Source: an uncultured Gammaproteobacteria bacterium | Lineage (GTDB): Bacteria; Patescibacteriota; Microgenomatia; Levybacterales; UBA12049 | Assembly: GCA_964416445.1 (NCBI GenBank) | Contig: CAYQEE010000002.1 | Coordinates: forward strand, 106,691 to 170,690 | Length of the DNA: 64,000 bases | Reading direction: 5' to 3' | In this document: piece by piece, positions 1 through 64,000 of the stretch | Layout of the letters: each line of letters starts with the position of its first letter | How positions within the stretch are numbered: the stretch's first letter is position 1 | Notes under the pieces: model-generated | Told to the model about the DNA's origin: nothing | Database searches by the model: none | Seen by the model: only the letters and a program-made list of their open reading frames with translations | Program-made: the position numbers and the translations under genes

Positions 1-498
1 GATATCGATGCACTTTCAAAATATATTAAGAATGGGAAAATTTCTGGAACTGCTATTGATGTTTTTCCAAAAGAACCAAAAAGTAATGCAGAACAATTTA
101 GTACACCATTACAAAATTTACCTAACGTTATCTTAACTCCCCATGTCGGGGGAAGTACAGAAGAAGCACAATATAATATAGGTGAGTTTGTAGCAAATAA
201 AATGATTAGTTTTGTCAATACAGGTAACACAACACTCAGTGTTAATTTTCCTAATCTTACACTTCCAAACCAAATAAATGTTCACCGTTTTATCCATATT
301 CATAAGAATGAGCCTGGTATTCTTGCACAGATTAATAGAACTTTGGCAAAATATAAGATAAATATAGTGGGACAATATTTAAAAACAAACGAAGAAATTG
401 GTTATGTCATTACAGATGTAATTACAGAATATAATATGAAAGTATTAACTGATTTAAAACATATTCCAATGACAATTCGTGTCAGAATATTATATTAA
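1..498 (+). CDS. serA: D-3-phosphoglycerate dehydrogenase, C-terminal fragment (catalytic end plus ACT domain); 5' end is outside the window
   Basis: Frame 1 is open from base 1 (DIDALSKYIKNGKISGTAIDVFPKEP...HVGGSTEEAQ), the conserved 2-hydroxyacid dehydrogenase C-terminal motif, followed by an ACT-like tail. Stop at 496-498. Confidence 0.75.
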   Translation, partial: DIDALSKYIKNGKISGTAIDVFPKEPKSNAEQFSTPLQNLPNVILTPHVGGSTEEAQYNIGEFVANKMISFVNTGNTTLSVNFPNLTLPNQINVHRFIHIHKNEPGILAQINRTLAKYKINIVGQYLKTNEEIGYVITDVITEYNMKVLTDLKHIPMTIRVRILY

Positions 499-502
499 TA
501 AT

Positions 503-1588
503 ATGGGATTAACTTTTTTTACACCAGGGCCTTCACAACTATTCCCTACCATTCCTTTGTATATGCAAAAAGCACTAAAGGAAAACATTTGTTCCATTTC
601 TCACCGAAGTAAAAGTTTTGAAAATATTTTCATTAATACCGTACAAGGCTTACATACTCTTCTAAATATTCCGCAGGATTATAAAATATTTTTTCTCTCT
701 TCAGGAACTGAAGCCATGGAGCGAATTATAGAGAATTGCGTTGAAACTGAAAGTTTTCATTTTATTAACGGTTCATTTTCAAACCGATTTTTTCTCACTG
801 CGCAAGAAATAAAAAAAAATCCCAAAAAATATGAAGTAGCTTTAGGAAATGGGTTCGATTTTGAAAATATCAATGTTCCCAAAGAAAGTGAACTCATATG
901 TTTAACACATAATGAAACAAGTACTGGCGTTATCTTACCTTTAGAAAAAGTCTATCCTTTTAGAAAAAAGCATCCAAATGCACTTTTTGCACTTGATATT
1001 GTCTCTTCTGCACCACTAACTGAAGTTGATTTTTCACAATTTGATACTATTTTTTTCTCGGTCCAAAAAGGTTTTGGGTTACCCGCAGGACTTGGGGTTC
1101 TCATTGTAAGCCCAAAAGCTATGGAAAAAGCAACATATCTTTACAAGAAAAATATTTCTATTGGTAGCTATCATAACTTCATTTCCTTGGTAAAATATGA
1201 GGAAAAACATCAAACAGCAGAAACTCCATCAGTATTACATATCTATCTTCTCGGTGAAATTGTCCAAGAGATGTTAACAGCAGGTATTGAGAGGATCCGA
1301 AAAGATATTGAACAAAGAGCAGAAAGTTTATATAGTTTCTTAGATCATAGTAACAATTTGCAAGCTTTTGTAAAAGAACACGCTTTTCGATCCCCAACTG
1401 TTATCGTCATGCAAACAGGTAGCAAGACAATACGTATAAAAAAATATTTAGAAGGGAAAGGACTCATTGTAGGAAGCGGTTACGGTAAAAATAAAGAAGT
1501 CCAACTGAGAGTAGCTAATTTTCCTGCTATACCCTCGTCTGAGACAGAAAAGCTTATTAAATACTTAGAGGAGTTTCAGAATATTTAA
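503..1588 (+). CDS. serC: phosphoserine aminotransferase (class V aminotransferase)
   Basis: ORF track 479..1588 with GTG at 479. ATG at 503 (MGLTFFTPGPSQ...) is the more plausible start. Class V fold motifs (SSGTEAM, THNETSTG); gene order serA-serC. Confidence 0.8.
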   Translation: MGLTFFTPGPSQLFPTIPLYMQKALKENICSISHRSKSFENIFINTVQGLHTLLNIPQDYKIFFLSSGTEAMERIIENCVETESFHFINGSFSNRFFLTAQEIKKNPKKYEVALGNGFDFENINVPKESELICLTHNETSTGVILPLEKVYPFRKKHPNALFALDIVSSAPLTEVDFSQFDTIFFSVQKGFGLPAGLGVLIVSPKAMEKATYLYKKNISIGSYHNFISLVKYEEKHQTAETPSVLHIYLLGEIVQEMLTAGIERIRKDIEQRAESLYSFLDHSNNLQAFVKEHAFRSPTVIVMQTGSKTIRIKKYLEGKGLIVGSGYGKNKEVQLRVANFPAIPSSETEKLIKYLEEFQNI

Positions 1589-1593
1589 CCGTA

Positions 1594-2088
1594 CTATTGA
1601 CTTATACTATTAAAGATAACTCGATTTTCCAAAGGAAGTTGTTGGTAAAGTTCTTTCATTGATTTACCTAAAATAGGATGGATTATATTAGGTGCAATGT
1701 CTACTAACGGACGGAGAACAAAATCTCTTAAATGCATTCTAGGATGAGGAATTACTAATTCAGGTAGTTCAATTACTTCTTGATTAAAAAGTAATATATC
1801 AATATCAAGTTCTCGAGGCCCATTCTTAAATCGTTCTACTCTTCCTAACGTTTTTTCTATTTTTTTAACAAAGAGATATAGTCCAAAAGGTTCAAGAAAC
1901 GTCTCTCCTTCGAGCACTGTATTATAGAACGCATCCTGCTCTTGATATCCAACAGGATGAGACTCATACATAGGAGCTACTTTTGAAATTGCCACATTCT
2001 CTTTTAAGAAAAGTATTGCCCTATTAAGATACGTCTTCTTATCTCCCAGATTTGATCCTAATGCTAAATAAATACGTTTCTTTTGCAT
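1594..2088 (-). CDS. folK: 2-amino-4-hydroxy-6-hydroxymethyldihydropteridine pyrophosphokinase (HPPK)
   Basis: LGSNLGD and RELDIDILLF motifs typical of HPPK. Last gene of a minus-strand fol cluster. Confidence 0.85.
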   Translation of the reverse strand: MQKKRIYLALGSNLGDKKTYLNRAILFLKENVAISKVAPMYESHPVGYQEQDAFYNTVLEGETFLEPFGLYLFVKKIEKTLGRVERFKNGPRELDIDILLFNQEVIELPELVIPHPRMHLRDFVLRPLVDIAPNIIHPILGKSMKELYQQLPLENRVIFNSISQ

Positions 2089-2091
2089 GCA

Positions 2092-2655
2092 TTATTCTTT
2101 TCTCCGAATAAAGGAGAGAAATTCTTCTCGGGTAGCATTATTACTTCGAAAAGTACCTAATACATCTGAGGTAATCATAAGAGAATTTTGTTTTTCAACG
2201 CCTCGCATCATCATACAAAGATGTTGTGCTTCTACTACGACACCGACACCTTTTGGATTAAGAGCTTCCATAACAGCTTGTGCTATTTGTCCTGTAAGTC
2301 GCTCTTGCAACTGAAGACGCCGAGCAAACATATCAACAATTCTTGCTATTTTACTTACTCCTATAACTCGCTCTTCAGGAATATATCCTATATGGCATTT
2401 TCCAAAAAATGGTAAAAGATGATGTTCGCAGGTACTATATAACTCAATATCCTTCAAAATAATCATGCTATCATATTTTTGGGTAAATATGGCATCATTC
2501 ACTACCTCTTTAACCGTGAGGTTATTCCCTGAAGTTATAAATTCAAGCATCTTTGCAACACGTGCAGGAGTCTTCAATAAACCCTCACGTTGAGGATCTT
2601 CCCCAAGTTCAGAAAGTAATGTTCGAATTAGTTTTTCAATATTATTATTTTTCAT
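2092..2655 (-). CDS. folE: GTP cyclohydrolase I
   Basis: CEHHLLPF and HLCMMMRGV motifs of FolE. Confidence 0.9.
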
Positions 2656-3007
2656 TACTACTTGTTAGTTCAATACTGACGCCGTTTGTATTTTTGAGCC
2701 GATTTGGTTTGGTTATTTTTACGGTCACTCTTTGAACACCTTTAAAGGACAAGCATTTTGCAGTAATTTCTCCAGCCAACCTTTCAAGCAAATGAAATTT
2801 CGAATTATTAACTAATAAAATAACTTCATCATAGATAGCTTTGTAATTTACTGTATCGTTTATATTATCACTTTTACTCGCCATGGTAATATCTACATCA
2901 AGAGTTAGTGATATGATTAACCTCTGTATTTGGAATCTTTCTGCTTCAGTTACTCCAATATGACTATCTATAGCAAGATCATGAATAAGAATTCTTCCGA
3001 CTATCAT
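2645..3007 (-). CDS. folB: dihydroneopterin aldolase
   Basis: 120 aa, IGVTEAER motif. Overlaps folE by 11 nt and folP by 4 nt. Confidence 0.75.
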
Positions 3008-3876
3008 ATATTTTTACCATTTCTTATATAATTAAAGACGCTAAAAAACTTTTTAGTTTCAATTACATCATGGGTCCGAATAATAGAAGCTCCATTAAGC
3101 ACAGCAATAGCATTTGCTGCTAAAGAGGCTTCTAATCTATCTGTAACTGCTGGAATTTCTCTTGTATTTAACGACTCCTGCAGAATCTTACCAAGGGTAC
3201 TTTTTCGCGATACACCAATTAGAATTGGTAGTTCAAACTGGTCGAATTCTTTAAGACGATTTAGTATTTCGATGTTTTGTTGACTTGTTTTACCAAAACC
3301 AAAGCCAGGGTCTAGAATGATTCGTTCTTTTCCAATTCCTTTCCCTTCAAGGAGATGAATTTTATCTTCAAAAAAAGATGTTATACCTTTAATAACATCT
3401 TCATAAATTATTTCACCTTTTTGCATCGTTTTTGGATTACCTCGCATATGATTTATAACTATATAAGAGGATGTAGATGAAATAACATCTGCCATATGTC
3501 GATCCAATTGCAAACCACTGACATCATTAATAATATCGGCTCCTCTTTTCACCGCTTCTCGGGCCACTTCTGCTTTATACGTATCGATTGAAATCAATAT
3601 ATTTTCCCCATATTGAGATTTTGCGGTTTCAATTATAGGAATTACCCTTTCAAGCTCTTCTTCAATTGATACTGGATCTGCGCCAGGACGAGTCGATTCT
3701 CCTCCAATATCAATAATTTCTGCACCACTTTCTAGCATCAACGCGATATGATCAAGAGCGACTTGCTTATTATTGAAGAATTTACCTCCATCAAAAAAGG
3801 AATCCGGAGTAACATTTAAAACTCCCATGATTACGGGTCGTTTCTTCCTAAAAAATAATGCGTTTTCAGTCTTCAT
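3004..3876 (-). CDS. folP: dihydropteroate synthase
   Basis: MGVLNVTPDSFFDGG and DIGGESTRPG motifs. Confidence 0.9.
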   Translation of the reverse strand: MKTENALFFRKKRPVIMGVLNVTPDSFFDGGKFFNNKQVALDHIALMLESGAEIIDIGGESTRPGADPVSIEEELERVIPIIETAKSQYGENILISIDTYKAEVAREAVKRGADIINDVSGLQLDRHMADVISSTSSYIVINHMRGNPKTMQKGEIIYEDVIKGITSFFEDKIHLLEGKGIGKERIILDPGFGFGKTSQQNIEILNRLKEFDQFELPILIGVSRKSTLGKILQESLNTREIPAVTDRLEASLAANAIAVLNGASIIRTHDVIETKKFFSVFNYIRNGKNI

Positions 3877-3878
3877 AG

Positions 3879-4553
3879 TTATAAAGCCTCAGTAAGATTA
3901 TTTAGAATAATATCCGCACCTGCTGCTAATAGTTGTTCTTGCACATTAGTATCTTTGTTTACCCCAATGACACACATACCCGCCTTTTTGGCTGCAATAG
4001 TTCCATTTGCAGCGTCCTCAATAACAAGACATTCCTGTGGGTCTTTCTGCAGCTTTTCAGCTGTATAAAGATAGACATCCGGTGCAGGTTTTCCCCGCAA
4101 AACATCATCTGAAGATATTATCTCTCTAAAGTAATCTGATAGTTGTATTTGGAGAAGTAACTTTTTAGCCATATCTTCTTGATGTCCCCCTGTCGCAACA
4201 GCAAGAGGCTTTCCAGTTTGATACATTTTTCTAATAAACGCATCTGCTCCTTCAAGAATCGCTAAATTACCTGGTTTAAGAAGCGTTTCATATAATAGTG
4301 TTCTCCATTCAAGAGCAAGCTCCGGAATATTACCTTGTAAATTAAATTCCTTTTGAAACAATTGAATGATATCTTTAAGGCCCATTCCAAGCGTATTATA
4401 TTGAGATATTCTTCTCCGATCTACTATTCCATATCTCTCTAAAAACTCATACTTAGTTTGTCGATAGAAAGGAATAGAATCAATAAGAACACCATCCATG
4501 TCAAAAATTATTGCTTGAGAGCTATTTACATATTTTTGTATTTTGTAGCTCAT
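3879..4553 (-). CDS. HAD-superfamily hydrolase (beta-phosphoglucomutase-like phosphatase)
   Basis: IIFDMDGVLIDS motif I and a C-terminal DD motif. Tandem paralog of the next gene. Confidence 0.7.
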   Translation of the reverse strand: MSYKIQKYVNSSQAIIFDMDGVLIDSIPFYRQTKYEFLERYGIVDRRRISQYNTLGMGLKDIIQLFQKEFNLQGNIPELALEWRTLLYETLLKPGNLAILEGADAFIRKMYQTGKPLAVATGGHQEDMAKKLLLQIQLSDYFREIISSDDVLRGKPAPDVYLYTAEKLQKDPQECLVIEDAANGTIAAKKAGMCVIGVNKDTNVQEQLLAAGADIILNNLTEAL

Positions 4554-5227
4554 AAAAGTTCGGATAATGAATATAGCAAAGCATCTGGGTGTATTTCAAT
4601 GAGTTTTTTATAAATCTTCGAATCATTATTCACTGCGATAACTCGTATATGAGCACTTTTCGCTGCATAGACTCCATTTAATGAATCTTCGAGAACAACG
4701 CAATCAGATGCAGGAATATCTAATTCCTTCACTGTAAAGAGAAAGACATCGGGAGCAGGTTTGCCTAATGATACTTGGTCACTGGAGACAATAACTGTAA
4801 AATACTTTCGAAGATCAAGTTGTTCCAACATAGACTCCATCATTTTCTTTGTATGTCCTCCCGTTGCAATTGCTAACTTTTTTTTACCTTCAAGTGCATG
4901 GACCAATTCACGAGTTCCTTCTTTGAGAATATTTTCATTCTGTTTAAAAAAATATTCATAAAATATTGTCCTAAACTCCCTCATTAAATCACTCATATTC
5001 CCTTTCAGACCCAATTCTTTTTGAAATAACAGGATACAATCTTTGAGACCCATACCCATTGGATCGAATGAGATTTGTTCAATATCTAAGTTATGACGCT
5101 CAAAAAAAGCAAACAATGCTTTTTGCCAAACTGGTTCAGAATCAATGAGGAGTCCATCAACATCAAATATGACAGCTTTCGCTTTGTCAATTAAATGACG
5201 AGCAGTGGAATTTTGGAAATTAGTCAT
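4550..5227 (-). CDS. HAD-superfamily hydrolase (paralog)
   Basis: VIFDVDGLLIDSEP motif. Overlaps the downstream paralog by 4 nt. Confidence 0.7.
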   Translation of the reverse strand: MTNFQNSTARHLIDKAKAVIFDVDGLLIDSEPVWQKALFAFFERHNLDIEQISFDPMGMGLKDCILLFQKELGLKGNMSDLMREFRTIFYEYFFKQNENILKEGTRELVHALEGKKKLAIATGGHTKKMMESMLEQLDLRKYFTVIVSSDQVSLGKPAPDVFLFTVKELDIPASDCVVLEDSLNGVYAAKSAHIRVIAVNNDSKIYKKLIEIHPDALLYSLSELL

Positions 5228-5230
5228 AAA

Positions 5231-6163
5231 CTAAATAAGAGTTAACTGATCATCTTTTAACTCACTCGTTCTTTTTATATCCTCTTTGCCTTGCGCATAA
5301 GACACGAATACAGATAACCGTTTTTTCAAGGAAGTAAAAGAAAAAGAATCAAATACGTCTTCTATTTTTTCTCGAGTAAAATTTTTCATTGCACACATCG
5401 ATAAATCTATATGTGTAGGAGCATTTACATCTATTGTAGCGAGTTTTTTTGCTAGAGCAGCTTGCTCTGCATCAGTTGCCAATTTTAACGCAACCTTTTC
5501 TGGCAGTTCACCGATTTTAGTATAAAGATTTTCGAATGTACCATAAGTTTTTAATAAGTTTATTGCCGTCTTAGGACCAATTCCAGTTACTCCTGGGTAT
5601 CCATCAGAAGCATCTCCAACTAAGGCTTTATAATCAGTAACTTGTGAGGGTTTTACTCCATACTTTTCAAGTACTGTTTGCTCATCAAAGAGAATAAATT
5701 TCGTAATTCCGACAATTGGTGATAAAATTTTTATGTGAGAATTAACTAATTGGAGTAAATCTCGATCCCCCGTTAAAATAATAACTTCTGATTGTTGACT
5801 CATCGCTTGAAGAGCGATAGTTCCGATAACGTCATCTGCTTCATAACCATCCATTGAATAAATAGGAATACCTATCTTATTAATTGATTGTTGTAGTACC
5901 TCCATTTGTTCCGAAAGTCCATCTGCCATTTTCGGCCTATGTGCTTGATATCCTGAATATAACGATTTTCGAAACGTAGGAGCCGGCCTATCGAAACAAA
6001 TAGCAAGATGGCTTGGTTTAACAATCTCTAAGGTTTTAATAAGTATAGAAAAAAATCCGTATACTGCATTAACAGGTTGCCCATTTCCCCATGTTAATGG
6101 TGGAAAAGCATGAAACGCACGATGAACAATTGCATTACCGTCGATAATTAGAAGCTTATACAT
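5231..6163 (-). CDS. stand-alone 5'-3' exonuclease (Pol I N-terminal domain / FEN family)
   Basis: LLIIDGNAIVHRAFHA and GDRDLLQL motifs, plus an HhH region. Confidence 0.8.
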   Translation of the reverse strand: MYKLLIIDGNAIVHRAFHAFPPLTWGNGQPVNAVYGFFSILIKTLEIVKPSHLAICFDRPAPTFRKSLYSGYQAHRPKMADGLSEQMEVLQQSINKIGIPIYSMDGYEADDVIGTIALQAMSQQSEVIILTGDRDLLQLVNSHIKILSPIVGITKFILFDEQTVLEKYGVKPSQVTDYKALVGDASDGYPGVTGIGPKTAINLLKTYGTFENLYTKIGELPEKVALKLATDAEQAALAKKLATIDVNAPTHIDLSMCAMKNFTREKIEDVFDSFSFTSLKKRLSVFVSYAQGKEDIKRTSELKDDQLTLI

Positions 6164-6167
6164 GAAG

Positions 6168-8045
6168 TTATACTACTATTCCTAAAAAAGGAGAATCTTT
6201 TTTAACTTTTGGTCCGATGAGCTGTTCAAAATCTTCAGATTCAATTGTTTCCTTTTTTAACAGCGCATCTGCAAGTTTATCTAATTCTTTTCCTAACCCA
6301 TTCAATACTGAAACTGCAACAGCATATGCTTCATCAACTATTCGTTTTACTTCAGCATCAACCTTTGATTGCATCTCAGGGGAAAGCACTCTTTCATCAT
6401 ACATACTTCTTTTGTCAGTACTCAAATTGATTGGTCCTAAATCACTCATACCATACTCAACTACCATTGTTCTGGCAACCTCTGTGGCTTTTTCAATATC
6501 ATTGGAAGCACCAGTAGTCATTTCATTGAAAATCAACTTTTCGGCAACTCTTCCTCCCAACATTACTGAAACCTGCTCCCACAAATGTGTTTTGGTTTCA
6601 TGAGAACGTTCAATTGGCTCCATCATTGTATGCCCTAAACTCATTCCACGACTTACTATAGAGATTCTATGTACTGGATCCATATGAGGCATAAACCAAC
6701 TTACCAAGGCATGCCCTGCTTCATGGTAAGCAGTCATTTTTTTATCCTCATCTGACTGTAGTCTTCTCTTCTCTGGGCCAAGTTTAACTTTTGTTGCTGC
6801 TTCTTCTAGATCCTTCATATCAATGGCTTTTTTATTTAATCTTGCAGCTGAGATGGCAGCTTCATTAAGCATGTTTTCCAAATCTGCACCTGAAAAGCCA
6901 ACTGTTCTTTTAGCGACTTTTTCCCAAATTACTCCATCTGCGAAAGGTTTCCCTTTTGCGTGAATGGCAAGAATAGCCTTTCTACCCTCAATATCTGGCA
7001 TATCAAGTACCACTTTCCTATCAAAACGCCCAGGGCGAACAAGTGCCGGATCGAGAACATCAGGTCGATTTGTTGCAGCTATTACAATTAACTGTTCGTT
7101 TGGAGTAAATCCATCCATTTCTACTAAAATTTGATTTAATGTTTGTTCTCTTTCATCATGCCCACCCATAATACCAACACTCCTTTGTCTACCAATTGCG
7201 TCAACTTCGTCAATGAAAATAATTGCTGGTTGAGCTTTTTTGGCTGTACTAAATAAATCCCGAACTCGCGAAGCACCAACACCTACAAGCATTTCCATAA
7301 ATTCGCTCCCTGCCATAGAAAAGAAGGCAACCCCAGCTTCTCCAGCTGTGGCCCTTGCCAATAATGTTTTTCCTGTACCGGAAGGCCCAACCATTAATAC
7401 ACCTTTAGGAGTACGAGCACCCATTGCTCGATATTTGTCAGGATGACGAAGAAAATCAACGATTTCAGTAAGTTCTTGCTTCGCTTCGTCGACACCAGCG
7501 ACATCAGTAAAAGTAACTTTTGGGTGATCTTTATTAAATAATTTTGCTCGAGATTGCCCAAAAGAAAAAATATTTTCTTGTGCTCCCCGAGCTTGTCTGA
7601 AGATAAAATAAAAGAAAGCTATCATCAAAATAATAGGCAGAACAGAAGAGATAATATTTAACCAACCACTTAGACCTGAGTTATCATTTACGACAACTTT
7701 TGTTTTATCGAGTGGTACACCTGCATCCCGAAAAATTGAATAAACATTAGAATTTGGTTCCTTGGTACTTTCAACAACTTGTCCTCCTTTTTCATACACA
7801 GTCAATGTTGTATCATTGACGACAATCTGCGATACTTTTCCTGCTTTTACATCATTAATAACATCTGAGATTGCTTCTGTCTTATGAGGAACAAATGATG
7901 AATTAAACCCAACAAGCAAAAAGAGAGTAATGAAAAAAAGAAAGCCGTAAAGAAAAATATTTTTCCACGTAAGATTTACTTTTACTTTAACTATCTTTTT
8001 TTTATTATTTTTTTTGCCGTTCTTCGTAGCTGGAACCATCAACAT
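6168..8045 (-). CDS. ftsH: ATP-dependent zinc metalloprotease FtsH
   Basis: N-terminal TM, AAA Walker [16 protein letters not shown] zinc site. Confidence 0.9.
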
Positions 8046-8081
8046 AGTATACCATAGGATTTTAATTTTTGCAGCCTCTTT

Positions 8082-8900
8082 TTAAGGAAGAATAAATTCG
8101 TTTTTATCTTCATTATGAATAACTAATGAATCACGTATAAGCGTATTGATAATACGGTCTAATCGTTCAGCCATAATATTTTGGTTATTACTTTGAAAAT
8201 ATGCAAGAATATCAAGAAAAGATTGCCCTGACTTTTTCAAAAGAAGTTTCATAATAGCTCCTCGATAATATCTATCAGAATCTTTAAATTTTGATTGTTT
8301 CGGAATTTTAATCTTTTCTTTTTTTAACATGAGCGAACTATAGTCCATTAACGCTTGATTCCATATATATGCTTTTCCTTTAGGGAGTATACGAAGGGCT
8401 ATCTCCTCAATTACTTTATTATCGGCATAATCTACCATCAGAAACTGTGTCAGTATTACTTTCTTAATGTTTGTATCGACAACAGGAATTTGTTTATCGA
8501 AAGCAAAACACAAAAGCGCATTTGCAGTATATTCCCCTATTCCAGGTAATAATTTGAGACTTTTTGCATTATTAGGAAACACTCCTTGATAATTAGTCAC
8601 AATCTCAATTGCGAGCTTATGAAGATATAATGCCCGTCTATTATATCCAAGTCCTGACCATATCGAGAGAACATCAGCAAATTTTGCTTGAGCAAGTGTA
8701 TAGATAGTAGGAAATTTATTTATCCATAAACGATATTTTTCAATTACTCGTGTAACTTGCGTCTGCTGGAGCATTACTTCTGATATGAGTATATTGTACG
8801 GATTTCGTGTTGATCTCCACGGAAGATCTCTTTTATTTTTTTCATACCAGTCTAAAATGTAAGTCTGGAACTGCTGAATACGTTGCGGAGAAATCTGCAT
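8082..8900 (-). CDS. HhH-GPD DNA glycosylase, MutY/Nth-like, without a 4Fe-4S cysteine cluster
   Basis: WYEKNKRDLPWR start and LPGIGEYTANALL HhH-GPD motif. No Cys-X6-C-X2-C-X5-C block anywhere in the 272 aa. Confidence 0.65.
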   Translation of the reverse strand: MQISPQRIQQFQTYILDWYEKNKRDLPWRSTRNPYNILISEVMLQQTQVTRVIEKYRLWINKFPTIYTLAQAKFADVLSIWSGLGYNRRALYLHKLAIEIVTNYQGVFPNNAKSLKLLPGIGEYTANALLCFAFDKQIPVVDTNIKKVILTQFLMVDYADNKVIEEIALRILPKGKAYIWNQALMDYSSLMLKKEKIKIPKQSKFKDSDRYYRGAIMKLLLKKSGQSFLDILAYFQSNNQNIMAERLDRIINTLIRDSLVIHNEDKNEFILP

Positions 8901-8914
8901 AACGTTTATGAGAT

Positions 8915-9895
8915 CTAATAAATAAGACCCATTTTCATTTTTACTTCAGAAAGTGTTTCCTGAGAAATTTTCATACAGTTTTCGCGACTTCGTTCTAATA
9001 TCTCATTAACTATCTTTGGATTTTCTTCAAAATATTTTCTTTTTTTCTGTATTGGTTTTAATTCTTCATAAATAACATCTGCTAGTGTTTTTTTCATATC
9101 TCCATATCGAATTTTTCTCTCCTCATAATCTTGAACATATTTATTATACAAATCTTCGCTAAAAAACATTTTAGATAACATAAATAAATTTGCAACTCCT
9201 CCTTCTGATGGAAGCTTGCCACCTATTGTTCCACTATCAGTTGGGGCACTAGCTATTTTCTCTTGAATAATCGTATAATCATCTGTAAGCGAGATAAAAC
9301 TACCTTCCACAGATTTACTCATCTTGCCTTTTCCCGCAAGAGAAGGAACATATCCCCCTTTCGTTTTAAATCTCACCGGTTCAGGAAATGTTTCACCATA
9401 CGTATTATTAAATTTTCTTGCAATTTCTCGTGCTACTTCAAGATGTGGCTCTTGATCAATACCTACAGGAACAAGTTCAGCCTTATATAATAAAATATCT
9501 GCAGCCATAAGAATCGGATAATATAGTAATGCTACCGTAACGTTTTTGGGATACTGAGCTTTCTTTTCTTTAAAGGTAGGAAGATCTTCTAAAGGAGCTA
9601 GTGGATAAACAGTAGATAAAAGATATGAGAGTTCAGCATGAGGTAATTGAGATTGAATCTCAATAAAACATTTTTCAGGATTTAATCCAGCCGCAAGATA
9701 ATCTAATACAACATCTCTTACCGATTGTTGTAATGTTTGATGGGTATAGGGTGTAGTAAGTACGTGTAAATCGACTACAGAAAAAATGCATTCATACTCG
9801 TCTTGTACGGCGAGCATACCTTTTACTGCACCCAGATAATTTCCTAAATGGAGTCTTCCTGTGGCCCTAATCCCTGAATAAACTCTTTTTTTCAT
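8915..9895 (-). CDS. trpS: tryptophanyl-tRNA synthetase
   Basis: HLGNYLG (HIGH-like) and KMSKS motifs. Confidence 0.9.
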   Translation of the reverse strand: MKKRVYSGIRATGRLHLGNYLGAVKGMLAVQDEYECIFSVVDLHVLTTPYTHQTLQQSVRDVVLDYLAAGLNPEKCFIEIQSQLPHAELSYLLSTVYPLAPLEDLPTFKEKKAQYPKNVTVALLYYPILMAADILLYKAELVPVGIDQEPHLEVAREIARKFNNTYGETFPEPVRFKTKGGYVPSLAGKGKMSKSVEGSFISLTDDYTIIQEKIASAPTDSGTIGGKLPSEGGVANLFMLSKMFFSEDLYNKYVQDYEERKIRYGDMKKTLADVIYEELKPIQKKRKYFEENPKIVNEILERSRENCMKISQETLSEVKMKMGLIY

Positions 9896-9943
9896 AATTG
9901 TTTATAACTATATCATTTATTTTCAACCTTTACAAAGAACATA

Positions 9944-11140
9944 TTAACCTAACCAACTTTGTTTGAAGTTAGTATACGATCCTTTTTCAATGCTTTTTCT
10001 AATTTGCTTTACTAAATCGATTATAAAATATACATTATGATAAGTTGCTAAACGATAAGCAAGAAGTTCTTTTGTTCGAAAAAGATGGTTTAAATAACCA
10101 CGAGAATGCTTTTTACAAACCTGACAATTACAGTTTAGAGAAAGTGGATCAATGCTTTTCTGATAATTTGATTTCGTAATATCTAATCTAAAACGATTTT
10201 GAGATGACCCTTCGGGAGGATGAATAAATATTTGTCCAACTCTTCCAAGACGAGTTGGAGTAACACAATCGAAAGTATCTACTCCTCTTTCAATAATAGC
10301 AAAAATATCGTCAACATCCCCAACTCCAAGAAGATGCTTTATTTTGTTTTTAGGAAGAATTGGTAATACCCAATCAATAGCATTCTTCATTTCTTTTTTC
10401 CCTTCCCCTACTGCTACACCACCAATTGCAATACCAGGTGTATCACATGCAGTAATAAACTTTGCCGAAGCTTGACGCAGGTCTTTATAAATACTCCCTT
10501 GTACAATTCCGTAAAGAACTTGATCAAATTGAGACTGTGTATTTTGATATGCAGCTATTGATCGTTTCAACCAACGATGCGTTCTTTCCATTGAACTCTT
10601 TGCCCCTTCATAGGTAATCGGAAATGGAGGACAATCATCAAAAGCAAGAATAATATCCGCGCCTAATTTTTTTTGAATCAGGATAGATTGTTCAGGAGTA
10701 AAGAGATGTTTAGATCCATCTAGATGAGAACGGAATTCAACCCCATTTTCTGTAATTTTTACAAGGGACTTCTCTTGTAAAGAGATATCATTATCAAATC
10801 CAAATTTCTTATCTCTAGCTAACGAAAATACTTGAAATCCACCACTATCAGTCATCGTTACACCTTGAAAACCCATAAACTTTCCAATTCCTTGAAAGGC
10901 CTCAATTACATCTTCCCCAGGACGTAAATGGAGATGATAAGTATTTCCAAACAAAATTTGTACTCCTATAGCTTCTAGATCTTCAGGACTTAAACTTTTA
11001 ATAGAAGCTTGTGTACCGACAGGAACAAAAGCAGGCGTATCAACTATGCCATGACTCGTGATTAATTTTCCAATTCTAGCAGAGGAATATTTATCTTCTT
11101 GAAGAATAGTAAATCTAAAATTAGACTTTGAATCAAACAT
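9944..11140 (-). CDS. tgt: queuine tRNA-ribosyltransferase
   Basis: TPAFVPVGT and GVGDVDD motifs plus a C-terminal Zn site CNCQVC..H. Confidence 0.9.
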   Translation of the reverse strand: MFDSKSNFRFTILQEDKYSSARIGKLITSHGIVDTPAFVPVGTQASIKSLSPEDLEAIGVQILFGNTYHLHLRPGEDVIEAFQGIGKFMGFQGVTMTDSGGFQVFSLARDKKFGFDNDISLQEKSLVKITENGVEFRSHLDGSKHLFTPEQSILIQKKLGADIILAFDDCPPFPITYEGAKSSMERTHRWLKRSIAAYQNTQSQFDQVLYGIVQGSIYKDLRQASAKFITACDTPGIAIGGVAVGEGKKEMKNAIDWVLPILPKNKIKHLLGVGDVDDIFAIIERGVDTFDCVTPTRLGRVGQIFIHPPEGSSQNRFRLDITKSNYQKSIDPLSLNCNCQVCKKHSRGYLNHLFRTKELLAYRLATYHNVYFIIDLVKQIRKSIEKGSYTNFKQSWLG

Positions 11141-11167
11141 GAAAATATTGAACTACGTTCATTCTAG

Positions 11168-11239
11168 TACCAGAGGTGGGACTCGAACCCACAACCGCCT
11201 CGTTATGAATGAGGTGCTCCGCCGTTGAGCTACCCTGGC
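11168..11239 (-). tRNA. tRNA-Met (anticodon CAU; elongator Met or Ile2-lysidine type); CCA not encoded
   Basis: The reverse complement folds as acceptor GCCAGGG/CUCUGGU (with 2 GU pairs), D stem GCUC/GAGC, anticodon loop UUCAUAA, T arm GUGGG-UUCGAGU-CCCAC, discriminator A. Confidence 0.8.
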
Positions 11240-11377
11240 AAATCATACAACCTTAGATTTGCCTTTAAGCATCGATATAATTTTAACATATACGCTCTCC
11301 TATTGAAACCTTGTATCTTACAACTGAAAAATCTGAAAAAAAGCGACAATCTTTCATAAATAGTTTACAATTTACCT

Positions 11378-12298
11378 ATGCATAAAATAACTATCATCAG
11401 ATTTGTGCTCTTAATCGTTAGCATCCTTACCGGAAATTTATTCTGGTATATTTTCACAAATAGTCTGCAAACAGAACCGCTCTTAACTAACTCACCCTTA
11501 CGAATAGCTTTTTCACTTCTGCTTCCAATTATTATTTTTGCATTATATCTTCCGAGTATTCTCTGCTATTCTTTCTTTGAAAAATCAAAAACGCTTTTAC
11601 TAATTTTTATCATTCTATCATTCGCCTCTTATCCATTCATTGTTGGATTAAGTCAATTAAGTATTGCTGGACAATTAGTTATCTCGTTAAGCATATATTT
11701 TTTTGTTGAAGTATATCATAAGGCAAAATTTCTAATGAATAAAAAAACTTCATTTATAGGACAATTTTCACTTTCTTTAACTATTACTACATTAACAATT
11801 TCCATTGTTATAGCTATAAATTTTTACTCTACATATAAAAATATCCTTTCACAAAATAACATTCTAATATCTGATAAAATCTTTTCCACAAGCTTACTTC
11901 CTGTTACCCGAGCTTATCTAGATGATTTACAAGTTACCAATATTTCTGAAAAATTTGGTGATTATTTGCTAAAAAGATCTAACCAAACTAATGAACCAAT
12001 TGATAAAATACGAACTAAAATATTATTCATACTAGGATTACCTTCAGTTAGCGATTCAGAGACCATGGGGGTATTAATTGAGACCTCACTTAGGAAAAAT
12101 ATCATCCACATTTTTACAACTTACAGGCGAGAAATTCCTGTTCTCATATCTTTAGGCCTTGGGATTATTACACAAACCCTTCTTACGGTAAGCACCTGTT
12201 TAGCTGGTTTCATTGCTACATCTCTTCTTCAATTTTTCGTCTCCATGCAGCTACTTCATAGACGAAGAGAATTGGTAGAAATAGATTCAATAGAATAA
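11378..12298 (+). CDS. polytopic membrane protein, unknown function
   Basis: 306-aa ORF with multiple hydrophobic segments; no recognisable motif. Confidence 0.45.
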   Translation: MHKITIIRFVLLIVSILTGNLFWYIFTNSLQTEPLLTNSPLRIAFSLLLPIIIFALYLPSILCYSFFEKSKTLLLIFIILSFASYPFIVGLSQLSIAGQLVISLSIYFFVEVYHKAKFLMNKKTSFIGQFSLSLTITTLTISIVIAINFYSTYKNILSQNNILISDKIFSTSLLPVTRAYLDDLQVTNISEKFGDYLLKRSNQTNEPIDKIRTKILFILGLPSVSDSETMGVLIETSLRKNIIHIFTTYRREIPVLISLGLGIITQTLLTVSTCLAGFIATSLLQFFVSMQLLHRRRELVEIDSIE

Positions 12299-12327
12299 CA
12301 GCCCGACTTCCCGAGTTGTTATATGGT

Positions 12328-12344
12328 TCGTACCTCTGGTACGA
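12328..12344. terminator. GC-containing hairpin between convergent genes (possible bidirectional terminator; no clear U-tract)
   Basis: TCGTACC-TCT-GGTACGA perfect 7-bp inverted repeat in the 64-bp convergent gap. Confidence 0.3.
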
Positions 12345-12362
12345 GATCCATGAACATTAAAG

Positions 12363-13091
12363 CTACTTGATATCTATTTCTGGTCTATCCTCTTCATTAT
12401 TTTTGTGGGCTAGAGTATTCTGACTAGTTTTCAAATGAACATCTTGAATATGTTTACTATGCTCGCCTCTTTTACCACCTTTGAAACCAATTGAAGCATA
12501 ATTACCCTGAGCTTGCTCACCATAATTATTTACCGTATCGTTATGAGAATAATAGAGAGGGATGTCTACTGCTTTAATATCCGTTGCATCGTGATCATGT
12601 AAAATTAATTCAACCTCATTTTCTTGTTCATCTAAAGCTGGTATTGCAAGCAGCAATGCCCCCTCCTCAACCCGCTGTTCATAAAGTTGGGCTTCCTTTT
12701 TAGGGATACCAAGACTCATCATTGCTGCAAGAGCTCCTCCTGCTACTGCTCCAGTAACTGCTCCGGAGGCAGTTGCAGCTGCTGCACCAGTTAATCCCAA
12801 CATCGCCGCCAGTGGGCCTGCAATAAGGATACTCCCAATTCCCGGAACTGCTAATGTTCCTATAGCTATTAATAACCCAGCTAACCCACCAACAACAGCT
12901 CCTGTTGTTACTCCTGTAACGGTTGTCCTCCTTATATTTAAGATCTCAGAATTTTTTACTTCTTCTTTATGCAGTATAGGAGCTTTCATAATAATAGAAA
13001 TATTTTTAGTTTTATACCCTGCAGTTTTCAAACACTGAATAGCAAATTGAGCATTCTCTCGGTCGTCAAACACGCCAATTACTGTTTTCAT
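12363..13091 (-). CDS. glycine-zipper membrane protein with stress-protein-like N-terminal domain
   Basis: MKTVIGVFDDRENAQFAIQCLKTAGY N-domain then a Gly/Ala-rich TM zipper. Start chosen at the internal Met (13091); the ORF extends to 13166. Confidence 0.45.
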   Translation of the reverse strand: MKTVIGVFDDRENAQFAIQCLKTAGYKTKNISIIMKAPILHKEEVKNSEILNIRRTTVTGVTTGAVVGGLAGLLIAIGTLAVPGIGSILIAGPLAAMLGLTGAAAATASGAVTGAVAGGALAAMMSLGIPKKEAQLYEQRVEEGALLLAIPALDEQENEVELILHDHDATDIKAVDIPLYYSHNDTVNNYGEQAQGNYASIGFKGGKRGEHSKHIQDVHLKTSQNTLAHKNNEEDRPEIDIK

Positions 13092-13249
13092 TTTATTATC
13101 CTCTTTCATAAAAAGAATAACGAAGAAACGTGATACGTAAATGAGAATGATATAAGAGATAAGCAAGAAGTTAGTTCTTCAAAGCTTGTAATTGTCTAAA
13201 AATAATACCGAAAAATAACTTGTCTTACATACTTTACGAAACGTGAATT

Positions 13250-14731
13250 TTATGAGCCCTTATGATCAATTATTTTAGTAATTTTGCCATTTTTGAGGTA
13301 CATTATATAATTAATACAAGGAATAATCTCATCTTTATTATGAGTGATTAAAATAAGATTGGTACGAGAAGTCATGCCAATTTCATTAATAAAAGCTAAT
13401 ACTCTTTTTTTATTCTCATTATCTAATGCGTTACAAGGTTCATCAAGAATTAATACTTTAGGCTTTTTTAGCATAGCTCGAATAATAAGTACTAATTGTT
13501 TTTGCCCATAGGATAACTCTTGAAATTTACTGGAATATATTTCCTGAATTTTAAAACGTTTTAACCAAAAATTAACTTTTTTTTTCTGTTTATCACTTGT
13601 TCTTTTGTATAATCCTATAGAATCAAAATGTCCTGACAAGATAACATCTGAAACGGTAATACTTTTTTCGTATCGCATCATTGTTAAAGGAGAGACAACG
13701 CTGATAGCTTTCCTTCTTTTTTCTAATGGATTCTTATCTGCCAATTGTAAACCAAATAATGTAATATTATTTGCATAAGCTTGCAATTGTTCACCATAAA
13801 TCAATTGGATTAATGTTGATTTACCTGCCCCGTTTGGACCAAGGACTCCCCAGTTTTCACCTTGTTTCATAGTCCAATTAATATTTTGTAGAATTTTTTT
13901 CTTACCAAATTGCACGGTCACATTATGCATCTGTATTAACATTTCTGGTGTTTTCTTCTTTATAGGTATGTGCTTATGAAGATATATTTGCCCTGTTTTA
14001 TCATAGCTTTGAAATAATTCTGAAAATCCATTTAAAATAGTATTCTTTTCTCCCTGTGCCATTATGGTACAATCCTTCATTAATAAAATATGCGTTATGT
14101 ATTGAGGGATTTCGTTGTATTTATGAACAATTAATATGACATGAATCTTCTTCATAAGAATATTCAACAATTTCATAAGATTCTTTTTTGACATTACATC
14201 TAACCCGTCAAATGGTTCATCGAGAACAAGTAATTCGGGTTTATTTAACAATGCTTTTAAGATAAAAACCTTGCGCATTTCCCCTGAGGATAAATTTGTT
14301 ATTTCTTTATTAAGTAAGTTATCTATTGAGAAAGTATTCCTAAATGCTTTTGTAAGAAAGAACTTACCTAAATATTCTTTTACGCAAACACTTTTTTTTT
14401 CATTACCTATAACGGAATAGCTATCTTTTTGTTTTTCTTCTTTCTGAATTATATTATTTTGTGATTCAAAAGAGAGATATTGAATCGCATCTCTATTTTG
14501 TTGTGGATATAAATATTTTTTCTTAGAAAAATGACAAATAATTTCCCCTTGTTTTGTCGGTAATAATCCAGAAATTGCCTTTGCAAAAACAGATTTGCCT
14601 GAACCGTTAGCTCCATAAATTAACCAATTTTCACCCTTATAGAATGTCCAAGAAGTATTTTCAAAAAAAAACTTTTCTCCTTGTCTTATAGTTACTCGTT
14701 TAACAGACAGAAATGGTTGCTGTATTTTCAT
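13250..14731 (-). CDS. ABC ATPase with two tandem nucleotide-binding domains and no membrane domain (ModF-like)
   Basis: Two Walker A sites (GANGSGKS, GPNGAGKS), two signature-like LSxGxxQ/R motifs, two Walker B LDEP. Confidence 0.7.
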   Translation of the reverse strand: MKIQQPFLSVKRVTIRQGEKFFFENTSWTFYKGENWLIYGANGSGKSVFAKAISGLLPTKQGEIICHFSKKKYLYPQQNRDAIQYLSFESQNNIIQKEEKQKDSYSVIGNEKKSVCVKEYLGKFFLTKAFRNTFSIDNLLNKEITNLSSGEMRKVFILKALLNKPELLVLDEPFDGLDVMSKKNLMKLLNILMKKIHVILIVHKYNEIPQYITHILLMKDCTIMAQGEKNTILNGFSELFQSYDKTGQIYLHKHIPIKKKTPEMLIQMHNVTVQFGKKKILQNINWTMKQGENWGVLGPNGAGKSTLIQLIYGEQLQAYANNITLFGLQLADKNPLEKRRKAISVVSPLTMMRYEKSITVSDVILSGHFDSIGLYKRTSDKQKKKVNFWLKRFKIQEIYSSKFQELSYGQKQLVLIIRAMLKKPKVLILDEPCNALDNENKKRVLAFINEIGMTSRTNLILITHNKDEIIPCINYIMYLKNGKITKIIDHKGS

Positions 14732-14798
14732 AATAATTGGAGTTTTTTTGATACAACTTTTCTTTCTCTATTTATCACCCCTAAGGAAGTAAAGAAAA

Positions 14799-16052
14799 TT
14801 ACGAGTATGCATTAAGTATTTCTTTCGAAATTACAGTGAGACCTGCTAAAACTGAAGCTTCATCTTGGCTATAAGTTATTCGTAGACACTCATCTTTTTG
14901 TTTCCATTTTTCATCGAGTCCTGGATAGAAATATTTCCCTGGAACAACTAATACTCCCTTTGCTTTTAATCGTTGATAAAGTTCATATGAACTTATTGGT
15001 AAATCTTTACACCAAAGCCATAAAAATAAAGCTCCTTCGCTTTTATGTAGGAAATACGGAATAGTACTCCCTTTCATTAACTGATGAAAATGAGCGACAG
15101 CAGTTTCAGACTTTCTTAAATAAAATGGCTTTATGATATTATTACTTATCTCCATAATTTTTCCATTAGTAAACAACGGTAATGTTAAATGCTGTCCAAG
15201 AGTTCCCGTAGAAAGTGACACAATAGCATTAAAGCTTGAAAGATAACTTGTTATTTCTTCGTTTGCAATAACAATTGCTGTACGTGTACTTGGTAAACCA
15301 ATTTTTGATAATGTAAGAACATACACAACATGTTCACTCCAAACTGGAGAAATATCTGTAAAAAGTATATTGGGAAAAGGTGTTCCATACGCGTTATCGA
15401 TAATAAGAGGAATATTATTCGTTTTTGCTAACACATGTAAACGATCCATTTCTGAATCGGTAATCACATTACCTGTAGGATTAGTTGGGCGAGAAACACA
15501 GAGAGCAGCTATATTAGATTGTATCTTGATCTTTTCAAAATTTATATGATATTTAAATGTATGATCATCGAGAAAACTAATAGTTGGTTTCACCGCAGTA
15601 AATAGATTCTCACTAATACCTTGGTCTGCATAACCAATATATTCAGGAACAAGCGGCAATAATATTTTTCTATACTCATCTTCTGATTCGCCAGCAAGCA
15701 TATTGAATAAGTAAAAGAAGGTTGTTTGACTACCATTTATTATGGAGACATTTTTCGAACTTATATTCCATCCATATTGATTATGAAAAAATGTAGCAAT
15801 TGCGTTAATAAACTCATTACTACCTTGTGGAGTCGTATAATTTCCTAGTAATTTTTCAAGTTCACCTTGATTATTTGCTATTTCAGTCCATCTGTCTCTC
15901 CATATTGATTCTACAGCTGGAATATGAGCAGGATTTCCTCCGCCTAACATAAGCATCTTTTGTTGCCCATCCAATGCTTGCCCAAGATCGTCCATTAACT
16001 CCAAAATACCTGTTTTTCTAGTAAGTTTTTTCCCAAAATTTGATAATTTCAT
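14799..16052 (-). CDS. avtA: valine--pyruvate aminotransferase-like class I aminotransferase
   Basis: N-terminus LSNFGKKLTRKTGILELMDDLG...MLGGGNPAHIP closely resembles the AvtA family. Sits at the end of the ilv operon. Confidence 0.6.
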   Translation of the reverse strand: MKLSNFGKKLTRKTGILELMDDLGQALDGQQKMLMLGGGNPAHIPAVESIWRDRWTEIANNQGELEKLLGNYTTPQGSNEFINAIATFFHNQYGWNISSKNVSIINGSQTTFFYLFNMLAGESEDEYRKILLPLVPEYIGYADQGISENLFTAVKPTISFLDDHTFKYHINFEKIKIQSNIAALCVSRPTNPTGNVITDSEMDRLHVLAKTNNIPLIIDNAYGTPFPNILFTDISPVWSEHVVYVLTLSKIGLPSTRTAIVIANEEITSYLSSFNAIVSLSTGTLGQHLTLPLFTNGKIMEISNNIIKPFYLRKSETAVAHFHQLMKGSTIPYFLHKSEGALFLWLWCKDLPISSYELYQRLKAKGVLVVPGKYFYPGLDEKWKQKDECLRITYSQDEASVLAGLTVISKEILNAYS

Positions 16053-16083
16053 AGCTAATTTTTTCTCGTAGTAAGTAGCCTAC

Positions 16084-17844
16084 TTATGAAGTAACTGCTC
16101 CTTCTGAAGCATTCGATACTAATTTTGCATATTTTGCTAAAATTCCTCGTTTATATCGAGAAGTTGGTGCTTTCCATTTTGCTCGTCTATCTGAAATTTC
16201 TTTATCTGTTACTAAAAGGTTCATTGTTTTAGTTTTTAAACTAATTTCTATATTATCCCCATCTTGAACAAGAGCAATGAGACCTCCTTCTTGAGCCTCG
16301 GGAGTTACATGGCCAATCATGTATCCGTGGGTTCCTCCTGAAAAACGTCCATCAGTAACAAGAGCAACATCCTTTCCTAATCCTGCCCCCATAAGTGCTG
16401 CTGATGGAGAAAGCATTTCTCTCATACCGGGACCTCCTTTGGGACCTTCATAACGAATGAATATTACATCCCCCTTATTAATTTTGCCATTCAAAATTGC
16501 ATCTAGTGCCTCTTCCTCTCTATTGAACACTCTTGCTATACCTTTATGAAGTTCAATTTCCTTACCTGAAAGTTTCATCACGGCACCACCTGAAGCTAAA
16601 TTACCCCTCATAATAACAATATGGTGACCTGCAGGTGCGAGGGGTTTTTGGACTGAATAGATAATATTCTGATCCTTTGGTAAAAGAGGAGCGTCTTTTA
16701 CATTTTCTCCGAGCGTTTTCCCTGTTACGGTAAGGCAATCTCCATGAAGTAATCCAGCATCAAGTAAATGCTTCATTACCATCGTAGATCCACCAATATT
16801 AAAGAGATCTTCCATTACATATTTTCCGGATGGTTTAAAATTACCAATAAGAGGGGTTTTCTCACCAATTCTTTCAAAATCATCCAGCGTAAGTTTTACA
16901 TTTGCTTCATGAGCAAGCGATAATAAGTGAAGAACAGCATTTGTAGAACCATTTAATGCCATAACAATAGTAATTGCGTTTTCAAATGCTTCTCGCGTCA
17001 TTATATCCCTCGCACGAATACCTTTTTTGAGTAAATTAAATAACGCTTTTACTGAATTAATACAATCTTGACGCTTATAGACTGAAATATTGTTATGAAT
17101 ATCAACTGCGGGATGAGATGAACTTCCCGGCACACTCATGCCTAATGCTTCAATTGCTAATGCCATGGTATTTGCAGTGTACATACCACCACATGATCCA
17201 TTTCCAGGACAAGCATGACACTCAATTTCATGAAGTTCCTTCTCATCCATTTTTCCCGCAGCATATGAACCTACCGCTTCAAAGAGACTGACAATAGTTA
17301 AGTCTTCCCCTTTATATTTTCCTGGTAGAATCGTTCCACCATAAAGTGTCAATCCAATGCTGTTATTCCTAGCTAAAGGAATTAATGCAGCAGGAATTGT
17401 TTTATCGCAACCACTAAGAGTTAATGCTCCATCTGCCGCGTATGCTTCATGCATTGCTTCTATACAATCAGCAATAAGTTCTCGAGAAACTAATGAGTAC
17501 TTCATTCCTTCAGTTCCCATCGTCTCTCCATCAGTAATTACTGGAGTACCAAAAATAATAGGCTTACCATTATTCTTGTCTATTTCTTCACATATTATTT
17601 TTCCTAAAGTTTGGATATGGGCGTTACAAGGAGTAATGTTTGTATAAGGACAGGCAACTGTCACCAATGGTTTTTCAAAATCCTCATCAGTATAACCAAC
17701 AGCTCTCATCATCGCTCTCGCGGGTGCTCGTCTTACCCAATCATCACTTTCTCGATTTCCAGTTAACTGATGACTTCTCTGCTTAAGAGATCGTGAGGTA
17801 TTTGTACATTCACAATTATCACATGAACAATTCGTTTTATTCAT
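16084..17844 (-). CDS. ilvD: dihydroxy-acid dehydratase
   Basis: [16 protein letters not shown] Fe-S motif and overall ILVD/EDD pattern. Confidence 0.9.
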
Positions 17845-17854
17845 ACGTAAGTAA

Positions 17855-19099
17855 TTATATCAAATAATCATATAGCAACTCTTCGCTAGACAATATTCGA
17901 AAATTTAGTTCCGCTTTCTTCATTCGTTCTAAAAGTGGTTGTAAATCTTTTTTATCACGAAGTTCGATACCAACGAGTGCAGCACCTTTCTCTTTGTTTG
18001 TTTTTTTCATATATTCAAATCGAACAATATCATCTGTTGGGCCGAGTGCACTATCTACAAACTTTCGTAATTGTCCTGGCTTTTGGGTAAATTGAATGAT
18101 AATATAATGCTTTCGTCCCTGGTAAACCAGACTTCGTTCCATAATATCTGGATATCGAAGAATGTCATTGTTTCCTCCACTCAATATACAGACAACAGTT
18201 TTACCGATAATTTCTTTTGAAACAGCGTCAAGTGCAGAAACAGAAAGTGCACCGGCAGGTTCAGCAATGATTCCTTCATTTTGGTAAAGTTCTATCATTG
18301 TTGTACAATCTTTACCCTCAGGAATTAACACAATTTGCTTAACATTATTTTTACAAATAAGAAAAGTACTCTTACCAACAGTTTGAACTGCAGCTCCATC
18401 GACAAAAGTATCTATTTTTTGAAGTGTTATGATTTTGTCTTGCTTAATAGATTCGTACATACTTGGTGACCCTAAAGGTTCAGCTCCAATAATCATAATT
18501 TTATTATTTTTTTGTTTGAGATACGAAGAAATTCCAGAAATTAATCCTCCACCTCCTATTGCAGCAATAACAATATCAACATTTCCTTTCAATTCATCAT
18601 AAACTTCTTTGCCGACTGTACCTTGCCCAGAAATTGTCAAAAAATCATCAAAAGGATGAACATATATCGCATTTTTTTCTTTACAATAGTTTTTAGCTGC
18701 CTTACTTGATTCATCATAGGTATTTCCCACGAGACGAACCTCTGTATATTTTCCCCCAAAGTGTTTTACTTTCTCAATTTTTTGATTAGGAGTAACAATT
18801 GGCATAAAGATCACTCCTTTTATTCGCAGTTCAGAACAACTAAAGGCTACACCTTGTGCATGATTTCCCGCGCTTGCACAGACAACTCCCCTGCTTCGTT
18901 CTTCTGAGGTTAATGTCGCCATTTTGTTATAAGCACCTCGTATTTTAAAGGATCGAACTTCTTGTAAATCTTCCCTCTTTATATAAATTTTCGCATTATA
19001 CTTTTGAGAAAGTCTCTTTGAGAATTGTAAAGGAGTCTTTGCAATAACTTTTTCAAGTCTTTTTGCTGCTTCATCAATCTGTTTAATAGTTATTAACAT
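17855..19099 (-). CDS. ilvA: threonine ammonia-lyase (biosynthetic threonine dehydratase)
   Basis: PLP fold SFKIRGA, GNHAQG and GGGGL motifs, with a C-terminal regulatory-like domain. Confidence 0.85.
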
Positions 19100-19110
19100 A
19101 ATTTAATATT

Positions 19111-19157
19111 AAAAAACCCGCATTTCGCGGGAATCTGTTTTTACGAAATCAGATTCC
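19111..19157 (-). promoter_or_regulatory. ilvA attenuator: antiterminator GGAAUCUG/CAGAUUCC and intrinsic terminator CCCGCGAAAUGCGGG-U6, ending 12 nt before the ilvA ATG
   Basis: Read on the minus strand. The hairpin plus U6 directly precedes the start codon, and its 5' arm overlaps an alternative 8-bp helix with the region just after the leader stop codon. Confidence 0.6.
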
Positions 19158-19158
19158 G

Positions 19159-19209
19159 CTACATACGGTTACTAATTGCAATAATTGAAATTTGTTTTAC
19201 GTTTCTCAT
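19159..19209 (-). CDS. Ile-rich leader peptide MRNVKQISIIAISNRM (ilvA leader, 16 aa)
   Basis: ATG begins 17 nt after the ilvC stop. Four Ile within ISIIAI. The stop is followed immediately by the antiterminator/terminator. Confidence 0.6.
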   Translation of the reverse strand: MRNVKQISIIAISNRM

Positions 19210-19225
19210 TTTAAATACACTGTTA

Positions 19226-20275
19226 TTATTTTTGGTTTTCTGGCCTCAATTCACGAACTTTTCTTCCAGTTGTCCACATCTCACTATTTTTTATAGCAAC
19301 TAATTCCTGTTGTAATTTCTCCCGATAATCAGGTTTACTGTTGGCTACAATTGTAATTTCAGCTTCGTTTCCACTTTTAACGCTTTGATATAAATCTTCA
19401 AATACTGGTTCTACTGCTTTTCGAAATTTATCTTTCCAATCAAGCGCACCTCGCTGAGCCGTCGTAGAACAATTAGCAAACATCCAATCCATTCCATTTT
19501 CACCAATAAGGGGGTATAAACTTTGCGTTGCCTCCTCTACTGTTTCATTAAAAGCTTCCGATGGGCTATGACCATGTTTTCGCAATAAATTATATTGTGC
19601 TTCCATTAAACCAGCGATTGCACCCATTAATACACCTCTTTCCCCAGTCAAATCGCTATAGACTTCCTTCTCCAAAGTTGTTGGAAAAAGAAAACCAGAA
19701 CCCACACCAATCCCCATTGCTTTTACGACATCGTGCGCACGTCCGGATGGATCTTGATACACGGCATAACTAGAATTTATTCCTTTCCCTTCCAAAAAAT
19801 GTTTCCGTACTGTTCTTCCTGATCCCTTTGGAGCAATAAGAATTACATCGACATCCTTTGGAGGAATTATTTTTGTTTTTTTAGAAAATGTGACACCAAA
19901 CCCGTGAGAAAAATAAAGAGTTTTCCCTCTTGTTAAATTCTTTTTTATTGTCGGCCATAGAGCAATCTGTGCAGCATCTGAAAGTAAAAAACAGATAATT
20001 GTTCCTTTTTTAACTGCTTCTTCAATTGAAAATAATGTTTTGCCTTCAACCCAACCATCTGCCTGCGCTTTTGTATATGTATTTGACGGTTTTCGCTGAC
20101 CAACAATAACATTAAATCCATTATCTCGCATATTTAATGCTTGTGCTGGACCTTGAACACCATATCCAATAACGGCAATAACATCATTCTTTAATACCTC
20201 TCGGGCTTTTTCTAAAGGAAATTCATCTCGCGTTACAACTTCCTCTTGATACCCACCAAAATTCATTTTTGCCAT
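19226..20275 (-). CDS. ilvC: ketol-acid reductoisomerase
   Basis: MAKMNFGG...VIGYGVQGPAQALN Rossmann N-terminus; the ORF track extends upstream to 20320. Confidence 0.9.
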   Translation of the reverse strand: MAKMNFGGYQEEVVTRDEFPLEKAREVLKNDVIAVIGYGVQGPAQALNMRDNGFNVIVGQRKPSNTYTKAQADGWVEGKTLFSIEEAVKKGTIICFLLSDAAQIALWPTIKKNLTRGKTLYFSHGFGVTFSKKTKIIPPKDVDVILIAPKGSGRTVRKHFLEGKGINSSYAVYQDPSGRAHDVVKAMGIGVGSGFLFPTTLEKEVYSDLTGERGVLMGAIAGLMEAQYNLLRKHGHSPSEAFNETVEEATQSLYPLIGENGMDWMFANCSTTAQRGALDWKDKFRKAVEPVFEDLYQSVKSGNEAEITIVANSKPDYREKLQQELVAIKNSEMWTTGRKVRELRPENQK

Positions 20276-20325
20276 AAATTTATTACAAGTAAGTATATAC
20301 AAATCCTTATACCAATGCAAGCTAT

Positions 20326-22014
20326 TTATACATACTTATCAATATATTCCACTAATCTCTTTAGCCCTTCGCGTAATTTGTCCTCGTCTAATCCGTATGA
20401 TATACGAATGTGACTTTCTCCACCTAAGCCAAAAGCGCTTCCAGGGACAATTGCAACTTTTGCCTCATGAATAAGTCGTACTGCTAAATCATAATCATCA
20501 ATATTCCCTTCAACTTTTGCAAATGCATAATAAGCTCCTTCCGGAGTTACTAATTTTATTTTTTGAGATTTGTTCAACACTTCAACAACTACTGCACGTC
20601 TTTTTTCAAATGCTTCTTTATACTGAGCTACCATTGTTTGCTTGCCTTTTATTGCAGCAAGTGCGGCATATTGAGATACTGCAGTTGGACAAGTAACTAA
20701 TGAATCATGTATTTTAAATATTTGAGTAATAAGTTTTTTATTGGCAATAATATATCCAATTCTCCACCCTGTCATAGCATACGACTTAGATACGCCAAAA
20801 ATTGAAATGACACGATCACTTACTTCTTTAAAACTACCTATGCTAATATGCTTTTTGCTATCAAAAGTAAAATATTCATAAATCTCATCCGATATGATAA
20901 ATAAGTTATATTGTATCGCGATACGAGCTATCTGCTGTAGCTCATCATATGTATATACTTTTCCTGTCGGATTGCATGGATTACAAACAAGAATTGCTTT
21001 TGTTTGTTGAGTTATAGCTCCTTCAACTTTTGATGAATCAAAAATCCACCCATTTTCTGTCTCTGTTAATGGAACAAAAATTGGCCTACCTCCGTGACGA
21101 GCAATTCTTGTTTGTGTAATATGCGACGCATAATCAGGCGTTAAGACAATAATTTCATCATTTGGATTTAACAGCGCAATAAAAGTTGCCATAAGTGCTT
21201 CAATAGCACCATGTGTTACAAGAACTTGGTCTTTTGAAACAATAATTTTATTATCCTTTCTGACTTTTGTAACAATTGCTTCTCGCAGCGCGTCGATTCC
21301 ATAACCAGAAGTATATTTATCTGTTTTTCCCGACTTTATTGCTTCTATAGCAGCTTCTTTGATAGAGTCATCAGTATTGAATGACGGAATACCTTGTGCA
21401 AGAGAAATAACGTCTTCTTGGGATTCCGCCATTAATTGCAATCGTTTAATAGCTGATACTTCAATTGAAGAAGCCACATATGATGGCTCTTTAACAACAT
21501 CCGAAAACTTGCCAGTATACGCATTACCTTCTTTTGTTAAGGCAATTCTGCCTGAACGCACGTATTCTTTAATTCCAAACGGTTTCAGTAGAGAATATAA
21601 TGAATTAATCTCTTCTTCGGAACCAGATTTTTCAATCGTAACAAAATCACTCCCGACATAAACAATTTTTGCTCGAAACAAATAAACAAGATCTTCTACT
21701 TCCCTTCTTTGATCGGGATTTTTTGTTGCTACTTTTATAAGTGAGATTTCTTTGAATAAAAGCTCCTCATCTGTTTTTTCAAACACTTTAACAACTTCGA
21801 TAATTCTATAAAGTTGTTTTACTATTTTTTCGATTATATGTGAGTCCGTTTTAACAACTACAGTAAACCGCGAAAGACCTTTTGTTTCAATTTCTGAAAC
21901 TGTTAAACTTTCAATATTAATTTTCCGTCGGAGGAATAAATCCGCAATTCGATAAAGCACACCGGGTTTATTATCGGTAAAAATAATGATTGTATATTGT
22001 TTTATATTTTTCAT
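20326..22014 (-). CDS. ilvH: fusion protein: acetolactate synthase small/regulatory subunit (ACT plus ALS_ss_C, about aa 1-175) joined in frame to a class I (aspartate/aromatic-type) aminotransferase (about aa 190-562)
   Basis: N-terminus IIIFTDNKPGVLYRIADLFLRRKINIESL (IlvH ACT). C-part AQGIPSF...YTSGYG...GWRIGY fold-type I PLP aminotransferase. Single uninterrupted 562-aa ORF. Confidence 0.7.
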   Translation of the reverse strand: MKNIKQYTIIIFTDNKPGVLYRIADLFLRRKINIESLTVSEIETKGLSRFTVVVKTDSHIIEKIVKQLYRIIEVVKVFEKTDEELLFKEISLIKVATKNPDQRREVEDLVYLFRAKIVYVGSDFVTIEKSGSEEEINSLYSLLKPFGIKEYVRSGRIALTKEGNAYTGKFSDVVKEPSYVASSIEVSAIKRLQLMAESQEDVISLAQGIPSFNTDDSIKEAAIEAIKSGKTDKYTSGYGIDALREAIVTKVRKDNKIIVSKDQVLVTHGAIEALMATFIALLNPNDEIIVLTPDYASHITQTRIARHGGRPIFVPLTETENGWIFDSSKVEGAITQQTKAILVCNPCNPTGKVYTYDELQQIARIAIQYNLFIISDEIYEYFTFDSKKHISIGSFKEVSDRVISIFGVSKSYAMTGWRIGYIIANKKLITQIFKIHDSLVTCPTAVSQYAALAAIKGKQTMVAQYKEAFEKRRAVVVEVLNKSQKIKLVTPEGAYYAFAKVEGNIDDYDLAVRLIHEAKVAIVPGSAFGLGGESHIRISYGLDEDKLREGLKRLVEYIDKYV

Positions 22015-22016
22015 AC

Positions 22017-23702
22017 TTATTCTAATCGTATTTCATGAACTGCAGCTCCACTTGGAACCATAGGAAATACTTTAGTTTCTTTTTTAACTTTTATTTCCAA
22101 AAGATATGGGTTTTTTGATGTAAATAATGTATCCAATGCTTTATCTAAATCACTTCTACGCTCTACTTTTTGTGCGTCGATATAGAATCCTTTTGCCACT
22201 GCGACGAAATCAGGATTTTGTAATTCTACAAAAGAATATCTATTATCAAAAAACATTTGTTGCCATTGACGCACCATTCCTAAAAAATTGTTATTTAAAA
22301 TAATGATTTTTACCGGAATTTGTTCTTGAGCAAGCGTTGCAAGTTCCTGAATATTCATTTGGAAACTACCATCTCCAATTATCGCGATTACTTCTCTATT
22401 TGGAGAGGCAACCTTTGCTCCTAGTGCTGCAGGTAATGCAAAACCCATTGTCCCTGCACCTCCAGAAGTAATAAAACTATCTGGTTTCTGAAATTTATAA
22501 TACCGAGCCGCAATCATTTGATGTTGCCCAACGTCAGCAACAACTATTGCCTCACCTTTGGTCTTTTCAGAAATACGATTAATGACTTCAGCCATAATAA
22601 TTTCGCCTTCTTTCGGATGAATCTCGCTTTCTATTACTTTTTTGTTTTCCTCATTATCATATTTTCTAAACTCGTTAAGCCATTCATCATGCCTATTTGG
22701 TTTACTATAGGAAATTAGTTCTTCAAGAGCAATTTTAGCATTAGATACTATGGGAACTTCAGCCCGAACATTTTTGTTTAGTTCTGCAGGATCGATATCA
22801 ATATGAATTATTTTTGCATGTCGTGCATAATCAGATAATCTTCCTGTCACACGATCATCAAACCTCATACCAACAGCAAGTATCACATCTGCCTTATTAG
22901 TGAGTACATTTGGACCATAATTACCATGCATACCCAACATACCAACGTATAATGGATGACCTACTGGAAAGGCAGATAGACCAAGCAAGGTCGAAGCTAC
23001 TGGAATTCCAGTTTTTTCAACAAATTTCTTTATCTCATTTTCAGCTTTTCCTATGAGAACACCATGGCCAATAAACATAAGTGGACGTTTTGCGGCATTG
23101 AGTAAATCAGATGCTAATTTAATTTGCTTGATGTTGGGTACCAAAGTTGGTTGATAACTTGGAATTCGCATTCGCTTTGGATAAGAAAAATTTAAAAGAT
23201 CTATTTGTGCACTTTTCGTAACATCAATCAATACTGGTCCTGGCCTCCCTGTTTTCGCAATATGAAACGCTTTTGCAAATACTTCAGGTATTTCAGAAAC
23301 TTTTGTAATTTGATAATTCCATTTGGTAATAGGGGTACTAATACCTATAATATCCGCTTCCTGAAATGCATCGGAACCCAATAAATTTTCTGCCACTTGA
23401 CCAGTGATACACACAAGAGGAACAGAATCCATCATTGCATCCATTATCGGAGTAATTAAATTTGTGGCACCAGGACCAGAAGTTACCAATACCACCCCTG
23501 GTTCACCAGTCATTCTTGCATAACCTTCTGCCGCATGTCCCGCACCTTGTTCATGACGGACTAAAATATGTCGAATTTTTTCTTTATAGTCATAGAGTGC
23601 GTCATACACAGGCATGATTGCCCCTCCAGGATATCCAAATATTACTTTTACTTTTTCTGCAAGCAACGATTCGATTATTGCATGCGATCCATTCATTTTC
23701 AT
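22017..23702 (-). CDS. ilvB: acetolactate synthase large subunit (ThDP-dependent)
   Basis: GYPGGAIMPVYDAL, GDGSFQMN ThDP motif. Start set at MKMNGSH (23702), because the longer ORF would run through the attenuator terminator. Confidence 0.9.
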   Translation of the reverse strand: MKMNGSHAIIESLLAEKVKVIFGYPGGAIMPVYDALYDYKEKIRHILVRHEQGAGHAAEGYARMTGEPGVVLVTSGPGATNLITPIMDAMMDSVPLVCITGQVAENLLGSDAFQEADIIGISTPITKWNYQITKVSEIPEVFAKAFHIAKTGRPGPVLIDVTKSAQIDLLNFSYPKRMRIPSYQPTLVPNIKQIKLASDLLNAAKRPLMFIGHGVLIGKAENEIKKFVEKTGIPVASTLLGLSAFPVGHPLYVGMLGMHGNYGPNVLTNKADVILAVGMRFDDRVTGRLSDYARHAKIIHIDIDPAELNKNVRAEVPIVSNAKIALEELISYSKPNRHDEWLNEFRKYDNEENKKVIESEIHPKEGEIIMAEVINRISEKTKGEAIVVADVGQHQMIAARYYKFQKPDSFITSGGAGTMGFALPAALGAKVASPNREVIAIIGDGSFQMNIQELATLAQEQIPVKIIILNNNFLGMVRQWQQMFFDNRYSFVELQNPDFVAVAKGFYIDAQKVERRSDLDKALDTLFTSKNPYLLEIKVKKETKVFPMVPSGAAVHEIRLE

Positions 23703-23728
23703 AAAAAAAATCCCCGCTGTAAGCGGGG
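23703..23728 (-). terminator. ilvB attenuator terminator CCCCGCUUACAGCGGGG-U8, abutting the ilvB ATG
   Basis: Perfect 6-bp GC stem plus 8 U on the minus strand. An alternative pairing is available with the upstream GCGGGG segment (23757-23771). Confidence 0.65.
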
Positions 23729-23763
23729 TTAAGTTTGTTTGCTCCAAGCAATCAAACCCCGCG

Positions 23764-23811
23764 TTAAGGGGTAATGACGACAAGGAGTTTAAGTGTGCTT
23801 TTCAATATCAT
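23764..23811 (-). CDS. branched-chain leader peptide MILKSTLKLLVVITP (ilvB leader, 15 aa)
   Basis: Regulatory run LLVVIT. The stop codon lies inside segment CCCCUUAACGCGGGG. Confidence 0.65.
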   Translation of the reverse strand: MILKSTLKLLVVITP

Positions 23812-23817
23812 ACGTTT

Positions 23818-23846
23818 ATTCTAACAAATAGCGTTTTTGTCGTCAA
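23818..23846 (-). promoter_or_regulatory. sigma70-type promoter TTGACG-N17-TAGAAT for the ilvB leader
   Basis: Hexamers read on the minus strand. -10 ends 6 nt before the leader ATG. Confidence 0.5.
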
Positions 23847-23858
23847 TAAGTGTTTGGA

Positions 23859-23887
23859 TTGACTTTGCTACCCATTAGAAGTAAACT
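23859..23887 (+). promoter_or_regulatory. candidate promoter TTGACT-N17-TAAACT for the suf operon
   Basis: In the divergent ilvB/suf intergenic region. AGGAGGG RBS at 23902-23908, then the GTG start at 23915. Confidence 0.4.
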
Positions 23888-23914
23888 TACACTACATTTT
23901 TAGGAGGGTACTAA

Positions 23915-24181
23915 GTGGAAAATAATACAACTCAAAAAACTCAGCGCTCCCCGTATGTTTTATCTAAATTTGATCTTCTTGGAACAATTTTAGAAGAGTG
24001 TCCAAGGGCAGCAGAATTATTAGCTGAATACGGGTTACATTGTATCAGTTGTTTTGCAAATCAGTTTGATACGTTAGAAATGGGTGCACAAGTACATGGG
24101 ATGACCGATGACGATCTTAACGATATGGTAAATGAAATTAATACTGAATTAGAACTCGAATGGAGACAGGGAAAATTATGA
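23915..24181 (+). CDS. small DUF1858-like protein (CxxC-containing), first gene of the suf cluster
   Basis: GTG start preceded by AGGAGGG. LSKFDLLGTILEECPRAAELLAEYGLHCISC resembles the DUF1858 family. The assignment is weak. Confidence 0.45.
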   Translation: MENNTTQKTQRSPYVLSKFDLLGTILEECPRAAELLAEYGLHCISCFANQFDTLEMGAQVHGMTDDDLNDMVNEINTELELEWRQGKL

Positions 24182-24927
24182 AAGCGTTAAAAATTACTGA
24201 TTTACATGTACAAACACTCGATGGGAAAAAAATATTAAACGGTGTTAATCTTGAAATAAAAACTGGTGAAATTCATGCTATTATGGGTCCGAACGGCGGT
24301 GGTAAATCAACATTCTCTCAAGTGCTCATGGGTCATCCCGGGTATGTTGTCACCCAAGGGACAATAGTTATTGATGGTATTGACATTACGTCTCTCTCCC
24401 CTGATCAACGAGCTAAACACGGGCTTTTCCTCGGTTTTCAATATCCAGTTGAAGTTGCTGGGGTTAACTTTGCAAACTATCTGAGACTCGCAATGAACGA
24501 GCAACGAAAAGAGCACGAGAAGAAGATTTCCCCAATCGCTTTTCGAAAACTTCTGGCTGAAAAAGCACAACCCTTAATGTTCAATGAGGATATTGCAAAA
24601 CGAATGCTCAATGAAGGGTTTTCGGGAGGTGAAAAGAAAAAATCAGAAATACTCCAATTAGCTATTTTGCAACCTGATTTTGCTATATTAGATGAACCAG
24701 ATTCTGGACTCGATATTGACGCCTTACGATACATTGCTAATAGTATAAATGCAATGAAGAGCAGTCTGGGATTGATTCTAATAACACATTATCAGAGGAT
24801 TCTTCGTTATATCAATCCACAATTTGTCCATATTATGATCAAAGGGAAACTTGTAGAATCAGGAAGTGGGAATCTTGCAAAAGAAATAGAAGAAAAAGGA
24901 TATGAAAATTACATTCAAAGTAATTAA
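24178..24927 (+). CDS. sufC: Fe-S cluster assembly ATPase
   Basis: GPNGGGKST Walker A, ABC signature, Walker [14 protein letters not shown] overlap with the upstream gene. Confidence 0.9.
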
Positions 24928-24932
24928 TTACT

Positions 24933-26336
24933 ATGGCATTGAACAAACAACCAGTTATCAAAGACTCTTATAAATTTGGTTTTCACAAACCAGAACTTTC
25001 TGTTTTTAAAACGCCAAAAGGATTAAATCCACAAGTAGTTGAAGCAATCTCTTACTTCAAGAAGGAACCCGCATGGATGCTAAAATTTCGACTCGATGCC
25101 TTGAAGATATTTGAGCAAAAACAGCTTCCAACATGGGGAGCAGATTTATCTGGAATTAATTTTAATGATATTTACTATTATATTAGTCCGTCAGAAAAAA
25201 AATTTCATACCTGGGACGAGGTTCCAAATGATATCAAAGACACTTATGATAAGATTGGAATACCGCAAGCTGAACGTAAGTTTTTAGCAGGTGTTGGGGC
25301 ACAATGGGATTCTGAAGTCATCTATCATAATTTAAAAACACAATGGGAAAACCAAGGTGTTATCTTTACTGATACTGATACTGCCCTTCAAAAGTATCCT
25401 GATATTTTTAAACATTATTTCGGAACTATTATCCCTCCATATGATAATAAGCTTGCAGCACTTAATTCAGCAGTTTGGAGTGGAGGTTCATTTATCTATG
25501 TACCAAAAGGTATTCATGTCGAAATTCCTTTACAAGCATATTTTAGGATAAATGCAAATAATATGGGGCAATTCGAAAGAACACTCATCATTGCAGAAGA
25601 AGGAAGTTACGTACATTACGTCGAGGGATGCACGAGCCCAATTTATACAACTGACTCCTTACACGCTGCTGTTGTTGAAATTATTGTCAAAAAAGGAGCT
25701 CGAGTTCGCTATACAACAATACAAAACTGGTCAAATAACGTTTATAACCTCGTAACAAAACGTATGAAAGTTGAAGAAGAAGGAATTGGAGAATGGATCG
25801 ATGGAAATTTAGGTTCCAAAATCACAATGAAGTACCCTTCTGTATTTTTAACAGGAAAAGGAGCTAAAGGAGAGGTACTATCACTCGCATTTGCTGGGAA
25901 AGGACAACACCAAGATGCAGGAGGAAAAGCATTTCATCTTGCTCCTTATACAACAAGCACTATTACCTCTAAATCGGTTAGTATGGGCGGAGGCAGAGCA
26001 AGTTATCGAGGAATGATAAAAATATTGAATGGTGCAAAAGGAAGTAAATCATTTGTGCGATGTGATGCATTACTCCTCGATGAACTCTCTCGTTCAGATA
26101 CATATCCTACTAATATTGTGAATGAACAAGATATTACTCTTGGACATGAAGCATCAGTCAGTAAAGTTGGTCAAGAACAACTTTTTTATCTTATGTCACG
26201 AGGTTTATCTGAGGCAGAAGCAACATCATTAATTGTTAATGGATTCATTGAACCTATTGTTAAAGAACTTCCTTTAGAATATGCTGTTGAACTGAACAGG
26301 CTTATTGAACTTTCAATGGAAGGAGCTGTTGGGTAA
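24933..26336 (+). CDS. sufB: Fe-S cluster assembly scaffold protein
   Basis: 467 aa with the SufB/SufD beta-helix core. Confidence 0.9.
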
Positions 26337-26360
26337 TATATTACTCATGATGTATCTTCT

Positions 26361-26927
26361 ATGTATAACGAAATTACTATAGAGAAAGAACAACATGTCA
26401 CTATTCCTATCCTTTGGACAGGAGAAGAAACGAATCTATCGTATTCCATTATACTTAATGGTCGTGGAGGAAAAGTAACATTTCTTGCATTGCTTTTAGG
26501 GAATAATGCGGACAATTTAACTCTGGAAACAAAAGTATACCATCAGGCACAGGATACCAAAAGTGAAATTATTGTGAGAAGTACTTTAACTGATCGTGCA
26601 CAAGTAAATTTTAACGGATTAGTATCCATAGCTCATGGCGCTAAAGGGACAAATGCATGGCTAGCAGCTCATATTTTATTGCTTTCTGATAAAGCAAAAG
26701 GTCAAGCTATTCCTAGTTTAGAAATACTGGAGAATGATATTAAAGCAGGCCACGCAACAACTGTAGGAAGAGTCCATGATAACGAACTTTTTTATCTCAT
26801 GTCACGAGGCATACCAAAACAAAAAGCAAAAGAGTTAATTGTTGAAGGTTTTTTGGAAAGTATGCTTACTCTTTTCCCAAATAAACTCGCAGAAAGAGCA
26901 AGAAAGGAACTACAAACGCATGAATAA
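26361..26927 (+). CDS. sufD: SufD-like protein, truncated (188 aa; only the C-terminal beta-helix/helical part)
   Basis: Paralogous to the sufB C-terminus (FYLMSRGIP shared), but less than half the usual SufD length. Confidence 0.65.
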   Translation: MYNEITIEKEQHVTIPILWTGEETNLSYSIILNGRGGKVTFLALLLGNNADNLTLETKVYHQAQDTKSEIIVRSTLTDRAQVNFNGLVSIAHGAKGTNAWLAAHILLLSDKAKGQAIPSLEILENDIKAGHATTVGRVHDNELFYLMSRGIPKQKAKELIVEGFLESMLTLFPNKLAERARKELQTHE

Positions 26928-28155
26928 GGCAATTTTTAACAACATAAAAGATGATTTTCCTATCTTTTCTCATTATCCAAACTTGATTTACTTGGACAAT
27001 GCAGCCACTTCACAAAAACCAAAATCAGTTATTAACGCAGTCAGTACATTCTACCAGCGGCATAATGCAAATATTCATAGGGGGATTTACTCATTAAGCC
27101 AAGATGCGACACATTTATTTGAACAAACACGGAATCAAGTAGCTCAATTTATTGGAGTAACTAATTCTCAGGAAATTGTTTTCACCGGTAATGCGTCAGA
27201 AGCAATCAATGTTGTTGCCTATGGATGGGCAAGAAAACAATTACAAAAAGGAGACATTATTATCACCACTGAGATGGAACATCACTCAAACATTGTCCCC
27301 TGGCAGCGGCTGAAAGACGAAATAGGAATTCAGTTAGTTTTTCTTCCCATAGGACCAGACTATAAGCTTGATTATAAAAAGTTAAAAGATATGTCTATTG
27401 CTTTAGACAAAATTAAACTTTTAGCAATTTCTCATGCATCAAATGTATTAGGTGTTATTAATCCCATAAATGAAATAATAACCTACTTGAAACAAATTGG
27501 TGTTCATACTAAAGTATTGGTTGATGCGGCTCAATCTATTCCCCACTTACCTATTAATGTCAATAATCTAGGATGTGATTTTCTCGTTTTTTCATCACAT
27601 AAAATGCTCGGTCCTTCAGGTGTTGGCGTACTTTGGGGAAAGAAAGAACTGCTTCTTGAGACAGATCCTTTCTTTGTTGGAAGCCATATGATTCGTAGCG
27701 TTACCAAGGAAAAAGCTACTTGGGCAGATCTTCCCGATAAATTCGAAACAGGAACTCGCAATTTAGAGGGAGTAATTGGACTAGGGGCAGCTATCAAATA
27801 CTTACAATCTGTTGACATGGAAGTTTTAATGAAACATGAACTAGATTTAACAGACTATTCGCTTCAATTATTACAAAAGATTAAAGATATTAAGGTATAT
27901 GGGCCCCAAACCTCTACCAATAGATTAGGAGTATTTTCATTTAACATTGCAAATATTCATGCACATGATGTTGCCGAGATACTCAATAGACATCATATTG
28001 CAGTACGTTCAGGACACCATTGCGCACAAACAGTTATGCAATTCATTAATGAACCAGCAACTATTCGAGCATCGTTCTATCTCTACAATACAAAAAGGGA
28101 TATTGAAAAATTAATAGAAGGAATTGAAAATGTTAAAAAAATATTTAGTTTATGA
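26920..28155 (+). CDS. sufS: cysteine desulfurase
   Basis: SHKMLGPSGVGVLWG PLP-lysine motif and catalytic Cys in RSGHHCAQ. Start MNKAIF at 26920 overlaps the sufD stop. Confidence 0.9.
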   Translation: MNKAIFNNIKDDFPIFSHYPNLIYLDNAATSQKPKSVINAVSTFYQRHNANIHRGIYSLSQDATHLFEQTRNQVAQFIGVTNSQEIVFTGNASEAINVVAYGWARKQLQKGDIIITTEMEHHSNIVPWQRLKDEIGIQLVFLPIGPDYKLDYKKLKDMSIALDKIKLLAISHASNVLGVINPINEIITYLKQIGVHTKVLVDAAQSIPHLPINVNNLGCDFLVFSSHKMLGPSGVGVLWGKKELLLETDPFFVGSHMIRSVTKEKATWADLPDKFETGTRNLEGVIGLGAAIKYLQSVDMEVLMKHELDLTDYSLQLLQKIKDIKVYGPQTSTNRLGVFSFNIANIHAHDVAEILNRHHIAVRSGHHCAQTVMQFINEPATIRASFYLYNTKRDIEKLIEGIENVKKIFSL

Positions 28156-28526
28156 ACAACGTACATGATACTCTTTATAGAGAAATTATATTAGAGCATT
28201 GGAAGAATCCATTAAACTATGGGGTTATAATAAATGCGACAATTGATATCACCGATAATAATCCACTCTGTGGAGATTCTATTAGAATTACAGCAAATTT
28301 TTCTAAAGATAATCTGACTGAAATTAAATTTACTTCTGAAGGTTGCGCAATTTCAAAAGCATCAGCCTCAATTTATACCGAAATGATAAAAAATAAATCA
28401 ATAGAAAAGCTCACATTAATAACAGAACATGCAATCCTCAATGAGCTAGGGGTAAGCTTAACTCCAGCTAGAAAAAAGTGTGCTCTGTTAGCCTATCGAA
28501 CTTTTCTAAAGGCCATAAAATCATAA
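28152..28526 (+). CDS. sufU: SufU-type sulfur transfer / Fe-S scaffold-like protein
   Basis: NPLCGDSI, SEGCAISKASAS and KKCALLAYRT motifs of the IscU/SufU family. Confidence 0.8.
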   Translation: MNNVHDTLYREIILEHWKNPLNYGVIINATIDITDNNPLCGDSIRITANFSKDNLTEIKFTSEGCAISKASASIYTEMIKNKSIEKLTLITEHAILNELGVSLTPARKKCALLAYRTFLKAIKS

Positions 28527-28584
28527 TCTCATACTATCTTATAGATTTGCCTGTAATAGATAAATATGTTATATCATAGGTAAG

Positions 28585-29184
28585 ATGGTAGTTTCGCAAG
28601 AATATTTACAAAATAGACTTCCATTTACTCCGGCAGGTAGCAATCATATTACCCATTCAATTATTTGGCCGCTCCCAAAAACACATACATCCGAAAGAAC
28701 ATTTTTAGCTATGCATGCTCACACGGCTAGACTGTCATCGTTACCTTTAAGACGAGATCATATCATGAGTATCTTACAGCAGGAAGCCAAACCATATGTG
28801 CCCCATACAGAAGTGTTATATAAAAAATATGAAGGAGGTACGGTAAAAGAAGAAACGCATCCTAATTTAGTTGGTTTAAAAAGATTTACCTCTGCAGAGG
28901 AATATGTACAAATTGGAAATGATACATTTATTCATCAAACAGATACTTTACTAAGTACTAATTCAGACAGTATTCACCCGATAGGAATTCGGCATACACG
29001 AAGAATGTTTAATCCTGAGGAATCATTCGAAATAGTGGAATATCCCAAGGGAGCAAGATACGAATTACATGGATCTCCCGATCAAGCGACGTTAGTTATT
29101 CTGTATGACCTTCCCACAGCTCAAGCTATTAATGCACCAACGCTTTTTAGGCCTCCTCTACCGAGAGAGTCATGCAGAAGATAA
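28585..29184 (+). CDS. hypothetical His-rich protein
   Basis: 199-aa ORF with no recognisable family. Slightly GC-richer than its surroundings. Convergent with leuB, overlapping it by 15 nt. Confidence 0.35.
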   Translation: MVVSQEYLQNRLPFTPAGSNHITHSIIWPLPKTHTSERTFLAMHAHTARLSSLPLRRDHIMSILQQEAKPYVPHTEVLYKKYEGGTVKEETHPNLVGLKRFTSAEEYVQIGNDTFIHQTDTLLSTNSDSIHPIGIRHTRRMFNPEESFEIVEYPKGARYELHGSPDQATLVILYDLPTAQAINAPTLFRPPLPRESCRR

Positions 29185-30249
29185 ATTTTCAAGAAATTCT
29201 ACTATTCTATCACCTACCACGGCGGTTGAAATAATTTTATTTTGTGCAGAAGTAATATCTCTTGTTCCATGTCCTTCAGTCAGTAACATCTGTACTGCAT
29301 TATAAATAGCATTTCGTTCATTTACTAAACCAAAACTATACTCCAACATCATTGCAGCTGATAAGATACAACCAATAGGATTGGCTATATTTTTCCCTGC
29401 TGCTTTTGGAAAAGATCCATGAATTGGTTCGAATAATGAAGTCTTCAATCCAATCGAAGCTGATGGTAATAAGCCGATAGAACCACTAATAACTGATGCC
29501 TCGTCAGTTAAAATATCACCAAACATATTTTCAGTAACTATGACATCAAATTCCCTTGGTCTTTTAATTATTTGCATTGCTGCATTATCAACAAACATAA
29601 AATCTACAAGAATATCAGAGTAATCATGCATCATAGATTGTACTGTTTCACGCCATAACCGTGAGGTTTCCAAAACATTCGCTTTATCTACGACAGTTAA
29701 TTTTTTCTTTCTTCTCTTGGCTAATTGAAACGCATAGGTAACAACACGCTGAATTTCATCTCTCGTGTATTCAGAAGTATCATACGCACTCGTCCGATTC
29801 TCATTTCTTCCTCGTTTACCGAAATATATTCCTCCAATAAGTTCTCGTATGACAATAAAATCAACTGCTTGAATAATTTCTTCTTTTAATGGTGAACGAG
29901 AAAGAAAGTTTCTAAAAGTAAATATGGGACGGATATTTGCATATAAACCTAAGTTCTTTCTCATTGCAAGTAATCCTTGTTCGGGACGAATTGCAATTTT
30001 TGGATCATTATCATACTTAGGATCTCCTATGGCTCCAAAGAGTATTGCATCTGATGTTTCACAAATTTCTCTCGTCTCCTCAGGATATGGACTACCTGTT
30101 TTATCAATCGCTATTGCACCTATTAATCCATCCACAAAGGTGAATTCATGATGATATTTTTGGGCAATTTTTTTTAAAACCTTTATAGCTTGTTGGGTAA
30201 TCTCAGGTCCAATACCATCACCAGGAAGAACTGCAATTATTTTTTTCAT
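29170..30249 (-). CDS. leuB: 3-isopropylmalate dehydrogenase
   Basis: AVLPGDGIGPE and NLFGDILTDEAS motifs. Confidence 0.9.
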   Translation of the reverse strand: MKKIIAVLPGDGIGPEITQQAIKVLKKIAQKYHHEFTFVDGLIGAIAIDKTGSPYPEETREICETSDAILFGAIGDPKYDNDPKIAIRPEQGLLAMRKNLGLYANIRPIFTFRNFLSRSPLKEEIIQAVDFIVIRELIGGIYFGKRGRNENRTSAYDTSEYTRDEIQRVVTYAFQLAKRRKKKLTVVDKANVLETSRLWRETVQSMMHDYSDILVDFMFVDNAAMQIIKRPREFDVIVTENMFGDILTDEASVISGSIGLLPSASIGLKTSLFEPIHGSFPKAAGKNIANPIGCILSAAMMLEYSFGLVNERNAIYNAVQMLLTEGHGTRDITSAQNKIISTAVVGDRIVEFLENLSSA

Positions 30250-30255
30250 ACGCTC

Positions 30256-30870
30256 TTAATAGGATATTGAATAGTCATTTTCTCTTGTTTTTTCAAACTC
30301 TTCAATTTTTGTTTTCATACTAAGTATATAGTCAATATCATCATACCCATTCATAACACATATTTTTTTATATGGATTCAAATCAAAATGCTCATACATG
30401 TTCATTGAGGGAATGCCAACAACTTGTTTGTCTACATTAATATCAATTATTGTTTTGGAGTCATGTAGTATAGTATTAAATAACTCGTTAAGAAAGTTCT
30501 GAGAGACCTGGACAGGTAATAAACTATTATTAAGCGCGTTATTCTTGAAAATATCTGCAAAGTAACTTGAAATTACCGCTTTAAATCCATAATCGGCTAA
30601 AGCCCACGCCGCATGTTCTCTACTCGACCCACATCCAAAGTTATATCCTGCAACCAGAATTTCACCAGTATAATCTGGATGATTAAGAATAAAGTGTGGT
30701 TTCGGATTCCCATCCATATCATATCGCCAATCTCGAAAAACATTTAATCCAAAACCTTCACGAGAAGTTGCTTTTAAAAAACGTGCAGGAATAATTTGAT
30801 CTGTATCAACATTCTCCATTTGTAATGGAACTGCTGTTGAAGTAATTTTAGACAATTGTTTTCTTTTCAT
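30256..30870 (-). CDS. leuD: 3-isopropylmalate dehydratase small subunit
   Basis: Aconitase swivel-domain motifs GCGSSREHA. Confidence 0.9.
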
Positions 30871-32276
30871 ATCATATCCCTGACATCAGTCACATATCCC
30901 GTTATTGCAGCAGCCGCAGCAGTTATTGGGCTAGCAAGGAATGTTCTCGCTCCCGGGCCTTGTCTACCCTGGAAATTTCTGTTTGAGGTTGAAATACAAT
31001 ATTTGCCTGTTGGGATTTTGTCATCATTCATGCCTAAACAAGCAGAGCATCCCGAACCACGCACATCAAAACCAGCTTCAAGAAAAATTTTATCTAATCC
31101 TTCTTTTCTTACTTGTGCTTCAACTTGTTTTGAGCCAGGCACAACAAGAACAGTCACATCACGAGGCTTTTTCTTTCCTTTTACGATTTGCGCTACCATT
31201 CGAAAATCTTCTATTCGAGAATTGGTACAACTACCAAGAAAAACATAATCTACCTTTTGTCCAATCATTTTTTTCCCGGGCTGTAAACCCATATAAGTCA
31301 TTGCTTTACGAAAACTCTCCTGCTGTGAACTGGTTTCAAATATATCTTCTGTTGGAATAGTTTTTGTAATTCCCATGCCCATTCCAGGATTAGTTCCATA
31401 TGTTATCATCGGTTCGATATCCTTTGCATCTATAGATATTTGCTTATCATAAATTGCTCCTTTATCTGTTCTTAACGATCTCCAATAAGTAACAGCTTGA
31501 TTCCAAGCTTCGCCTTTTGGCATAAATTTGCGATTTTTCATATATGCAAATGTTGTATCATCGGGAGCAATCAATCCACCTCGCGCTCCCATTTCTATAC
31601 TCATATTACAAATAGTCATTCGTGCTTCCATCGATAAACTTTCAATAGCTGAACCTGAATATTCAACAAAGTACCCTGTACCTCCTGCTGTGGAGATTTT
31701 TGAGATGATATAAAGAATAATATCTTTAGAAACAACGCCCTTCCCTAATTTACCTTCAATTTTGATATTCATTGTTTTTGGTTTATATTGCAAAATTGAT
31801 TGAGTAGCCAATACTTGCTCAACTTCACTTGTTCCTATTCCAAAGGCAATACATCCAAACGCCCCATGTGTCGATGTATGACTATCCCCACACACAACTG
31901 TCATTCCTGGTTTGGTTATACCGAGTTCAGGACCAATAACATGAACTATTCCTTGATAAGGGTGTCCTAATCCATAAAGTTCTACTTGAAAATCTTCACA
32001 ATTTTTCTTTAACATCTCAACTTGTCTTCTTGATAATTCTTCGCGAATTGGTTTATCTTGATCTTTGGTTGGAACATTATGATCCATCGTAGCCCATGTC
32101 CTTTTGGTCCGAAAAACAGGAATACCTCGCTTACGTAAGCCTGAAAATGCTTGCGGGCTTGTCACTTCATGAACGAGATGCGCATCGATATAAAGAATTG
32201 CTGGATAGTCTTCTTTTTGAAATACTACATGGCTGTTCCAAATTTTTTCAAAAAGTGTTTTCGGTTCACTTTGCAT
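30867..32276 (-). CDS. leuC: 3-isopropylmalate dehydratase large subunit
   Basis: Aconitase family with CGDSHT, GSCTNSR and CSACLG motifs. Confidence 0.9.
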
Positions 32277-32280
32277 ATTA

Positions 32281-33774
32281 TTATCCTATTATTTTACTTA
32301 AACTATCGAGATATGCTCGTACTGTAGCAACAATAATATCGGTATCTGATCCGAAACCATAGAAAACATTACCTTTAAAGGCAATCTGAATATGCACTTT
32401 TCCTATATCATCACTCCCCCCAGTTACTGCCTGAATAAGGAATTCTTCAAGATTCACTTTCTTTTTAATAATTTTATTTACTGCATTAAATGCTGCATCT
32501 ACGGGACCATTTCCTGTCGAACTAGCAATTTCCTCAATTCCATTTACCAATAATTTGACAGAAGCCATTGGATATAAGGGAGTTCCACAAACCACTTCAA
32601 GAAACTCTAATTTTATTCCTGCGTCTTTAATAGATCCTCCCATAAGGATATGCAAATCATTATCATTGACGTCCTTTTTCTTATCTGCTAATGTTAAAAA
32701 TTTTTCATAGATTCCATCTAATTCTTGCGACGTTACTTTATACCCAAGTCTCTCTAAATGATGATTCAACGCAGATCTACCTGAACGTGCTGTCAAGGCT
32801 AGTGAAGATTCATTAATACCAACATCTTTGGGATTTATTATTTCGTAAGTAAATCGATTCTTTAAAATTCCGTTTTGATGAATTCCTGATGAGTGCGCAA
32901 AGGCATTTCTTCCAACAATTGCTTTATTTGCTTGGATTGGCATTCGCATCAATCGTGAGACTAGCCTACTTGTAGGATAAATTTTTCTTGTATTAATATT
33001 CGATAATACCTTGAGATCTTTTCTTGTTTTCATAATCATTACTGCTTCTTCTAAAGAGGTATTTCCTGCTCGCTCCCCCACACCATTTATAGTTACTTCC
33101 ACTTGCCTTGCACCATTTTGAACTGCAGCAATTGTATTAGCAGTTGCCATTCCTAAATCATTATGACAATGAACTGAAACAATAACATTTTCAATTCCTT
33201 TTACATGTTCATAAAGATATTTAATTTTTTCACCAAATTCGTTAGGTAAACAGTAGCCAGTGGTATCAGGAATATTAACAGTTGTTGCACCTGCCTCAAT
33301 TGCTGCTTGGATAAACTTTGCTAAAAATTCATTTTCTGTTCTCCCCGCATCCATTGCAGAAAATTCGACATCTTCCACATATTGTTTTGCATGTTTCACT
33401 GATGCAACTGCTTGTTCCAAGATCTTTTCTCTAGTAGATCGGAATTGATGAATAATATGAATATCAGAACTACTAATAAATGTATGGATTCGTTTATTCT
33501 TTGCAAATTTTAACGATTCAGCTGCACAATCAATATCTGCAGGTATTGCTCGTGATAGGGCACAGATAATTGGCTCTGTAACAACCTTTGAGATCTCTTG
33601 TACAGAATGTAAATCTCCTGGACTTGATATTGGAAATCCAGCTTCAATAACATCTACACCAAGTTCGCTAAGAGCAGTCGCAACTTCAATTTTTTCAACT
33701 GTATTGAGTTGGCAACCCGGTACCTGTTCTCCATCACGTAGTGTTGTATCAAAAATATAAACTTTATCTTTCAT
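32281..33774 (-). CDS. leuA: 2-isopropylmalate synthase
   Basis: [11 protein letters not shown] and HCHNDLG motifs, with a LeuA dimerisation/regulatory C-terminus. Confidence 0.9.
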
Positions 33775-33785
33775 ATTTTACCTAT

Positions 33786-33806
33786 AAAAAAACCCGCTCT
33801 TCGCGG
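33786..33806 (-). terminator. leu attenuator terminator CCCGCGAAGAGCGGG-U7, ending 11 nt before the leuA ATG
   Basis: Its 5' arm UCCCGC can alternatively pair with GCGGGA, which overlaps the leader stop codon (antiterminator). Confidence 0.65.
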
Positions 33807-33839
33807 GAGTTCGTTTGTTACTAGCCAAACAATCCCGCC

Positions 33840-33884
33840 TTAAACGGAAAGGAGTGAAAGGCCAAGAAGTAAATTTTTTATCAT
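33840..33884 (-). CDS. Leu-rich leader peptide MIKNLLLGLSLLSV (leu leader, 14 aa)
   Basis: 6 of 14 residues are Leu. Stop UAA directly abuts the GGCGGGA antiterminator segment. Confidence 0.65.
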   Translation of the reverse strand: MIKNLLLGLSLLSV

Positions 33885-33893
33885 AGTTCGTTT

Positions 33894-33923
33894 ATTGTAA
33901 CAATTATGAGACTATTTCGTCAA
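33894..33923 (-). promoter_or_regulatory. promoter TTGACG-N18-TACAAT for the leu leader
   Basis: -10 ends 9 nt before the leader ATG. Confidence 0.5.
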
Positions 33924-33930
33924 TAGTACT

Positions 33931-34860
33931 TTATTTTATAGATATTGTTGTGCACCATGATTCATATTCTTTATCTTCTCCTCTAACTATTTTAAAGAAT
34001 TTATCTTGTAATTTTGCTGTAATTGTCCCCCGTTTTCCGTTCCCAATAATTCTCTTATCAATTTTTGCTACCCAAGCAACCTGACAGCCAGTACCTGAAA
34101 GAAACACTTCGTCAGCAACATATAATTCACTACGATCTACGGTTCTTGCCTCAATGGGAATACCCATATCTTTTGCAATTTTCATGAGTGATCTTCGAGT
34201 AATTCCTTCGAGAACATCATCTCCTGCAGCTGGAGTAATGAGTACACCATCACGAATAATAAATAAATTTTCAGCTGAACCTTCACAAACACTTCCTGCT
34301 TCAGATAACATTATTGCTTCATCGTATCCATTTTCATGAGCCTCTTTTCTTGCTAGAGCTGAGTTTACATAACCTCCCGATATTTTTGCTCGTGAAGGTA
34401 TTGCATTATCTGATATTCTCCTCCATGAAGAAACCATTAATGATAATCCTTTACTAACTGGTAAATATTCACCTAAAGGGATCATATATAATGCGAAATC
34501 CAGTACTGTATCTGCTAAATTAGGTCCAAGATTTGTATGACCAACATATGCATAGGGACGTAAGTAGACATCGGTTTGTGGCCTATTCTTTTTGATTAAA
34601 TCTAGCGTGTTTTCACGAAGTTGCTCTTTTGTATAAGGAAGACTACAGCCTAATATTTTTACTGATGATAAAAAACGTTTATAGTGATCATCAATTCTAA
34701 AAACTGAAATACTTCCCTTTTTGGTATTTACATATCCGCGAATTCCTCCAAAGATTCCTGTACCATATTGGAGAGCATTCGTCATAATTGAGACTTTTGC
34801 GTCTTCAATTTTTATGATATTTCCTTGAAAATATGCATACGGAAATGGTGTTGAATTCAT
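33931..34860 (-). CDS. ilvE: branched-chain amino acid aminotransferase (fold type IV)
   Basis: YGTGIFGGIRGY and EGSAENLF...TGCQV motifs. Confidence 0.85.
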   Translation of the reverse strand: MNSTPFPYAYFQGNIIKIEDAKVSIMTNALQYGTGIFGGIRGYVNTKKGSISVFRIDDHYKRFLSSVKILGCSLPYTKEQLRENTLDLIKKNRPQTDVYLRPYAYVGHTNLGPNLADTVLDFALYMIPLGEYLPVSKGLSLMVSSWRRISDNAIPSRAKISGGYVNSALARKEAHENGYDEAIMLSEAGSVCEGSAENLFIIRDGVLITPAAGDDVLEGITRRSLMKIAKDMGIPIEARTVDRSELYVADEVFLSGTGCQVAWVAKIDKRIIGNGKRGTITAKLQDKFFKIVRGEDKEYESWCTTISIK

Positions 34861-34917
34861 AAACTGTTTTTACCAATACCTTTACCTTTGTAATAAATTA
34901 TAAAACAAGGCTAATCG

Positions 34918-34946
34918 ATTCTAGCAAACGAACTATGACACGTCAA
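34918..34946 (-). promoter_or_regulatory. promoter TTGACG-N17-TAGAAT for ilvE
   Basis: No leader peptide or terminator follows. The spacer contains the 13-mer TCATAGTTCGTTT, which is also present (reverse-complemented) in the leu leader region. Confidence 0.45.
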
Positions 34947-34969
34947 TATAATTTCAAAACGAAAAGACA

Positions 34970-35497
34970 TTAAAGGTACGTAACTGCTGCATAAATTTCT
35001 TTGAGAAATTGTGATGGAATTGTCGATAACAATGTAGTTGCATAAAATCCTAAAGAATTTAATAATTCATAAAGGTTTCTATACGATATTGGATAAGGAA
35101 CCCAATAATTATGTCTCTCAGTATTATATTCAACAAATATAATTCTACCCATTTTCTTTAAATAACGTTTTACTCGCATAAGAAATATCTTTTTATCTTG
35201 AATATAATGAAGCGAATTTGCCATTATAATCCCATCAAGTGGGGGCAAAACGAGTTGTTTTGTAAAATCAGTATTATAATAATATACTTCCCTTGTAGGA
35301 AACATCTGTTGAAACAATTTTTTTTGTGTCTGCAATCGATGATTATCTAAATCAATAGAATAAATTTCAGATTGAGGATGAACTAAATCAGCTAATGCCA
35401 ACGTAAAAGAACCTTCTCCTGAACCAAAATCTGCCCATACACTTTTTCCCTTGGGAATACCTGTCTCAATAAGATGTATATGATCTTTATGTTCCAT
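34970..35497 (-). CDS. class I SAM-dependent methyltransferase
   Basis: ADFGSGEGSFTLALA motif I-like and Rossmann-like beta strands. Confidence 0.55.
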   Translation of the reverse strand: MEHKDHIHLIETGIPKGKSVWADFGSGEGSFTLALADLVHPQSEIYSIDLDNHRLQTQKKLFQQMFPTREVYYYNTDFTKQLVLPPLDGIIMANSLHYIQDKKIFLMRVKRYLKKMGRIIFVEYNTERHNYWVPYPISYRNLYELLNSLGFYATTLLSTIPSQFLKEIYAAVTYL

Positions 35498-35602
35498 AAT
35501 TCAGTGATAAGCAAAATAATCCGAATAGACACAGGGTAAGGAATGCTAACTTGTTTAACAATAAAATTAATTATATCATTGAGAAATAATTTAAAAGAAT
35601 TC

Positions 35603-36256
35603 ATGGTTATACCTACTATTTTGTTGGAAAAAAAACTTTGGGAAAAAGGCTTTCGCAATATAGCTGGAGTTGATGAAGCAGGAAAAGGACCATTAGCTGG
35701 TCCTGTCACCGCAGGTGCAGTTGTAATTCATTCAGAGAAACAAATCGTAAAATCTGTGAGAGATAGTAAATTAATGACGGCAAAACAACGAGAACAAGCT
35801 TTTGCGGAAATATGTCTTCGTTCTACAGCATTTGGGATAGGAGTCGTATCTGCTACTGTGATTGATAAAATAGGAATTGATAAAGCCGTTCAAAAAGCAA
35901 TGCTCATGGCACTTGATGAGATTGAAATTACTTTTGGTTTACAGATTTCCTATGTGATTGTTGACGGTTCTCGAACAGTCCCTTTGCAATTTTATCAATC
36001 ACAAAGAATTAAAGCAGGAGGATTATATCACTACTCAATATCGGCAGGATCAGTTTTAGCAAAAGTAACCAGAGATACTATTATGAAACAACTTGCAAAA
36101 CAGTACTCATATTATGGATTTGATAAACATGTCGGTTATGGAACAAAAGATCACCTTCAAGCATTAGCGGCTCATGGGATATGCCCTATTCATAGAAAAT
36201 CATTTGCCCCGATAAAATATTTTTCTAAAAATAACACTTCGCTTGCACAGAAATAG
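35603..36256 (+). CDS. rnhB: ribonuclease HII
   Basis: GVDEAGKGPLAGPV motif. Internal Met chosen as start; the ORF track begins at 35543. Confidence 0.85.
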   Translation: MVIPTILLEKKLWEKGFRNIAGVDEAGKGPLAGPVTAGAVVIHSEKQIVKSVRDSKLMTAKQREQAFAEICLRSTAFGIGVVSATVIDKIGIDKAVQKAMLMALDEIEITFGLQISYVIVDGSRTVPLQFYQSQRIKAGGLYHYSISAGSVLAKVTRDTIMKQLAKQYSYYGFDKHVGYGTKDHLQALAAHGICPIHRKSFAPIKYFSKNNTSLAQK

Positions 36257-36265
36257 AAACAAGAA

Positions 36266-37831
36266 TTATTTATTTACGACAGAGGCTTTTTTCCTATAAC
36301 GAGGATTATCAATAGTTATATATGATACCACTACGCTTAAGAACGCAAGAAATGCTGCTATACCAATAATCCATCTAAAGCCAAAGATAAATGACGTATC
36401 AATCACGTTGTAGGCAATGGCTGTAGCCTGAGAACTAAAATCTTTCGGTATTTCTATTCCTCCTAGTTTACTTCCTTGGCTACGAATTTCGTTTTGTTGA
36501 GAAATGTTCAGACCTGATGTTTGTAACTGATAATCAAGCCGATGTAAAAATAACGTTAAAATAATTGCTCCAAGTAAAGCAACAGCCAAAAGACCAGCTA
36601 TTCTCGCAATGGCGTTATTCACTCCTGAAGCAGCGCCAGAATATCGTCGATCAACTGCTAAGGCTGATTTTGTTAAGGGAGCTATAACAATTGCCATTCC
36701 TACACCAAAAAGAATCAAACCTGGCAAATACTGTAGGAAATAATTTGCATGCAACCCGGGGAAAATAAAGAGAAGCATTCCAACGGAAACAAGCAGTGGA
36801 CCAATTATCATAGGTAATCGAGGCCCAATTTTGTCTGCAACTGCTCCCGCAGGCCCTGAAAGAAAGGTGATTAGTAGAATTGTTGGTAGTAATCCCAAAC
36901 CAGCCATAATAGGTGAATACTTTTGTATTTGTTGAAAATTAAGCACAAGGAAAAATATAACTCCGTTTAAAGCAAAATAAAGAAATGTCGTTGCAATATT
37001 CGCTCCGATAACAAGTGGTGATTTAAAAAGTGAAAAAGGAACTAAAGGTTCTTGTGCATTCTTTTCGATAAGAATGAACAAAATAAAAAAGATAAAACCT
37101 CCAATAAGACTGGTTATAATACTCCAGTTCATCCATCCAAACGTAGGACCATTAATTAAACCATAAACAATTCCTAGTAGTGAGACAAGGATACATATTG
37201 TCCCAAACAAATCAATATTTTTTGCGTCTTGGTTTTTTGATTCAGGAACAAACCGAACAGTGATAAATAATGCTAATAAGCCCAAAGGAATATTAATATA
37301 AAATATCGATTGCCACCCCAAGGTTTGAACTAACCATCCACCTAAGAAAGGACCAAGTGCTGCAATCGCACCAGCGCATCCTGACCATAAACCAATAACC
37401 TTTCCTCTCTCTTGTTCCCTAAACGCGACATTAATAATACTCAAACTACCTGGGATCATCATTGCAGCACCAATTCCTTCTAGAGCACGATAAATTATTA
37501 ATTGCGTAGTAGTTTGAGCAATACTACATAAAAATGAAGCAAGAATAAATAAAGTAATACCATAAAGGAAAATCCTCTTTCGGCCAAATCTATCTCCAAG
37601 TGCGCCACTTATTAATATCAAAGCAGAAAGCATCAAGGAATAACCATTAATGATCCATTGCATATCAATAAGATTTGCATGAAATTTTGACTGAATAATA
37701 GGAATTGCAATATTTACTACTGTTCCATCAAGAAAAGACATACCGCTAGCTAAAACTGTAGCAAAAAGAATGAGCTTACCGATGAGATTTTTAAGAGAAT
37801 ATTGCTCCATAGCTGGATTATACCAGATCAA
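36266..37831 (-). CDS. MFS transporter, 14-TMS drug:H+ antiporter (DHA2)-like
   Basis: 521 aa, many TM segments, GxLaDrxGrkR-like motif (GDRFGRKR). Confidence 0.75.
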   Translation of the reverse strand: MIWYNPAMEQYSLKNLIGKLILFATVLASGMSFLDGTVVNIAIPIIQSKFHANLIDMQWIINGYSLMLSALILISGALGDRFGRKRIFLYGITLFILASFLCSIAQTTTQLIIYRALEGIGAAMMIPGSLSIINVAFREQERGKVIGLWSGCAGAIAALGPFLGGWLVQTLGWQSIFYINIPLGLLALFITVRFVPESKNQDAKNIDLFGTICILVSLLGIVYGLINGPTFGWMNWSIITSLIGGFIFFILFILIEKNAQEPLVPFSLFKSPLVIGANIATTFLYFALNGVIFFLVLNFQQIQKYSPIMAGLGLLPTILLITFLSGPAGAVADKIGPRLPMIIGPLLVSVGMLLFIFPGLHANYFLQYLPGLILFGVGMAIVIAPLTKSALAVDRRYSGAASGVNNAIARIAGLLAVALLGAIILTLFLHRLDYQLQTSGLNISQQNEIRSQGSKLGGIEIPKDFSSQATAIAYNVIDTSFIFGFRWIIGIAAFLAFLSVVVSYITIDNPRYRKKASVVNK

Positions 37832-37844
37832 ATGGAAATATAGT

Positions 37845-38606
37845 TTAGCTTATAGTGTGAAAAATCCTTGCTATAAAATAGCCTATGAAAGCTGCTCCCA
37901 ACCCAATTATAAGCATTCTGAGACCACTTTTCCACCAATTTCCAACAAGCGAAACTGCCTGATAGACACCAACCGCAAAAAGAGTAATCCCACTAATAGT
38001 TATTGAAACAACTAACCCATTTGTATGACTTAGGAAAAAGAATGGTATCGCTGGGATAAAATGGCCAACGGCGGTTGCAATTGTAACAATAATTGAACTT
38101 TTCAAAACATCTTTTGTATTTATAGGCTCTATATGAAGTTCCTCAGCCATCATTACATCCAACCATATTTTTTTATTCGAACAAATTGTGTCAACTAATT
38201 CTTCCAGAACTTTTCCTTTAATACCTTTTTCCTCGTAAATTCTCCTCACTTCTTCTTTTTCCATTTCAGGCATTTCTTCAATCTCTTGTTCTTCTTTTCT
38301 TCGCTCACTATCGTAATAATCTCTTTGAGCTAACGCAGAAGTATAGGCAACAGCTCCCATTGAGATAGATTCAGCTATTGAAGCAGCAATAACTGTCGCG
38401 ATCAAAACACGAACATCCGCAGTTGCAGCCATTACACCAAGGATAATTCCCAAAGCATTCACTAATCCATCTTGGCCTCCAAGAATAACATCCCGTAATG
38501 GATTTTCCCTTTTATGTTTTTCCGCTTTTTTGTGTAAGTTAAACTCTTGTTCTGTAGGCTTTCTATGATTAGCATTTTGAGCCATATCTTTTACATACTC
38601 TATCAA
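37845..38606 (-). CDS. VIT1/CCC1-family iron/manganese transporter
   Basis: LGGQDGLVN N-terminal motif, acidic cytoplasmic loop, C-terminal TM bundle. Confidence 0.7.
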   Translation of the reverse strand: MIEYVKDMAQNANHRKPTEQEFNLHKKAEKHKRENPLRDVILGGQDGLVNALGIILGVMAATADVRVLIATVIAASIAESISMGAVAYTSALAQRDYYDSERRKEEQEIEEMPEMEKEEVRRIYEEKGIKGKVLEELVDTICSNKKIWLDVMMAEELHIEPINTKDVLKSSIIVTIATAVGHFIPAIPFFFLSHTNGLVVSITISGITLFAVGVYQAVSLVGNWWKSGLRMLIIGLGAAFIGYFIARIFHTIS

Positions 38607-38657
38607 AAAAAAATAATTTTGGGAATTATTGCTTAAAACACACTTCTCGATATGATA

Positions 38658-39101
38658 TCACATTGGTTGAAGATTCGTTATTGAACTGATATTTGAAAAC
38701 CAGAATTCACTACCTGTCCCAAGAGCTGAAATTTCATATTGATATGGAGTACCCTTTCTCAAATAAGATATCGTATAACTCGTCGAACTTGCAGGAATAT
38801 TAGAGACAGCATTCGTAAAGGTCGAATCAGTTGCCCTCTTGTAGTATATATTAAAAAAATTTGCTCCATCAACATGAGGCAGAGGAATAATTGCCTCTTC
38901 ATAAAACCCTCGAGTAAGACTTGTCCCAGCAACAGATTGCGCTACTGATCTTTTATTAAGAACGAGAAATATAACGAGTAATATTGCTATTGATGATCCT
39001 ACTATTAATAAACCTGTATATGATGATAAAGATTTTATATGTTTCTTTGTTCTCTGAGTAGTATGTTTCGTCTTGTGCTTAGAAGTTACCCTCTTTTTCA
39101 T
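38658..39101 (-). CDS. hypothetical membrane-anchored protein
   Basis: Basic N-terminus, one TM, then a beta-rich domain; no family recognised. Confidence 0.4.
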   Translation of the reverse strand: MKKRVTSKHKTKHTTQRTKKHIKSLSSYTGLLIVGSSIAILLVIFLVLNKRSVAQSVAGTSLTRGFYEEAIIPLPHVDGANFFNIYYKRATDSTFTNAVSNIPASSTSYTISYLRKGTPYQYEISALGTGSEFWFSNISSITNLQPM

Positions 39102-39155
39102 ACCTACTTCTACCGTAATTCAAATCAAGCATCTTGTCAAGATGATCAAATTTTA

Positions 39156-39330
39156 TAAGGCAGAAATAATAACAATTACCCCTACGATAAAGAACTGAAT
39201 ACCGTTCATTTTTCTAACGATATCGGGTGAAACTACTTTACTCAGTTGTAATCCTCCAAATACTGCAATTCTCGTTCGAATTACCAATGCTAACCATGCG
39301 CCTACTATTACTTCATGCGCTTTATAACGC
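39156..39330 (-). pseudogene. possible C-terminal remnant of a polytopic membrane protein (about 57 codons, no start codon)
   Basis: In-frame stretch ...LATRYKAHEVIVGAWLALVIRTRIAVFGGLQLSKVVSPDIVRKMNGIQFFIVGVIVIISAL* preceded by a stop. Lies in the 390-bp gap 39102..39491. Confidence 0.2.
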
Positions 39331-39491
39331 GTAGCAAGTATAAAAGAGTCTCGTTAAGTCTTATCGGGTAATTCAGCAGTAAAATTATTATAAAGGTAGT
39401 AAGCAAAACTGGAAGAGATAACGATACCATATCTCGTTATTTTACGTACACTATAGACGAAATTTGCTGTACCATGAAGCTCAAATACCAG

Positions 39492-41018
39492 CTAAGATAA
39501 CCAATTGCAAATAACATCTTCAATGAGTTTTTTTTTAACTGCATAATATTCTTTAAATCTTATTTCTTTCGATCGTAATCCACTTATATTTTCAGGAATA
39601 TCCACTCCAGAAATCACGCTATTAATCTGTGAAAGTATTTCAAATTCATTCGTAAAAGTATGCTCTTCATTTACTAGTGAACTATAAATATTTTTAATAA
39701 ATTTTGACCAGTGAGCAGTGGAACAAATCAGTAAAGGTAGTTTATGCTCTGTCTTCATCTGAAATTGTTCACCTATTTTTTGAGCAACTGATGTATGTGG
39801 ATCTATAATATAGTTTGTTTCATAAAATATCTTTGTTATATTCTGTAAACACGCTGTATTATTAACCCATCCTGCATAAAACTCATTTTGTAAGATTCGT
39901 TTCGTTTCAGTATCCACTTCAAATCTTCCATTTTCCATTAAGTTCTTCATCCATACAGTAACCTTACCAGTGTTATTTGTAATTAGATATAAAAGTCGTT
40001 CTATATTACTCGCAATAAGAATATCCATTGAAGGTGAAGGAGTTTTAATTAATGACCTATTATTTATTGAATAAACACCAGTTTGCAAAAAATCTACAAG
40101 AACATTATTTTCATTAGATGCACAAATAAGTTTACGGATGGGTAACCCCATTAATTTTGCATAATACGCTGCAAGAAGATTCCCAAAATTTCCTGTAGGA
40201 ACGACAAGATCAATTTGTTGGCCTAATTCAATTTTGTTCCTATTAATTAATTCTAAATAACTACTTATATGATAAATTATTTGAGGAAGTAATCTCCCCC
40301 AGTTAATTGAATTTGCCGAAGAAAGTTTAATATTACGATTTTTCATCATATTTTGAAAAATTTTGTCCTTAAAAATTTCTTTAACAAGATTTTGAACATT
40401 ATCAAAATTACCTTCCAGGGCAAAAACACCAAGATTGCTCCCTTCTTGCGTAACCATTTGAAGTTCTTGCAACTGGGAGACGTGATCTTTAGGATAAAAA
40501 ACAAGAAGGTTAATATCTTTCTTATTTTTGTATCCTTCTAATGCTGCTTTTCCAGTATCTCCTGACGTAGCAACAAGAATAAGATATTGAACTGGTTTCT
40601 TACCTTGTTTAATAAGAAGCAAATTATTTCGTTTAACTGCTTTTTGAAAAAATAGAGGCATTATTTGTAATGCTAAATCTTTAAATGCTAATGTAGGACC
40701 ATGCCAAAGCTCCAACACAAATTGATTTTCTTTCAAAGGATGTACTGGTACTATTTGTTTATGTCTAAAATTAACCCCATATGCTTCTTTAACTATTTTT
40801 TTTAATGAAGCATATGAAAAATCTGTTTGAAAACTATTTAATATTGCAACTGCAATTTCTTGATACGATTTTCCTACCAAGTGCTGTAATTGAGTTTTCG
40901 TAAACTTAGGTATTTTCGTAGGGACAAATAAACCTCCATCTCGGGCAATATTATTAAGAATAACTTCTGAAAATGTAAATACTTTGGTGTCTCCTCGAGT
41001 ACTTTTGTAGTTAATCAT
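39492..41018 (-). CDS. thrC: threonine synthase (long form, about 500 aa)
   Basis: WHGPTLAFKD PLP-lysine motif and overall long ThrC architecture. Confidence 0.9.
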   Translation of the reverse strand: MINYKSTRGDTKVFTFSEVILNNIARDGGLFVPTKIPKFTKTQLQHLVGKSYQEIAVAILNSFQTDFSYASLKKIVKEAYGVNFRHKQIVPVHPLKENQFVLELWHGPTLAFKDLALQIMPLFFQKAVKRNNLLLIKQGKKPVQYLILVATSGDTGKAALEGYKNKKDINLLVFYPKDHVSQLQELQMVTQEGSNLGVFALEGNFDNVQNLVKEIFKDKIFQNMMKNRNIKLSSANSINWGRLLPQIIYHISSYLELINRNKIELGQQIDLVVPTGNFGNLLAAYYAKLMGLPIRKLICASNENNVLVDFLQTGVYSINNRSLIKTPSPSMDILIASNIERLLYLITNNTGKVTVWMKNLMENGRFEVDTETKRILQNEFYAGWVNNTACLQNITKIFYETNYIIDPHTSVAQKIGEQFQMKTEHKLPLLICSTAHWSKFIKNIYSSLVNEEHTFTNEFEILSQINSVISGVDIPENISGLRSKEIRFKEYYAVKKKLIEDVICNWLS

Positions 41019-41637
41019 ATCTTTCTATTACTTCAAGCAATAAATCTTCAGAAAATCTCTCATGTCGTAGTAAATGATAATCAAAGATAATTTCAGCTAG
41101 CTTTTTGTATTTATCCGTTCGAAACAACAAAAGTTTTTCATAACATCGCGCGAGAGCTTCTTTTGGAGATTCTCCTTCCTGTAAGGAAAATGCATCTCCC
41201 CAAATGATAGGCTTTGGATCACGTACAAATAATTCAAACATCTGACGTTTAACTCGATATGGAGTATGCAGATAAACCATTTTTGAGTATTGTGATAATT
41301 GGTTAAGAATATCAGCATGGGTATAAATTAAACTTCCTGTCGTGTCAACAACGATATTTTCATCGGAAGCAGTTTTGATTTTCTCAATTACTTCACGCAT
41401 TACTTCGATTTCATATTGAAGATATTTTGCACTCGTCTTCTTATATCTATGTTCATATGGATATCCCATCCATTTTGCAACATCTTGTATGCCTGTGTAA
41501 CCTAATTTTTTAAGTTCATGTGATAACTTCTCTTCAATAAGATCGTCACAGCAGATTCTTATAAATCCTTTCTTTTCTAATTTCTTTGACCAAAATGATT
41601 TGCCAGAACCTGATATACCTACCAATGTAACTATCAT
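41011..41637 (-). CDS. P-loop kinase of the shikimate-kinase/NMP-kinase fold, at the operon position normally held by homoserine kinase
   Basis: Walker A GISGSGKS, acidic CDD region, DTTGS and VYL segments matching the shikimate kinase pattern. 8-nt overlap with thrC, 45 nt after hom. Confidence 0.6.
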   Translation of the reverse strand: MIVTLVGISGSGKSFWSKKLEKKGFIRICCDDLIEEKLSHELKKLGYTGIQDVAKWMGYPYEHRYKKTSAKYLQYEIEVMREVIEKIKTASDENIVVDTTGSLIYTHADILNQLSQYSKMVYLHTPYRVKRQMFELFVRDPKPIIWGDAFSLQEGESPKEALARCYEKLLLFRTDKYKKLAEIIFDYHLLRHERFSEDLLLEVIERYD

Positions 41638-41682
41638 AAAATTATTCCTTTCGTTATTGCTTGCATTGATCTAGAGAGTGTG

Positions 41683-42762
41683 TTATCCATGTGATACTCC
41701 TTTTACTCTTCTTGCAATAGTTAAAATGTCTCCAAATACTCCAGCGGCAGTAACATCAATACCTGCTCCAGGACCTTTAATTATTAATGGATTATTAAAA
41801 TATCTTTTTGTTTTAATAACAAATAAATTATCTGTACCCTTTAAGCTACCCATATCACTTGTTTTTGACACAGCCTGTAATCCTACTTCGCAGGTATTTC
41901 TATTTATTTCAGCAACATATCGCAAATGCATATTATTTTTACTCTCAATTGCAGAACGTTGAAGATATTCTGCATCGAGATCTGGTAAAAGTTTTAGAAA
42001 TTCATGACTTTTTAGATTGTTCATATACCTAGGAAAAAGTCCAGCCAATCGGACTTTTTCAAATTCTGACGGCCAACCGCAAAGTCGCGATAGTATTAAT
42101 GCTTTTCTTGCCACGTCCATTCCCGAAAGGTCACTCCGTGGATCTGGTTCAGCAAAACCTTTATTTATTGCTGAATATACAGTCTCTGAAAAAAGTTTAC
42201 CTCGCTCCATTTGTGAGAAAATGTATCCTAACGTTCCACTTAAACAACCATGAATTTCTAGTATTTCATCTCCTGTATCTCGTAATGTTCTTATCGTCTG
42301 AATAACTGGTAATCCTGCACCAACTACTGTTTCAAAATAAAGTACATGACCCTTTACTTGTTGGAGTTCATCATACTGTTTTTGTGAATGGGAAAGTGGT
42401 TTTTTATTAGCCATAACAACAAAACCATTTTGACGCATAGCCTGACAAATATGCGCAATGGTTTTATCAGATGCTGTAGTGTCTATCAGAACAAAAGGAT
42501 AGTTAATTAGTTCAATTGCCTTTTTGATATTTTTTTCATTATCTTCGGCGACTTGACTTTGGTGTAACTCCAATACTAGATCTGAATAGGTACTAAACGA
42601 AATTCCATCTTTATTAAAAATTCCTTTCTGAGAAGTGAATAATCCACAATACGTGAGTTCAATTCCATACTCTTGTTTAATCCATACCTGTTGATTAATA
42701 ATTTGTTCAACTACTTTTCTACCAATATTTCCCATTCCTAAGTGAATAATATTCAATTTCAT
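41683..42762 (-). CDS. hom: homoserine dehydrogenase (no ACT domain)
   Basis: GMGNIGRKV NAD site and catalytic-domain motifs GAGAGLPVI and LSGTLGYIF. Confidence 0.85.
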   Translation of the reverse strand: MKLNIIHLGMGNIGRKVVEQIINQQVWIKQEYGIELTYCGLFTSQKGIFNKDGISFSTYSDLVLELHQSQVAEDNEKNIKKAIELINYPFVLIDTTASDKTIAHICQAMRQNGFVVMANKKPLSHSQKQYDELQQVKGHVLYFETVVGAGLPVIQTIRTLRDTGDEILEIHGCLSGTLGYIFSQMERGKLFSETVYSAINKGFAEPDPRSDLSGMDVARKALILSRLCGWPSEFEKVRLAGLFPRYMNNLKSHEFLKLLPDLDAEYLQRSAIESKNNMHLRYVAEINRNTCEVGLQAVSKTSDMGSLKGTDNLFVIKTKRYFNNPLIIKGPGAGIDVTAAGVFGDILTIARRVKGVSHG

Positions 42763-42763
42763 A

Positions 42764-43678
42764 TTAACTATCTTTACATATCTTTGTTCCGATAAAATCA
42801 GGGTTAAAAGTATTTTTTACCCAAACAGGTATTCCTTTTAGAGAGACAGGTATCATTGCCTCGGGATGTAAAATTTTTGCTCCCTTTTTTGAAAGCAATA
42901 AAGCATCTTCGTAGCTTAATTGAGAATATAACTTCGCATTTTGATTTACATGAGGATCACTACAATACACGCCGTTAACTTCTTTCCAAAGAATTACTTG
43001 CGTTGCATCGAAAATATAGGCAAGCAAAGTAGCACTATAATCAGAACCTCCCCTTCCTAAACTTATAATTGTTCCATTTTTTGTTGATGCAAAAAAACCT
43101 GTCACTATAGGAACTATTTTTTTTCTGATAAGTGGAACTACTAGCTTATCAGCGTTACATGTTGTTTCTTTCACAAGTACAATTGGATTGGATAAATCTT
43201 TCAAAATAATAATCTCCGAAGCATTTATTGCTCTTGCTGAATTCTCATACTTATTCAATGCCGCAGCTACTAGATGACTACTAAATCGTTCCCCATACGT
43301 TATGATATATTCATAATCAACTTGAGAAAGTGTCCTTCTCTGTTTCAAATTGTCTTGTAATGTTTTGTATAAATCATACAGAGATTCTTCTAGATTCTGG
43401 AAAATATTTTTGGGTAATTGTAACTCTTTAAGAACCTGCATATGAAGTTCATAGAGCAGTCGCAATTCATAATCTCCTTCTTCAAATTCGTTTTCTTTAT
43501 ATTTATTAAATACTGAGATAAGTTTATCTGTTACCTTGTACATTGCGGAGACGACAACAAGAATATCGTCATGCCTGCGAAATTTTCTAATAATTTCAGC
43601 TACATGTAATATCTTACCTCCAGACTCTAGTGATGATCCACCAAATTTCATTACAATCATACTCTGTTTTATAAACAT
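42764..43678 (-). CDS. aspartate kinase, catalytic domain only (304 aa, no ACT regulatory domains)
   Basis: VMKFGGSSL N-terminal motif of the amino-acid kinase family. Too short to hold the usual two C-terminal ACT domains. Confidence 0.75.
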   Translation of the reverse strand: MFIKQSMIVMKFGGSSLESGGKILHVAEIIRKFRRHDDILVVVSAMYKVTDKLISVFNKYKENEFEEGDYELRLLYELHMQVLKELQLPKNIFQNLEESLYDLYKTLQDNLKQRRTLSQVDYEYIITYGERFSSHLVAAALNKYENSARAINASEIIILKDLSNPIVLVKETTCNADKLVVPLIRKKIVPIVTGFFASTKNGTIISLGRGGSDYSATLLAYIFDATQVILWKEVNGVYCSDPHVNQNAKLYSQLSYEDALLLSKKGAKILHPEAMIPVSLKGIPVWVKNTFNPDFIGTKICKDS

Positions 43679-43702
43679 AAAAAAACCTCCCTTTGGGAGG
43701 TT
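43679..43702 (-). terminator. thr attenuator terminator AACCUCCCAAAGGGAGGUU-U7, abutting the aspartokinase ATG
   Basis: An alternative 12-bp antiterminator GGGAG(U)GUUUGUA/UACAAACCUCCC involves the last leader-peptide codons. Confidence 0.65.
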
Positions 43703-43723
43703 TGTAAGTTTATTTGTTATTCA

Positions 43724-43792
43724 CTACAAACACTCCCAAACAAATTGGGTAATTGTAGTAATACTAATACTTATATATTGATAATGTTGCAT
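43724..43792 (-). CDS. Thr/Ile-rich leader peptide MQHYQYISISITTITQFVWECL (thr leader, 22 aa)
   Basis: Run ISISITTIT (4 Ile, 3 Thr) like the E. coli thr leader. Stop UAG lies inside the antiterminator 5' strand. Confidence 0.65.
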   Translation of the reverse strand: MQHYQYISISITTITQFVWECL

Positions 43793-43798
43793 AAAAAT

Positions 43799-44034
43799 AA
43801 AAAAAACCGCCGTCAAATATTACGCTTGTAATATTCAAAGGCGGATATTCTCCGTGGTTCCACTTTGATTCCTCTTACGAGGCACTTATCAGTTCTTTAT
43901 CGGAAACTATCCGTTTTAGCTTCTCAGGTTGTCCTCCGGAAAGACTTTATGCTGAAAGCTTACACTCATTGGCTTTCTTCTCTATACATGCCATCTTCCC
44001 CTTCTCGTCTAAGTCCAATCGCTAAATTAAAACT
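43799..44034 (-). promoter_or_regulatory. T-box riboswitch-like leader (about 235 nt) ending in its own intrinsic terminator, upstream of the thr leader peptide
   Basis: Minus strand. Antiterminator CAAAG-[UGGAACC bulge]-A-CGGA-GAAUA-UCCG-C-CUUUG (+43836..43867). Stem III-like CCUC-GUAA-GAGG just upstream. AGAGA bulge followed by hairpin GAAAGC-N12-GCUUUC (Stem I distal-like). Terminator CCGCCUUUGAAUAUUAC...GUAAUAUUUGACGGCGG-U8 (+43799..43844) sequesters CUUUG. Confidence 0.55.
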
Positions 44035-44040
44035 AAAAAT

Positions 44041-44069
44041 ATTCTAACGAACAAATAAAAACTTGTCAA
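44041..44069 (-). promoter_or_regulatory. promoter TTGACA-N17-TAGAAT for the thr control region
   Basis: Perfect -35 and near-consensus -10 with a 17-nt spacer; read on the minus strand. Confidence 0.5.
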
Positions 44070-44107
44070 GTAAAAAAACTAACGATTTCATGGTAGAGGT
44101 GGTTAAT

Positions 44108-44560
44108 CTACTTAACTTTAAAAGGAGTTCCTTTACCTATCTCAACATACCTCTTCAAACTATTGAGATAATATTCCCAGTCTGATTGATATTCTTTAAA
44201 ACAAAAAAGCTGTGGGTTTAGTCCTTCATGGACAAAGGAGAGACTGGTAGTTTCTGTATTTATCTCTTGCAAAGAAAATTTCACCGTGGTCCCAACCCAT
44301 TCATCAGTTTTATCACAACCATTCATTTTAAAATATTGCTCGACACATTTCCATACAACATCTTTCATGGGCAATAATTTTGAAATCTTCATTACAACAT
44401 ATGCTCTCGGACCAAAACGAAATGTAGCAGTACCTCCAACATGAGAATAAACTTCAACATCATTTGTCCACCAATGGGTAAGACCTTCTTTTGTCGTAAT
44501 TGCGTTGTAGATACTTTCAGGTTTTGCGTTTATACTTATTTTTTTATTATAGCTTTCCAC
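44108..44560 (-). CDS. SRPBCC (AHSA1/START-like) family protein
   Basis: 150 aa with an N-terminal pattern typical of AHSA1-like proteins (IYNAITTKEGLTHWW). Confidence 0.55.
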   Translation of the reverse strand: MESYNKKISINAKPESIYNAITTKEGLTHWWTNDVEVYSHVGGTATFRFGPRAYVVMKISKLLPMKDVVWKCVEQYFKMNGCDKTDEWVGTTVKFSLQEINTETTSLSFVHEGLNPQLFCFKEYQSDWEYYLNSLKRYVEIGKGTPFKVK

Positions 44561-44615
44561 TTGGTTATCTTAACATAGCTGATCTTACTTAACAAATAGT
44601 TTCAATAACAATATA

Positions 44616-45587
44616 CTAATTTACCTCTTGAGAGGTTATTTCAATATCAAGTAATTTATGATTTCGTAAGATAAGCAATGTATAAGTAGTACCTGCTCTT
44701 TTTTGACTTAACTTTCGATGTAAGTAATCCACACCTGATATTTGCTCATCATTAAGTTTGAGAATCAGATCTCCTTTTTGTAAACCGGCCTTATCAGCAG
44801 GCGTTCTTTTTTGTATAGATATTATTTCTACAACAGTAGGTAATGGTAATTTAAATATTTTTTGTATTTGTACAGGAATCGAGCACGTCGATGCTTTAAT
44901 ACCAAAAACTCCTCGTCTAACTCGACCGAAACTTATTAATTCACTTATCACCCATGAAGCTGTATTACTTGAAATTGCTAAACCAATTCCCTGAGCCATA
45001 GCAATCATCGCTGTATTGATACCTATTACTTTTCCTCTACTATCAACAAGCGGACCTCCTGAGTTCCCCGGATTTAAAGGAACATCTGTCTGAAGCACAT
45101 TCTCAATAAGTTTTCCTTCTTTATTTCGTATTACTCTCCCTAACGCTGAGATAACTCCTGTTGAAACCGTACTTTGGAATCCATAGGGGTTTCCTATAGC
45201 AATAACCAGTTGTCCGACTCTTACTTGATCTGAATCACCTAATTCTGCATAGGGTAGCTTACTCTCTAATAATCGAAGTAATGCTAAGTCCGTTGAAGGA
45301 TCAACACCAACAATCTGACCAATATACATTTTCCCTGAAGATAGACTAACTTCAATATCTCCTGCTTGATCTATTACATGATTATTTGTTAAAACAAACC
45401 CATCAGGAGTAATAATGACACCTGATCCCATACCAAGCCCTTCTGGTCTATTCGCATCCATAAACTTTTTAGTCGTTTTAATTTGAACGGTAGCATCACC
45501 GACCTTATCAACAACATGAATAACAGCGTTTGAATACGCATCTAAGAGCTGGTTATCATCGGGAATATTGGGCTGTCCATGAACCAT
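44616..45587 (-). CDS. HtrA/DegP-family serine protease with a C-terminal PDZ domain
   Basis: LTNNHVI (His), D, and GNSGGPL (Ser) catalytic motifs, then a PDZ domain. Confidence 0.85.
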   Translation of the reverse strand: MVHGQPNIPDDNQLLDAYSNAVIHVVDKVGDATVQIKTTKKFMDANRPEGLGMGSGVIITPDGFVLTNNHVIDQAGDIEVSLSSGKMYIGQIVGVDPSTDLALLRLLESKLPYAELGDSDQVRVGQLVIAIGNPYGFQSTVSTGVISALGRVIRNKEGKLIENVLQTDVPLNPGNSGGPLVDSRGKVIGINTAMIAMAQGIGLAISSNTASWVISELISFGRVRRGVFGIKASTCSIPVQIQKIFKLPLPTVVEIISIQKRTPADKAGLQKGDLILKLNDEQISGVDYLHRKLSQKRAGTTYTLLILRNHKLLDIEITSQEVN

Positions 45588-45637
45588 AAAGTAAAATTCG
45601 TTCTGAGAATTATTAAATTAGCAGTCGAAGTTAAACT

Positions 45638-45666
45638 ATGCTAACACCAAAATTTTATTCTGTCAA
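45638..45666 (-). promoter_or_regulatory. promoter TTGACA-N17-TAGCAT upstream of the protease gene
   Basis: Read on the minus strand, about 50 nt upstream of the ATG. Confidence 0.4.
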
Positions 45667-45741
45667 TATACTTACTCTGAGGTATGTATGGCAAACTATA
45701 ACATCTGCTTGAATTAAAACGGAGAAGAGATTCTTAAGTTA

Positions 45742-46485
45742 TTAGAGCTTTAAAAAATCGAATATTTTTTTTTGTTCTTGCAATGATTCCACAACTAAAT
45801 CTGCACCCACTGCGGCTAATTGTTCCTTCGTATAAGCTCCCGTTGCAACCGCAATACATTCTAATCCTCCTGCTTTTGCACAGGCAACATCTAATGGTGA
45901 ATCCCCAACAATGACAAAATGCTTTAAAGGAAGTAATTGAGGTTGTTCAAGTAACGCACTCGCACGAGATATTGCTATAGGAATAAGATCAACACGTTTG
46001 TCAGCCATATCACCGAACGCTCCATAGTCTAGATACTGCCTGAGACCAGCTCCTTCTACTTTTTTCCACCCTATTTCTTCAATATTGCCGGTAAGTAATC
46101 CTAAGGGAAGCCCTTCATGTCGCAAATGAGCTAAAAGTTCAGGAGCTCCAGGAGTCGGAAGAAAGGCATCCTCTCCTTCATGTACCCGATAATATGCACG
46201 CATAGCCTGTATTGCATCGGGTAGTCTCGCGTGGATAGCTTGAACTGGGTAGCCATTCAGCTTGACCACTTCAGATATAATTTGCCGGTCAATCATCCCA
46301 TCAGGTGTAATTTGGTTAATTGAAGCATGAGGAAGTCCATATACCTGACTAAATGCAAAATTAAAGGCTCCAACATGAGTTTTATTATTTCCCATAACAA
46401 GCGTTTTATCAATATCAAGTAAAGGTAATTTTACTCCTCTTTTTAATAATTCTTGTCCTCGCATTCGTTCGGGTATTCCACTCAT
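45742..46485 (-). CDS. HAD-superfamily hydrolase (phosphatase)
   Basis: LLDIDKTLV motif I and a GDS..D motif. Visibly GC-richer than the neighbouring genes. Confidence 0.6.
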   Translation of the reverse strand: MSGIPERMRGQELLKRGVKLPLLDIDKTLVMGNNKTHVGAFNFAFSQVYGLPHASINQITPDGMIDRQIISEVVKLNGYPVQAIHARLPDAIQAMRAYYRVHEGEDAFLPTPGAPELLAHLRHEGLPLGLLTGNIEEIGWKKVEGAGLRQYLDYGAFGDMADKRVDLIPIAISRASALLEQPQLLPLKHFVIVGDSPLDVACAKAGGLECIAVATGAYTKEQLAAVGADLVVESLQEQKKIFDFLKL

Positions 46486-46802
46486 AATAGGTAATGAGTA
46501 TACATTATTATAGGTCTATATACAAGGGTTGCAATCACTTGAATTTAACCTTCTAATGTTATGACCTCATTAATCTTTTTCATTATTTCACTTCGCCATT
46601 TTTGCTTCTTAGAAGTAACAAATAAGAAGGAACATTCATGAAGGAATCATTAAAATTCTATAAATTTCTCGTTTCATAAGAAGAATATATTAATGATTTG
46701 CTGTTTACTAGTCCAACTTGTAATTTGCATATATTTTGCATAATCTAGTACTAGTTTCTTATTGATAGTGAGACTATTGAGACACTATGTATAATTATTT
46801 CT

Positions 46803-47177
46803 ATGGAAAATAGCATTCAAGACACGTTTATATTACTACGGGAAATGCTTCATGAATATGCACCTCCATTTATCATAAAAATTGATAATGATACGAGTTT
46901 TGAACTCTATTCTCCGAGAAGAATAATATTAGGAGGAAAAACTATTAATGGTATCTTTTTTTGTGGAATTACTTTACAGAAAGAATCTATTGGACTTTAT
47001 TTCATGCCAGTATATATTAACCCTAAACTCATTTTAAAACTAAATCCAAATTTTGCCCGATTGCTTCAAGGGAAATCTTGTTTTTATATTAAAAACTTAA
47101 ACACATTACTTATCGAAGCGGTAAAAGAAACAGTAGAAATTGGTCTACAAGAATATAAGAGATATCATTGGATTTAA
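46803..47177 (+). CDS. hypothetical protein
   Basis: 124-aa ORF, no family recognised. Confidence 0.35.
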   Translation: MENSIQDTFILLREMLHEYAPPFIIKIDNDTSFELYSPRRIILGGKTINGIFFCGITLQKESIGLYFMPVYINPKLILKLNPNFARLLQGKSCFYIKNLNTLLIEAVKETVEIGLQEYKRYHWI

Positions 47178-47194
47178 GTCTAAAACGCATCTCT

Positions 47195-47527
47195 TTATAA
47201 GCCAATTGTATACAAAAAAGAAAGCCAAATCTTCTTTCCAAAAGAGGCATGTTTCATCTTAAAATATCTTGTCCTTTTTTTAAAATCTTTTGTACCGGGA
47301 TTTGGAGGATTTGCCCAACAGGAAAATATAAGGAATTGATCTCTCTTATTTACTTTTCCAATAGCAATGATTGTTTGATTGTTGATTTTCCTTTGAAATT
47401 CTATTGTTTGATCCTGCATTCTCGTTACTTTTTGCGGATTAGTAATTGTCAATTCAATGAGATTTTTTTTAATTTTTCTTTCTTTAAGACGTACTAATGC
47501 ATGATTTGTCCAAATAATAACTTTCAC
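47195..47527 (-). CDS. DUF4258-like small protein (toxin-like family), orphan
   Basis: N-terminus MKVIIWTNHALVRLKERKI matches the DUF4258 pattern. No adjacent antitoxin-like ORF. Confidence 0.45.
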   Translation of the reverse strand: MKVIIWTNHALVRLKERKIKKNLIELTITNPQKVTRMQDQTIEFQRKINNQTIIAIGKVNKRDQFLIFSCWANPPNPGTKDFKKRTRYFKMKHASFGKKIWLSFLYTIGL

Positions 47528-47623
47528 CTTTTTATTCTATCAAGTAATTAACTCCTATCGTTTTCTGTACATTTTGTTCCTTTAATCGCTACGTCACTCA
47601 TAATTATAGGAATGAGAATCATA

Positions 47624-47980
47624 TTATTTGATATGTTTTTCAATTTTCTCAATTAAATCATCCATATTAAACGGTTTCGCTAAAAAATCATCTGCCCCTG
47701 CTTCCCTCGCTGACTCCTTTATGTCTCGACTCGCCGAAATCATTATGATTGGTATCTCCCTTGTCCGCTCCTCATTCTTTAAATATCTGCATATCTCTCG
47801 CCCATCTATCCCTGACATCCATATGTCTAGCAATAATAAATCTGGATAATCCCTCTCCATCTTATATATGGTCTCCCCATCAACCGTTGAATCTACCTCA
47901 TATCCAAACTCCTCTAATATCAACCTCGTTGATTCTACAATCGCTGGATCATCATCTGCTACTAATATCCTCTTCTTCAT
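47624..47980 (-). CDS. stand-alone response-regulator receiver domain (CheY-like)
   Basis: DD...D phospho-acceptor pocket (VADDDP, LLLLDIWM), T/S and K positions present. Confidence 0.85.
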   Translation of the reverse strand: MKKRILVADDDPAIVESTRLILEEFGYEVDSTVDGETIYKMERDYPDLLLLDIWMSGIDGREICRYLKNEERTREIPIIMISASRDIKESAREAGADDFLAKPFNMDDLIEKIEKHIK

Positions 47981-48043
47981 AAAGTAACCACTATATGAAC
48001 ATTTCCCCCTATGAATAATTTATGGGTAAGTGATAGAAAAAGT

Positions 48044-50209
48044 CTACTCGTGTTTAATAGATTCTTCACTTATTCTCTGAAATCTTTTTGATAAACTTGT
48101 ACGCTTCTTTATTGGTAAAGTAAAACAAAATGTTGAACCTCTCCCCTCAGTACTCTCTACCCAAATCTCCCCCTGTGATCGCTTAATAATTTCGCTCGAT
48201 ATATATAGCCCTAATCCTAAACCAGGATATGTCTCTTTACCGGGACCACTCACTCGAAAAAATCGTTCAAATACTTTCTCTTGTTTCTCTTTAGCAATAC
48301 CAACACCAAAGTCTTGGACGCAAAGCTTTACATGACCATCCTGTATAGACGTTTGAATCAATATTTCTTTCGCGTACGGCGAATATTTAATTGCATTAGA
48401 AACAAGATTGGTAATTACCTGTCCAATTCGTTCACGATCTCCAAAAATTGTGTGTTTTGTCCTCCCAATAATACGTAATTGATGTTTGTTCGTTGTTCGT
48501 TGTAATTCCTCAGTAAGTTCAGTTACAAGTTCGTCAAAAGCAAAATACTCATCGTTAAACTGCATTCTTCCTGCTTCAATTTTCGTAACATCAAGTAAAT
48601 CTCCAATCAGACTCGTTAATTTATCAACTTGGGCATCAAGTTTTCCAAGTAGATCTGCAGCTTGTTGATTTCCTTCTTTAGTAAATTTTAAACGTAATAC
48701 TTGCGCAAATGACTTTATACTGGTTACCGGAGTTTTTAATTCATGTGAAGCTATTCCAATAAATTCGTCCTTTTGTTTTTCAAGTTTCTTCCGCTCAGCA
48801 ATTTCTTTTTGCGCTTCTTTATATAACCGAGCATTTTCAATTGCTAAAGAAGCTCTACTTGCAAGTTCTTCAGCCATAGCTAAATCAGTATCTGAATAAT
48901 GACGCTGGTTATCAGAAGTTATAAATGAAATTGCTCCAATCGCTTTATTATTGATAAGTACTGGAACAATCATTGCTGATCTCATATGAAGACTTCTCAT
49001 AAGATCAAGTTCTTTTTTACTTTTCGCTGAGGCAATAATCATCTCATCAGTAATGAACGGATAAAGTACAGATTTACCTGACCGAATAACATCAGGAATT
49101 CCTGAAGTATCAGACATTTTCGGTGGGTTAGTTTTGCGATATGCTTTTGCCCAAGCAATTTTTTTAGGATCTTTATGCGTAACAGCAATTTGTTTTAACT
49201 CGCCATGAACGTCTAGCATATCAACACCACACCAATCAGCAACATGAGGAACAGCACTTTTTGCAACTCTTTGGAGCGTAGTATTATAATCAAGTGAAGA
49301 AGAGAGAAATTTACTTGCCTCAGCTAAAAAAGCTAAATTACTTTGACTTTCCTGTAGTTTTTCCTCCGCTCTTTTTTGTTCTGTAATATCTCTATTGATA
49401 GAAAGAGAACCTAAAATATTACTATCTTTATCTTTCAAGATGGTCGTTGTGGAGTATATATCTACGGGAGTTCCATCAATCTTTTGTTGTTTAACATGAC
49501 CTGTCCAATAACCTTTTTCAAATAATTTATCTATCGAGGGTTTGCGACTATACGATGGGAATTCCGTTCGGAGGAAACTAGAATCCTTACCAATAACATC
49601 TTTTGCTCTCCATCCATATAATTCTTCAGCGCCTCTATTCCACGTTCGAATAGCATAGGAACTGTCAGTTGTGATAACTGCAGCGGGAATATGTTCTAAC
49701 AATGTTTTGTGAAAATGAGAGCTTTCTTCTTGTTCAACGAGATTTGTTATATCGTCAATTGCAAGCGCGATAAGGTGAATACTATCCCCTTCAAGAAAAA
49801 CACTCCGTGCATTAAGGATCAAAATTTTCTTACCAACATGTTCAAAAGTATGTTCAATTTTTAAATTATCTACATGGTTACTTTTAGGAAGAACTGTTTT
49901 CAGTAATTTCTTCAGTTGGGGTATATTCCATTGTCCACTTTCTAATTCGAAAAATGGTTTATCTGTGATTCCTTCTTTAGTTAGGTAAAATGTATCAAAA
50001 AATGATTTATTAGCTGTTTTTATTTTAAAGTTCGGATACAATATTACGATTGGTTCGCGAAGAATATTGATAAGAGCCTCGGTATAAAGATAATGCTCCA
50101 TAAACTCCGCTACAGTAAGAGTTTGTAAATTTTTAAAATAGGCAGCTTTATGATTCATAATGTTTACGGATTGTACGTTTTCTTTTGATTTACGTGTTAT
50201 AGTCTTCAT
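48044..50209 (-). CDS. sensor histidine kinase with PAS and GAF sensory domains
   Basis: H-box HELKTP, then N, G1 and G2 boxes (GLGLGLYIS) at the C-terminus, with PAS/GAF-like N-terminal regions. Confidence 0.85.
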   Translation of the reverse strand: MKTITRKSKENVQSVNIMNHKAAYFKNLQTLTVAEFMEHYLYTEALINILREPIVILYPNFKIKTANKSFFDTFYLTKEGITDKPFFELESGQWNIPQLKKLLKTVLPKSNHVDNLKIEHTFEHVGKKILILNARSVFLEGDSIHLIALAIDDITNLVEQEESSHFHKTLLEHIPAAVITTDSSYAIRTWNRGAEELYGWRAKDVIGKDSSFLRTEFPSYSRKPSIDKLFEKGYWTGHVKQQKIDGTPVDIYSTTTILKDKDSNILGSLSINRDITEQKRAEEKLQESQSNLAFLAEASKFLSSSLDYNTTLQRVAKSAVPHVADWCGVDMLDVHGELKQIAVTHKDPKKIAWAKAYRKTNPPKMSDTSGIPDVIRSGKSVLYPFITDEMIIASAKSKKELDLMRSLHMRSAMIVPVLINNKAIGAISFITSDNQRHYSDTDLAMAEELASRASLAIENARLYKEAQKEIAERKKLEKQKDEFIGIASHELKTPVTSIKSFAQVLRLKFTKEGNQQAADLLGKLDAQVDKLTSLIGDLLDVTKIEAGRMQFNDEYFAFDELVTELTEELQRTTNKHQLRIIGRTKHTIFGDRERIGQVITNLVSNAIKYSPYAKEILIQTSIQDGHVKLCVQDFGVGIAKEKQEKVFERFFRVSGPGKETYPGLGLGLYISSEIIKRSQGEIWVESTEGRGSTFCFTLPIKKRTSLSKRFQRISEESIKHE

Positions 50210-50329
50210 ATAAGAATTAGGTTATTATCGTATGTTTTTAACATACATCCTAAAAAGAATAGCACTATTGTATGCTATGACTATAGTAATCGGCAAGCGA
50301 AGAGAGGTGAACCAAGAAAAGAGGAGAGA

Positions 50330-52093
50330 TTATTCTAATTCATCAATAATAAATCCTTTAACTTGATGGTCCCACATATTTTTGAAAATTCCGTTAGGCT
50401 TTTTTAATAGTTCATCGGGGTTGCCATCTTCAATTATTTTTCCTCCATCGAGAATAATGATTCTATCCATTTTTTTCAACGTAGATAATCTATGAGCAAT
50501 AGCGATCACTGTTCTATCTTTCATCAACTGTTCAAGAGACAGTTGAATGGCATGTTCACTTTCACTATCAAGGCTACTAGTAGCTTCATCAAGTACAAGA
50601 ATTGGTGCATTCTTAAGAAACGCTCGAGCAATGGCAATACGTTGTCTCTGACCACCGGAAAGTTTTACTCCTCGTTCGCCAACTAATGTTTCATATCCTT
50701 GAGGTAATGAAGAAATAAATCCATCTGCCTGTGCTAACTTTGCTGCATAAATAACAGCTTCATCAGTTGCAAGTGGATTGCTATACCGTATATTCTCACG
50801 AATAGTTCTATGAAAAAGACTCGTGTCCTGAGGGACAAACGCAATCGATAGACGTAAGCTTTCAAGAGTTACATCAAAAATATTCTGTCCATCTATTTTT
50901 ATTGCCCCTGCTTGTACATCGAAATGTCTCAACAACAAAGAAACGAAAGTTGTTTTCCCCGCACCACTTCTTCCAACAAACCCAACCTTTTGTCCTGCAG
51001 GTATTTGAAGTGAGAAATTTTCAAAAACTTGAGTATTTTCGTATTGAAAATCTATTGATTCAACAGAAATTGCCCCTTTTGATAAAACTAAATGAGAAGC
51101 ATGTGGAGCATCCACAATAATATGTTCTTGTAAAATTTCTTCAAGACCTTCTTTTGCTTCACCATAATACCGAGCTGCATCTCGCATTTCTTGACCAATA
51201 AAGAACAATTGCCCTGAAAGATCGCCAACAATTGCAATAACCATCACAATAACGCCAATATTCACAACGTGTATTTGAAATAAATACACAGAAGTCCCAA
51301 TGAGTAGAACCATAATAATAAATATGAAAACTCCATTTACGACGAGCACCCATTCACTGAGTCGCCATCGATCGAAACCTGATTGGCGCTGTTTACTAAT
51401 ATATTTTTTAATGTAATCTCGCTCTCCTGTTACATAGGCATGTTCATGAACTAAAGAAATATTTGACAATGAATCAACAATTCGTCCTTTAAGTGTGGAA
51501 AGAGATTCTGCAAACTGCACTGAATAAGGCTGAAGTTTTCTTGCAAACCAAACATTAATACCAAGAAAAAAAATTGACCAAATACCTATGATTAATCCAA
51601 GCCGCATATCACTAATCCACGCAAAAATAACATACCAACAGAGTCCGATAATGAGGGGTATAAATCGCCATAATATTTTTTCAAAGAGATCATCTGTTCC
51701 GTCTACTGCATTTGCAATCTTGCTTGAGAGAGAGCCAGCAAAACGACTATTAAAATAATCTTTACTATGCAAAGAAATATAATCAAATAATTTTTGATAT
51801 GCAGTCGCTCGTAATCCAGTAAACCAATGCATACCGGTAAAACCACTTGCTCGCCAAAATACCTGGGCTAATAAGAATAATATTGAATATGCAATTGCCC
51901 AGGTCCAAATAGCATCAATACTTAATGGTTGACCTGCAATTGCATCAGTTAAGTTCCGTAGAACAATAACCGTAAAACGATCAACGGCTGTAGCTATGAG
52001 CACAAAAATCAATGCAAAAATTGCCCATTTTTTATGTATTTTTGAAATAAAGTAGGCAAATTGAAGAGGTTTTTTTGGCAGATATTCCTTCAT
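50330..52093 (-). CDS. ABC exporter, fused permease-ATPase (MsbA-like)
   Basis: Six N-terminal TMs, Walker A GRSGAGKTT, signature LSGGQRQR, Walker B ILVLDEATS. Confidence 0.85.
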   Translation of the reverse strand: MKEYLPKKPLQFAYFISKIHKKWAIFALIFVLIATAVDRFTVIVLRNLTDAIAGQPLSIDAIWTWAIAYSILFLLAQVFWRASGFTGMHWFTGLRATAYQKLFDYISLHSKDYFNSRFAGSLSSKIANAVDGTDDLFEKILWRFIPLIIGLCWYVIFAWISDMRLGLIIGIWSIFFLGINVWFARKLQPYSVQFAESLSTLKGRIVDSLSNISLVHEHAYVTGERDYIKKYISKQRQSGFDRWRLSEWVLVVNGVFIFIIMVLLIGTSVYLFQIHVVNIGVIVMVIAIVGDLSGQLFFIGQEMRDAARYYGEAKEGLEEILQEHIIVDAPHASHLVLSKGAISVESIDFQYENTQVFENFSLQIPAGQKVGFVGRSGAGKTTFVSLLLRHFDVQAGAIKIDGQNIFDVTLESLRLSIAFVPQDTSLFHRTIRENIRYSNPLATDEAVIYAAKLAQADGFISSLPQGYETLVGERGVKLSGGQRQRIAIARAFLKNAPILVLDEATSSLDSESEHAIQLSLEQLMKDRTVIAIAHRLSTLKKMDRIIILDGGKIIEDGNPDELLKKPNGIFKNMWDHQVKGFIIDELE

Positions 52094-52195
52094 AAAATTA
52101 GTATAACAGAATATACTTCCCTTCTTTTCATGCTACGTAATACCATCGAATGCTTAGGAATAAAAAAGGAACATGCAACGTGGTATACTTATTAA

Positions 52196-52693
52196 ATGAA
52201 GACTTTACGATCCGATACGTCCCTCGCTCTTCAATTTGCATCAGGAACTACCCCAAAACAGCTTGATGGATTTTATCAAGGAAAGTTAATAAAATTACTA
52301 CCTAAAAACGTTTTAGAATCATTTGGAAGTATGATTTTGCAGGTTTGGTTACCGTGGTATGGGAAAGAATTTGCGGGTCAAGAAAACAAAGGAAGCAATC
52401 GATTACCGAAGTACTTACTATCTTTTTTTAAATCATTTTATGGCGACTCCATCATTCTCAAGATTGATAAACAAAGTATTAACGTATTTCCTTTTCGAAC
52501 AATGATAACAACTGGATTACAAGATAAGATGAAAGTCCTTCAACTAACTTATGATTTACCACAAAATCCTTCTCGAGTTCGACAAGTCATTGATGAGTTG
52601 GTCTGTATTGAAAAAGACACCTATCTTGGGAAAGCATACCTCAAAGAAGGAAACAAACAGAGAATTGTTGCTTATTTTACTTTAACGAAGTAA
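52196..52693 (+). CDS. hypothetical protein
   Basis: 165-aa ORF, no family recognised. Confidence 0.35.
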   Translation: MKTLRSDTSLALQFASGTTPKQLDGFYQGKLIKLLPKNVLESFGSMILQVWLPWYGKEFAGQENKGSNRLPKYLLSFFKSFYGDSIILKIDKQSINVFPFRTMITTGLQDKMKVLQLTYDLPQNPSRVRQVIDELVCIEKDTYLGKAYLKEGNKQRIVAYFTLTK

Positions 52694-53245
52694 CGTATGA
52701 GCAGTGTTTGCAATTTTGAGAAGAGTATTCCAGTTTCGAGTCGTTATATTTTTCCCAAATTCTTTTTCAATTATCTTCATTAAGTCACCAGATCCTCGCT
52801 TTGCAGAAACTTCAAGAACACTACATATTTCCCGATTGATAACTCGTAGAATTGTAAAGTCCTTTTCTGGAGATTGATACGGAATTGGTAATTTACTCTG
52901 CTGATTATCAGAGGTGAAGGTTATATACAATCTTATCTTTGAATTCATATGAATTTGTTTAAAAGGATCAGCGGAGATAAGCTTTTCTATTTCATCGTTA
53001 GAACGAATAAAAACTCTAATATCTCGATGAAATGACTTACTAAGAGTTTTTTCTATTTCTTCCGTAAGTAGATAGCTATTCTTTTCAGCAGTTTCAAAGA
53101 TAACATTACCACTTGCCAGAACAGTACGAACATTTTTATATCCTAGTAATTCGAAGGCGCTCTTGAGATCGGACATTTTAATAAGGCTATTTCCCCCCAC
53201 GTTGATTCCTCTGAGAAGTGCAATATAGATAGTTGATGCATTCAT
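52682..53245 (-). CDS. DUF1697-family protein
   Basis: YIALLRGINVGGN N-terminal motif characteristic of DUF1697. Confidence 0.5.
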   Translation of the reverse strand: MNASTIYIALLRGINVGGNSLIKMSDLKSAFELLGYKNVRTVLASGNVIFETAEKNSYLLTEEIEKTLSKSFHRDIRVFIRSNDEIEKLISADPFKQIHMNSKIRLYITFTSDNQQSKLPIPYQSPEKDFTILRVINREICSVLEVSAKRGSGDLMKIIEKEFGKNITTRNWNTLLKIANTAHTLLR

Positions 53246-53337
53246 TATAAGCGCTAAAATTATATCAAAGAAACTTTTTTACGTAAAATAGCTTCAAAAA
53301 AGATAAGCGATGCGCAAACAGATATCAAGGAGTCGTT

Positions 53338-53652
53338 TTACAAAGGGTGCCATTGAGAATGAAGTAAATCAACTTTTTGATTAATAAATAACACTCCTTC
53401 TGTAAGTAACATCGCTTTTTTGGTAACTACTCCTCCACTCCCCGAATAACCGACTAACGCTCCTGTGGAAGAAACAACCCTATGACATGGTGTTCGTGGA
53501 GCATCAGGATTCGTTTTCATAATAAGCCCTACTGCACGAGCTGCTTTTGGACTTCCCGCTAATTTTGCGAGTTGTCCATAGGTAGCAACTTTTCCTTTTG
53601 GAATTTGTCTTGTCAGCTGGTAAATTGTCTCTTTAAATGAAAAGGAAGCCAT
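53338..53652 (-). CDS. methylated-DNA-protein-cysteine methyltransferase DNA-binding domain protein (MGMT family)
   Basis: PCHRVV active-site motif. Confidence 0.75.
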   Translation of the reverse strand: MASFSFKETIYQLTRQIPKGKVATYGQLAKLAGSPKAARAVGLIMKTNPDAPRTPCHRVVSSTGALVGYSGSGGVVTKKAMLLTEGVLFINQKVDLLHSQWHPL

Positions 53653-53837
53653 AAAAATAGTATACTATAGAAACGTAAGAATAAAGAAATGATTTCGAAA
53701 TAGTTTTCATCTATTCTTTTGTAGGTTGCTAATAAAATGCAATAACATCTGAACGAAATATCTAAGATTTTATCAGCTGTAACTTTATTCTATCTTTTAC
53801 ATCATTAAATAATGGATATACCTTCCACAAAAGATTA

Positions 53838-54350
53838 CTACGAAAAGCTATCGATAATTCTTTCTATGCATTGCGTTTGAGATAGTTGTTCCGTGTTCAA
53901 AATAATAGCTCCTTCATAAGGATTTTTTTTAATATTGTCATAGATCTCTTGTAAAGTATCATTGCCAATAGGTCTTCTTATATAATTTGTTGCTTCCACA
54001 CGTTGCGTATCCCGTTCTAAAAGTGTCTGCAGTGAACAAGTTAACTGAAATACTTTTACAGGAATATTACGCTTTTGAGCTTCTTGCGTTGCTTGTCTCA
54101 GAATATCCAGGTGGACATCACGAAATATGCCATCCATAACAACGCTCAATCCATTTTTAAGTAAATACTGCAACACGGGCAGTGAAGTTCTGTAGGCATA
54201 CAGTAACTGTTCCTCCGTTTCTTCTCCAAAAAAATCTTTAAAGTTATCAATTTTTAACCATACTGTTTTCATTTGAAAGTTACGAAATGATTTTGCGAGA
54301 GTAGTTTTCCCACTAGCTGGCGCACCACGAAAAATTATAAGCCGTTGCAT
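53838..54350 (-). CDS. P-loop kinase-like ATPase (AAA_33-like)
   Basis: Walker A GAPASGKTT. Confidence 0.5.
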   Translation of the reverse strand: MQRLIIFRGAPASGKTTLAKSFRNFQMKTVWLKIDNFKDFFGEETEEQLLYAYRTSLPVLQYLLKNGLSVVMDGIFRDVHLDILRQATQEAQKRNIPVKVFQLTCSLQTLLERDTQRVEATNYIRRPIGNDTLQEIYDNIKKNPYEGAIILNTEQLSQTQCIERIIDSFS

Positions 54351-54457
54351 AAAATCAGTATAGCATTTTTATACCACCCAGAGAGTTTTTAACATAACAA
54401 ACATACTTTCCGACACATGTACTGATTTTTATTTGATCTGCGTGTTATTATCAGTTT

Positions 54458-55243
54458 ATGGTATCTGACATTTTCCTTAATCTTATTCTTCTTATTTTTC
54501 TTTTATTATCAATTATTGAAAATAACATTACTCCTTCTGCTGAGCAGATAAAACATATTCGGAAGAAGATTCCACCTCTACCTATACTTACTTTTTTCAT
54601 TTATGGATTTCTACTGAGTGTCTTTTTGATTCTTAAAGAACAAAACCTCACGAGAGCTTATCTTATTTTTTCTTTCAGCATTCTTATTATTGGCCACGCG
54701 GTTTGGCTATCGTTATTAAGAAAAAGAATTATTTTAGTTTTCTTCGTGTTACTAAGTACTTGTATTATTATGTATCGATTATTTTTACCCTCGGCTTTAA
54801 GTCACGATATTTTTCTTTTTAGTTCCCTTGTATGGATTGGTTCTTTTCTCACTTCATTAAACATTCTCACCACACAGAGATTTATCATTATTAGTATCAT
54901 ATGGTTTATTTATGATTCTCTGTATGTTTGGTTCACACCGCTCGCGCATATTGTTAACACAAAATCAAGTACTCTAGGATTTCCCTTATCAATAAATATT
55001 AACACCACCTCAATTGGCACTGCTGATGTATTATGGGCAACTCTATTTCTATCACTCTTACGAAGCGTAAAACAAAAAATTTTTGGAATTACTCTTCTAA
55101 TACTTAGTAATCTCTTACTCTCTCTCTATAGTTATTGGAGCAATACAATTCTTTTCTTTCCATTATTAGTATTATGGGTACCCCTTGGTATGATCTTTCT
55201 AATTTATCTTACGTTTACCAATCGAAGATCCCGAAAAGATTGA
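54458..55243 (+). CDS. polytopic membrane protein, unknown function
   Basis: 261 aa, strongly hydrophobic throughout. Confidence 0.4.
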   Translation: MVSDIFLNLILLIFLLLSIIENNITPSAEQIKHIRKKIPPLPILTFFIYGFLLSVFLILKEQNLTRAYLIFSFSILIIGHAVWLSLLRKRIILVFFVLLSTCIIMYRLFLPSALSHDIFLFSSLVWIGSFLTSLNILTTQRFIIISIIWFIYDSLYVWFTPLAHIVNTKSSTLGFPLSININTTSIGTADVLWATLFLSLLRSVKQKIFGITLLILSNLLLSLYSYWSNTILFFPLLVLWVPLGMIFLIYLTFTNRRSRKD

Positions 55244-55380
55244 GTTAGTTTGTCTTTATCTGCTCATAATATTCAGGAAAACGAGGTCTGAAACGCTTCA
55301 AATACGCAAAATTGGCTTCCAAGAGAATATGCAAAAGTTTATTGGTTGACTTCTCTGTTGTCGTTTGAAATAGTAAGATC

Positions 55381-58300
55381 ATGGTGACAGATGACTCTGC
55401 AAAAATTGCACAGGCCCAGAATGTTAACTATTTATCACGTTTTCAACACAAAATCTTTAAAAATATTCTTTTTAAAAAACCTTTTCTCTCTAAAGTAACT
55501 ATTCTATTAGGTATAATTATCTGCTTCATATTAACCACTGGTTTTCTTATTATTATTCGTATGAATAATAATAAGAATTTAAAAATAAACAAAGCAACGG
55601 TACATATGAAACCAGTAAAGGCAGTTAATTATTTTTCTGTTATCTCGGTATCTCCACAAAATAATTCTTCAGGAAATGCACCTGATACTCCAATTACCAT
55701 TACGTTCAGCGAACCAGTAAAACCGAACAGTCTAAGAAGTTACTTTGCAGAGTCACCAATGATTCCTGGAATATTTTCTCAGGGTGCATCACCTAATAGT
55801 GTGATTTTTACTGCAAAGTTTCCTTACGGGGAAGGTACTTCGGTAAAAGTTATCCTCAATAAGGGATTTGAATCGATTGCAGGCCACAAATTTCCCATTG
55901 ATTATACCTATAATTTTTCAACGAAGATTCCCGATAATAGTGTTGTCTTTGGAAATAATAATATTAATTCACGCTGGCTCAATTTACCTGTAGGAACAAG
56001 CACAACCTTCAATTTACAACTTGGTAGTAATGTTTCTCCCAATTCGTCGGTAACAATCTATAAGGGTACTTTTGATAAAATAGTTTCATCACTTCTCTAT
56101 AGTAATCAGACAAACCAAGGGTCTAATTACATCACGCAGAACTATCTTAACTATCCTGTTGATACTTCGAGTTTACAACAAATATCTACGATCACTAACA
56201 TCCAAAACGGTTCGTATTTTACTTTTAACCAAGATGAAGGTCTGTATTATATAGAAGCCAAAAATGGCGATCAAGTATTGGGTTCAACATGGGTAAGCGT
56301 TAATGATGAAGGGCTTATTGTCAGACAAGATGATCAAAAAGTAACGATAGCAGCACAAAATATTAAAACCGGCGATATAAATTCGAGCGTAAAAGTGTAT
56401 TTATGGAACTTGCAAGATAAACCAACCCTTATTCAAGCAACACAAATACAAGGTTTCGGTGAGATTCCTGTTGCATATCCTCAAACAGTTGATTTAATTG
56501 TAGGTCAAACGGCCAATGGAGTTATATTAGCCCCTATGTCAGTACCTGAAACCCAAGCTGACATTAGAGTTACTGATAATTTATCCAATATTTATAAAAT
56601 CTATTTACAAACAGATAAACCAACATATACGGCGCAGAGTATCGTAAAGTTTACTGGTATTGTAAGAGTAAATAATGATGCCCAATATACTTTACCTTCT
56701 CAAGGAACTCATGTAGAGATATGGGTTCCTGATCCTTATGATTCTACAAAAAAACTTATTGATCAGACAGTAACTGTTGGAGATGGAGGCATTATATCAG
56801 GACAATTTACACTTCCTTCTTCTTTTACTCCTTCTGCAGATTCCACAACACTTTCAGCAACTCTCTATGCGGCTGCAGCAAATGGTACTCCGCCAGACAG
56901 CACAGCAAGATCATATACGACTTTTGATGTCATATCGCAACAGTCAAAAGCACTTATAAAAGTAACTTTTGACAATAATACCTATACTCATGATCAGTCT
57001 GTTGTTGCACATGTTAGTGCTTTCGATGAATCTGGTAATCCTATGGCAAACAAAGCAATTACTTATACCATTTATTCAAAAGATTACTATGAAAACGATC
57101 CTTCATCTGTTGCTAATTATGGAAATGATTGGGGCGAACAAACAAAAGTGGTAAATCAACCCACAACACTCGATGGGAATGGTAAAGTTGACATTAAAAT
57201 TGCACCAACTGATAACCATGTTAGTCAAGCTATCACTTTGGAAGCATCTACAACCGATGGTACTAATACGGCAATTTATGGGGCAAAGACGGTACTTGTG
57301 CAACAAGGAATTATTGTTTTAACATTTGGATCTAGTCGACAAGAATATCATTCTGGCGATACAACACTAACGAGAGTATATGCACAAGATCTTCAAGGTA
57401 ATCCCACAGCAAATCTAAATTTAAATTATGAAATATATTCATCAGAATACGATAACGTATTACGCAGCTTCAAAGAAACAGTTTTAAGTCAAGGAACGGC
57501 AACAACTGACTCAAATGGCTTTGTGCTTATATCGCAACCAATAATATCAAATGCATCCAATGTTTCTATCAGGGTCACCACAAAAGATTCCCTAGGTAAT
57601 CCTATTCAAGCAGAAAGATCAATGGATATTTTATCAAGTAATGTTAATTCGTCTGCCATTTACTATCACAACCCTACATTAACGAATCTGGATGTCGCAA
57701 CTGACAAATTAAGTTACAATGTTGGCGATACTGCAAATCTTGTCATAAATTCTCCTTATGATCAAAATGTTCAAGTAACATTTGAAGGTGGAAGAATATA
57801 CCATAATGAATGGTTACATCTCTCTAGGGGTAATAATAACTACCCAATACAGATTACTTCACAATTAGCACCTTCGTTTAATATTAATTTAAGTTATTTT
57901 CACAATGGCAACCTATATGTTGAAGGTTTACCCATAATAGTCCATGACAACTCCAAAACGTTTACCCTTACCTTAACCAGTGATAAAAACATATATGCAA
58001 AAAATGATCAGGCACAAGTTACGATTACCGCAAAAGATAATACAGGAAAACCAGTGAGTGGGAAAGTAATTGTCAATGTGATTGATGATAGCATTTTTAA
58101 TTTGCGTAACAATTTACCAAACAGTAATCTGTATTGGAATTTTTATAGTCCTCGTATCGATACGACAAATTTTTCTGCATCATCTTTGGGAATTGGAACA
58201 GGAGGCGGTTGTGGCGGAGGCAGTGGGATTGATATAACATATGTTCCAAACAGGCTTGGCAATAGTTATTACATGAATTCTACTTTTACTACCGATCAGA

Positions 58301-58422
58301 ATGGGATAGTAATAGCTACTATTCCCCTATCTCAGGTTAGTGGAAATCTCCGAGTCTATGTTACAGCCGTGAGTGGATCTACCGCTGTTAGTCAATCTCA
58401 ATCTTTGCTATTAGTGCAGTAA
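55381..58422 (+). CDS. large membrane-anchored extracellular protein with an Ig-like (Big/SbsA-type) N-terminal domain and repetitive beta-rich domains
   Basis: 1013 aa, single N-terminal TM (aa 37-58). VISVSPQNNSSGNAPDTPITITFSEPV resembles an SbsA/Big_5 Ig-like domain. Ser/Thr/Asn-rich. No thioester CxEQ. Confidence 0.55.
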   Translation: MVTDDSAKIAQAQNVNYLSRFQHKIFKNILFKKPFLSKVTILLGIIICFILTTGFLIIIRMNNNKNLKINKATVHMKPVKAVNYFSVISVSPQNNSSGNAPDTPITITFSEPVKPNSLRSYFAESPMIPGIFSQGASPNSVIFTAKFPYGEGTSVKVILNKGFESIAGHKFPIDYTYNFSTKIPDNSVVFGNNNINSRWLNLPVGTSTTFNLQLGSNVSPNSSVTIYKGTFDKIVSSLLYSNQTNQGSNYITQNYLNYPVDTSSLQQISTITNIQNGSYFTFNQDEGLYYIEAKNGDQVLGSTWVSVNDEGLIVRQDDQKVTIAAQNIKTGDINSSVKVYLWNLQDKPTLIQATQIQGFGEIPVAYPQTVDLIVGQTANGVILAPMSVPETQADIRVTDNLSNIYKIYLQTDKPTYTAQSIVKFTGIVRVNNDAQYTLPSQGTHVEIWVPDPYDSTKKLIDQTVTVGDGGIISGQFTLPSSFTPSADSTTLSATLYAAAANGTPPDSTARSYTTFDVISQQSKALIKVTFDNNTYTHDQSVVAHVSAFDESGNPMANKAITYTIYSKDYYENDPSSVANYGNDWGEQTKVVNQPTTLDGNGKVDIKIAPTDNHVSQAITLEASTTDGTNTAIYGAKTVLVQQGIIVLTFGSSRQEYHSGDTTLTRVYAQDLQGNPTANLNLNYEIYSSEYDNVLRSFKETVLSQGTATTDSNGFVLISQPIISNASNVSIRVTTKDSLGNPIQAERSMDILSSNVNSSAIYYHNPTLTNLDVATDKLSYNVGDTANLVINSPYDQNVQVTFEGGRIYHNEWLHLSRGNNNYPIQITSQLAPSFNINLSYFHNGNLYVEGLPIIVHDNSKTFTLTLTSDKNIYAKNDQAQVTITAKDNTGKPVSGKVIVNVIDDSIFNLRNNLPNSNLYWNFYSPRIDTTNFSASSLGIGTGGGCGGGSGIDITYVPNRLGNSYYMNSTFTTDQNGIVIATIPLSQVSGNLRVYVTAVSGSTAVSQSQSLLLVQ

Positions 58423-58549
58423 TTCGTTCTAATTTTTTCTCTTTTAACTATGCTATTTTTTATTGAGCTTGTAGAATCTGATACTAATCTTAATTAAGTC
58501 TATTTTTCAGAAAAAGTCAACTGATATACCCAAAGGATGAAGAGAGAAA

Positions 58550-58879
58550 TTATTTAGTTAACTGTTTATTATACTCAAGTGCAAGTTGTATCCAATAATC
58601 AAAGTCTTTCTGAGTGTTTATGGCATCTTTCGTGAGGAATATCCATCCAGGCATTTCTTTACCTCTCATGACTGCTATTTTTGCTCCTTTTCTTTTCAGT
58701 GACTCTTGATCCTTGGGGTCAATTCTCAGCATCATGATATGATCGGGTCTGTTATTAACCGAAACACACATTTTCCCATTTATCATAAATGCGAGTCCTC
58801 CAAATGCTCTCTTTTCTTCAACATGAGAATTTGCAAGTGCTCTTCTCACTTCTTCTGCCAATGTTTCGTCGTATGCCAT
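58550..58879 (-). CDS. TfoX N-terminal domain-like protein
   Basis: MAYDETLAEEVRRAL...EKRAFGGLAFMINGKM pattern. Confidence 0.45.
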   Translation of the reverse strand: MAYDETLAEEVRRALANSHVEEKRAFGGLAFMINGKMCVSVNNRPDHIMMLRIDPKDQESLKRKGAKIAVMRGKEMPGWIFLTKDAINTQKDFDYWIQLALEYNKQLTK

Positions 58880-58881
58880 AG

Positions 58882-59271
58882 TTAGCTTCTCATGAATGTT
58901 CTATACGCGGTTAAGTCAAAATATATGATAAGTTTTGCAAGTTTGTCGTCTTCTACTCTCCAAACTTCTGCAACATCCTGCTCCATTTTTTTCCCTTTCG
59001 GATTTACATAAACGTAATGAACAATAGCACAAGCATTCTTGTCTTCAGCAATCATGTCTTTCACCTGAACACTTTCCATACCGGTGAGGAAAGTTATGAA
59101 TGATTGAACAACTTCTTCTTTTCCATTCGCAATAAGAACATGTGATGCATCAGCAAAATATGCATCATGAGCATAAAGCTCTTTCCATTTATCATCCTTC
59201 TTATTGAGACTATCATAATAGCTCAGGATAAGATTTTTTGTTGACATAAATTGCAACTCCTTTGACGGCAA
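58882..59271 (-). CDS. SnoaL-like / NTF2-like domain protein
   Basis: About 120 aa with an alpha+beta cone pattern; the assignment is weak. Confidence 0.4.
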   Translation of the reverse strand: MPSKELQFMSTKNLILSYYDSLNKKDDKWKELYAHDAYFADASHVLIANGKEEVVQSFITFLTGMESVQVKDMIAEDKNACAIVHYVYVNPKGKKMEQDVAEVWRVEDDKLAKLIIYFDLTAYRTFMRS

Positions 59272-59274
59272 ATT

Positions 59275-59886
59275 CTATTTCAAGACATTATAGCGAATAT
59301 GCGTTACAAGATTGTCTCCGCCTACTTCAACTGGTTCGAGCTTGAGATTGGGTACCCCTTCAAAAAGTCGCGCCCCCGCGCCAATGGTCACTGGAACTAT
59401 ATGCAACCACAGTTCATCAATTAGACCAGCCGCCAAGTATTGATTAACCGTATTTGCACCTCCCATAATCTTTACATTTCGATCTCCAGCCGCTTCTTTT
59501 GCTTTTGAAAGCGCGGATTCAATACCATCCGTCACAAAGAAGAATGTCGTTCCGCCTTCCATCTCTATAGGTCTCCGCTCTTTGTGTGTGAGCACGAAAA
59601 CCGGAGCGTGATATGGAGGATTTTCGCCCCACCATCCTTCCCATTCTGGTGTATCTCTCCTATCTTTTGGCCCAAACATGTTACTACCCATAATGAATGC
59701 ACCAGCATCTAAAATAGCGTCTATCTCCTTTTTATGTTTATACTTCTCTGGCTCAGCGAACATCCAACGATCTAGCAAGTCTGAACTGAAGTTATCTCCA
59801 AATGGTTTTTCGAAAGTTTGATTGGTGCCTGCTCCAAATCCATCAAGAGATATTGCCATCCCACTAGTAATTTTTTGTTTTTCCAC
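59275..59886 (-). CDS. dihydrofolate reductase-like protein (RibD C-terminal domain family)
   Basis: GMAISLDGF...DELWLHIVPVTIGAG pattern of the RibD_C/DHFR-like family. Confidence 0.6.
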   Translation of the reverse strand: MEKQKITSGMAISLDGFGAGTNQTFEKPFGDNFSSDLLDRWMFAEPEKYKHKKEIDAILDAGAFIMGSNMFGPKDRRDTPEWEGWWGENPPYHAPVFVLTHKERRPIEMEGGTTFFFVTDGIESALSKAKEAAGDRNVKIMGGANTVNQYLAAGLIDELWLHIVPVTIGAGARLFEGVPNLKLEPVEVGGDNLVTHIRYNVLK

Positions 59887-60285
59887 TTTTTTATTTTACC
59901 ATATCGCCTATTGGGTAACACTTTTTTTGAAGGGTGGGTGAAGGAGTTCTAAGTACAAATTCACAAATTACCATTCACTATTGCATTTAAAAATTCACAA
60001 TGTATTAAGTTTAAATATGAAAATGAAACCTACCATTTAGCTCTATTCCTCTTACAGTTATTCTTTGGAGAATTATTTATTGGTGTAATTTTAATATGGT
60101 TTTCTGAAATGAGAAAAATAGAGCAACAAGTTTAAAACTTTTATCCTTAAATGTCCTATTGAATACTGACGTTAGGACGATTTCTGCTTCCCCGACCTAG
60201 AATCTTTATAGTGAAAGAAGTTTTGGATATTCTGCAGAATAAAATTTACGTTGCAATAATGAAGCAAAGATGGAAAGAAATAATA

Positions 60286-60831
60286 TTACTTCGTAATGGC
60301 AATCTTCAATGGCTCCAATCCCTTCGTTACAACTCTAGATATCGATAATATAGTCCTAATACCTGCAGGTAATCCTCCAATACCTAAGTAGGATTGAATT
60401 TCTTTTAATGCTTGTTCCTGTGAAGTTTTAGCTTTACCCAAGTGAACACCACCTTGCACATGACTAAGAAACTTTATTAAATCTATAACTGAAATGGGTG
60501 TACCGTCTATAATCATAATTTGCCTACTAAGAAGCTTATCTCTATTGACCTCTAATGGGTATGCTAAATGTGGAACACTTGTATCTGGATCAAAACCATC
60601 TTCCATAGAGTAAAACATTAAACTGGAGTCACCTAAGGGAATTTGCCTGTTATTGATTTTGAACTTTATTTTTAGCTTTTTATTCCCATTTACTTGATCT
60701 ATTAATGGATAGTCATCGATAAGTAACTTTCTTAGCAATGGGGCTATCATGAAGATTTCATAACCATCTTGAGATTTCATTTTTTTCTCTATGTCTTCGA
60801 GGGTTTTCAGAAATAATGTAACTTTATCCAT
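60286..60831 (-). CDS. hypothetical protein (start uncertain; ORF track gives 60286..61029)
   Basis: The longer ORF overlaps the upstream Cys-rich gene by 73 nt, so the internal Met is preferred. No family recognised. Confidence 0.3.
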   Translation of the reverse strand: MDKVTLFLKTLEDIEKKMKSQDGYEIFMIAPLLRKLLIDDYPLIDQVNGNKKLKIKFKINNRQIPLGDSSLMFYSMEDGFDPDTSVPHLAYPLEVNRDKLLSRQIMIIDGTPISVIDLIKFLSHVQGGVHLGKAKTSQEQALKEIQSYLGIGGLPAGIRTILSISRVVTKGLEPLKIAITK

Positions 60832-60956
60832 GAAGAAAGTACTTATAATAAGAACGTTCAGGAGTTTGCTCCCCTCAGTTAGCGATCTTAGAACTTCTTT
60901 TCTGGAATCAGAGGAAATGTATGAGCCTATTTTTATATAAATCTCTAGGTAAAAAA

Positions 60957-61226
60957 TTAGTCTAAACTTCCTTTTGCATTTCCAGCAACCTTCTTTTTCC
61001 TTAAATACCCAAGCCAGCAAATAGGACAAGGTTCGCTACCTTTATAGAGGTGTCCTCGATTACAAACTTTCTTCCCTTGTTTTTTAAATTCGGCCAAAAT
61101 AGTTGGAGGAACATCTTTGCGACAACCACAATGCTTTAAATGCTCCTCGTGCCATTTGACTCGTTCCGCAAGTGTTGAGGGCATTTTGATTATGTTTTTC
61201 TTGTGCCAATCAGCGTTGATTTTCAT
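60957..61226 (-). CDS. small cysteine-rich protein, putative zinc ribbon
   Basis: HCGC ... C ... CPIC spacing in 89 aa. Confidence 0.35.
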   Translation of the reverse strand: MKINADWHKKNIIKMPSTLAERVKWHEEHLKHCGCRKDVPPTILAEFKKQGKKVCNRGHLYKGSEPCPICWLGYLRKKKVAGNAKGSLD

Positions 61227-61237
61227 AACTCAGTACT

Positions 61238-61591
61238 TTAGTGTTTTTTGTAACCTACAAGAATTGGAAGAAGAAATGTTATAACGTAATACAGGTATAC
61301 ATCTAGCTTGTAATACCCATCAGTTGGTTTAAATACCTTAACGAGGAGAAAGTAGTCGCAAATAACAGCAATAAGTACCCATACAAGAGCTAGCAATATA
61401 TATTGCTGCAATGAGTTTAACTTGATTCGCTTAATCAGTATCCAAATGGTAATAAGTATGCCAATGGGCATAATAATCCAACCAATTAGAGAATGAGAGA
61501 CTAGCGGGAAAAGTACTATTCCAAGTATGTAACCAATGAGCCAAAGAATAAATCCCCATCCAAATGCAGCTTTGATAAATTGTTTATTCAC
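61238..61591 (-). CDS. small 4-TM membrane protein
   Basis: 117 aa, four hydrophobic helices. Confidence 0.4.
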   Translation of the reverse strand: MNKQFIKAAFGWGFILWLIGYILGIVLFPLVSHSLIGWIIMPIGILITIWILIKRIKLNSLQQYILLALVWVLIAVICDYFLLVKVFKPTDGYYKLDVYLYYVITFLLPILVGYKKH

Positions 61592-61745
61592 ATAATAATG
61601 TTACCACAAGGAACTTCTTATGCTAGTGATTGACATCACAGTTGTAATTGAGGCTGAAAATGATGCTCCGCACGTGGGACACTATCGGAACCGAACAGTG
61701 GCTTCGGGAAGTGTGGTTTAGAGTTAACTATCAAATTGATTTAGT

Positions 61746-62234
61746 TTATTTTACCTCACTGGCAAGAATGTAATCTTCATCTTCAGTAGGTGGCTGCCAT
61801 TGCAAAAGATAGTTGTCCAACATTTCTCGACTAATCTTAAACGACTCTTTCGTGAGATTATTGTTTCTACCCAGTACCCTTTCTCGTATCATTTCTATAG
61901 GAGTCTCCACATAGTACATTACTACTTTAGCACCAATTGTATCTGCTCTTCTCCTCATCTCATCTCGTGTTTCTCTTTCCCAAAAACCCTCATCTATAAT
62001 GACATCAACACCTTTCTCGGCAAGCTGGAAGGCAACATCCCTTGATAAGTCGATGATTTTACGATCCCACTCTGCATATCCATCGATTTTAGGGTCATTT
62101 CCTATTAAACTAATTGACCACTCATCTTTCGTGATTTTCACTGCACCTGTTTGTTCTTCTAGTTTCTTTGCAAAAGTAGTTTTACCTGATCCGATAAAAC
62201 CACAAATTAGATAAACGGTGGATTTTTTATTCAT
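61746..62234 (-). CDS. P-loop kinase-like ATPase (AAA_33-like)
   Basis: Walker A GFIGSGKTT. Start taken at MNKKST (62234); the ORF track extends to 62348. Confidence 0.5.
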   Translation of the reverse strand: MNKKSTVYLICGFIGSGKTTFAKKLEEQTGAVKITKDEWSISLIGNDPKIDGYAEWDRKIIDLSRDVAFQLAEKGVDVIIDEGFWERETRDEMRRRADTIGAKVVMYYVETPIEMIRERVLGRNNNLTKESFKISREMLDNYLLQWQPPTEDEDYILASEVK

Positions 62235-62280
62235 GAGAAAATTATACCAGAAGTCCGTGTAGTGAACTAAACAAGCAAAA

Positions 62281-62300
62281 ATGCTCCCACTGGTAGATAT
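62281..62300. repeat. 20-nt motif ATGCTCCCACTGGTAGATAT (copy 1), upstream of the minus-strand ATPase gene
   Basis: Near-identical copy at 63705..63724 (ATGCTCCCACTGGCAGACAT). Confidence 0.4.
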
Positions 62301-62416
62301 ATTCCGAAACGGAAAAATTGAAATTGATTCTCTTCTTGAGGGTTTCAAGGCTCTTTATGCGAATTTTAATATCCAAATTTCAGCGTGTAATTGATTTTAG
62401 AGCTAATGATATATCC

Positions 62417-62986
62417 TCATTGCTTCTTTACAACACGAGGATCAGGGATAAACCAGATTATAGTTACCAAAGCAATCAAACCATATGAGATCCAAGAATT
62501 TATGAATGCCATATATACAGCAAAGGCATAACATGCAAGAGACATCCAGCCTTTTATATCACTCCCTAACGCTTTAGCAAGACTAGAATCTTTCCCTTGA
62601 TGTTTTATGATTGCTCGCTCAAGCAAAGTGTAAGCAATTGCTGAAGAAAAAAGTATAAAAGAATAAGAAGCAGTCGGTATAGGTTTTGCAAGATTATTCC
62701 CTAACCATTCAGTTGCAAACGGTATAAAGGAGAGCCAAAAAAGTAGATGCATATTCGCCCACATCACCCATCCATTTACACTACTTGTTGCTCGTATTAA
62801 GTGATGATGATTATTCCAATATGTTGCTATTGTTTGAAAACTCCAAGCATAAATCAAGATGAAAGGAACTAAAGATATAAGAGAAGACAAAGATGCTGTG
62901 GATGGAATGCGTAGACCAAGAACGGTAATAGTAATAATAATAGCAAGTACGCCATCGCTAAAGGCTTCAAGTCTTGAAGGATTCAT
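62417..62986 (-). CDS. DUF1211 / TMEM175-like membrane protein (putative K+ channel family)
   Basis: RLEAFSDGVLAIIITITVL signature at the N-terminus, with 6 predicted TMs. Confidence 0.6.
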   Translation of the reverse strand: MNPSRLEAFSDGVLAIIITITVLGLRIPSTASLSSLISLVPFILIYAWSFQTIATYWNNHHHLIRATSSVNGWVMWANMHLLFWLSFIPFATEWLGNNLAKPIPTASYSFILFSSAIAYTLLERAIIKHQGKDSSLAKALGSDIKGWMSLACYAFAVYMAFINSWISYGLIALVTIIWFIPDPRVVKKQ

Positions 62987-63008
62987 AGAATATGTTCCTC
63001 TATAGTCA

Positions 63009-63623
63009 CTATCTTTTTAAAATTTTGAATGCGATATCTCTTCCATACTTTTGCATAATTGCAAGGTCTATCCAAGACTTTGCGAAGTCTTCAAGAAGCT
63101 GTACCTTTTCGTTGCCTCCAAAGTCATATACTTCTCCAAAACCAATTTCTTGTGCTAATTTCTTTACTATCTCTTTCCCTTTTTGGCTATCCCCTGCTGT
63201 AAACATATCAATTTTTATATTGTTAAAATTGGGGTTTACCATATTTTCTGCTCCTGTTGTATTAAATCCTTTCACAATATCCCTACAGTTTGTTAGGGCA
63301 ACAAGAGCTTCAAATCCGTTGGTATATCCTTCTGGTTTGGTCATAACGACATTCGTTGTATCAATAATTATTTTCCCCGAGACATCACCTAATTCTTTTG
63401 CAGTATCTACCATTGCCGCAGCAGGGACAGAAACAACGACAACTTCTGCTTTTCCTACTGCTTCTTTCACAGGGAGTGCAAAAATAGAAGTATTATTTAC
63501 CAGCTCTTTGCCTTTAAAATTGTGCACTTCTCTAACACCTAAATAAATGATATGTCCAACCTCTGCAAATCTTTTTGCTAAAGTACCTCCCACATTTCCA
63601 GAACCAATGATTGCAATATTCAT
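63009..63623 (-). CDS. NAD(P)-binding oxidoreductase (F420-dependent NADP reductase-like / ProC-like Rossmann fold)
   Basis: IAIIGSGNVGGTLA dinucleotide-binding motif. Confidence 0.6.
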   Translation of the reverse strand: MNIAIIGSGNVGGTLAKRFAEVGHIIYLGVREVHNFKGKELVNNTSIFALPVKEAVGKAEVVVVSVPAAAMVDTAKELGDVSGKIIIDTTNVVMTKPEGYTNGFEALVALTNCRDIVKGFNTTGAENMVNPNFNNIKIDMFTAGDSQKGKEIVKKLAQEIGFGEVYDFGGNEKVQLLEDFAKSWIDLAIMQKYGRDIAFKILKR

Positions 63624-63704
63624 AACATGTATAGTATACCAGAAGTTCTAAAGCAAATTAAAAAACTAGGCATGGGCCTTGAGGCTAATTGAGGCTAAAA
63701 TAAA

Positions 63705-63724
63705 TGCTCCCACTGGCAGACATG
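63705..63724. repeat. 20-nt motif ATGCTCCCACTGGCAGACAT (copy 2), upstream of the minus-strand oxidoreductase gene
   Basis: 18 of 20 identical to copy 1. Both copies sit 45-80 nt upstream of minus-strand starts. Confidence 0.4.
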
Positions 63725-63810
63725 TTTAGGAAAAGAGAGATAGAGATAGATATTAGTTTAACCAATATAAAAACACTTTATGAAACCTTCAATCTCAGTG
63801 CTGCAATTTA

Positions 63811-64000
63811 ATCAAATAACCAGTTAAGAAGCTTATTTTCTATGTTTGCCCTTATAGCTAAGTCAGTAACTTGTCCAACCTTATGCTTTGCTAATAGAAC
63901 GTTCCCATCTGCTCTAGTAGCTTGAGATAGAACTGCTCTCATAGGCTTTTCATATTTCTTATCAAGAAAAACACAGTGTGCAATACTAATGGCCTCATTG
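63811..64000 (-). CDS. C-terminal fragment of an unidentified protein; the 5' part is outside the window
   Basis: The minus frame is open from the window edge to the stop at 63811-63813 (...KHKVGQVTDLAIRANIENKLLNWLFD*). Confidence 0.25.

Follow-up and report, generated by a model that had tools for sequence, protein, structure and literature searches.

The ilv cluster of the window (the whole 64,000-nt stretch of DNA analysed) is encoded, together with its control elements, on the minus strand. It is headed by a control region (23703..23846) in which scanning and folding detected a promoter, a leader ORF, an antiterminator and a terminator. Between this front attenuator and ilvC lie ilvB, coding for the AHAS large subunit (23702-22017), and an ilvN(ACT)-aminotransferase fusion gene (22014-20326). 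The preliminary description of this DNA had named the latter ilvH; it is not a plain ilvH, as its 562-aa product joins AHAS small-subunit ACT domains to a class I/II aminotransferase. The ilvC gene (19226..20275) encodes a ketol-acid reductoisomerase of 349 aa from an ATG at 20275 (NCBIfam TIGR00465, E 1e-95), and the 349-aa gene call is also found in public contigs; the contig is present in runs SRR12266071, -72, -74 and -77. It is followed by ilvA (17855..19099), coding for a 414-aa threonine ammonia-lyase (NCBIfam NF006390, E 2e-184) of the short form, with one C-terminal regulatory domain (Pfam PALP and Thr_dehydrat_C). The dihydroxy-acid dehydratase gene ilvD (16084..17844) starts 10 nt past ilvA, and avtA, encoding valine--pyruvate transaminase (14799..16052; NCBIfam NF006964, E 2e-178), is the last gene of the cluster.

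Between ilvC and ilvA we found a candidate attenuator, behind which ilvA is the first gene. Its leader ORF, ATG-MRNVKQISIIAISNRM-TAG (19159..19209), comprises 16 codons plus stop, with the ATG at 19209 and the TAG at 19161-19159 as determined by sequence inspection, and is built like eight related leaders. A 16-nt spacer separates the ilvC stop codon (19228-19226) from the leader ATG, which thus begins at the 17th nucleotide, where it had been placed earlier. Four AUU isoleucine codons (leader codons 7, 9, 10, and 12; 19174..19191) make up the regulatory codon block, and codons 14-16 contain region 1, CCGUAU (19163..19168), assigned from MFE folds. The antiterminator hairpin (regions 2:3; 19127..19159; ΔG about -11.7 kcal/mol by folding) is formed by GCGGAAUCUG (19159-19150) pairing with CAGAUUCCCGC (19137-19127), its 5′ arm starting on the last base (G) of the UAG that ends the leader. 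The intrinsic terminator (regions 3:4; 19111..19131), recognized by pattern scan and folding as CCCGC-GAAAU-GCGGG with U6, consists of the hairpin CCCGCGAAAUGCGGG (19131-19117; ΔG about -8.3 kcal/mol) and a U tract at 19116-19111. From the U tract to the ilvA ATG (19099) there are 11 nt, the ATG beginning at the 12th, again in agreement with the preliminary description, which had the terminator end 12 nt before this codon. The two hairpins compete for CCCGC, the 5′ arm of the terminator, and are mutually exclusive. The sequence-level predictions of the earlier model all held, and GGAAUCUG...CAGAUUCC and CCCGCGAAAUGCGGG-U6 were found as described. The antiterminator proposed there is present, yet its length had been understated: GCGGAAUCUG pairs with CAGAUUC(C)CCGC and therefore takes up the entire 5′ arm of the terminator, not merely two C residues. 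Folding of the region, which had been suggested as a check, showed it to be more stable than shuffled sequences (z = -3.2). The naked RNA folds into a nested 1:4 + 2:3 hairpin; in its MFE structure, AUGCGG of region 4 is the partner of region 1, and their pairing closes off a long hairpin that runs up to the U tract. An equivalent CCGC:GCGG pairing of regions 1 and 4 is present in MFE folds of related leaders.

No SD-like motif was seen in the sequence upstream of the window's leader ORF. This is uninformative, since only 9 of 53 long ORFs of the window carry such a motif and 44 do not. As Ile triplets are common in the window (9% of sense triplets), the probability of at least four Ile codons among 15, calculated from the window's triplet composition, is 0.04 for a single ORF. 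This value lends something to a simpler reading, in which the hairpin and U tract would be a constitutive terminator of the ilvB-ilvN-ilvC transcript and the small ORF a chance product of AT-rich sequence; we regard this as very improbable. Clusters of at least four Ile within six codons occur in only 10 of the 712 small ATG ORFs of the window, and the leader alone among these ten is followed by a terminator-like hairpin. Chance origin of the window ORF, judged alone, is thus unlikely in context, and it is the comparative data from related loci, presented below, that place the element well past chance.

Searches against known RNA families gave no assignment. At the gathering level, the only Rfam match in the whole window was a tRNA, and no family covered the element. 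Among the Rfam leader families, which include Leu_leader (RF00512), Thr_leader, His_leader, Trp_leader and Phe_leader, the best hit within 19050-19280 was Leu_leader, scoring 11.6 bits (E 7.5) where the threshold is 50. T-box leaders, which are common before ilv and leu genes in Firmicutes, control read-through by tRNA charging; the T-box senses tRNA, whereas the element would sense through codon translation. As no match to or signature of the T-box (RF00230) was obtained within 19050-19280 at E up to 10, T-box identity was rejected for the ilvA element. A sub-threshold T-box occurs elsewhere in the window.

With good confidence, we interpret the element as an Ile-specific ribosome-mediated (leader-peptide) transcription attenuator that would set the passage of RNA polymerase from ilvC into ilvA. 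With ample charged Ile-tRNA, the ribosome would reach the UAG codon and cover region 2, regions 3 and 4 would pair, and RNA polymerase would terminate 11 nt 5′ of ilvA. Under a shortage of Ile-tRNA, stalling at the AUU codons would leave the ribosome over region 1 (CCGUAU), with region 2 uncovered; the 2:3 hairpin would then form first, region 4 would be left partnerless, and transcription would read through into ilvA. If no ribosome is present, regions 1 and 4 would pair around 2:3 into one long hairpin abutting the U tract, and therefore the untranslated state should terminate as well.

The folding results bear on this scheme in several ways. Region 3 is common to the antiterminator and the terminator in 12/12 folded family members, and in all 12 the antiterminator is the more stable (-11.7 to -24 vs. 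-7.7 to -13 kcal/mol). With a ribosome mask that put the stop codon in the A site, folds contained the terminator only. When the mask instead put the last Ile codon there, the antiterminator alone was formed in L167, L168, the ilvB copy of L173 (L173_ilvB) and the window leuA copy (WIN_leuA), while the terminator persisted in L088, L170, the ilvA copy of L173 (L173_ilvA) and the window ilvA copy. In the last of these, the fold combining the terminator with a small 5′ hairpin reached -14.5 vs. -11.7 for the antiterminator alone. As the terminator is thus retained in the fold of minimum energy, the switch of the window copy would rely on kinetic, co-transcriptional folding.

Close relatives were drawn from a metagenome scan and exact-protein look-ups. 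The same design was found directly 5′ of ilvA in eight related metagenomic loci whose IlvA proteins are 70–75% identical, which makes nine loci with the window. The preliminary description had named a small ORF missing or not Ile-rich in relatives as an observation that would speak against it; all eight loci keep an Ile-rich ORF, an antiterminator and a terminator. In these eight, the ORF has 13–18 codons with 3–6 for Ile. Across the nine loci the geometry is constant: the last Ile codon lies 2–4 codons before the stop, the antiterminator arm begins 2–9 nt past the first base of the stop codon, and the terminator is a 4–6 bp GC stem followed by U6-9 (9/9 loci). The peptides themselves differ (MRNVKQISIIAISNRM, MNSLFVNTIIISIITR, MKFDLINIIIINR, MNFQNLIGIMMIINR, MKFDLINVIIINR, MNIQNLIGIIMIINR, MNLQLFNFQNLISMIIDR, MNFQNFIGMIIINR, and MEKTILGVINIIMYR). 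The inner helix also varies by lineage with complementarity kept, being AAUCUG/CAGAUU in the window copy, GUUGUUUG/CAAACAGAC in most loci and GGGGUUUUUGG/CCAAUAACCC in L174. In L169 two unrelated genes stand between ilvC and the leader, which still adjoins ilvA; therefore the element travels with ilvA. These observations count against the constitutive terminator introduced above: an ATG-to-stop ORF with Ile codons in frame and a hairpin competing with the terminator are kept in nine loci despite diverged peptides and helices, and the element stays beside ilvA when ilvC has moved away. A plain terminator would, moreover, leave ilvA, which begins only 0–11 nt downstream in three loci, with no visible promoter.

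On the side of a plain terminator stands the distribution of the element. It is absent from most close relatives with adjacent ilvC and ilvA, which carry palindromic repeats or plain hairpins in the spacer, and is therefore dispensable. A profile search of genome contigs with the IlvA alignment listed as matches distant homologues of at most 53% identity, from Bacteroidota, Firmicutes, Actinobacteria, and Rhodobacterales. Among the matches listed, no Ile leader was found between ilvC and ilvA, and the Bacteroidota homologues have ordinary terminators in that spacer.

A covariance model (R1) run over 374 kb of related loci returned no members past the 12 from which it was built; the elements of L174 and L175 were recognized by eye after this search. 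In the model-fitted alignment, 79.9% of cells pair, vs. 38–53% in slid controls. Covariation was modest, with only three pairs changing on both sides and a score reached by 20 of 500 shuffles; its formal weakness is explained by indels, which block clean alignment. Likewise, RNAalifold predicted no pairs from a MAFFT alignment of 14 antiterminators, as indels misalign the arms, and re-alignment to R1 did not mend the register of the outer helix.

The scaffold is also present in front of other genes. At the head of the cluster, the checkpoint that had been proposed earlier does exist: a TTGACG-17-TAGAAT promoter (23846-23818) is followed by the leader ORF MILKSTLKLLVVITP with its stop (23811-23764), containing Leu, Val, Ile and Thr codons, by an antiterminator, and by the terminator CCCCGCUUACAGCGGGG (23728-23712) with AU8, just 5′ of the ilvB ATG (23702). 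Leaders with mixed Leu/Ile/Val codons precede ilvB on the same scaffold in the window, L170, L173, and L174, and a Leu-rich leader (6 Leu in 14 codons) precedes leuA in the window. The shared scaffold reads CCGC - stop - GCGGG..GUUUG / CAAAC..CCCGC / GCGGG-Un. Ile accounts for 31 of 99 residues in the ilvA leaders vs. 9 of 68 in the ilvB/leu leaders (Fisher p = 0.009; background 9%), and Leu is depleted in the former relative to the latter (Fisher p = 0.0005). Since the ilvB (Leu/Val/Ile/Thr) and leuA (Leu-rich) leaders are built on one scaffold, codon content follows the regulated gene. Such a match of Leu or mixed codons in the sister elements to their downstream genes is a further point against a plain terminator. 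We incline, with some reserve, to the view that this Microgenomates-group CPR bacterium has modular ribosome-sensed attenuators for BCAA synthesis, one scaffold having been re-coded with mixed codons for ilvB, Leu for leuA and Ile for ilvA, and one copy lying inside the ilv cluster.

The strong conservation of the GUUGUUUG...CAAACAG core across the ilvA, ilvB, and leuA elements could equally mark a shared binding site. In that case ilvA would be under non-classical control, by a trans-acting protein or RNA on the GUUUG/CAAAC hairpin, by Rho effects or through ilvA translation, and stalling at Ile codons would not be the signal. The ilvB leader of S. coelicolor gives a precedent, as it looks classical and yet mutation of its candidate regulatory codons left regulation unchanged (PMC1262725). 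The short gap of 0–11 nt that separates terminator and ilvA ATG in three loci is also compatible with such control. We nevertheless hold it to be improbable: a shared binding site leaves the systematic match between codons and downstream gene unexplained, and the window copy has swapped the conserved core for AAUCUG/CAGAUU with pairing kept. In particular, the terminator and the ilvA ATG are anywhere from 0 to 119 nt apart, depending on the locus. Such variation speaks against occlusion of the ilvA translation start, and this candidate was down-weighted.

For the Ile-specific attenuator, the origin of the transcripts that it would act on was also considered. Between 19866 and 19024, a minus-strand scan for promoter-like sites matching at 9/12 positions or more found none, consistent with the earlier statement that no promoter-like hexamers lie upstream of the element. 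By eye and scan, the last 60 nt of ilvC contain only a weak and unconvincing TTGAGG-15-TAATAA. Neither a terminator nor a hairpin was found in the window's 16-nt spacer between ilvC and the leader. Gating of read-through from ilvB-ilvC is thus plausible in the window, and the transcripts most likely would come from the ilvB promoter through ilvC. As the front attenuator at that promoter would sense Leu, Val, Ile, and Thr codons, the ilv cluster would hold two codon-specific gates. With a copy inside the cluster, one transcript would pass two checks, the first on shortage of any BCAA and the second, ahead of the step committed to Ile, on Ile by itself.

Alternatively, a promoter of its own, in the end of ilvC or in the short spacer, might start a separate leader-ilvA-ilvD-avtA transcript, with the attenuator working and read-through from ilvC being minor. 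In several relatives, -10-like hexamers lie 12–16 nt 5′ of the leader ATG, and the leader-ilvA unit therefore can have its own promoter too. Thus, L169, where the leader sits behind unrelated genes, has TTGGTT-16-TATAAT, L088 has TTGCAA-17-TATACT, and TACAAT/TAGAAT are repeated in L168, L170, and L175. Promoters in the host genome are often located 5–15 nt before an ATG, the -10 hexamers of the ilvB and leuA leaders lying 6–9 nt 5′ of the leader, and some of the SD-less leader ORFs are probably on leaderless mRNAs. The window's spacer, on the other hand, offers at best TAATAA or TATTTA and no usable -35, and that of L167 is likewise short (11 nt). Nothing terminates between ilvC and the leader, so that read-through transcripts meet the attenuator in any case. 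On balance, a separate promoter in the window is possible but doubtful.

The Ile-specific attenuator would also gate ilvD and avtA, unless ilvD has its own promoter. Both genes are needed for Val and Leu too, and their position behind an Ile-only gate would be awkward unless termination is leaky or ilvD is independently transcribed. A perfect TATAAT at 17859-17854, overlapping the ilvA stop and located 9 nt 5′ of the ilvD ATG, may be a putative internal ilvD promoter; -10-like hexamers 5–10 nt before an ATG are common across the window. All in all, judged from its sequence, we consider the attenuator real and most likely functional.

In E. coli and Salmonella, the ilvGMEDA (ilvL), ilvBN (ivbL), and leu (leuL) operons are preceded by leader ORFs rich in codons for the pathway products, and the position of the ribosome serves as the sensor. 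The window element resembles these in its alternative 2:3 and 3:4 hairpins and in a terminator just 5′ of the structural gene, but has no sequence or Rfam similarity to them. Its leader is specific for Ile, in contrast to the multivalent ilvL (Leu, Val, Ile). Unlike those elements, it lies 5′ of ilvA alone, inside a gene cluster and in a Patescibacterium host, its stems are short (5 bp in the terminator), region 1 pairs more with region 4 than with region 2, and there is no SD. Attenuators within longer transcripts are represented by the B. subtilis trp attenuator in the aro supraoperon, where the TRAP protein and not the ribosome is the sensor, and by the E. coli pheM leader, located before pheST and downstream of rplT, which is transcribed from a promoter of its own and controls a tRNA synthetase. 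As is proposed for the window element, both meet polymerases from an upstream promoter and split a transcript into separately controlled parts, but neither splits one biosynthetic cluster by the codons of a product.

The ilvB leaders of Actinobacteria (C. glutamicum ilvBNC, and those predicted in Mycobacterium and Streptomyces) contain runs of Ile/Val/Leu codons overlapping a terminator/antiterminator with poly-U (PMC1262725, PMC11857589). The front leader of the window's cluster is their direct analogue. The actinobacterial leaders are multivalent and stand at operon 5′ ends, and, in contrast to the window element, none has been reported before ilvA. Ribosome-sensed BCAA leader peptides outside Proteobacteria also include the Leu-rich attenuator peptide 5′ of ilvD in S. 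aureus and Rli60 of Listeria (PMC5794164, PMC5864092). In these Firmicutes the attenuator heads the operon, with Leu as the amino acid sensed in S. aureus, and ilvA comes at the distal end of the operons, lacking a separate gate.

The mechanism proposed here is a textbook one, and the element would be a further example that leaves the understanding of attenuation unchanged. Still in 2010, leader-peptide attenuation was taken to occur in Proteobacteria and Actinobacteria only (PMC2965389). A full-text literature search found no report of it in the Microgenomates group or in Patescibacteria/CPR, and nothing was found under "internal attenuator"; an earlier account of an ilvA-specific Ile leader elsewhere may exist. 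With the element, the range of leader-peptide attenuation would come to include Patescibacteria/CPR, which are commonly regarded as having a minimal metabolism. It would imply coupling of translation and transcription in CPR close enough for sensing of ribosome position, as well as SD-less initiation at leader ORFs, and the modular family, if true, would be direct sequence evidence of coupled transcription-translation regulation in CPR. It would also be a natural case of a single attenuator scaffold whose codons have been changed for several amino acids within one genome. The Ile copy before threonine dehydratase in mid-cluster would lend itself to synthetic biology as a compact design, and to studies of attenuator duplication with change of specificity as a good test case. 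For annotation, the gain consists of the nine small leader-peptide ORFs, which are uncalled in the public contigs and outside any Rfam model.

On the minus strand of the window, a short leader ORF begins 16 nt past the ilvC stop codon (TAA, 19228-19226). It runs from the ATG at 19209 to the TAG at 19161-19159 and encodes the peptide MRNVKQISIIAISNRM, with four Ile codons, all ATT. The 5′ arm of the antiterminator, GCGGAAUCUG (19159-19150), starts at the G of the leader stop codon and pairs with CAGAUUC(C)CCGC (19137-19127). The five 3′-most bases of this partner, CCCGC, serve at the same time as the terminator 5′ arm. The terminator (CCCGC-GAAAU-GCGGG, 19131-19117) was also found independently by a pattern scan; it is followed by U6 at 19116-19111, and the ilvA ATG lies at 19099. 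Reading of the minus strand bore out the coordinates, the peptide and both hairpins of the preliminary description, although the antiterminator is longer than described and takes in the entire terminator 5′ arm. Its statement that promoter-like hexamers are missing also held, as the pattern scan of the minus strand (19866-19024) gave no site with at least 9 of 12 matches. The 136-nt region gave a better fold than did its dinucleotide-shuffled versions (z = -3.2). Ile triplets constitute 9% of sense triplets, and the probability of at least four Ile in 15 codons is 0.04. Of the 712 small ORFs with an ATG start found in the window, 10 have at least four Ile within 6 codons, and among those ten only the ilvA leader ORF has a terminator-like hairpin downstream. 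Taken alone, the single ORF exceeds chance only mildly; the evidence that settles this question is comparative.

Relatives were collected by a metagenome scan and by exact-protein look-ups of the closest IlvA homologues, and the DNA upstream of ilvA was read; the contig scan used overly generic patterns, leaving the phylogenetic distribution of the element under-sampled. The same design was observed upstream of ilvA in eight loci besides the window (related metagenomic contigs, given as L numbers), with the leader peptides MNSLFVNTIIISIITR (L088), MKFDLINIIIINR (L167), MNFQNLIGIMMIINR (L168), MKFDLINVIIINR (L169), MNIQNLIGIIMIINR (L170), MNLQLFNFQNLISMIIDR (L173), MNFQNFIGMIIINR (L175), and MEKTILGVINIIMYR (L174). 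In all ilvA leaders, the final Ile codon lies 2-4 codons ahead of the stop. The ORF 3′ end reads CCGC-stop (CCGU-AUG-stop in the window), and, counted from the first base of that stop codon, the antiterminator 5′ arm starts 2-9 nt downstream. The antiterminator (-11.7 to -16.4 kcal/mol) and the weaker terminator (-5.5 to -10.6 kcal/mol) have CC(C)GC in common, and U6-9 follows the terminator. At the same time, the inner helix varies in sequence by lineage with complementarity kept: AAUCUG/CAGAUU in the window, GUUGUUUG/CAAACAGAC in most loci, GGUUUG/CAAAC.C in L088, and GGGGUUUUUGG/CCAAUAACCC in L174. On the alignment, 79.9% of cells were paired vs. 38-53% in slid controls. Formal covariation support is only modest (three pairs changed on both sides, a score reached by 20 of 500 shuffles, indels barring a clean alignment), and the nine loci probably correspond to only some five or six independent lineages. 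L169 has two unrelated small genes between ilvC and the leader, yet the leader terminator still abuts the ilvA ATG, which argues that the element belongs to ilvA. The comparison of ilvC-ilvA spacers suggested in the preliminary description was thus positive for these eight loci but not throughout: the Ile ORF is absent from L165 (76% IlvA identity), from the Roizmanbacteria contig L171 (gene order leuA/cimA-ilvA) and from about a dozen further ilvC-ilvA-adjacent loci, which have palindromic repeats or plain hairpins instead. The element is also absent from Bacteroidota homologues.

A pattern search for the scaffold revealed sister elements. Leaders upstream of ilvB encode MNKLLIIVLNVLSA (L170), MKNLSVIILSVLSA (L173), and MTISLNTLVLFIIIAN (L174), and the leader at the front of the L171 cluster encodes MKNNSSLIYVLLINHA. 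In the window, the front checkpoint of the ilv cluster proposed earlier proved real: a good promoter (TTGACG-17-TAGAAT, 23846-23818, minus strand) is followed by the leader ORF MILKSTLKLLVVITP-stop (23811-23764, minus strand), then an antiterminator and finally the terminator CCCCGCUUACAGCGGGG-AU8, whose 3′ end lies one base before the ilvB ATG. The third occurrence in the window (33884-33786, minus strand) is a putative Leu leader-peptide attenuator, with the promoter TTGACG-18-TACAAT before it, the leader ORF MIKNLLLGLSLLSV-stop (33884-33840; 6 Leu in 14 codons) and leuA (33774-32281) directly after. Beyond leuA, leuC, leuD and leuB-sized ORFs extend down to 29170. One RNA frame is coded for Ile upstream of ilvA, for Leu upstream of leuA and for a mixture upstream of ilvB. 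Ile accounted for 31/99 in ilvA leaders vs. 9/68 in the other leaders (Fisher p = 0.009), and Leu for 8/99 vs. 20/68 (Fisher p = 0.0005). Such a match of codon content to the downstream gene is not expected from a constitutive terminator with an accidental ORF. Within the window, the motif CCCGC-N3-8-GCGGG-T5+ is confined to these attenuators.

The ilvA element shows most of the structural features of a leader-peptide attenuator that are testable in silico, and the conserved design in eight loci together with the sister elements supports its interpretation as Ile-specific. On this sequence evidence, we consider it quite probable that it functions as an Ile-sensing leader-peptide attenuator before ilvA. 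The working principle would be the same as in the enterobacterial ilvL, ivbL, and leuL attenuators, in actinobacterial ilvB leaders (PMC1262725, PMC11857589) and in Firmicute BCAA leader peptides (PMC5794164, PMC5864092). Compared with known attenuators, the Ile-only coding, the ilvA target, the intra-cluster position, and the host phylum are unusual. The S. coelicolor ilvB leader, classical in looks but non-classical in its behavior on mutation, is a caution (PMC1262725). The element had no match to any curated Rfam leader family; a T-box reading was rejected on this comparison. The closest named IlvA relatives belong to Candidatus Roizmanbacteria and "Patescibacteria group" (~70-73% identity), the FtsH of the window (8045-6168) is nearest to Levybacteria, Microgenomates, and Patescibacteria (75-77%), and the G+C content of the window is 35%; we take the host to belong to the Microgenomates group within the candidate phyla radiation (CPR). 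In 2010, such systems were still regarded as exclusive to Proteobacteria and Actinobacteria, Firmicutes having just been added (PMC2965389), and our full-text literature search yielded no description of leader-peptide attenuation from CPR/Patescibacteria. The kind of regulation is already known; the phylum is one where leader-peptide attenuation had not been described.

The ORF, its codon bias, the two competing helices, the U tract, and the conserved spacing are established from the sequence. In the proposed mechanism, low Ile-tRNA charging would stall the ribosome on the AUU codons, and the stall would prevent termination and increase transcription of ilvA, whose product catalyzes the committed step to Ile. 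We performed ribosome-masked folding on 12 members, with ~10 nt past the A-site codon masked. With the A site on the stop codon, the terminator was the only possible fold in all 12. When the A site was placed on the final regulatory codon, the antiterminator formed alone, leaving region 4 single-stranded, in four members (the ilvA copies of L167 and L168, the ilvB copy of L173, and the window leuA copy), while the terminator was still present in the remaining ones, including L088, L170, and the ilvA copies of L173 and the window. In the window ilvA copy, the minimum fold combined a small 5′ hairpin with the terminator (-14.5 vs. -11.7 for the antiterminator alone), and the choice would have to depend on folding kinetics during transcription. 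Naked RNA adopted a nested 1:4 + 2:3 hairpin with the U tract directly adjoining its base, so that the untranslated state should also terminate. No Shine-Dalgarno (SD) motif was found at the ilvA leader ORF. Among window ORFs of at least 150 aa, 9/53 show an SD-like motif no more than 20 nt from the start and 44/53 are without one. Many window genes have a -10-like (TATAAT-like) hexamer 5-10 nt before the ATG (e.g., 37810, 8045, 62234, 54350, 52093), and at the ilvB and leuA leader ORFs it lies just 6 and 9 nt before. This suggests that initiation in the host is SD-independent, often leaderless or on mRNAs with very short leaders. For the ilvA leader, which starts just 16 nt past the ilvC stop, re-initiation by ribosomes leaving ilvC is also possible.

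The genes from ilvB to avtA lie throughout on the minus strand with short spacers. NCBIfam identified ilvB (23702-22017), ilvC (20275-19226), a short-form ilvA (19099-17855), ilvD (17844-16084), and avtA (16052-14799). The second gene (22014-20326), previously called ilvH, is not a plain ilvH: NCBIfam, with Pfam in agreement, showed acetohydroxyacid synthase (AHAS) small-subunit ACT domains fused to a class I/II aminotransferase. The single 562-aa protein comprises a full-length aminotransferase, ACT domains and ALS_ss_C. The fusion is kept in several related contigs (L167, L170, L173), most with the ilvA leader; ilvN is a separate gene in L174 and L171.

The spacers before the leader in the window (16 nt) and in L167 (11 nt) leave too little room for a normal promoter, and neither a terminator nor a 9/12 promoter match was found on the 3′ side of ilvC; therefore polymerases from the ilvB promoter must meet the attenuator. 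In relatives, promoter-like elements lie 12-16 nt upstream of the leader ATG (TTGGTT-16-TATAAT in L169, TTGCAA-17-TATACT in L088, repeated TACAAT/TAGAAT heptads in L168, L170, and L175), and the leader-ilvA unit can thus also be driven on its own. Given its short spacer, it is unlikely that such a promoter supplies most transcripts of the ilvA unit in the window, and the action of the element would be unchanged if it did. Downstream of the Ile-only gate are ilvD and avtA in the window and ilvD-ridA in relatives. The gated unit ilvA-ilvD-ridA (Ribonuc_L-PSP) occurs in L167, L168, L170, and L173, the window having avtA in place of ridA. The linkage of ridA to ilvA makes functional sense because RidA clears the reactive enamine made by IlvA. 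ilvD is needed also for Val and Leu; its place under an Ile-only gate could be reconciled by leaky termination or by a cluster tuned mainly by Ile. A perfect TATAAT (17859-17854, minus strand) shares bases with the ilvA stop codon and lies 9 nt upstream of the ilvD ATG, a spacing typical for this genome, and this putative internal promoter may free ilvD-avtA from the gate.

In L168 (1020-1063), L170 (5815-5864), and L175 (2790-2833), the stretch from the ilvC stop to the Ile leader contains 3-5 tandem heptads (AATGTAC/AATGTAG/AATGTAA), none of which occur in the window; they might represent overlapping -10 elements or serve as a binding site. Long palindromic repeats (GTCATTGCGAGCG...CGCTCGCAATGAC or GTCATTCCGAGCGGAG...CTCAGGATGAC) turn up repeatedly in the intergenic regions of many related CPR contigs. 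They were seen in the ilvC-ilvA spacers of L096, L099, L102, L114, L120, and L123 and also at L173:5385-5430, L175:2950-2990, and L088:2905-2990, sometimes adjoining the attenuator, and resemble a dispersed family of REP- or MITE-like elements.

Another leader in the window precedes aspartate kinase. A sub-threshold T-box match (44028-43834, minus strand; 51.4 bits vs. a gathering score of 93, E 2e-10) ends in a CCGCC...GGCGG-U8 hairpin. Directly after it lies a 22-codon ORF, MQHYQYISISITTITQFVWECL-stop (43792-43724, minus strand), with 4 Ile and 4 Thr, like E. coli thrL. GGGAG...CUCCC comes next, and after it CCUCCCAAAGGGAGG-U7 (43700-43679), which abuts the aspartate kinase ATG (43678). The region 44028-43676 (minus strand) may thus exert tandem control of aspartate kinase by a T-box and a Thr/Ile leader-peptide attenuator, an arrangement on one leader that would be unusual if true.

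Follow-up and report, generated by a model that had tools for sequence, protein, structure and literature searches.

The gene under study lies between ilvB and ilvC on the (-) strand of a 64-kb window (the whole stretch of DNA that we analyzed). The features at and around it are as follows.

20326..22014, (-) strand: fusion gene ilvH::AT, a continuous ORF of 562 amino acids plus stop codon with an ATG start and three Pfam domains
21775..21999, (-) strand: ACT domain of the AHAS regulatory subunit (residues ~6–80; PF22629, ACT_AHAS_ss)
21532..21753, (-) strand: ALS_ss_C domain, the second half of the regulatory subunit (residues 88–161; PF10369)
21463..21522, (-) strand: inter-domain linker (residues ~165–184), of low identity and low pLDDT
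20329..21462, (-) strand: fold-type I (class I, subgroup-Ib-like) PLP aminotransferase (residues 185–562; PF00155)
20785..20787, (-) strand: codon of the lysine that forms the Schiff base with PLP (K410; motif SKSYAMTGWR as read from the sequence)
21202..21204, (-) strand: codon of I271, which HMMER alignment places at the distal-carboxylate-binding lysine position of subgroup Ib aspartate aminotransferases
22017..23783, (-) strand: ilvB, AHAS catalytic subunit, longest ORF (TIGR00118, 759 bits versus a cutoff of 538)
19226–20320, (-) strand: ilvC (TIGR00465, above cutoff)
17855–19099, (-) strand: ilvA (NF006390, above cutoff)
16084–17844, (-) strand: ilvD (NF002068, above cutoff)
14799–16052, (-) strand: avtA-type valine-pyruvate transaminase gene (NF006964, 594 bits versus a cutoff of 467)
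29170–30249, (-) strand: leuB (TIGR00169, above cutoff)
30256–30870, (-) strand: leuD (NF002458, above cutoff)
30867–32276, (-) strand: leuC (NF004016, above cutoff)
32281–33774, (-) strand: leuA (NF002086, above cutoff)
33931–34860, (-) strand: canonical class IV ilvE (NF005146, 375 bits versus a cutoff of 279)

Architecture, operon and authenticity of the fusion

An earlier, sequence-only reading of this DNA had described an in-frame fusion of a complete IlvH to a complete fold-type I aminotransferase (AT), occupying the ilvH slot between ilvB and ilvC in a cluster that also has a class IV ilvE (33931–34860) and an avtA-like gene (14799–16052). Our analysis bears out this description: the protein is read from one 562-amino-acid ORF, both halves are recognized by Pfam and the regulatory half also by NCBIfam equivalog cutoffs, and the flanking genes at 22017–23783 and 19226–20320 are ilvB and ilvC. 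In the protein, Pfam placed ACT_AHAS_ss at residues 11–76 (3e-17), ALS_ss_C at residues 88–161 (1e-25; profile positions 1–73 of 74) and Aminotran_1_2 at residues 201–554 (3e-67), the last covering its profile over the full length (2–361 of 361). The junction, which had been put near 21490, corresponds to residue ~175, within the linker (residues 165–184). By its architecture the gene is bifunctional, encoding what its residues indicate to be an IlvH-type subunit and a catalytically intact aminotransferase.

Across fused sequences, mean pairwise identity was 0.66 for the ACT domain, 0.58 for ALS_ss_C and 0.64 for the AT, compared with 0.26, with indels, for the linker; judged from these alignments, constraint on the two halves is about equal, and the linker stands apart. 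The linker, which consists of a natural IlvH C-tail joined to a natural AT N-tail and whose C-terminal part is homologous to the N-termini of unfused orthologs of the AT, varies in both sequence and length, and it is predicted to be disordered and flexible, with a pLDDT of ~50 and no secondary structure in the AlphaFold2 (AF2) model. The ACT domain was modeled with a beta-alpha-beta-beta-alpha-beta fold at pLDDT 80–89 and ALS_ss_C at pLDDT 86–93. The fusion can be pictured as two rigid bodies, because the values for the whole model (mean pLDDT 84.8, pTM 0.66, linker ~50) are consistent with that arrangement.

The ilvB stop codon is separated from the ATG of the fusion gene by 2 nt. (The ilvB start chosen by gene callers lies 27 codons further in than that of the longest ORF, giving 561 amino acids.) Downstream, ilvC, ilvA, ilvD and the avtA-type gene (14799..20320) are co-directional with the fusion. 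An Rfam scan of the whole window returned one tRNA only, with no leader, T-box or riboswitch found upstream of ilvB. The gene for the catalytic subunit directly precedes the fusion in 16 of 17 further metagenome loci, the 17th of which begins inside the fusion gene, and in all five protein look-up contexts with an identifiable upstream gene (L085, L091, L093 and L174 are among the adjacency cases); the adjacency holds down to 58% identity. The conserved 2-nt spacing leaves room for assembly-level coupling, and, given the strictly conserved operon link to branched-chain amino acid (BCAA) synthesis, the fused AT could have a pathway-related role. Of the 12 contexts whose flanks were long enough, 11 also contain a class IV ilvE, and an avtA-type gene is present in several; because of this co-occurrence of ilvE we do not regard the fused AT as a substitute for an absent branched-chain aminotransferase (BCAT).

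Such an ORF could in principle arise from a frameshift, from loss of a stop codon or from a faulty join in assembly, as the sequence-only reading had cautioned, and we give this next to no credence. The identical fusion protein occurs in the same gene context in four independent SRA assemblies. The search for the same architecture that had been suggested found it in at least 120 diverged clusters (defined at 90% identity and drawn from NCBI, JGI, ENA and Logan), at 57–100% identity and at full length with all three domains. In all 17 metagenome loci that are at least 59% identical to the AT half, IlvH is encoded in frame with it within a single ORF, and the linker varies in both length and sequence, as expected of genuine coding DNA. 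Frameshift and misassembly are therefore excluded as the source of the fusion. Where a source is named, it belongs to the Levy-, Roizman- or Woesebacteria (Microgenomates, Patescibacteria/CPR), with GCA_026415975.1 and GCA_016204465.1 as examples of Microgenomates genomes that carry the fused form and CP066685.1 of one with the free AT, and the fusion is, as far as these sequences indicate, conserved in part of the Microgenomates, bacteria with tiny genomes.

Among the top matches of a search of 1.84 billion representatives, which were clustered at 50% identity such that free orthologs are hidden behind fused or fragmentary representatives, we found no second family of IlvH–aminotransferase fusions. 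A profile search of genome contigs with full-length alignment, keyed on generic class I motifs (K[ST]Y[AS]MTGW), gave among its listed matches unfused aminotransferases only, at no more than 41% identity, and our literature search found no description of the architecture. The fusion is a new domain architecture built of two known families. Its public names cover one half only: 'acetolactate synthase small subunit' at NCBI, and either 'aminotransferase' or 'acetolactate synthase small subunit' at JGI.

The regulatory half and the aminotransferase half

The regulatory half is complete, because its alignment runs nearly to the ends of the IlvH proteins of E. coli (chain residue 158 of 164) and Thermotoga (184 of 193). 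On their own, residues 1–170 exceeded both NCBIfam equivalog cutoffs (NF008864, 161.7 versus 119; TIGR00119, 144.4 versus 56.9), and the TIGR00119 match spanned profile positions 2–156 of 158. Aligned with E. coli IlvH (2F1F), N15, G18 and N33 of the fusion stand opposite N11, G14 and N29; G14 of the E. coli protein is a site of valine-resistance mutations. In 35 fused sequences, the ligand-loop residues P17, G18, L20, N33 and T38 are conserved throughout and N15 in all but one (34/35). Domain order, equivalog scores, adjacency to ilvB and the ligand-loop residues all place this half among the IlvH-type AHAS small subunits, and the fusion contains the only copy of ilvH in the 64-kb window.

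The IlvH subunits of AHAS III with solved structures (E. coli 2F1F, Thermotoga 2FGC and Nitrosomonas 2PC6) have the same ACT plus ALS_ss_C layout as residues 1–164 of the fusion, and bacterial IlvH resembles the N-terminus of the fusion in aligning with it end to end, in keeping the glycine ligand loop and in being encoded directly after ilvB. Unlike ordinary IlvH, the fusion carries a 43-kDa enzyme on its C-terminus; bacterial AHAS small subunits measure 9–17 kDa (review, PMC5727371). In the PDB, the IlvH half was matched best, at 196 bits, by the AHAS regulatory subunit of Arabidopsis (6U9H/6VZ8), both repeats of which align over residues 3–170 of the fusion. Like the fusion, the plant subunit is enlarged, but its enlargement is a tandem duplication of the IlvH unit, whereas the added part here is an unrelated catalytic domain rather than an internal repeat of the regulatory module. 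Among the PDB sequence and structure matches, no solved AHAS regulatory subunit bears an appended enzyme.

By both sequence and fold, the AT half is closest to the subgroup Ib aspartate/aromatic/prephenate aminotransferases. Its best PDB sequence matches were 1DJU/1GD9 (249 bits), followed by 1O4S and Thermus aspartate aminotransferase (AspAT) entries including 1BJW (~231 bits), and Foldseek gave target-normalized TM-scores of 0.88–0.92 against 6F77, 1GD9, 5WMH and 1BJW. The enzymes of this subgroup (Thermus thermophilus AspAT, 1BJW/1BKG; Pyrococcus horikoshii aromatic AT, 1DJU/1GD9; Thermotoga AspAT, 1O4S; and the prephenate aminotransferases 6F77/5WMH) share the fold of the AT half at 31–38% identity and have the PLP lysine, Asn, Asp, Tyr and Arg in common with it. 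The PLP lysine K410, opposite which Thermus AspAT and 1DJU have the conserved lysine of their aKafamtgwr and sKtfamtgwr motifs, was present in every sequence considered (35/35 fused, 39/39 free and 15/15 outgroup). K410, N348, D376, Y379, R418 and R537, which supply the Schiff-base lysine, the Asn, Asp and Tyr that bind PLP and the Arg for the alpha-carboxylate, are invariant. The fold and these catalytic residues together identify the AT half as a fold-type I PLP aminotransferase of subgroup Ib.

The AT half differs from these enzymes at the position associated with acidic substrates. In the HMMER alignment around I271, the query reads thGAIEalm against tvGGKQalf in wild-type Thermus 1BKG and GGSQ in the engineered 1B5O. 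The GGKQ lysine, which is changed in 1B5O and is Lys109 in the literature numbering, is present in the Thermus and Thermotoga AspATs but is replaced by Ile in the AT half and by Asn in the P. horikoshii aromatic AT. This column reads I31/T3/M1 in the 35 fused sequences and I31/L4/T3/S1 in the 39 free ones. Going by family resemblance and by this single specificity position, the AT half probably prefers neutral or hydrophobic substrates, because Ile271 replaces the lysine that grips the second carboxylate. Also distinct from the subgroup Ib enzymes are QGIPSF in place of GEPDF, the clade-specific residues H268, H298 and Q301, and the fusion to IlvH itself.

Family models gave no closer assignment. 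In an NCBIfam scan, the AT half reached no cutoff, scoring best with NF041091 (aspartate aminotransferase; 336 bits versus 550), and the alanine aminotransferase model scored 239 bits against 281–336 for models of aspartate/aromatic type, all below their cutoffs. Neither Pfam nor NCBIfam matched Aminotran_4 in this half, which sets it apart from class IV IlvE (TIGR01122/NF005146), and the AvtA models NF006963–NF006967 were absent from the best 25 NCBIfam matches of the fusion. Pfam found no HTH domain of the kind expected of MocR/GabR regulators, the N-terminal module being ACT plus ALS_ss_C, and tblastn of the AT half against the 64-kb window (E≤1e-3) returned the self-match only.

Unfused orthologs and the role of the tethered aminotransferase

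Unfused orthologs of the AT half form ~50 clusters with 53–76% identity to one of their number, the free protein L110. They are stand-alone genes encoding 389–415 amino acids, without ilv genes nearby, and are annotated as 'pyridoxal phosphate-dependent aminotransferase' or 'aminotransferase', with more distant forms called 'aromatic amino acid aminotransferase'. The close forms among the free CPR aminotransferases, such as P0294 (Ca. Levyibacteriota), are true orthologs of the AT half with an N-terminus homologous to the linker; P0334 and P0361 (Falkowbacteria/Parcubacteria) are more distant relatives. In neighbor-joining trees built from about 240–380 columns, in which deep nodes are weakly resolved, the fused and free ATs formed one clade in 200/200 bootstraps, with fused and free states interleaved. 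Active-site residues are identical between the two forms (35 fused and 39 free sequences), which also have lineage-specific motifs in common. Because free orthologs outside an ilv context interleave with the fused forms and have the same active site, the AT appears to be a housekeeping enzyme of the lineage that was not retuned upon fusion. Six columns (R306, H307, G309, R310, Y508 and L530) are conserved in fused but variable in free forms. These residues might belong to a new interface, which would speak for functional coupling, although the comparison is strongly confounded by phylogeny.

The neighborhoods of free genes vary. One ortholog (L177) lies 25 nt downstream of the gene for pyruvate phosphate dikinase, and another (L176) lies near an Asp/Glu racemase gene in a 762-kb genome. 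None of 61 more distant relatives has ilv or leu neighbors within 6 kb; when 80 listed loci of distant unfused relatives were inspected within 8 kb, some ilv or leu match appeared at 14, of which ~5 were convincing (L021, L049, L071, L078 and L079), a signal too weak for use. Searched for traces of IlvH, a test that bears on fusion followed by fission versus repeated fusion, the N-terminal ends of free ATs and the DNA upstream of them gave chance-level matches only. The upstream tig-DUF5660 synteny of free L110 is common to fused L093, pointing to L110 as a possible product of simple deletion of ilvB and the IlvH half, a scenario that we regard as no more than suggestive because the closest fused relatives of L110 (P0109) have a different upstream context.

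We consider it somewhat better than an even bet that this real fusion tethers a working IlvH subunit to the housekeeping transaminase of the lineage, which is thereby co-produced with AHAS, and that it is not a valine-gated final-step enzyme. Residues 1–164 most likely play the normal role of IlvH, because they make up the only regulatory subunit next to ilvB: the ACT domains would dimerize and bind valine at the conserved glycine loop, and this half would activate and feedback-inhibit the IlvB made from the gene 2 nt upstream. Residues 185–562, joined to it end to end by a flexible tether of ~20 residues, would form a dimeric, catalytically intact aminotransferase of subgroup Ib type, serving as the general-purpose enzyme of the lineage. 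Its partners would probably be alanine/pyruvate or aromatic, methionine or branched-chain compounds, with glutamate/2-oxoglutarate as the likely co-substrate pair. By joining the halves, the fusion would most likely ensure that a general transaminase is made in equimolar amounts with acetolactate synthase and stays close to it, in bacteria that synthesize valine, leucine and isoleucine themselves. A selective advantage of the tether is presumed, and a possible use would be to recycle the glutamate consumed by IlvE or to interconvert alanine and pyruvate.

The sequence-only reading had instead presumed that the transaminase catalyzes the last, branched-chain step. Here the AT would be a terminal branched-chain transaminase under allosteric control of the attached valine-sensing ACT module, such that one sensor governs the first and last steps. 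The fused gene invariably follows ilvB immediately within an ilv/leu operon, branched-chain substrates would be compatible with the hydrophobic Ile271 that stands in for the acidic-substrate lysine, and some columns are conserved in fused members alone. A signal route is also conceivable, as the tether attaches at the N-terminal arm of the AT, which, in subgroup Ib enzymes such as that of Thermus, closes over the active site. However, a class IV ilvE is present in 11/12 contexts and an avtA-type gene in several, the free orthologs have the same active-site residues outside ilv contexts, none of the 61 more distant relatives has ilv/leu neighbors within 6 kb, the AT half matches no known branched-chain family model, and a variable linker with predicted disorder is a poor fit for rigid allosteric transmission. 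We therefore judge this explanation rather unlikely, and a dedicated, valine-gated final-step enzyme the less likely outcome. That reading had also considered an AT of another subfamily with no link to branched-chain metabolism; the subfamily is indeed another, nearest to the aspartate/aromatic/prephenate type, but the association of the fused form with the ilv operon is strictly conserved, and a link to the pathway may exist.

Perhaps the tethered AT is mainly an alanine aminotransferase (or another that forms pyruvate) and closes the carbon and nitrogen loops of the pathway, with scavenged alanine and the 2-oxoglutarate released by IlvE giving pyruvate, the substrate of AHAS, and glutamate, the amino donor of IlvE. 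The demand of AHAS for pyruvate, two molecules of which are used per turnover, would suit such a loop, as would the gene 25 nt downstream of pyruvate phosphate dikinase (L177), the one near the Asp/Glu racemase (L176), where a general Ala/Glu transaminase would be expected, the absence of the acidic-substrate lysine, and the appearance of the P. furiosus alanine aminotransferase 1XI9 among the sequence and structure neighbors of the AT half. The basis of the idea is nevertheless a single neighborhood observation, the NCBIfam alanine model (239 bits) falls below those of aspartate/aromatic type (281–336) with none at its cutoff, and channeling over a flexible 20-residue tether is speculative, so that we hold it to be unlikely. 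Far less probable still is that the AT fold acts as a ligand sensor rather than an enzyme, tuning AHAS through the external aldimine of an amino acid. There is precedent in MocR/GabR-type regulators, whose fold-type I AT domains sense effectors in a PLP-dependent manner, and the AT domain is attached to a regulatory subunit here; against this, all catalytic residues are invariant, the AT half is constrained in the way usual for enzymes, and the free orthologs stand alone, without a partner domain, in metabolic contexts.

A functional tether of wider reach is a doubtful prospect, in which dimers of IlvB, of ACT and of AT would assemble into a complex and either the valine/AHAS state would be relayed through the N-terminal arm of the AT or pyruvate derived from alanine would be handed to AHAS. 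If it were true, the fusion would be a natural two-enzyme, one-sensor metabolon that ties recycling of the nitrogen donor to the committed BCAA step, and the patch conserved in fused forms alone (R306, H307, G309, R310, Y508 and L530) would be the new interface. To our knowledge, no AHAS organized as such a metabolon has been reported.

Relation to ACT-bearing enzymes and wider meaning

Enzymes with a covalently attached ACT-like regulatory domain include IlvA, SerA and PheA. IlvA, whose copy in the window consists of PALP and Thr_dehydrat_C (Pfam), resembles the fusion in concept: each has a PLP enzyme of branched-chain metabolism on one chain with an amino-acid-binding module of ACT type. 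They differ in that the ACT-like domain of IlvA regulates its own enzyme, whereas the ACT module of the fusion belongs to AHAS, a different enzyme, and in that IlvA is of fold-type II and the AT of the fusion is of fold-type I.

Herbicides and antimicrobials have a major target in AHAS, and the mechanism of its regulatory subunit is still under structural study. A regulatory subunit that tolerates a conserved 43-kDa enzyme at its C-terminus constrains models of holoenzyme assembly, and the fusion offers a ready-made scaffold for tests of enzyme co-localization in the engineering of valine and isobutanol pathways. Metabolic reconstructions may miscount transaminases, because annotation hides one half of the fusion or the other. 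The CPR radiation is usually described as metabolically limited (for example in PMC9938205 and PMC11809585); some Microgenomates nevertheless carry ilv, leu and thr gene clusters, and the fusion would represent a new regulatory design if the tether couples both activities.

An uninterrupted fusion gene in the ilvH position

The sequence-only reading had described a regulatory subunit of acetolactate synthase (AHAS), IlvH, joined in frame to a class I aminotransferase between ilvB and ilvC, and our ORF, domain, neighboring-gene and tblastn results found this description accurate. A complete IlvH and a full-length fold-type I aminotransferase share one continuous ORF:

20326–22014, minus strand: fusion ORF, 562 codons, ATG start, no interruption
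Fusion residues 11–76: ACT_AHAS_ss (Pfam)
Fusion residues 88–161: ALS_ss_C (Pfam)
Fusion residues 201–554: Aminotran_1_2, full-length (Pfam)
22017–23783, minus strand: ilvB, stop codon 2 nt before the fusion start

With ilvB 2 nt upstream and ilvC next downstream, the fusion occupies the ilvH slot. Beyond ilvC lie ilvA, ilvD and an avtA-type gene, and the same strand carries leuABCD and a canonical class IV ilvE 7–13 kb off (the ilvE and the avtA-type gene had both been noted earlier); tblastn of the whole 64 kb found no second ilvH. The longest ORFs of ilvC (364 aa, 19226–20320, minus strand) and ilvB (588 aa, 22017–23783, minus strand) begin with TTG. Gene calls in identical assemblies are shorter (349 or 358 aa for ilvC, 561 aa for ilvB), and because the Pfam matches start only at residue ~30 (ilvB) and ~43 (ilvC), the true starts are probably internal.

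The possibility that a frameshift or an assembly join had created the fusion, raised with the original description, is excluded. Four independently assembled sequencing runs contained the identical 562-aa protein in the same gene order, and 5.8 billion proteins, searched by word index, yielded at least 120 clusters at 57–100% identity (from NCBI, JGI, ENA and Logan), nearly all spanning 98–100% of the query with all three domains, the exceptions being a handful of sequences cut off on short contigs. A metagenome scan seeded with the family-specific motif SLAQGIPS yielded 17 loci with an IlvH match and an aminotransferase at least 59% identical to ours; in all 17 the IlvH was in frame and in the same ORF as the aminotransferase, and in 16 ilvB lay directly upstream, the contig of the 17th starting inside the fusion gene.

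Named sources were Candidatus Levybacteria, Roizmanbacteria and Woesebacteria (all of the Microgenomates group of Patescibacteria), 'Microgenomates bacterium' and 'Patescibacteria group bacterium'. Among 1.84 billion representatives clustered at 50% identity, an exhaustive HMMER pass brought up a single fused representative of full length (P0091, 760 bits), followed by matches to the aminotransferase half only, mostly of ~370–420 aa with a few longer proteins or fragments. Because a second, independent IlvH–aminotransferase fusion family would rank near the top of this pass, and none was found there, none is indicated. The literature searched contained no published description of the architecture, and public annotation reads 'aminotransferase' or 'acetolactate synthase small subunit'. 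Each family is familiar on its own; their combination is, to the extent of these searches, undescribed and restricted to one lineage.

The ilvB–fusion order is kept in relatives down to 58% identity (with a gap of 0–3 nt in five contexts examined by protein look-up), with leuA-ilvA-ilvC-ilvD(-ridA) or ilvC-ilvA-ilvD coming next. Of 12 contexts with sufficient flank, 11 had a separate class IV ilvE (Aminotran_4), namely the window, L085, L091, L093, L174 and the metagenome loci L097, L100, L106, L107, L108 and L111, the exception being L092; several contexts also had an avtA-type gene. In five related ilv operons a RidA-type gene (Ribonuc_L-PSP) comes after ilvD, directly or past one gene; in the window the gene after ilvD is the avtA-type one.

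L085, 17593–17964: RidA-type gene
L091, 16116–16490: RidA-type gene
L092, 8758–9132: RidA-type gene
L093, 15915–16289: RidA-type gene
L174, 12434–12793: RidA-type gene

The window has unusually many biosynthesis genes for a genome with CPR/Microgenomates relatives: besides the ilv and leu clusters it carries thr genes, folE, folK and folP, and a suf operon for Fe-S clusters; in the relative L085, trp genes adjoin the ilv operon too.

1594–3876, minus strand: biosynthesis region
14799–23783, minus strand: biosynthesis region
24160–28526, plus strand: biosynthesis region
29170–34860, minus strand: biosynthesis region
39492–43678, minus strand: biosynthesis region
42764–43678, minus strand: aspartate kinase, 304 aa
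41683–42762, minus strand: homoserine dehydrogenase, starting 2 nt after the aspartate kinase
41011–41637, minus strand: 208-aa ORF, only a faint homoserine-kinase match
39492–41018, minus strand: threonine synthase, in this threonine-pathway cluster
23915–24181, plus strand: DUF1858 gene, 88 aa, in the divergent ilvB–sufC region, overlapping the sufC start
26361–26927, plus strand: SufD-like, 188 aa, SufD C-terminal core only (profile 119–268 of 275)
26839–28155, plus strand: sufS, longest ORF, overlapping the SufD-like gene by 89 nt
55381–58422, plus strand: 1013-aa protein with alpha-2-macroglobulin bait-region, MG2 and Big_5 domains

The aspartate kinase matches only the catalytic part of its profiles (TIGR00657 positions 2–285 of 442), so the ACT regulatory domains normally found at the C terminus are missing. 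In the suf operon the short SufD-like gene comes after a full-length SufB, and gene callers start sufS later (411 aa). The DUF1858 arrangement is the same in all independent assemblies that reach the region (L081–L083). An alpha-2-macroglobulin-type protein is not expected in a small-genome bacterium.

Two conserved halves and a variable linker

Taken alone, residues 1–170 exceeded the cutoffs of both curated equivalog models of the acetolactate synthase small subunit (NF008864, 161.7 versus 119; TIGR00119, 144.4 versus 56.9), and they align to a few residues short of the C terminus of IlvH from E. coli, Thermotoga and Nitrosomonas; the N-terminal half also aligns with both repeats of the Arabidopsis regulatory subunit. 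N15, G18 and N33 of the fusion (conserved in 34, 35 and 35 of 35 members, respectively, with P17, L20 and T38 likewise conserved) stand opposite N11, G14 and N29 of E. coli IlvH (2F1F), of which G14, within the ACT ligand loop, is a classical valine-resistance mutation site and is taken here as a lead. Because it is complete and the sole ilvH-like sequence beside ilvB, the most economical reading is that the IlvH half would work as the AHAS regulatory subunit.

In the aminotransferase half, the Schiff-base lysine K410 (SKSYAMTGWR), N348, D376, Y379, R418 and R537 are invariant; these make up the complete set that marks a functional fold-type I transaminase, and activity is predicted. The top sequence match among solved structures is the Pyrococcus horikoshii aromatic aminotransferase (1DJU/1GD9, 249 bits), with the Thermotoga and Thermus aspartate aminotransferases and plant and rhizobial prephenate aminotransferases also nearest, and the same structures rank first by fold (TM-score normalized to target 0.88–0.92). 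By sequence and by fold, this half belongs to subgroup Ib and not to a branched-chain family. It reached no NCBIfam cutoff, the best model being that for archaeal aspartate aminotransferase (336 bits versus 550). Where wild-type Thermus aspartate aminotransferase (1BKG) has 'GGKQ' and the engineered 1B5O 'GGSQ', the fusion has 'GAIE', placing Ile271 opposite the lysine ('Lys109' in the literature numbering) by which the distal carboxylate of acidic substrates is recognized; the Thermotoga enzyme keeps this lysine, whereas the P. horikoshii aromatic enzyme has Asn. Among the 35 fused members the column is Ile in 31, Thr in three and Met in one, and QGIPSF stands at the usual GEPDF motif. Given these two substitutions, classical aspartate or prephenate aminotransferase activity appears unlikely and the enzyme probably prefers neutral or hydrophobic side chains, a preference that branched-chain substrates would fit, but alanine, methionine or aromatic amino acids just as well.

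Mean pairwise identity across 35 diverse members was 0.66 for ACT, 0.58 for ALS_ss_C and 0.64 for the aminotransferase, versus only 0.26, with indels, for residues 165–184, which indicates two constrained domains with a real linker between them. An AlphaFold2 model built from the alignment of these members (mean pLDDT 84.8) folded each half confidently and left residues ~161–180 without secondary structure (pLDDT ~50); its pTM of 0.66 is as expected for two rigid bodies whose mutual orientation the model would not fix. No PDB chain spanned both halves (TM-score normalized to query ≤0.64). The join is essentially head-to-tail, natural IlvH C-tail to natural aminotransferase N-tail, an arrangement consistent with two neighboring genes having lost the stop codon that separated them.

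Free orthologs and the history of the fusion

At metagenome loci L109 and L110, an unfused (free) aminotransferase 58–62% identical to the fused one is preceded by a stop codon 19–27 codons upstream of the alignment start (the L110 gene having its own ATG at 3152), with no IlvH or ilv neighbors at either locus. Searching with the L110 protein returned ~50 clusters of full-length free enzymes (389–415 aa, 53–76% identity to it); one free enzyme is in the 762-kb Candidatus Levyibacteriota genome CP066685.1 and others are on contigs of 0.49 and 1.2 Mb. We rejected the idea that the whole aminotransferase clade is fused, clustering at 50% having masked these orthologs. The free gene lies between Asp/Glu racemase and phosphoglucose isomerase at L176, beside glycan-metabolism genes at L178, and 25 nt downstream of pyruvate phosphate dikinase (PPDK) at L177 (7307–11182), a neighborhood that hints at a pyruvate/alanine-linked role; an FBPase_3-family gene precedes the PPDK there. 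By tblastn, no ilv or leu genes were found in the 6–10 kb flanks (less at contig ends) of six free loci, and in the same metagenome scan none of 61 more distant relatives (31–45% identity) had ilv or leu neighbors within 6 kb.

In a neighbor-joining tree (89 sequences, 378 columns), fused and free enzymes formed one clade excluding all outgroups in 200/200 bootstraps. Within it the two states are interleaved: of the 39 free sequences, at least 23 were nested within the MRCA of the fused forms in every replicate, and the basal branches of the clade include several free lineages. Shared lineage-specific N-terminal motifs independently support the interleaving: those of free P0324 and P0307 (AIKRFQILIEKE) match fused P0096 (AIKQFEILISKE), and IDVSIIKKIEL of free P0272 and L110 matches fused P0103. 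The tree fits either repeated fusion or a single fusion with several later fissions that accompanied the disappearance of the ilv operon. Upstream of the free genes we found no IlvH remnants. Trigger factor (tig) and then a DUF5660-type gene precede both the free gene in L110 (1551–3130; DUF5660 identity judged from position and sequence character) and ilvB–fusion in L093 (6611–8149), a suggestive link that may be the footprint of a deletion taking ilvB and the IlvH half; this context is absent from the nearest fused relatives of L110.

K410, N348, D376, Y379, R418, R537, H268, H298 and Q301 are conserved in 35/35 fused and 39/39 free sequences, and I271 in 31/35 and 31/39. Because these active-site columns are alike in both states, the aminotransferase appears to be a vertically inherited housekeeping enzyme of the lineage that fusion did not retune.

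What the tether may provide

A way of working can be proposed from what was observed directly, namely the architecture, conservation and synteny, the intact catalytic and ligand-loop residues, the flexible linker and the existence of free orthologs whose active site matches. The N-terminal half would dimerize via its ACT domains, bind valine, and activate and feedback-inhibit IlvB; the C-terminal half would form an obligate class I dimer and transfer amino groups between glutamate/2-oxoglutarate and partners that are neutral or hydrophobic. Tethering would then supply AHAS with an equimolar, co-localized transaminase in Microgenomates that synthesize branched-chain amino acids (BCAA). One plausible benefit would be recycling to glutamate of the 2-oxoglutarate released by IlvE; another, at which a single observation hints (the PPDK neighborhood of one free ortholog), would be alanine/pyruvate interconversion beside a pyruvate-consuming enzyme.

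Rivals to this proposal are the valine-gated terminal BCAA transaminase of the sequence-only reading, a version centered on alanine/pyruvate coupling and one in which the aminotransferase serves as a sensor domain. The valine-gated transaminase is possible: the fused form never occurs outside an ilv operon, and R306, H307, G309, R310, Y508 and L530 are conserved only in fused members. It is weakened, however, by the near-constant presence of IlvE (11 of 12 contexts), by a linker that varies and is predicted to be disordered, and by the active site that free orthologs share with the fused form, and the evidence obtained does not support this regulatory reading. The columns conserved in fused and variable in free members (those six plus M195) could mark a fusion-specific interface or mere phylogenetic signal; residues 291–310 are modeled with lower confidence (pLDDT ~60).

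~21079–21111, 20491–20493 and 20425–20427, minus strand: fused-conserved columns (residues 302–312, 508 and 530)

For the specialist the surprise is a regulatory subunit that bears a whole enzyme, and the fusion is a natural handle on AHAS assembly.

Follow-up and report, generated by a model that had tools for sequence, protein, structure and literature searches.

A putative leader-peptide transcription attenuator before the ilvB operon of a genome that is most likely Levybacteria-like Patescibacteria

The short DNA segment in front of ilvB very probably (judging from sequence comparison and RNA folding) acts as a working ribosome-mediated, or leader-peptide, transcription attenuator. The earlier note had read this segment as an attenuator, and such a reading is supported by conservation of its parts in orthologous loci, by folding with a simulated ribosome mask, and by three sister attenuators in the window (the whole 64-kb stretch of DNA analysed here) whose codons match the operons that they precede.

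The gene that follows encodes the large subunit of a biosynthetic acetolactate synthase (NCBIfam TIGR00118, 759 bits), as its previous designation as ilvB implied, and since the family match runs from residue 3 of the 561-aa product, ATG 23702 is taken as the ilvB start. The operon has the order ilvB, a fusion of ilvN with an aminotransferase gene, ilvC, ilvA, and ilvD, the second gene encoding a 562-aa protein in which the acetolactate synthase small subunit is joined to a class I/II aminotransferase (Pfam). The gene upstream of the leader is divergent and is followed by sufC and sufB; because it points the opposite way, the terminator described below is not that gene's. The features of the locus are listed here:

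23841..23846, minus strand: -35 hexamer TTGACG, read from the sequence and found by the promoter scan
23818..23826, minus strand: extended -10 element, TG-T-TAGAAT (-10 box TAGAAT at 23823-23818, TG at 23826-23825)
23764..23811, minus strand: leader ORF of 15 codons, MILKSTLKLLVVITP plus TAA (ATG at 23811, stop at 23766-23764)
23773..23787, minus strand: putative regulatory codons CTC CTT GTC GTC ATT (Leu Leu Val Val Ile)
23771-23768, minus strand: segment 1, CCCC
23742..23787, minus strand: predicted 1:2 "protector" hairpin of the free RNA, regulatory codons and CCCC with GGGG...GAUUGCUUGGAG
23755..23762, minus strand: segment 2, GCGGGGUU (GCGGGG core at 23762-23757), beginning 1 nt past the stop codon
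23739..23751, minus strand: predicted antiterminator upper stem, UUGCU-UGG-AGCAA, from folding
23722..23730, minus strand: segment 3, AACCCCGCU (CCCCGC core at 23728-23723), antiterminator 3' arm and terminator 5' arm
23703..23718, minus strand: segment 4, AGCGGGG, A and U8, terminator 3' arm and U-tract (GCGGGG at 23717-23712, T8 at 23710-23703)
22017..23702, minus strand: ilvB, 561 aa, first gene of the operon

The promoter that had been proposed upstream of ilvB (TTGACG-N17-TAGAAT, minus strand) was recovered base for base, with a -35/-10 spacing of 17 nt and a promoter scan score of 10/12 with the extended -10. Promoter-like hexamer pairs are no commoner in the window than in shuffled sequences (73 versus 78.6 expected, i.e., no enrichment), and the match by itself therefore does not carry the promoter call, which depends on position and conservation in relatives; TTGACG or TTGACA is found at the equivalent site in the six related loci L161, L165, L167, L001, L002, and L170. 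Six nucleotides (AAACGT) separate the -10 box from the leader ATG. The leader ORF with its Leu-Leu-Val-Val-Ile-Thr stretch is likewise present as described (23811-23764) and reads ATG ATA TTG AAA AGC ACA CTT AAA CTC CTT GTC GTC ATT ACC CCT TAA, so that Leu, Val, and Ile make up 8 of the 15 residues of MILKSTLKLLVVITP, including the Leu-Leu-Val-Val-Ile run. Within the long ORFs of the window CTC accounts for 9% of Leu codons and GTC for 10% of Val codons, and this rarity of the regulatory CTC and GTC in the genome is as expected for sensitive stalling. No Shine-Dalgarno (SD) sequence precedes the leader ORF; an SD-like 4-mer is found upstream of 6/46 long ORFs of the window, and a strong -10-like hexamer lies exactly 6 nt ahead of the start codon in 5/46 window ORFs. 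Given the 6-nt gap after the -10 box, the predicted transcript start is probably at or adjoining the leader ATG. The lack of an SD sequence together with this spacing suggests that the leader peptide is probably made from a leaderless transcript.

The GC-rich segments GCGGGG, CCCCGC, and GCGGGG with U8 are present as described in the earlier note, within the coordinates given there, and the U-tract does run into the ilvB ATG (T8 at 23710-23703, ATG at 23702). The CCCC segment named there is present as well (23771-23768), but the paired segment 1 is longer in the minimum-free-energy fold, in which the regulatory codons themselves pair with the downstream GAUUGCUUGGAG; this 1:2 hairpin together with the terminator has a minimum free energy of -33.3 to -33.5 kcal/mol. 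The intrinsic terminator (CCCCGCU-UAC-AGCGGGG, then A and U8) is located between the leader ORF and ilvB and ends at 23703; in the terminator scan it has seven pairs (six of them G-C), a loop of 3, and the tail ATTTTTTTT. In the alternative antiterminator helix, GCGGGGUU (23762-23755) pairs with AACCCCGC (23730-23723), an arrangement common to all 16 short-leader sequences, and the calculated hairpin energies are -18.7 kcal/mol for the antiterminator (23762-23723) versus -13.0 kcal/mol for the terminator alone. The leader folds better than 200/200 shuffles, the 121-nt sequence giving -33.5 kcal/mol versus -21.7 +/- 3.2 kcal/mol for the shuffled set (z = -3.66, 0/200 as good). The whole element is very compact: the -10 box and the ilvB ATG are about 115 nt apart, and the start codon directly follows the U-tract.

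Relatives of IlvB were drawn from genome and metagenome collections and their flanking DNA was examined. The same layout is carried by 16 relatives whose IlvB is 62-84% identical to that of the window. Fifteen of them (L161, L162, L163, L168, L081, L165, L167, L001, L002, L003, L008, L170, L169, L004, and L005; IlvB identity 66-84%, from separate metagenomes and MAGs) have a promoter, an ORF of 14-18 codons with an Ile/Leu/Val (ILV) run, segment 2, and a terminator, and in Fluviispira multicolorata (L060; IlvB identity 62%) the leader ORF has 42 codons with a long ILV run. The earlier note had named loss of the leader ORF or of its branched-chain codons in relatives as grounds for refutation, and this test came out in its favour, since both are conserved. 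In the 15 short-leader relatives the ORF ends in an ILV run followed by I/L, T/N, any residue, and the stop codon; example peptides are MMKSNLLFSLLVVIIPH, MKLYKSLLLVVITPSRGV, MNRKFAQLIVVLITR, MKNNVLNIVILITP, MKKQFALIVLVVLTS, and MNRNFSTIVVLLINPA, and further ones are MKPNNLGLVILIAR, MYRTGLVIVVEVTP, MEIRTYELVVLAILTP, and MKNQSSVIIVLLINPV. TAA, TAG, and TGA are all used as leader stops and the ILV residues are permuted, whereas the frame, length, ILV composition, and stop-to-segment-2 spacing are kept despite nucleotide changes within the ORF. In 14/15 short-leader relatives the distance between the end of the stop codon and segment 2 is -1 to +3 nt; the leader ATG of the relatives lies 5-19 nt past the -10 box. 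In L162, a change of TAA to TCA lets the ORF run on to the TGA that comes next in frame, just beyond segment 2, and the same TGA is in frame in the window. The sole matching ORF of L008 begins with GTG, 7 nt past the -10 box, and such a start would suit a leaderless mRNA poorly. In L004, L005, and L169 ilvE is located ahead of ilvB and the leader is found before ilvE, so that the leader follows the operon start rather than ilvB as such. The closer relatives were obtained by a protein search followed by look-up of their contigs. Scanning metagenomes with IlvB gave one additional close relative (L081), the remaining matches being about 60% identical; at these loci, of which the named ones are mostly from Bacteroidota, a leader ORF and terminator were not found in the 350 nt upstream of ilvB.

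The 3' arm of the relatives' terminator duplicates segment 2, and 5-8 U follow the G+C-rich stem in 17/17 sequences. The antiterminator upper stem is present in most relatives with differing sequence (UUUUAUUG/CAAUAAAA, GUGAU/AUCAC, or UUUGAUU/AAUCAAA) and remains paired although it varies between subclades, whereas the GCGGG/CCCGC/GCGGG cores are invariant across orthologs and the key pairs thus offer no formal covariation. Analysis of the antiterminator region of the orthologs with MAFFT and RNAalifold gave no consensus structure, the alignment being poor; MAFFT set a fixed-length pseudo-alignment of the orthologs out of register, and no covariation is claimed for the core pairs.

A central claim of the attenuator reading, that the middle segment can pair with either flank, was upheld for the window and 15 orthologs when their leaders were folded under a simulated ribosome mask, and the outcome beats spacer shuffles. 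To represent the ribosome, bases were made unpairable as far as 12 nt beyond the A-site codon's first base, and a 9-nt variant was also run. Equilibrium folding of the full-length RNA with such masks is ambiguous, with the terminator still favoured at several stall positions: in the window the probability of the terminator is 0.97 for free RNA, 0.5-0.6 with the A site at Leu9-Leu10, and 1.0 at Val11-Ile13. As the terminator is favoured at equilibrium even with the ribosome on Val11-Ile13, antitermination must, in this model, be decided kinetically, as it is in the classical one, the two states being nearly isoenergetic and the 2:3 pairing forming before segment 4 exists. As a kinetic proxy, the RNA was truncated ahead of segment 4 and then folded with the ribosome masks. 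For the window, segment 3 is predicted to pair with segment 2 at a probability of 0.9 when the A site is at codons 6-13, and the probability of its being sequestered is 0.1, 0.0, and 0.0 at codon 14, codon 15, and the stop codon, respectively. Across the window and the 15 orthologs, the probability that segment 3 is paired changes from 0.8-1.0 on the ILV codons to 0.0-0.5 at the stop (0.2 or less in 13/16), and the shorter mask gives the same pattern. When the spacer from the stalled ribosome to segment 3 was shuffled, none of 200 shuffles matched the stalled-versus-stop contrast of the window, and for 11/15 orthologs it was reproduced in no more than 3% of shuffles; L162 was mis-set in this test owing to its longer ORF. 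When the truncated window RNA is folded free of a ribosome, the 2:3 pairing already competes with 1:2 and is preferred (P = 0.84), so that the classical state in which absence of translation gives termination is not clearly predicted for the window. Such untranslated-leader termination is predicted in six orthologs (L168, L165, L167, L001, L004, and L005), in which P(2:3) is 0.05-0.31.

Further support comes from other loci of the window. Both strands of the 64 kb (128 kb of strand) were scanned for a signature in which the 3' arm of a perfect terminator hairpin with a U-run recurs 20-70 nt upstream, next to the end of an ORF that starts with ATG and has 8-35 codons. Four loci only were returned, all of them before amino-acid biosynthesis genes (ilvB, ilvA, leuA, and the thr operon), and their codon runs correspond to the operons: Leu/Val/Ile for ilvB, Ile only for ilvA, Leu only for leuA, and Thr/Ile for thr. 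The leuA leader, which precedes leuABCD, comprises TTGACG-N18-TACAAT, the ORF MIKNLLLGLSLLSV (6 Leu in 14) with GGCGGGA straight after its TAA, and the terminator CCCGC-GAAGA-GCGGG followed by U7. Between ilvC and ilvA (the latter encoding threonine deaminase, the Ile-specific step) lies the ORF MRNVKQISIIAISNRM with its stop codon, then CGGAAUCUG, and farther on CAGAUUCCCGC-GAAAU-GCGGG and U6; its counterpart in L170 is MKSKREIIIRISNR, also closed by a stop codon. The thr leader is located before an aspartokinase-like gene, hom, and thrC, and consists of MQHYQYISISITTITQFVWECL with its stop and CCUCCC-AAA-GGGAGG followed by U7, segments that are unrelated in sequence to those of the other three elements; a T-box-like leader is also present before this operon. 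The masking profile is the same for all four elements. Such pathway-matched codon runs in four separate elements are hard to explain except by ribosome sensing.

The sequence parts, their conservation, and a predicted switch in pairing are shown above. We infer the start of transcription, translation of the ORF, termination, and the response to amino acids from these features, and propose that they may operate together as follows. The attenuator would set the passage of RNA polymerase from the ilvB promoter into ilvB, the ilvN-aminotransferase gene, ilvC, ilvA, and ilvD. Transcription would begin about 6-7 nt after TAGAAT, at or adjoining the leader AUG, and a ribosome would load without an SD sequence and translate MILKSTLKLLVVITP before the polymerase has left the leader. 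With ample charged Leu-, Val-, and Ile-tRNA, the ribosome would reach the last codons and the UAA and there cover segment 2, leaving segment 3 free to pair with segment 4, and the resulting hairpin with U8 would stop transcription right before the ilvB AUG. If any one of the three charged tRNAs were scarce, the ribosome would stall on CUC CUU GUC GUC AUU and cover segment 1 but not segment 2, which could then pair with segment 3 as soon as the latter is made, aided by the UUGCU/AGCAA stem, so that the terminator would be blocked and the polymerase would read through. RNA that has been read through would have segment 4, the U-tract, and the AUG in single-stranded form, which should also favour SD-independent initiation at ilvB.

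Several other explanations have to be weighed against such an attenuator. Control might be mainly translational, with the 3:4 hairpin blocking ribosome loading on ilvB until it is opened by coupling with the leader ORF, and with termination secondary or absent. Where the U-tract abuts the ilvB ATG (the window, L161, L162, L002, and L008), the base of the hairpin is 9 nt from the start codon, and with SD sequences as rare as they are (6/46 genes) structure near start codons should matter; however, the hairpin and U-run lie about 20-140 nt upstream of ilvB in six relatives (L001, L081, L163, L168, L165, and L167), and all 17 sequences retain a run of 5-8 U behind a G+C-rich stem. The conserved unit is thus the hairpin with its U-tract, a terminator instead of a start-codon sequester, suggesting that termination, not start-codon masking, is the conserved function, and we consider a mainly translational switch very unlikely. 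It is similarly improbable that the leader is switched by an RNA-binding protein, uncharged tRNA, or a metabolite, with the short ORF being incidental or serving for tuning. The T-box-like thr leader does show tRNA sensing in this genome, and mutation of the ilvB leader codons of Streptomyces coelicolor left regulation unchanged, as reported in PMC1262725, so that a conserved leader ORF is no guarantee of classical attenuation. Nevertheless, the ilvB leader (about 110 nt) is without a T-box or riboswitch match, its ORF varies in nucleotides but keeps frame, length, ILV content, and spacing, which is the signature of a translated sensor, and the four elements of the window bear differing, operon-matched codon runs.

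The short transcript could also be a product in its own right, i.e., a hydrophobic micropeptide or a terminator-ended sRNA that merely lies upstream of ilvB, given that promoter, short ORF, and terminator make a complete small gene and that the weak Rfam matches are to terminator-ended sRNAs. We give this even less credence, for no second promoter separates ilvB from the terminator, and since the U-tract runs up to the ATG, transcription can reach ilvB only by passing the terminator; furthermore, 14-18 residues are too short for a membrane span, the peptide keeps its ILV composition and not a fixed order, and the element stays ahead of whichever gene opens the operon (L004, L005, and L169). 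A chance pairing of an A+T-rich ORF with an ordinary terminator might be imagined because promoter-like hexamers are not enriched over shuffles and ILV codons are common in A+T-rich DNA, but it is effectively refuted by conservation of the element in 16 relatives, by the fold and spacer shuffle controls, and by the scan of 128 kb of strand, which gave exactly four matches, each in front of biosynthetic genes that fit it.

The likeness to proteobacterial leaders asserted in the earlier note holds for the logic of the element, whereas no Rfam leader model matches it at gathering score. With Rfam 15 at gathering score, the whole window gave tRNA only and no leader family. T-box leaders are the usual means of ilv-leu control in Bacillus, and a search of 23600-24000 at E <= 10 gave no T-box match, the ilvB leader being only about 110 nt long. 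The best sub-threshold scores in this interval were those of anti-hemB (24.3 bits, gathering 49.5), Trp_leader RF00513 (17.1 bits, gathering 41), and Phe_leader RF01859 (14.7 bits, gathering 55), the latter two aligned mostly over the terminator. The ilvB leader is in no curated Rfam family; it shares the logic of known leaders, not sequence membership, and falls in the same class of cis-regulatory leader as Leu_leader, Thr_leader, His_leader, Trp_leader, and Phe_leader. The leaders of Escherichia coli ilvBN (ivbL) and ilvGMEDA (ilvL) are classical ribosome-mediated attenuators and, like that of the window, have a short Leu/Val/Ile ORF, a terminator with a U-tract, and an antiterminator sharing the 5' arm of the terminator; stalling on the regulatory codons leads to read-through, as is predicted here. 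However, the E. coli leader ORF has about 32 codons versus 15 in the window, and unlike the E. coli leaders the window ORF has no SD sequence and almost no 5' UTR, and its U-tract runs right up to the ilvB start codon. The two show no detected similarity in sequence (no Rfam leader match), and the host is most likely not a proteobacterium.

Outside Proteobacteria, comparative genomics has identified leader-peptide attenuators before ilvB in Actinobacteria (Corynebacterium, Mycobacterium, and Streptomyces), which likewise have short Ile/Val/Leu ORFs beside terminator hairpins before ilvB(N)C (PMC1262725, PMC11857589). These leaders are high in G+C and their ORF overlaps the terminator hairpin, whereas in the window the stop codon precedes segment 2 and the segments 1-2-3-4 are cleanly separated; a three-hairpin model has been debated for the ilvB leader of C. 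glutamicum (PMC1262725, PMC11857589). In Staphylococcus aureus, a Leu/Ile-rich attenuator peptide has been described in the ilvD leader, which resembles the present element in its low-G+C genome, Ile/Leu peptide, conserved terminator, and predicted antiterminator (PMC5794164). In contrast, the S. aureus peptide has 26 residues with a ribosome-binding site 9 nt upstream (15 codons and no SD sequence in the window), its terminator lies 52 nt past the stop codon (the stop abuts segment 2 in the window), and its antiterminator pairs with the poly-U tail, whereas that of the window competes for the terminator 5' arm (PMC5794164).

The window has a G+C content of 34.7%, in agreement with the low-GC genome suggested before, and the host is most likely neither a proteobacterium nor a firmicute. 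FtsH relatives 73-82% identical to that of the window bear labels that several submitters gave independently, namely Candidatus Levybacteria/Levyibacteriota, Microgenomates, and Patescibacteria group, and Levyibacteriota are placed by the NCBI taxonomy within the Microgenomates group of Patescibacteria. The labels of the IlvB relatives are of the same kind and include a 762-kb chromosome (CP066685.1, Levyibacteriota). By the labels of its nearest relatives, and not by a phylogeny, the host is most likely Levybacteria-like Patescibacteria.

Patescibacteria are usually seen as reduced symbionts with little amino-acid biosynthesis, and to our knowledge their gene regulation is almost undescribed. 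In a literature search that was incomplete and is no proof of novelty, no paper was found on leader peptides, attenuation, or T-boxes in Patescibacteria or the candidate phyla radiation. With its textbook mechanism the element introduces no new principle; what makes it of value is the lineage, the small design without an SD sequence, and the four matched attenuators. Tentatively, and with slightly less than even confidence, we propose that a Levybacteria-like host from the candidate phyla radiation makes Ile, Leu, Val, and Thr under the control of a family of leader-peptide attenuators that are very compact, independent of SD sequences, and probably leaderless, of which four lie within 25 kb, one in tandem with a T-box. 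If so, this would be the first case of ribosome-mediated attenuation in the candidate phyla radiation, and hence would imply tight transcription-translation coupling there; it would also provide a simple sequence signature for locating amino-acid-responsive regulons in uncultured lineages. A genome of the Patescibacteria type appears to hold full ilv, leu, and thr operons, each with a pathway-matched leader peptide, which would point to regulated prototrophy and to a coupling of transcription with translation that does not need SD-led initiation. The signature, a stop codon abutting a copy of the terminator 3' arm, found all four elements and no other match, and may be usable on metagenomes.

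With regard to annotation, a 588-aa ORF that begins at TTG 23783 and engulfs the leader was rejected as an open-frame artefact, since the profile and all orthologs start with MK(M/I/K)xG, corresponding to ATG 23702. Gene callers stretch ilvB upstream across the leader in the window (this 588-aa ORF), L161, and L170, and such elements are therefore easily hidden by annotation.

A Leu-specific leader-peptide attenuator was predicted to precede leuABCD, and the sequence GGCGGGA immediately follows the TAA stop codon of its leader ORF. The parts of this element and the start of leuA are as follows:
33786-33923, minus strand: predicted Leu-specific leader-peptide attenuator preceding leuABCD
within 33786-33923, minus strand: promoter TTGACG-N18-TACAAT
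33884, minus strand: ATG of the leader ORF MIKNLLLGLSLLSV*
within 33786-33923, minus strand: terminator CCCGC-GAAGA-GCGGG followed by U7
33774, minus strand: start codon ATG of leuA

Within the ilv operon, the spacer between ilvC and ilvA contains an internal leader peptide with Ile as its only regulatory residue, which is accompanied by a predicted antiterminator/terminator pair immediately upstream of ilvA (threonine deaminase). Among the loci of relatives that encode similar IlvB proteins, L170 has a counterpart peptide, MKSKREIIIRISNR*, at the equivalent ilvC-ilvA position, and in L167, L163, and L168 the Ile leader is replaced by a long near-perfect palindrome (ACGTCATTGCGAG ... CTCGCAATGACGT), which may be a repeat element. 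The same operon carries an ilvN-aminotransferase fusion, a single ORF of 562 aa recognized by its domain matches, in which residues 7-161 correspond to the acetolactate synthase small subunit (ACT_AHAS_ss and ALS_ss_C) and residues 201-554 to a class I/II aminotransferase. A fusion of identical type (566 aa) is present in L167 (7688-9388), and the 555-aa gene downstream of ilvB in L161 is probably also such a fusion; in other relatives, ilvN stands separate (157-172 aa). The features concerned are:
19111-19209, minus strand: internal Ile-only leader peptide MRNVKQISIIAISNRM* in the ilvC-ilvA spacer
L167 10441-10544, L163 5826-5943, and L168 5767-5868: ilvC-ilvA palindrome
20326-22014, minus strand: ilvN-aminotransferase fusion

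Two leaders were found in tandem upstream of the thr operon:
43679-43792, minus strand: Thr/Ile leader peptide MQHYQYISISITTITQFVWECL*
within 43679-43792, minus strand: terminator CCUCCC-AAA-GGGAGG followed by U7
43803-44069, minus strand: T-box-like leader, 5' of the leader peptide
The leader-peptide element directly adjoins the ATG (43678) of a gene for an amino-acid kinase, with hom and thrC following downstream; its match to Phe_leader is weak, at 34.2 bits (E = 5e-4) against a gathering score of 55. The T-box-like leader matches RF00230 over 44028-43834 with 51.4 bits (E = 1.7e-10), which is below the gathering score of 93, and has a separate promoter (TTGACA ... TAGAAT) and a separate terminator (CCGCC...GGCGG followed by U8); GGAGGACAACCUGAG, within which the Thr codons ACA and ACC occur, was aligned to its specifier side. 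Judged from the sequence, a tRNA-sensing and a ribosome-sensing attenuator would act in series on one operon, which is an unusual arrangement.

The ilvB frame is open in the 5' direction through its attenuator, and the ORF list gives a protein of 588 aa starting from TTG 23783 (22017-23783). Called ilvB starts also lie 5' of the ATG used here in L161 (910-2625, 571 aa) and L170 (2501-4228, 575 aa), and lengths of 571-602 aa were observed in several further IlvB relatives in the protein collection, suggesting that annotation of ilvB may often hide the leader. Of the 46 long ORFs in the whole window, only 6 are preceded by a Shine-Dalgarno-like 4-mer, and in 5 a strong -10-like hexamer is located exactly 6 nt upstream of the start codon (e.g., 50330-52093 and 53838-54350). 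Taken together, these counts hint at frequent leaderless or Shine-Dalgarno-independent initiation.

The closest relatives of the FtsH protein encoded in the window (73-82% identity), and likewise those of IlvB, are labeled Levybacteria, Microgenomates, or Patescibacteria:
6168-8045, minus strand: FtsH gene
Because this lineage is usually considered biosynthetically poor, the complete-looking ilv, leu, and thr operons of the window, together with avtA, ilvE, and suf genes, are unexpected.

Follow-up and report, generated by a model that had tools for sequence, protein, structure and literature searches.

The 64,000-nt stretch of DNA analysed here (hereafter, the window) carries the genes leuA, leuC, leuD and leuB in this order, and an attenuator-type element was found on the minus strand between ilvE and leuA, running from position 33923 down to 33786. 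The genes and the parts of the element are as follows.

33931-34860: ilvE, the upstream neighbour
33918-33923, minus strand: −35 hexamer TTGACG, located by promoter consensus scan
33894-33899, minus strand: −10 hexamer TACAAT, TG-extended, separated from the −35 hexamer by an 18-nt spacer (promoter consensus scan)
33840-33884, minus strand: leader ORF MIKNLLLGLSLLSV with a TAA stop (ATG at 33884, stop codon at 33842-33840)
33849-33872, minus strand: region 1, the putative regulatory Leu codons TTA CTT CTT. CTT. CTC CTT (codons 5, 6, 7, 9, 11 and 12)
33833-33849, minus strand: small 1:2 hairpin UUCCGUU-UAA-GGCGGGA, whose loop is the stop codon, −5.3 kcal/mol alone
33826-33838, minus strand: region 2, antiterminator 5′ arm GCGGGAUUGUUUG, beginning 2 nt past the stop codon
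33803-33817, minus strand: region 3, antiterminator 3′ arm CAAACGA..UCCCGC, the last 5 nt of which are the terminator 5′ arm
33786-33807, minus strand: intrinsic terminator CCCGC-GAAGA-GCGGG plus U7 (regions 3:4), −9.0 kcal/mol, composed of CCCGC (33807-03), GCGGG (33797-93) and U7 (33792-86), likewise located by consensus scan
32281-33774, minus strand: leuA (2-isopropylmalate synthase), the first gene predicted to be regulated, ATG at 33774, NCBIfam match above the curated cut-off
30867-32276, 30256-30870 and 29170-30249: leuC, leuD and leuB, downstream of leuA, NCBIfam matches above the curated cut-offs

Layout of the leuACDB leader region

The leader is read as ATG ATA AAA AAT TTA CTT CTT GGC CTT TCA CTC CTT TCC GTT TAA, and Leu accounts for 6 of its 14 codons; at the 9.8% Leu frequency of the window, the probability of 6 or more Leu among 14 codons is 0.0013. 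After the leader stop come, in this order, GGCGGGAUUGUUUG, GCUAGUAA, CAAACGAACUCCCGC, GAAGA, GCGGG and U7, and then 11 nt lead to the leuA ATG. GGCGGGA (33839-33833) abuts the leader stop, and its GCGGGA can pair with UCCCGC (33808-33803) in a helix that extends through UUGUUUG:CAAACGA to 13 bp, with a computed energy of −16.8 to −18.4 kcal/mol. This antiterminator and the terminator are mutually exclusive, because the helix between GCGGGAUUGUUUG and CAAACGA..UCCCGC uses the CCCGC of the terminator. The small 1:2 hairpin forms the inner part of a more extended pairing, that of the Leu-codon region with region 2.

Much of this layout had been claimed in the original prediction, and each claimed part was located: the promoter TTGACG-N18-TACAAT on the minus strand, the 14-codon leader with six Leu codons, the stop codon abutting GGCGGGA with its antiterminator partner UCCCGC, and the overlap of UCCCGC with the 5′ arm of a terminator whose U-tract ends 11 nt before the leuA ATG. 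To this description our analysis adds the extra 1:2 pairing, the lack of a Shine-Dalgarno sequence in front of the leader ORF, and the position of its start codon, with 9 nt between TACAAT and the ATG. As an annotation, the element marks the promoter, a candidate regulatory ORF and a conditional terminator of leuACDB, and it would explain why mere 11 nt of upstream sequence precede the leuA ATG.

The context of the leader start codon was compared with that of other genes in the window. A Shine-Dalgarno-like motif (GGAG, GAGG or AGGA at −22 to −5) was found in 7 of 53 ORFs of the window, and 10 of 52 genes have a −10-like hexamer (TAnnnT) whose end lies exactly 6 nt upstream of the start codon, compared to 0-3 genes at most other distances. 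A peak of −10-like hexamers 6 nt before start codons is a signature of leaderless mRNAs, which suggests that such mRNAs are common in this organism. Since the start codon lies near the −10 box (6-13 nt in the family described below) and no Shine-Dalgarno sequence is present, the leader ORF is probably leaderless or nearly so, and the position of the promoter predicts a 5′ UTR of about 0-3 nt for the leader AUG. Deinococcus deserti (PMC4007540) and Corynebacterium diphtheriae (PMC5784534) provide documented examples of leaderless leader peptides.

Homologous leaders and covariation in two folds

Searching the whole window with Rfam at the gathering threshold returned one tRNA only and no leader family. 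When positions 33650-34050 were scanned at E ≤ 10, neither Leu_leader (RF00512) nor the Leu/phe leader (RF01743) appeared, and the best leader-type scores, those of Trp_leader and Phe_leader (both 15.7 bits, E 1.6 and 5.2), were at chance level. T-box (RF00230) was likewise absent from this region at E ≤ 10, while the same kind of scan does detect a T-box-like RNA at 43834-44028. An Rfam scan of 12 related loci gave nothing at the gathering threshold. Because no Rfam model matches it, the element belongs, as judged by model match, to no described RNA family, and the comparison with Leu_leader that had been proposed for it places it outside that family as well as every other family in Rfam.

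To find homologous leaders, LeuA was scanned against one genome per species together with a metagenome collection, which gave 156 loci, and the clade with LeuA 70-87% identical to that of the window was then searched by iterative nhmmer followed by covariance-model searches. An exact look-up of the LeuA protein matched two short assembly contigs from sequencing runs, and the locus is present in identical form in runs SRR12266071 and SRR12266072. We identified 26 distinct leaders upstream of leuA, that is, 25 further ones in relatives in addition to the window's own. One candidate (L009) was left out of the family, as the Leu-rich segment there appears to be the C-terminal end of a longer ORF upstream. 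All 26 leaders contain an ORF of 13-16 codons with 4-7 Leu (consensus MK..(L)NLLNLALLTV) and an in-frame stop codon located 0-4 nt before region 2, and 25 of them have a TTGAC./TTGAT.-N16-18-TAnnnT promoter, the −10 hexamer ending 6-13 nt before the start codon. Leu makes up 37% of the leader residues, compared to 9.8% in the genes of the window. The N-terminal half of the peptide is variable and the C-terminal ...LLTV is conserved. Gaps within the ORF are of 3 or 6 nt whereas gaps past the stop codon are of any length, and this difference suggests that the frame is translated. CTT and CTC account for 124 of the 143 Leu codons in the 26 leaders, as against 38% of Leu codons in the genes of the window. 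We considered the use of rare codons as the sensor and rejected it, since only one Leu codon is commoner than CUU in the window.

In four loci (L001, L084, L087 and L090), the leader lies about 900 nt upstream of leuA and a gene for an EfeU/FTR1-like iron permease intervenes (684-1511 in L087). Being located between the Leu leader and leuA, this permease would be under leucine control, and a link between it and the Fe-S enzyme LeuCD is conceivable.

In a plain MAFFT alignment analysed with RNAalifold, no more than 4 terminator pairs were recovered. Such a sequence-only alignment leaves the arms of different subgroups out of register, so two covariance models were built and the sequences were re-aligned, model R1 being fitted to the fold with the 1:2 pairing plus terminator and model R2 to the antiterminator fold. 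Each resulting alignment consists of 26 matches, namely 25 leu leaders and one ilvB-type leader from L092, with the leader of L091 falling below the cut-off. With the caveat that each alignment leans to the fold it was fitted to and that the sequences are related, 87.8% of cells were paired in the 1:2 plus terminator fold, compared to 41-51% when partners were slid by 1-3 columns, and changes on both sides were seen in 13 of 27 pairs; none of 500 shuffles reached any of the observed measures. Compensatory changes occurred in 9 pairs of the family-wide 1:2 helices and in 4 of 8 terminator pairs. Under the same caveat, the antiterminator fold was 81.8% paired, against 41-58% in the slid controls, with changes on both sides in 12 of 21 pairs and again 0 of 500 shuffles, and it was still 77.5% paired on the alignment fitted to the rival fold. 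Regions 3:4 are CCGCC/GGCGG in most leaders, CCCGC/GCGGG in the window, CCCCGC/GCGGGG in L007 and L103, and UCCCC/GGGGA in L092, and region 2 changes in step with them in each of these groups. L089 has CCCACC/GGUGGG as terminator arms and no predicted antiterminator.

The original prediction, which read the locus as a leader-peptide attenuator, was to be given up if orthologous leuA upstream regions lacked a conserved Leu run or alternative helices. Both are present, with compensatory changes in both folds, and the attenuator reading is supported by the 25 further orthologous leaders that keep the Leu run, the stop position, the antiterminator and the terminator.

These data also bear on a simpler view of the hairpin, in which it is the terminator of ilvE, the ORF arose by chance and leuA is transcribed from elsewhere. 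In its favour, no other terminator lies between the end of ilvE, at 33931, and the hairpin. However, a strong conserved promoter stands between ilvE and the hairpin, the antiterminator and 1:2 helices covary, and in L012 the upstream gene has a separate terminator and the leader is still present. Moreover, the 11 nt between the U-tract and the leuA ATG leave no room for another promoter. We find this explanation hardly credible.

Masked folding, sister elements and proposed mechanism

The alternative folds were examined by masked folding, a model calculation in which the bases under the ribosome footprint, set to reach from 15 nt on the 5′ side of the first A-site base to 12 nt on its 3′ side, were barred from pairing. 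Placing the A site on the stop codon gave the terminator in 22 of 22 sequences, and placing it on at least one Leu codon gave the antiterminator in 21 of 22, the one exception being L089. The window's leader formed the antiterminator with the mask at all six Leu positions. With no ribosome, the long 1:2 hairpin plus the terminator was the minimum-energy state in 20 of 22 sequences; in this hairpin UUAAGAA is the partner of the Leu codons CUUCUUAA and GACGG that of ACCGUU, and the loop contains the stop codon. By a stricter criterion for switching, 20 of 22 real sequences switched, compared to 8.5% of shuffles of the spacer from stop codon to terminator; for the window alone, 10 of 100 spacer shuffles still switched. 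Taken together, the Leu count in the 14-codon ORF and the family-wide switching relative to shuffles make chance a poor explanation.

The window's leader, folded to minimum energy, adopts the antiterminator (−31.2 kcal/mol, z = −2.4). In the untranslated RNA, the antiterminator (−26.8 kcal/mol) and the terminator state (−25.7 kcal/mol) account for about 70% and 28% of the ensemble, respectively, and the extended 1:2 fold is the minimum-energy state at transcript lengths of 70-76 (−15.3 kcal/mol). Since the untranslated RNA of the window slightly favours the antiterminator, the prediction that absence of a ribosome gives termination depends there on the order of co-transcriptional folding.

The pairing in the 1:2 fold affects how conservation of the ORF should be read. 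Much of the CUUCUU run is paired in this fold, so its conservation alone does not prove decoding, and conservation of the C-terminal Thr-Val codons is explained by RNA pairing rather than by the peptide. This is relevant to the idea that the locus is a gene for a small hydrophobic peptide with its own function and its own terminator, placed beside leuA by chance or for co-expression. MIKNLLLGLSLLSV is indeed hydrophobic and ...LLTV is conserved at its C-terminus, as such a gene would predict; however, the conserved last codons are accounted for by the pairing of ACCGUU with GACGG or, alternatively, with GGCGGU, and the N-terminal half varies. The element also always precedes leuA or an operon containing leuA, and a terminator belonging to the peptide gene would cut off the downstream operon, as no other promoter is found in the 11 nt before leuA. 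A peptide gene of this kind is thus very unlikely.

Elements of the same architecture had been claimed for ilvB, ilvA and the thr genes. The leu-leader covariance model weakly matched exactly those three places in the window, and their leader ORFs proved to be rich in the matching amino acids.

23705-23811, minus strand: ilvB leader MILKSTLKLLVVITP, weaker R1 match, ORF rich in Leu/Val/Ile
19111-19209, minus strand: ilvA leader MRNVKQISIIAISNRM, Ile-rich, between ilvC and ilvA, weaker R1 match
43679-43788, minus strand: Thr/Ile-rich leader MQHYQYISISITTITQFVWECL, before aspartate kinase, homoserine dehydrogenase and thrC, R1 28.3 bits

That each of these ORFs is rich in the amino acid or amino acids of its own operon is hard to explain unless the ORFs are decoded.

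Several observations were made around these elements. The ATG of the ilvB leader lies 6 nt past a TAGAAT −10 box and looks truly leaderless. The mechanically called start of the ilvB ORF (TTG at 23783) falls inside the ilvB leader, so the call is too far upstream; the NCBIfam match of this ORF begins only at residue 28-30. Right after ilvB, a 562-aa ORF (20326-22014, minus strand) has an aminotransferase match that starts only at about residue 176, and its N-terminal ~175 residues could be a fused or mis-joined IlvN-like small subunit. In the ilvA leader, the antiterminator is GCGGAAUCUG / CAGAUUCCCGC and the terminator is CCCGC-gaaau-GCGGG-U6, and no promoter was recognised. The thr leader has the terminator CCUCCC-aaa-GGGAGG-U7 just before the aspartate kinase gene (42764-43678), and it matched the Rfam Phe_leader model with 34 bits (E 6e-4), below the gathering threshold. 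The T-box-like leader at 43834-44028 (minus strand; RF00230 51.4 bits, E 2e-10, the gathering score of 93 not being reached) has its own terminator and a promoter TTGACA-N17-TAGAAT at about 44068-44040. Because it lies directly upstream of the Thr/Ile leader, the thr operon appears to have two tandem sensors of tRNA charging. Among the relatives, L092 contains a second, divergent attenuator (1197-1293, minus strand) about 100 nt from its Leu leader, with the ilvB-type ORF MKSVKNLIVVLITP, scoring 37.8 bits with R1 and 55 bits with R2.

We also considered whether the leuA leader could be an RNA switch toggled by a protein, a tRNA or a metabolite instead of a ribosome, with the ORF incidental to a conserved structure. 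Most of the nucleotides conserved in the ORF (CUUCUUAA and ACCGUU) are paired in the 1:2 fold and could be conserved by structure alone, a T-box-like RNA is used nearby in the same genome, and the leu and ilv leaders of Streptomyces coelicolor are described as other than classical attenuators in the account given in PMC1262725. On the other hand, the frame of the ORF is kept through 3-nt and 6-nt indels, and in all 26 leaders the distance from promoter to start codon is fixed and the in-frame stop lies 0-4 nt before region 2. Leu is kept through changing codons (CTT/CTC/TTA/CTA/TTG), the paralogous elements carry Ile or Thr codons that match their own operons, and the RNA of the leuA leader region, which matches neither T-box nor any other Rfam family, is only about 100 nt long. 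A switch of this type is therefore unlikely.

We consider it highly probable that the element is a ribosome-mediated transcription attenuator, through which the supply of charged tRNA-Leu determines how far transcription continues into leuACDB. Observed were the features in the sequence, the geometry, conservation of the features and covariation in both folds; from these we infer that the ORF is translated, where transcription starts, that the ribosome stalls and that the element responds to leucine. Our confidence was not set higher mainly because of S. coelicolor, where attenuator-like leaders of leuA and ilvB behaved non-classically on mutation, in work cited in PMC1262725.

In the proposed mechanism, transcription would start at the leader AUG or a few nt before it, and a ribosome would be on the 14-codon ORF while RNA polymerase makes the next ~55 nt. 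When leucine is plentiful, the ribosome would reach the UAA and its footprint would lie over region 2 (GCGGGAUUG...). With region 2 covered, region 3 would pair with region 4 (CCCGC/GCGGG followed by U7), resulting in termination 11 nt before leuA. When Leu-tRNA is scarce, the ribosome would stall at one of the six Leu codons (mostly CUU/CUC), covering region 1 and leaving region 2 free, so that the 13-bp 2:3 antiterminator could form, the terminator would be excluded and polymerase could enter leuA. In an RNA with no ribosome, the Leu-codon region would pair with region 2, and termination would be favoured again.

Both classical attenuation and its occurrence in different phyla are well documented (PMC1262725 with the references therein; PMC4833913). 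The element is a fresh case of this established attenuator type, in a conserved family absent from Rfam and in an unusual lineage. The lineage labels can be seen from FtsH (6168-8045, minus strand), whose closest relatives that carry a label, 74-82% identical, are nearly all labelled Levybacteria, Levyibacteriota, Microgenomates or Patescibacteria. Several of the FtsH relatives (P0005, P0037 and P0100) are about 1000 aa long with intein / LAGLIDADG domains inside, and the FtsH of the window has none. To our knowledge, organisms of the Levybacteria/Patescibacteria type usually lack amino-acid biosynthesis. Among the papers searched, none links the Candidate Phyla Radiation with leader-peptide attenuation. 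We tentatively propose, as a joint claim, that this family of ribosome-mediated attenuators may be the first to be recognised in the Candidate Phyla Radiation (Levybacteria-labelled), with ORFs that have no 5′ UTR, with the last sense codons and the stop codon taking part in a three-state switch, and with a regulon placed on sensors of tRNA charging. If so, ACC GUU would have region 2 as its partner in the 'off' fold and region 4 in the 'on' fold, and, together with the ilvB, ilvA and thr sisters and the tandem T-box, a lineage with small genomes would sense tRNA charging for its whole branched-chain and threonine biosynthesis regulon. With 26 distinct sequences and covariation in both folds, this RNA family, which Rfam does not cover, is a candidate addition to that database. 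The leu element and its sisters also form a compact natural set, probably leaderless, for the study of coupling between leaderless translation and transcription.

Comparison with known systems

T-box leaders (RF00230) are likewise sensors of tRNA charging that lie in front of amino-acid genes and switch between a terminator and an antiterminator. However, a T-box binds the uncharged tRNA directly, is about 200 nt long and contains the conserved T-box sequence, none of which applies to the leuA leader.

For the actinobacterial LEU element of leuA, the proposed mechanism involves a pseudoknot and the Shine-Dalgarno box of leuA, without a terminator (PMC1262725).

Outside the window's own clade, the nearest LeuA proteins (60-67% identical) are those of Bacteroidota. 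There, the same position upstream of leuA is occupied by leaders in which antiterminator and terminator arms come after a short hydrophobic ORF (Mariniphaga, Draconibacterium, Bacteroides pyogenes, Paludibacter, Runella and others). They were seen 100-250 nt upstream of leuA in L017, L019, L021, L028-L034, L053, L057, L070-L079 and other loci, and gave no Rfam match. In contrast to the family of the window, their ORFs have 17-23 codons and are often rich in Ile plus Leu (e.g., MNLQNNIALLSLIIGIILLIKKK), those of the Runella type being mainly Leu, and their arms (GAGAAUGG / CCAUUCUC / GAGGAUGG-U) are unrelated. By eye, their upstream sequences look like the Bacteroidota type (TAnnTTTG-like), TAnnTTTG being the Bacteroidota promoter consensus. 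Homology between the two groups was rejected, the covariance-model matches being at chance level (best E 0.17-0.6).

The enterobacterial leu leader (leuL; RF00512) shares with the element a short ORF carrying a run of Leu codons, overlapping 1:2, 2:3 and 3:4 helices, and a terminator with a U-tract before leuA. E. coli leuL uses rare CUA codons, whereas the family of the window uses the common CUU/CUC Leu codons. Its ORFs also differ from leuL in having no Shine-Dalgarno sequence and in starting 6-13 nt past the −10 box, and the gene order of the enterobacterial leu operon differs from the leuACDB of the window. No sequence or structure homology to RF00512 was detectable, even at E ≤ 10. The mechanism of attenuation in the enterobacterial leu operon is established (Kolter and Yanofsky 1982, as cited in PMC5784534).

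The leaderless attenuators of Deinococcus deserti and Corynebacterium (ilvB, leu and trp) belong to different lineages, and their transcription starts have been mapped, whereas the start proposed here is inferred from the position of the promoter. As in the family described here, their leader ORFs start at, or about 1 nt from, the transcription start and control amino-acid biosynthesis (PMC4007540; PMC5784534).
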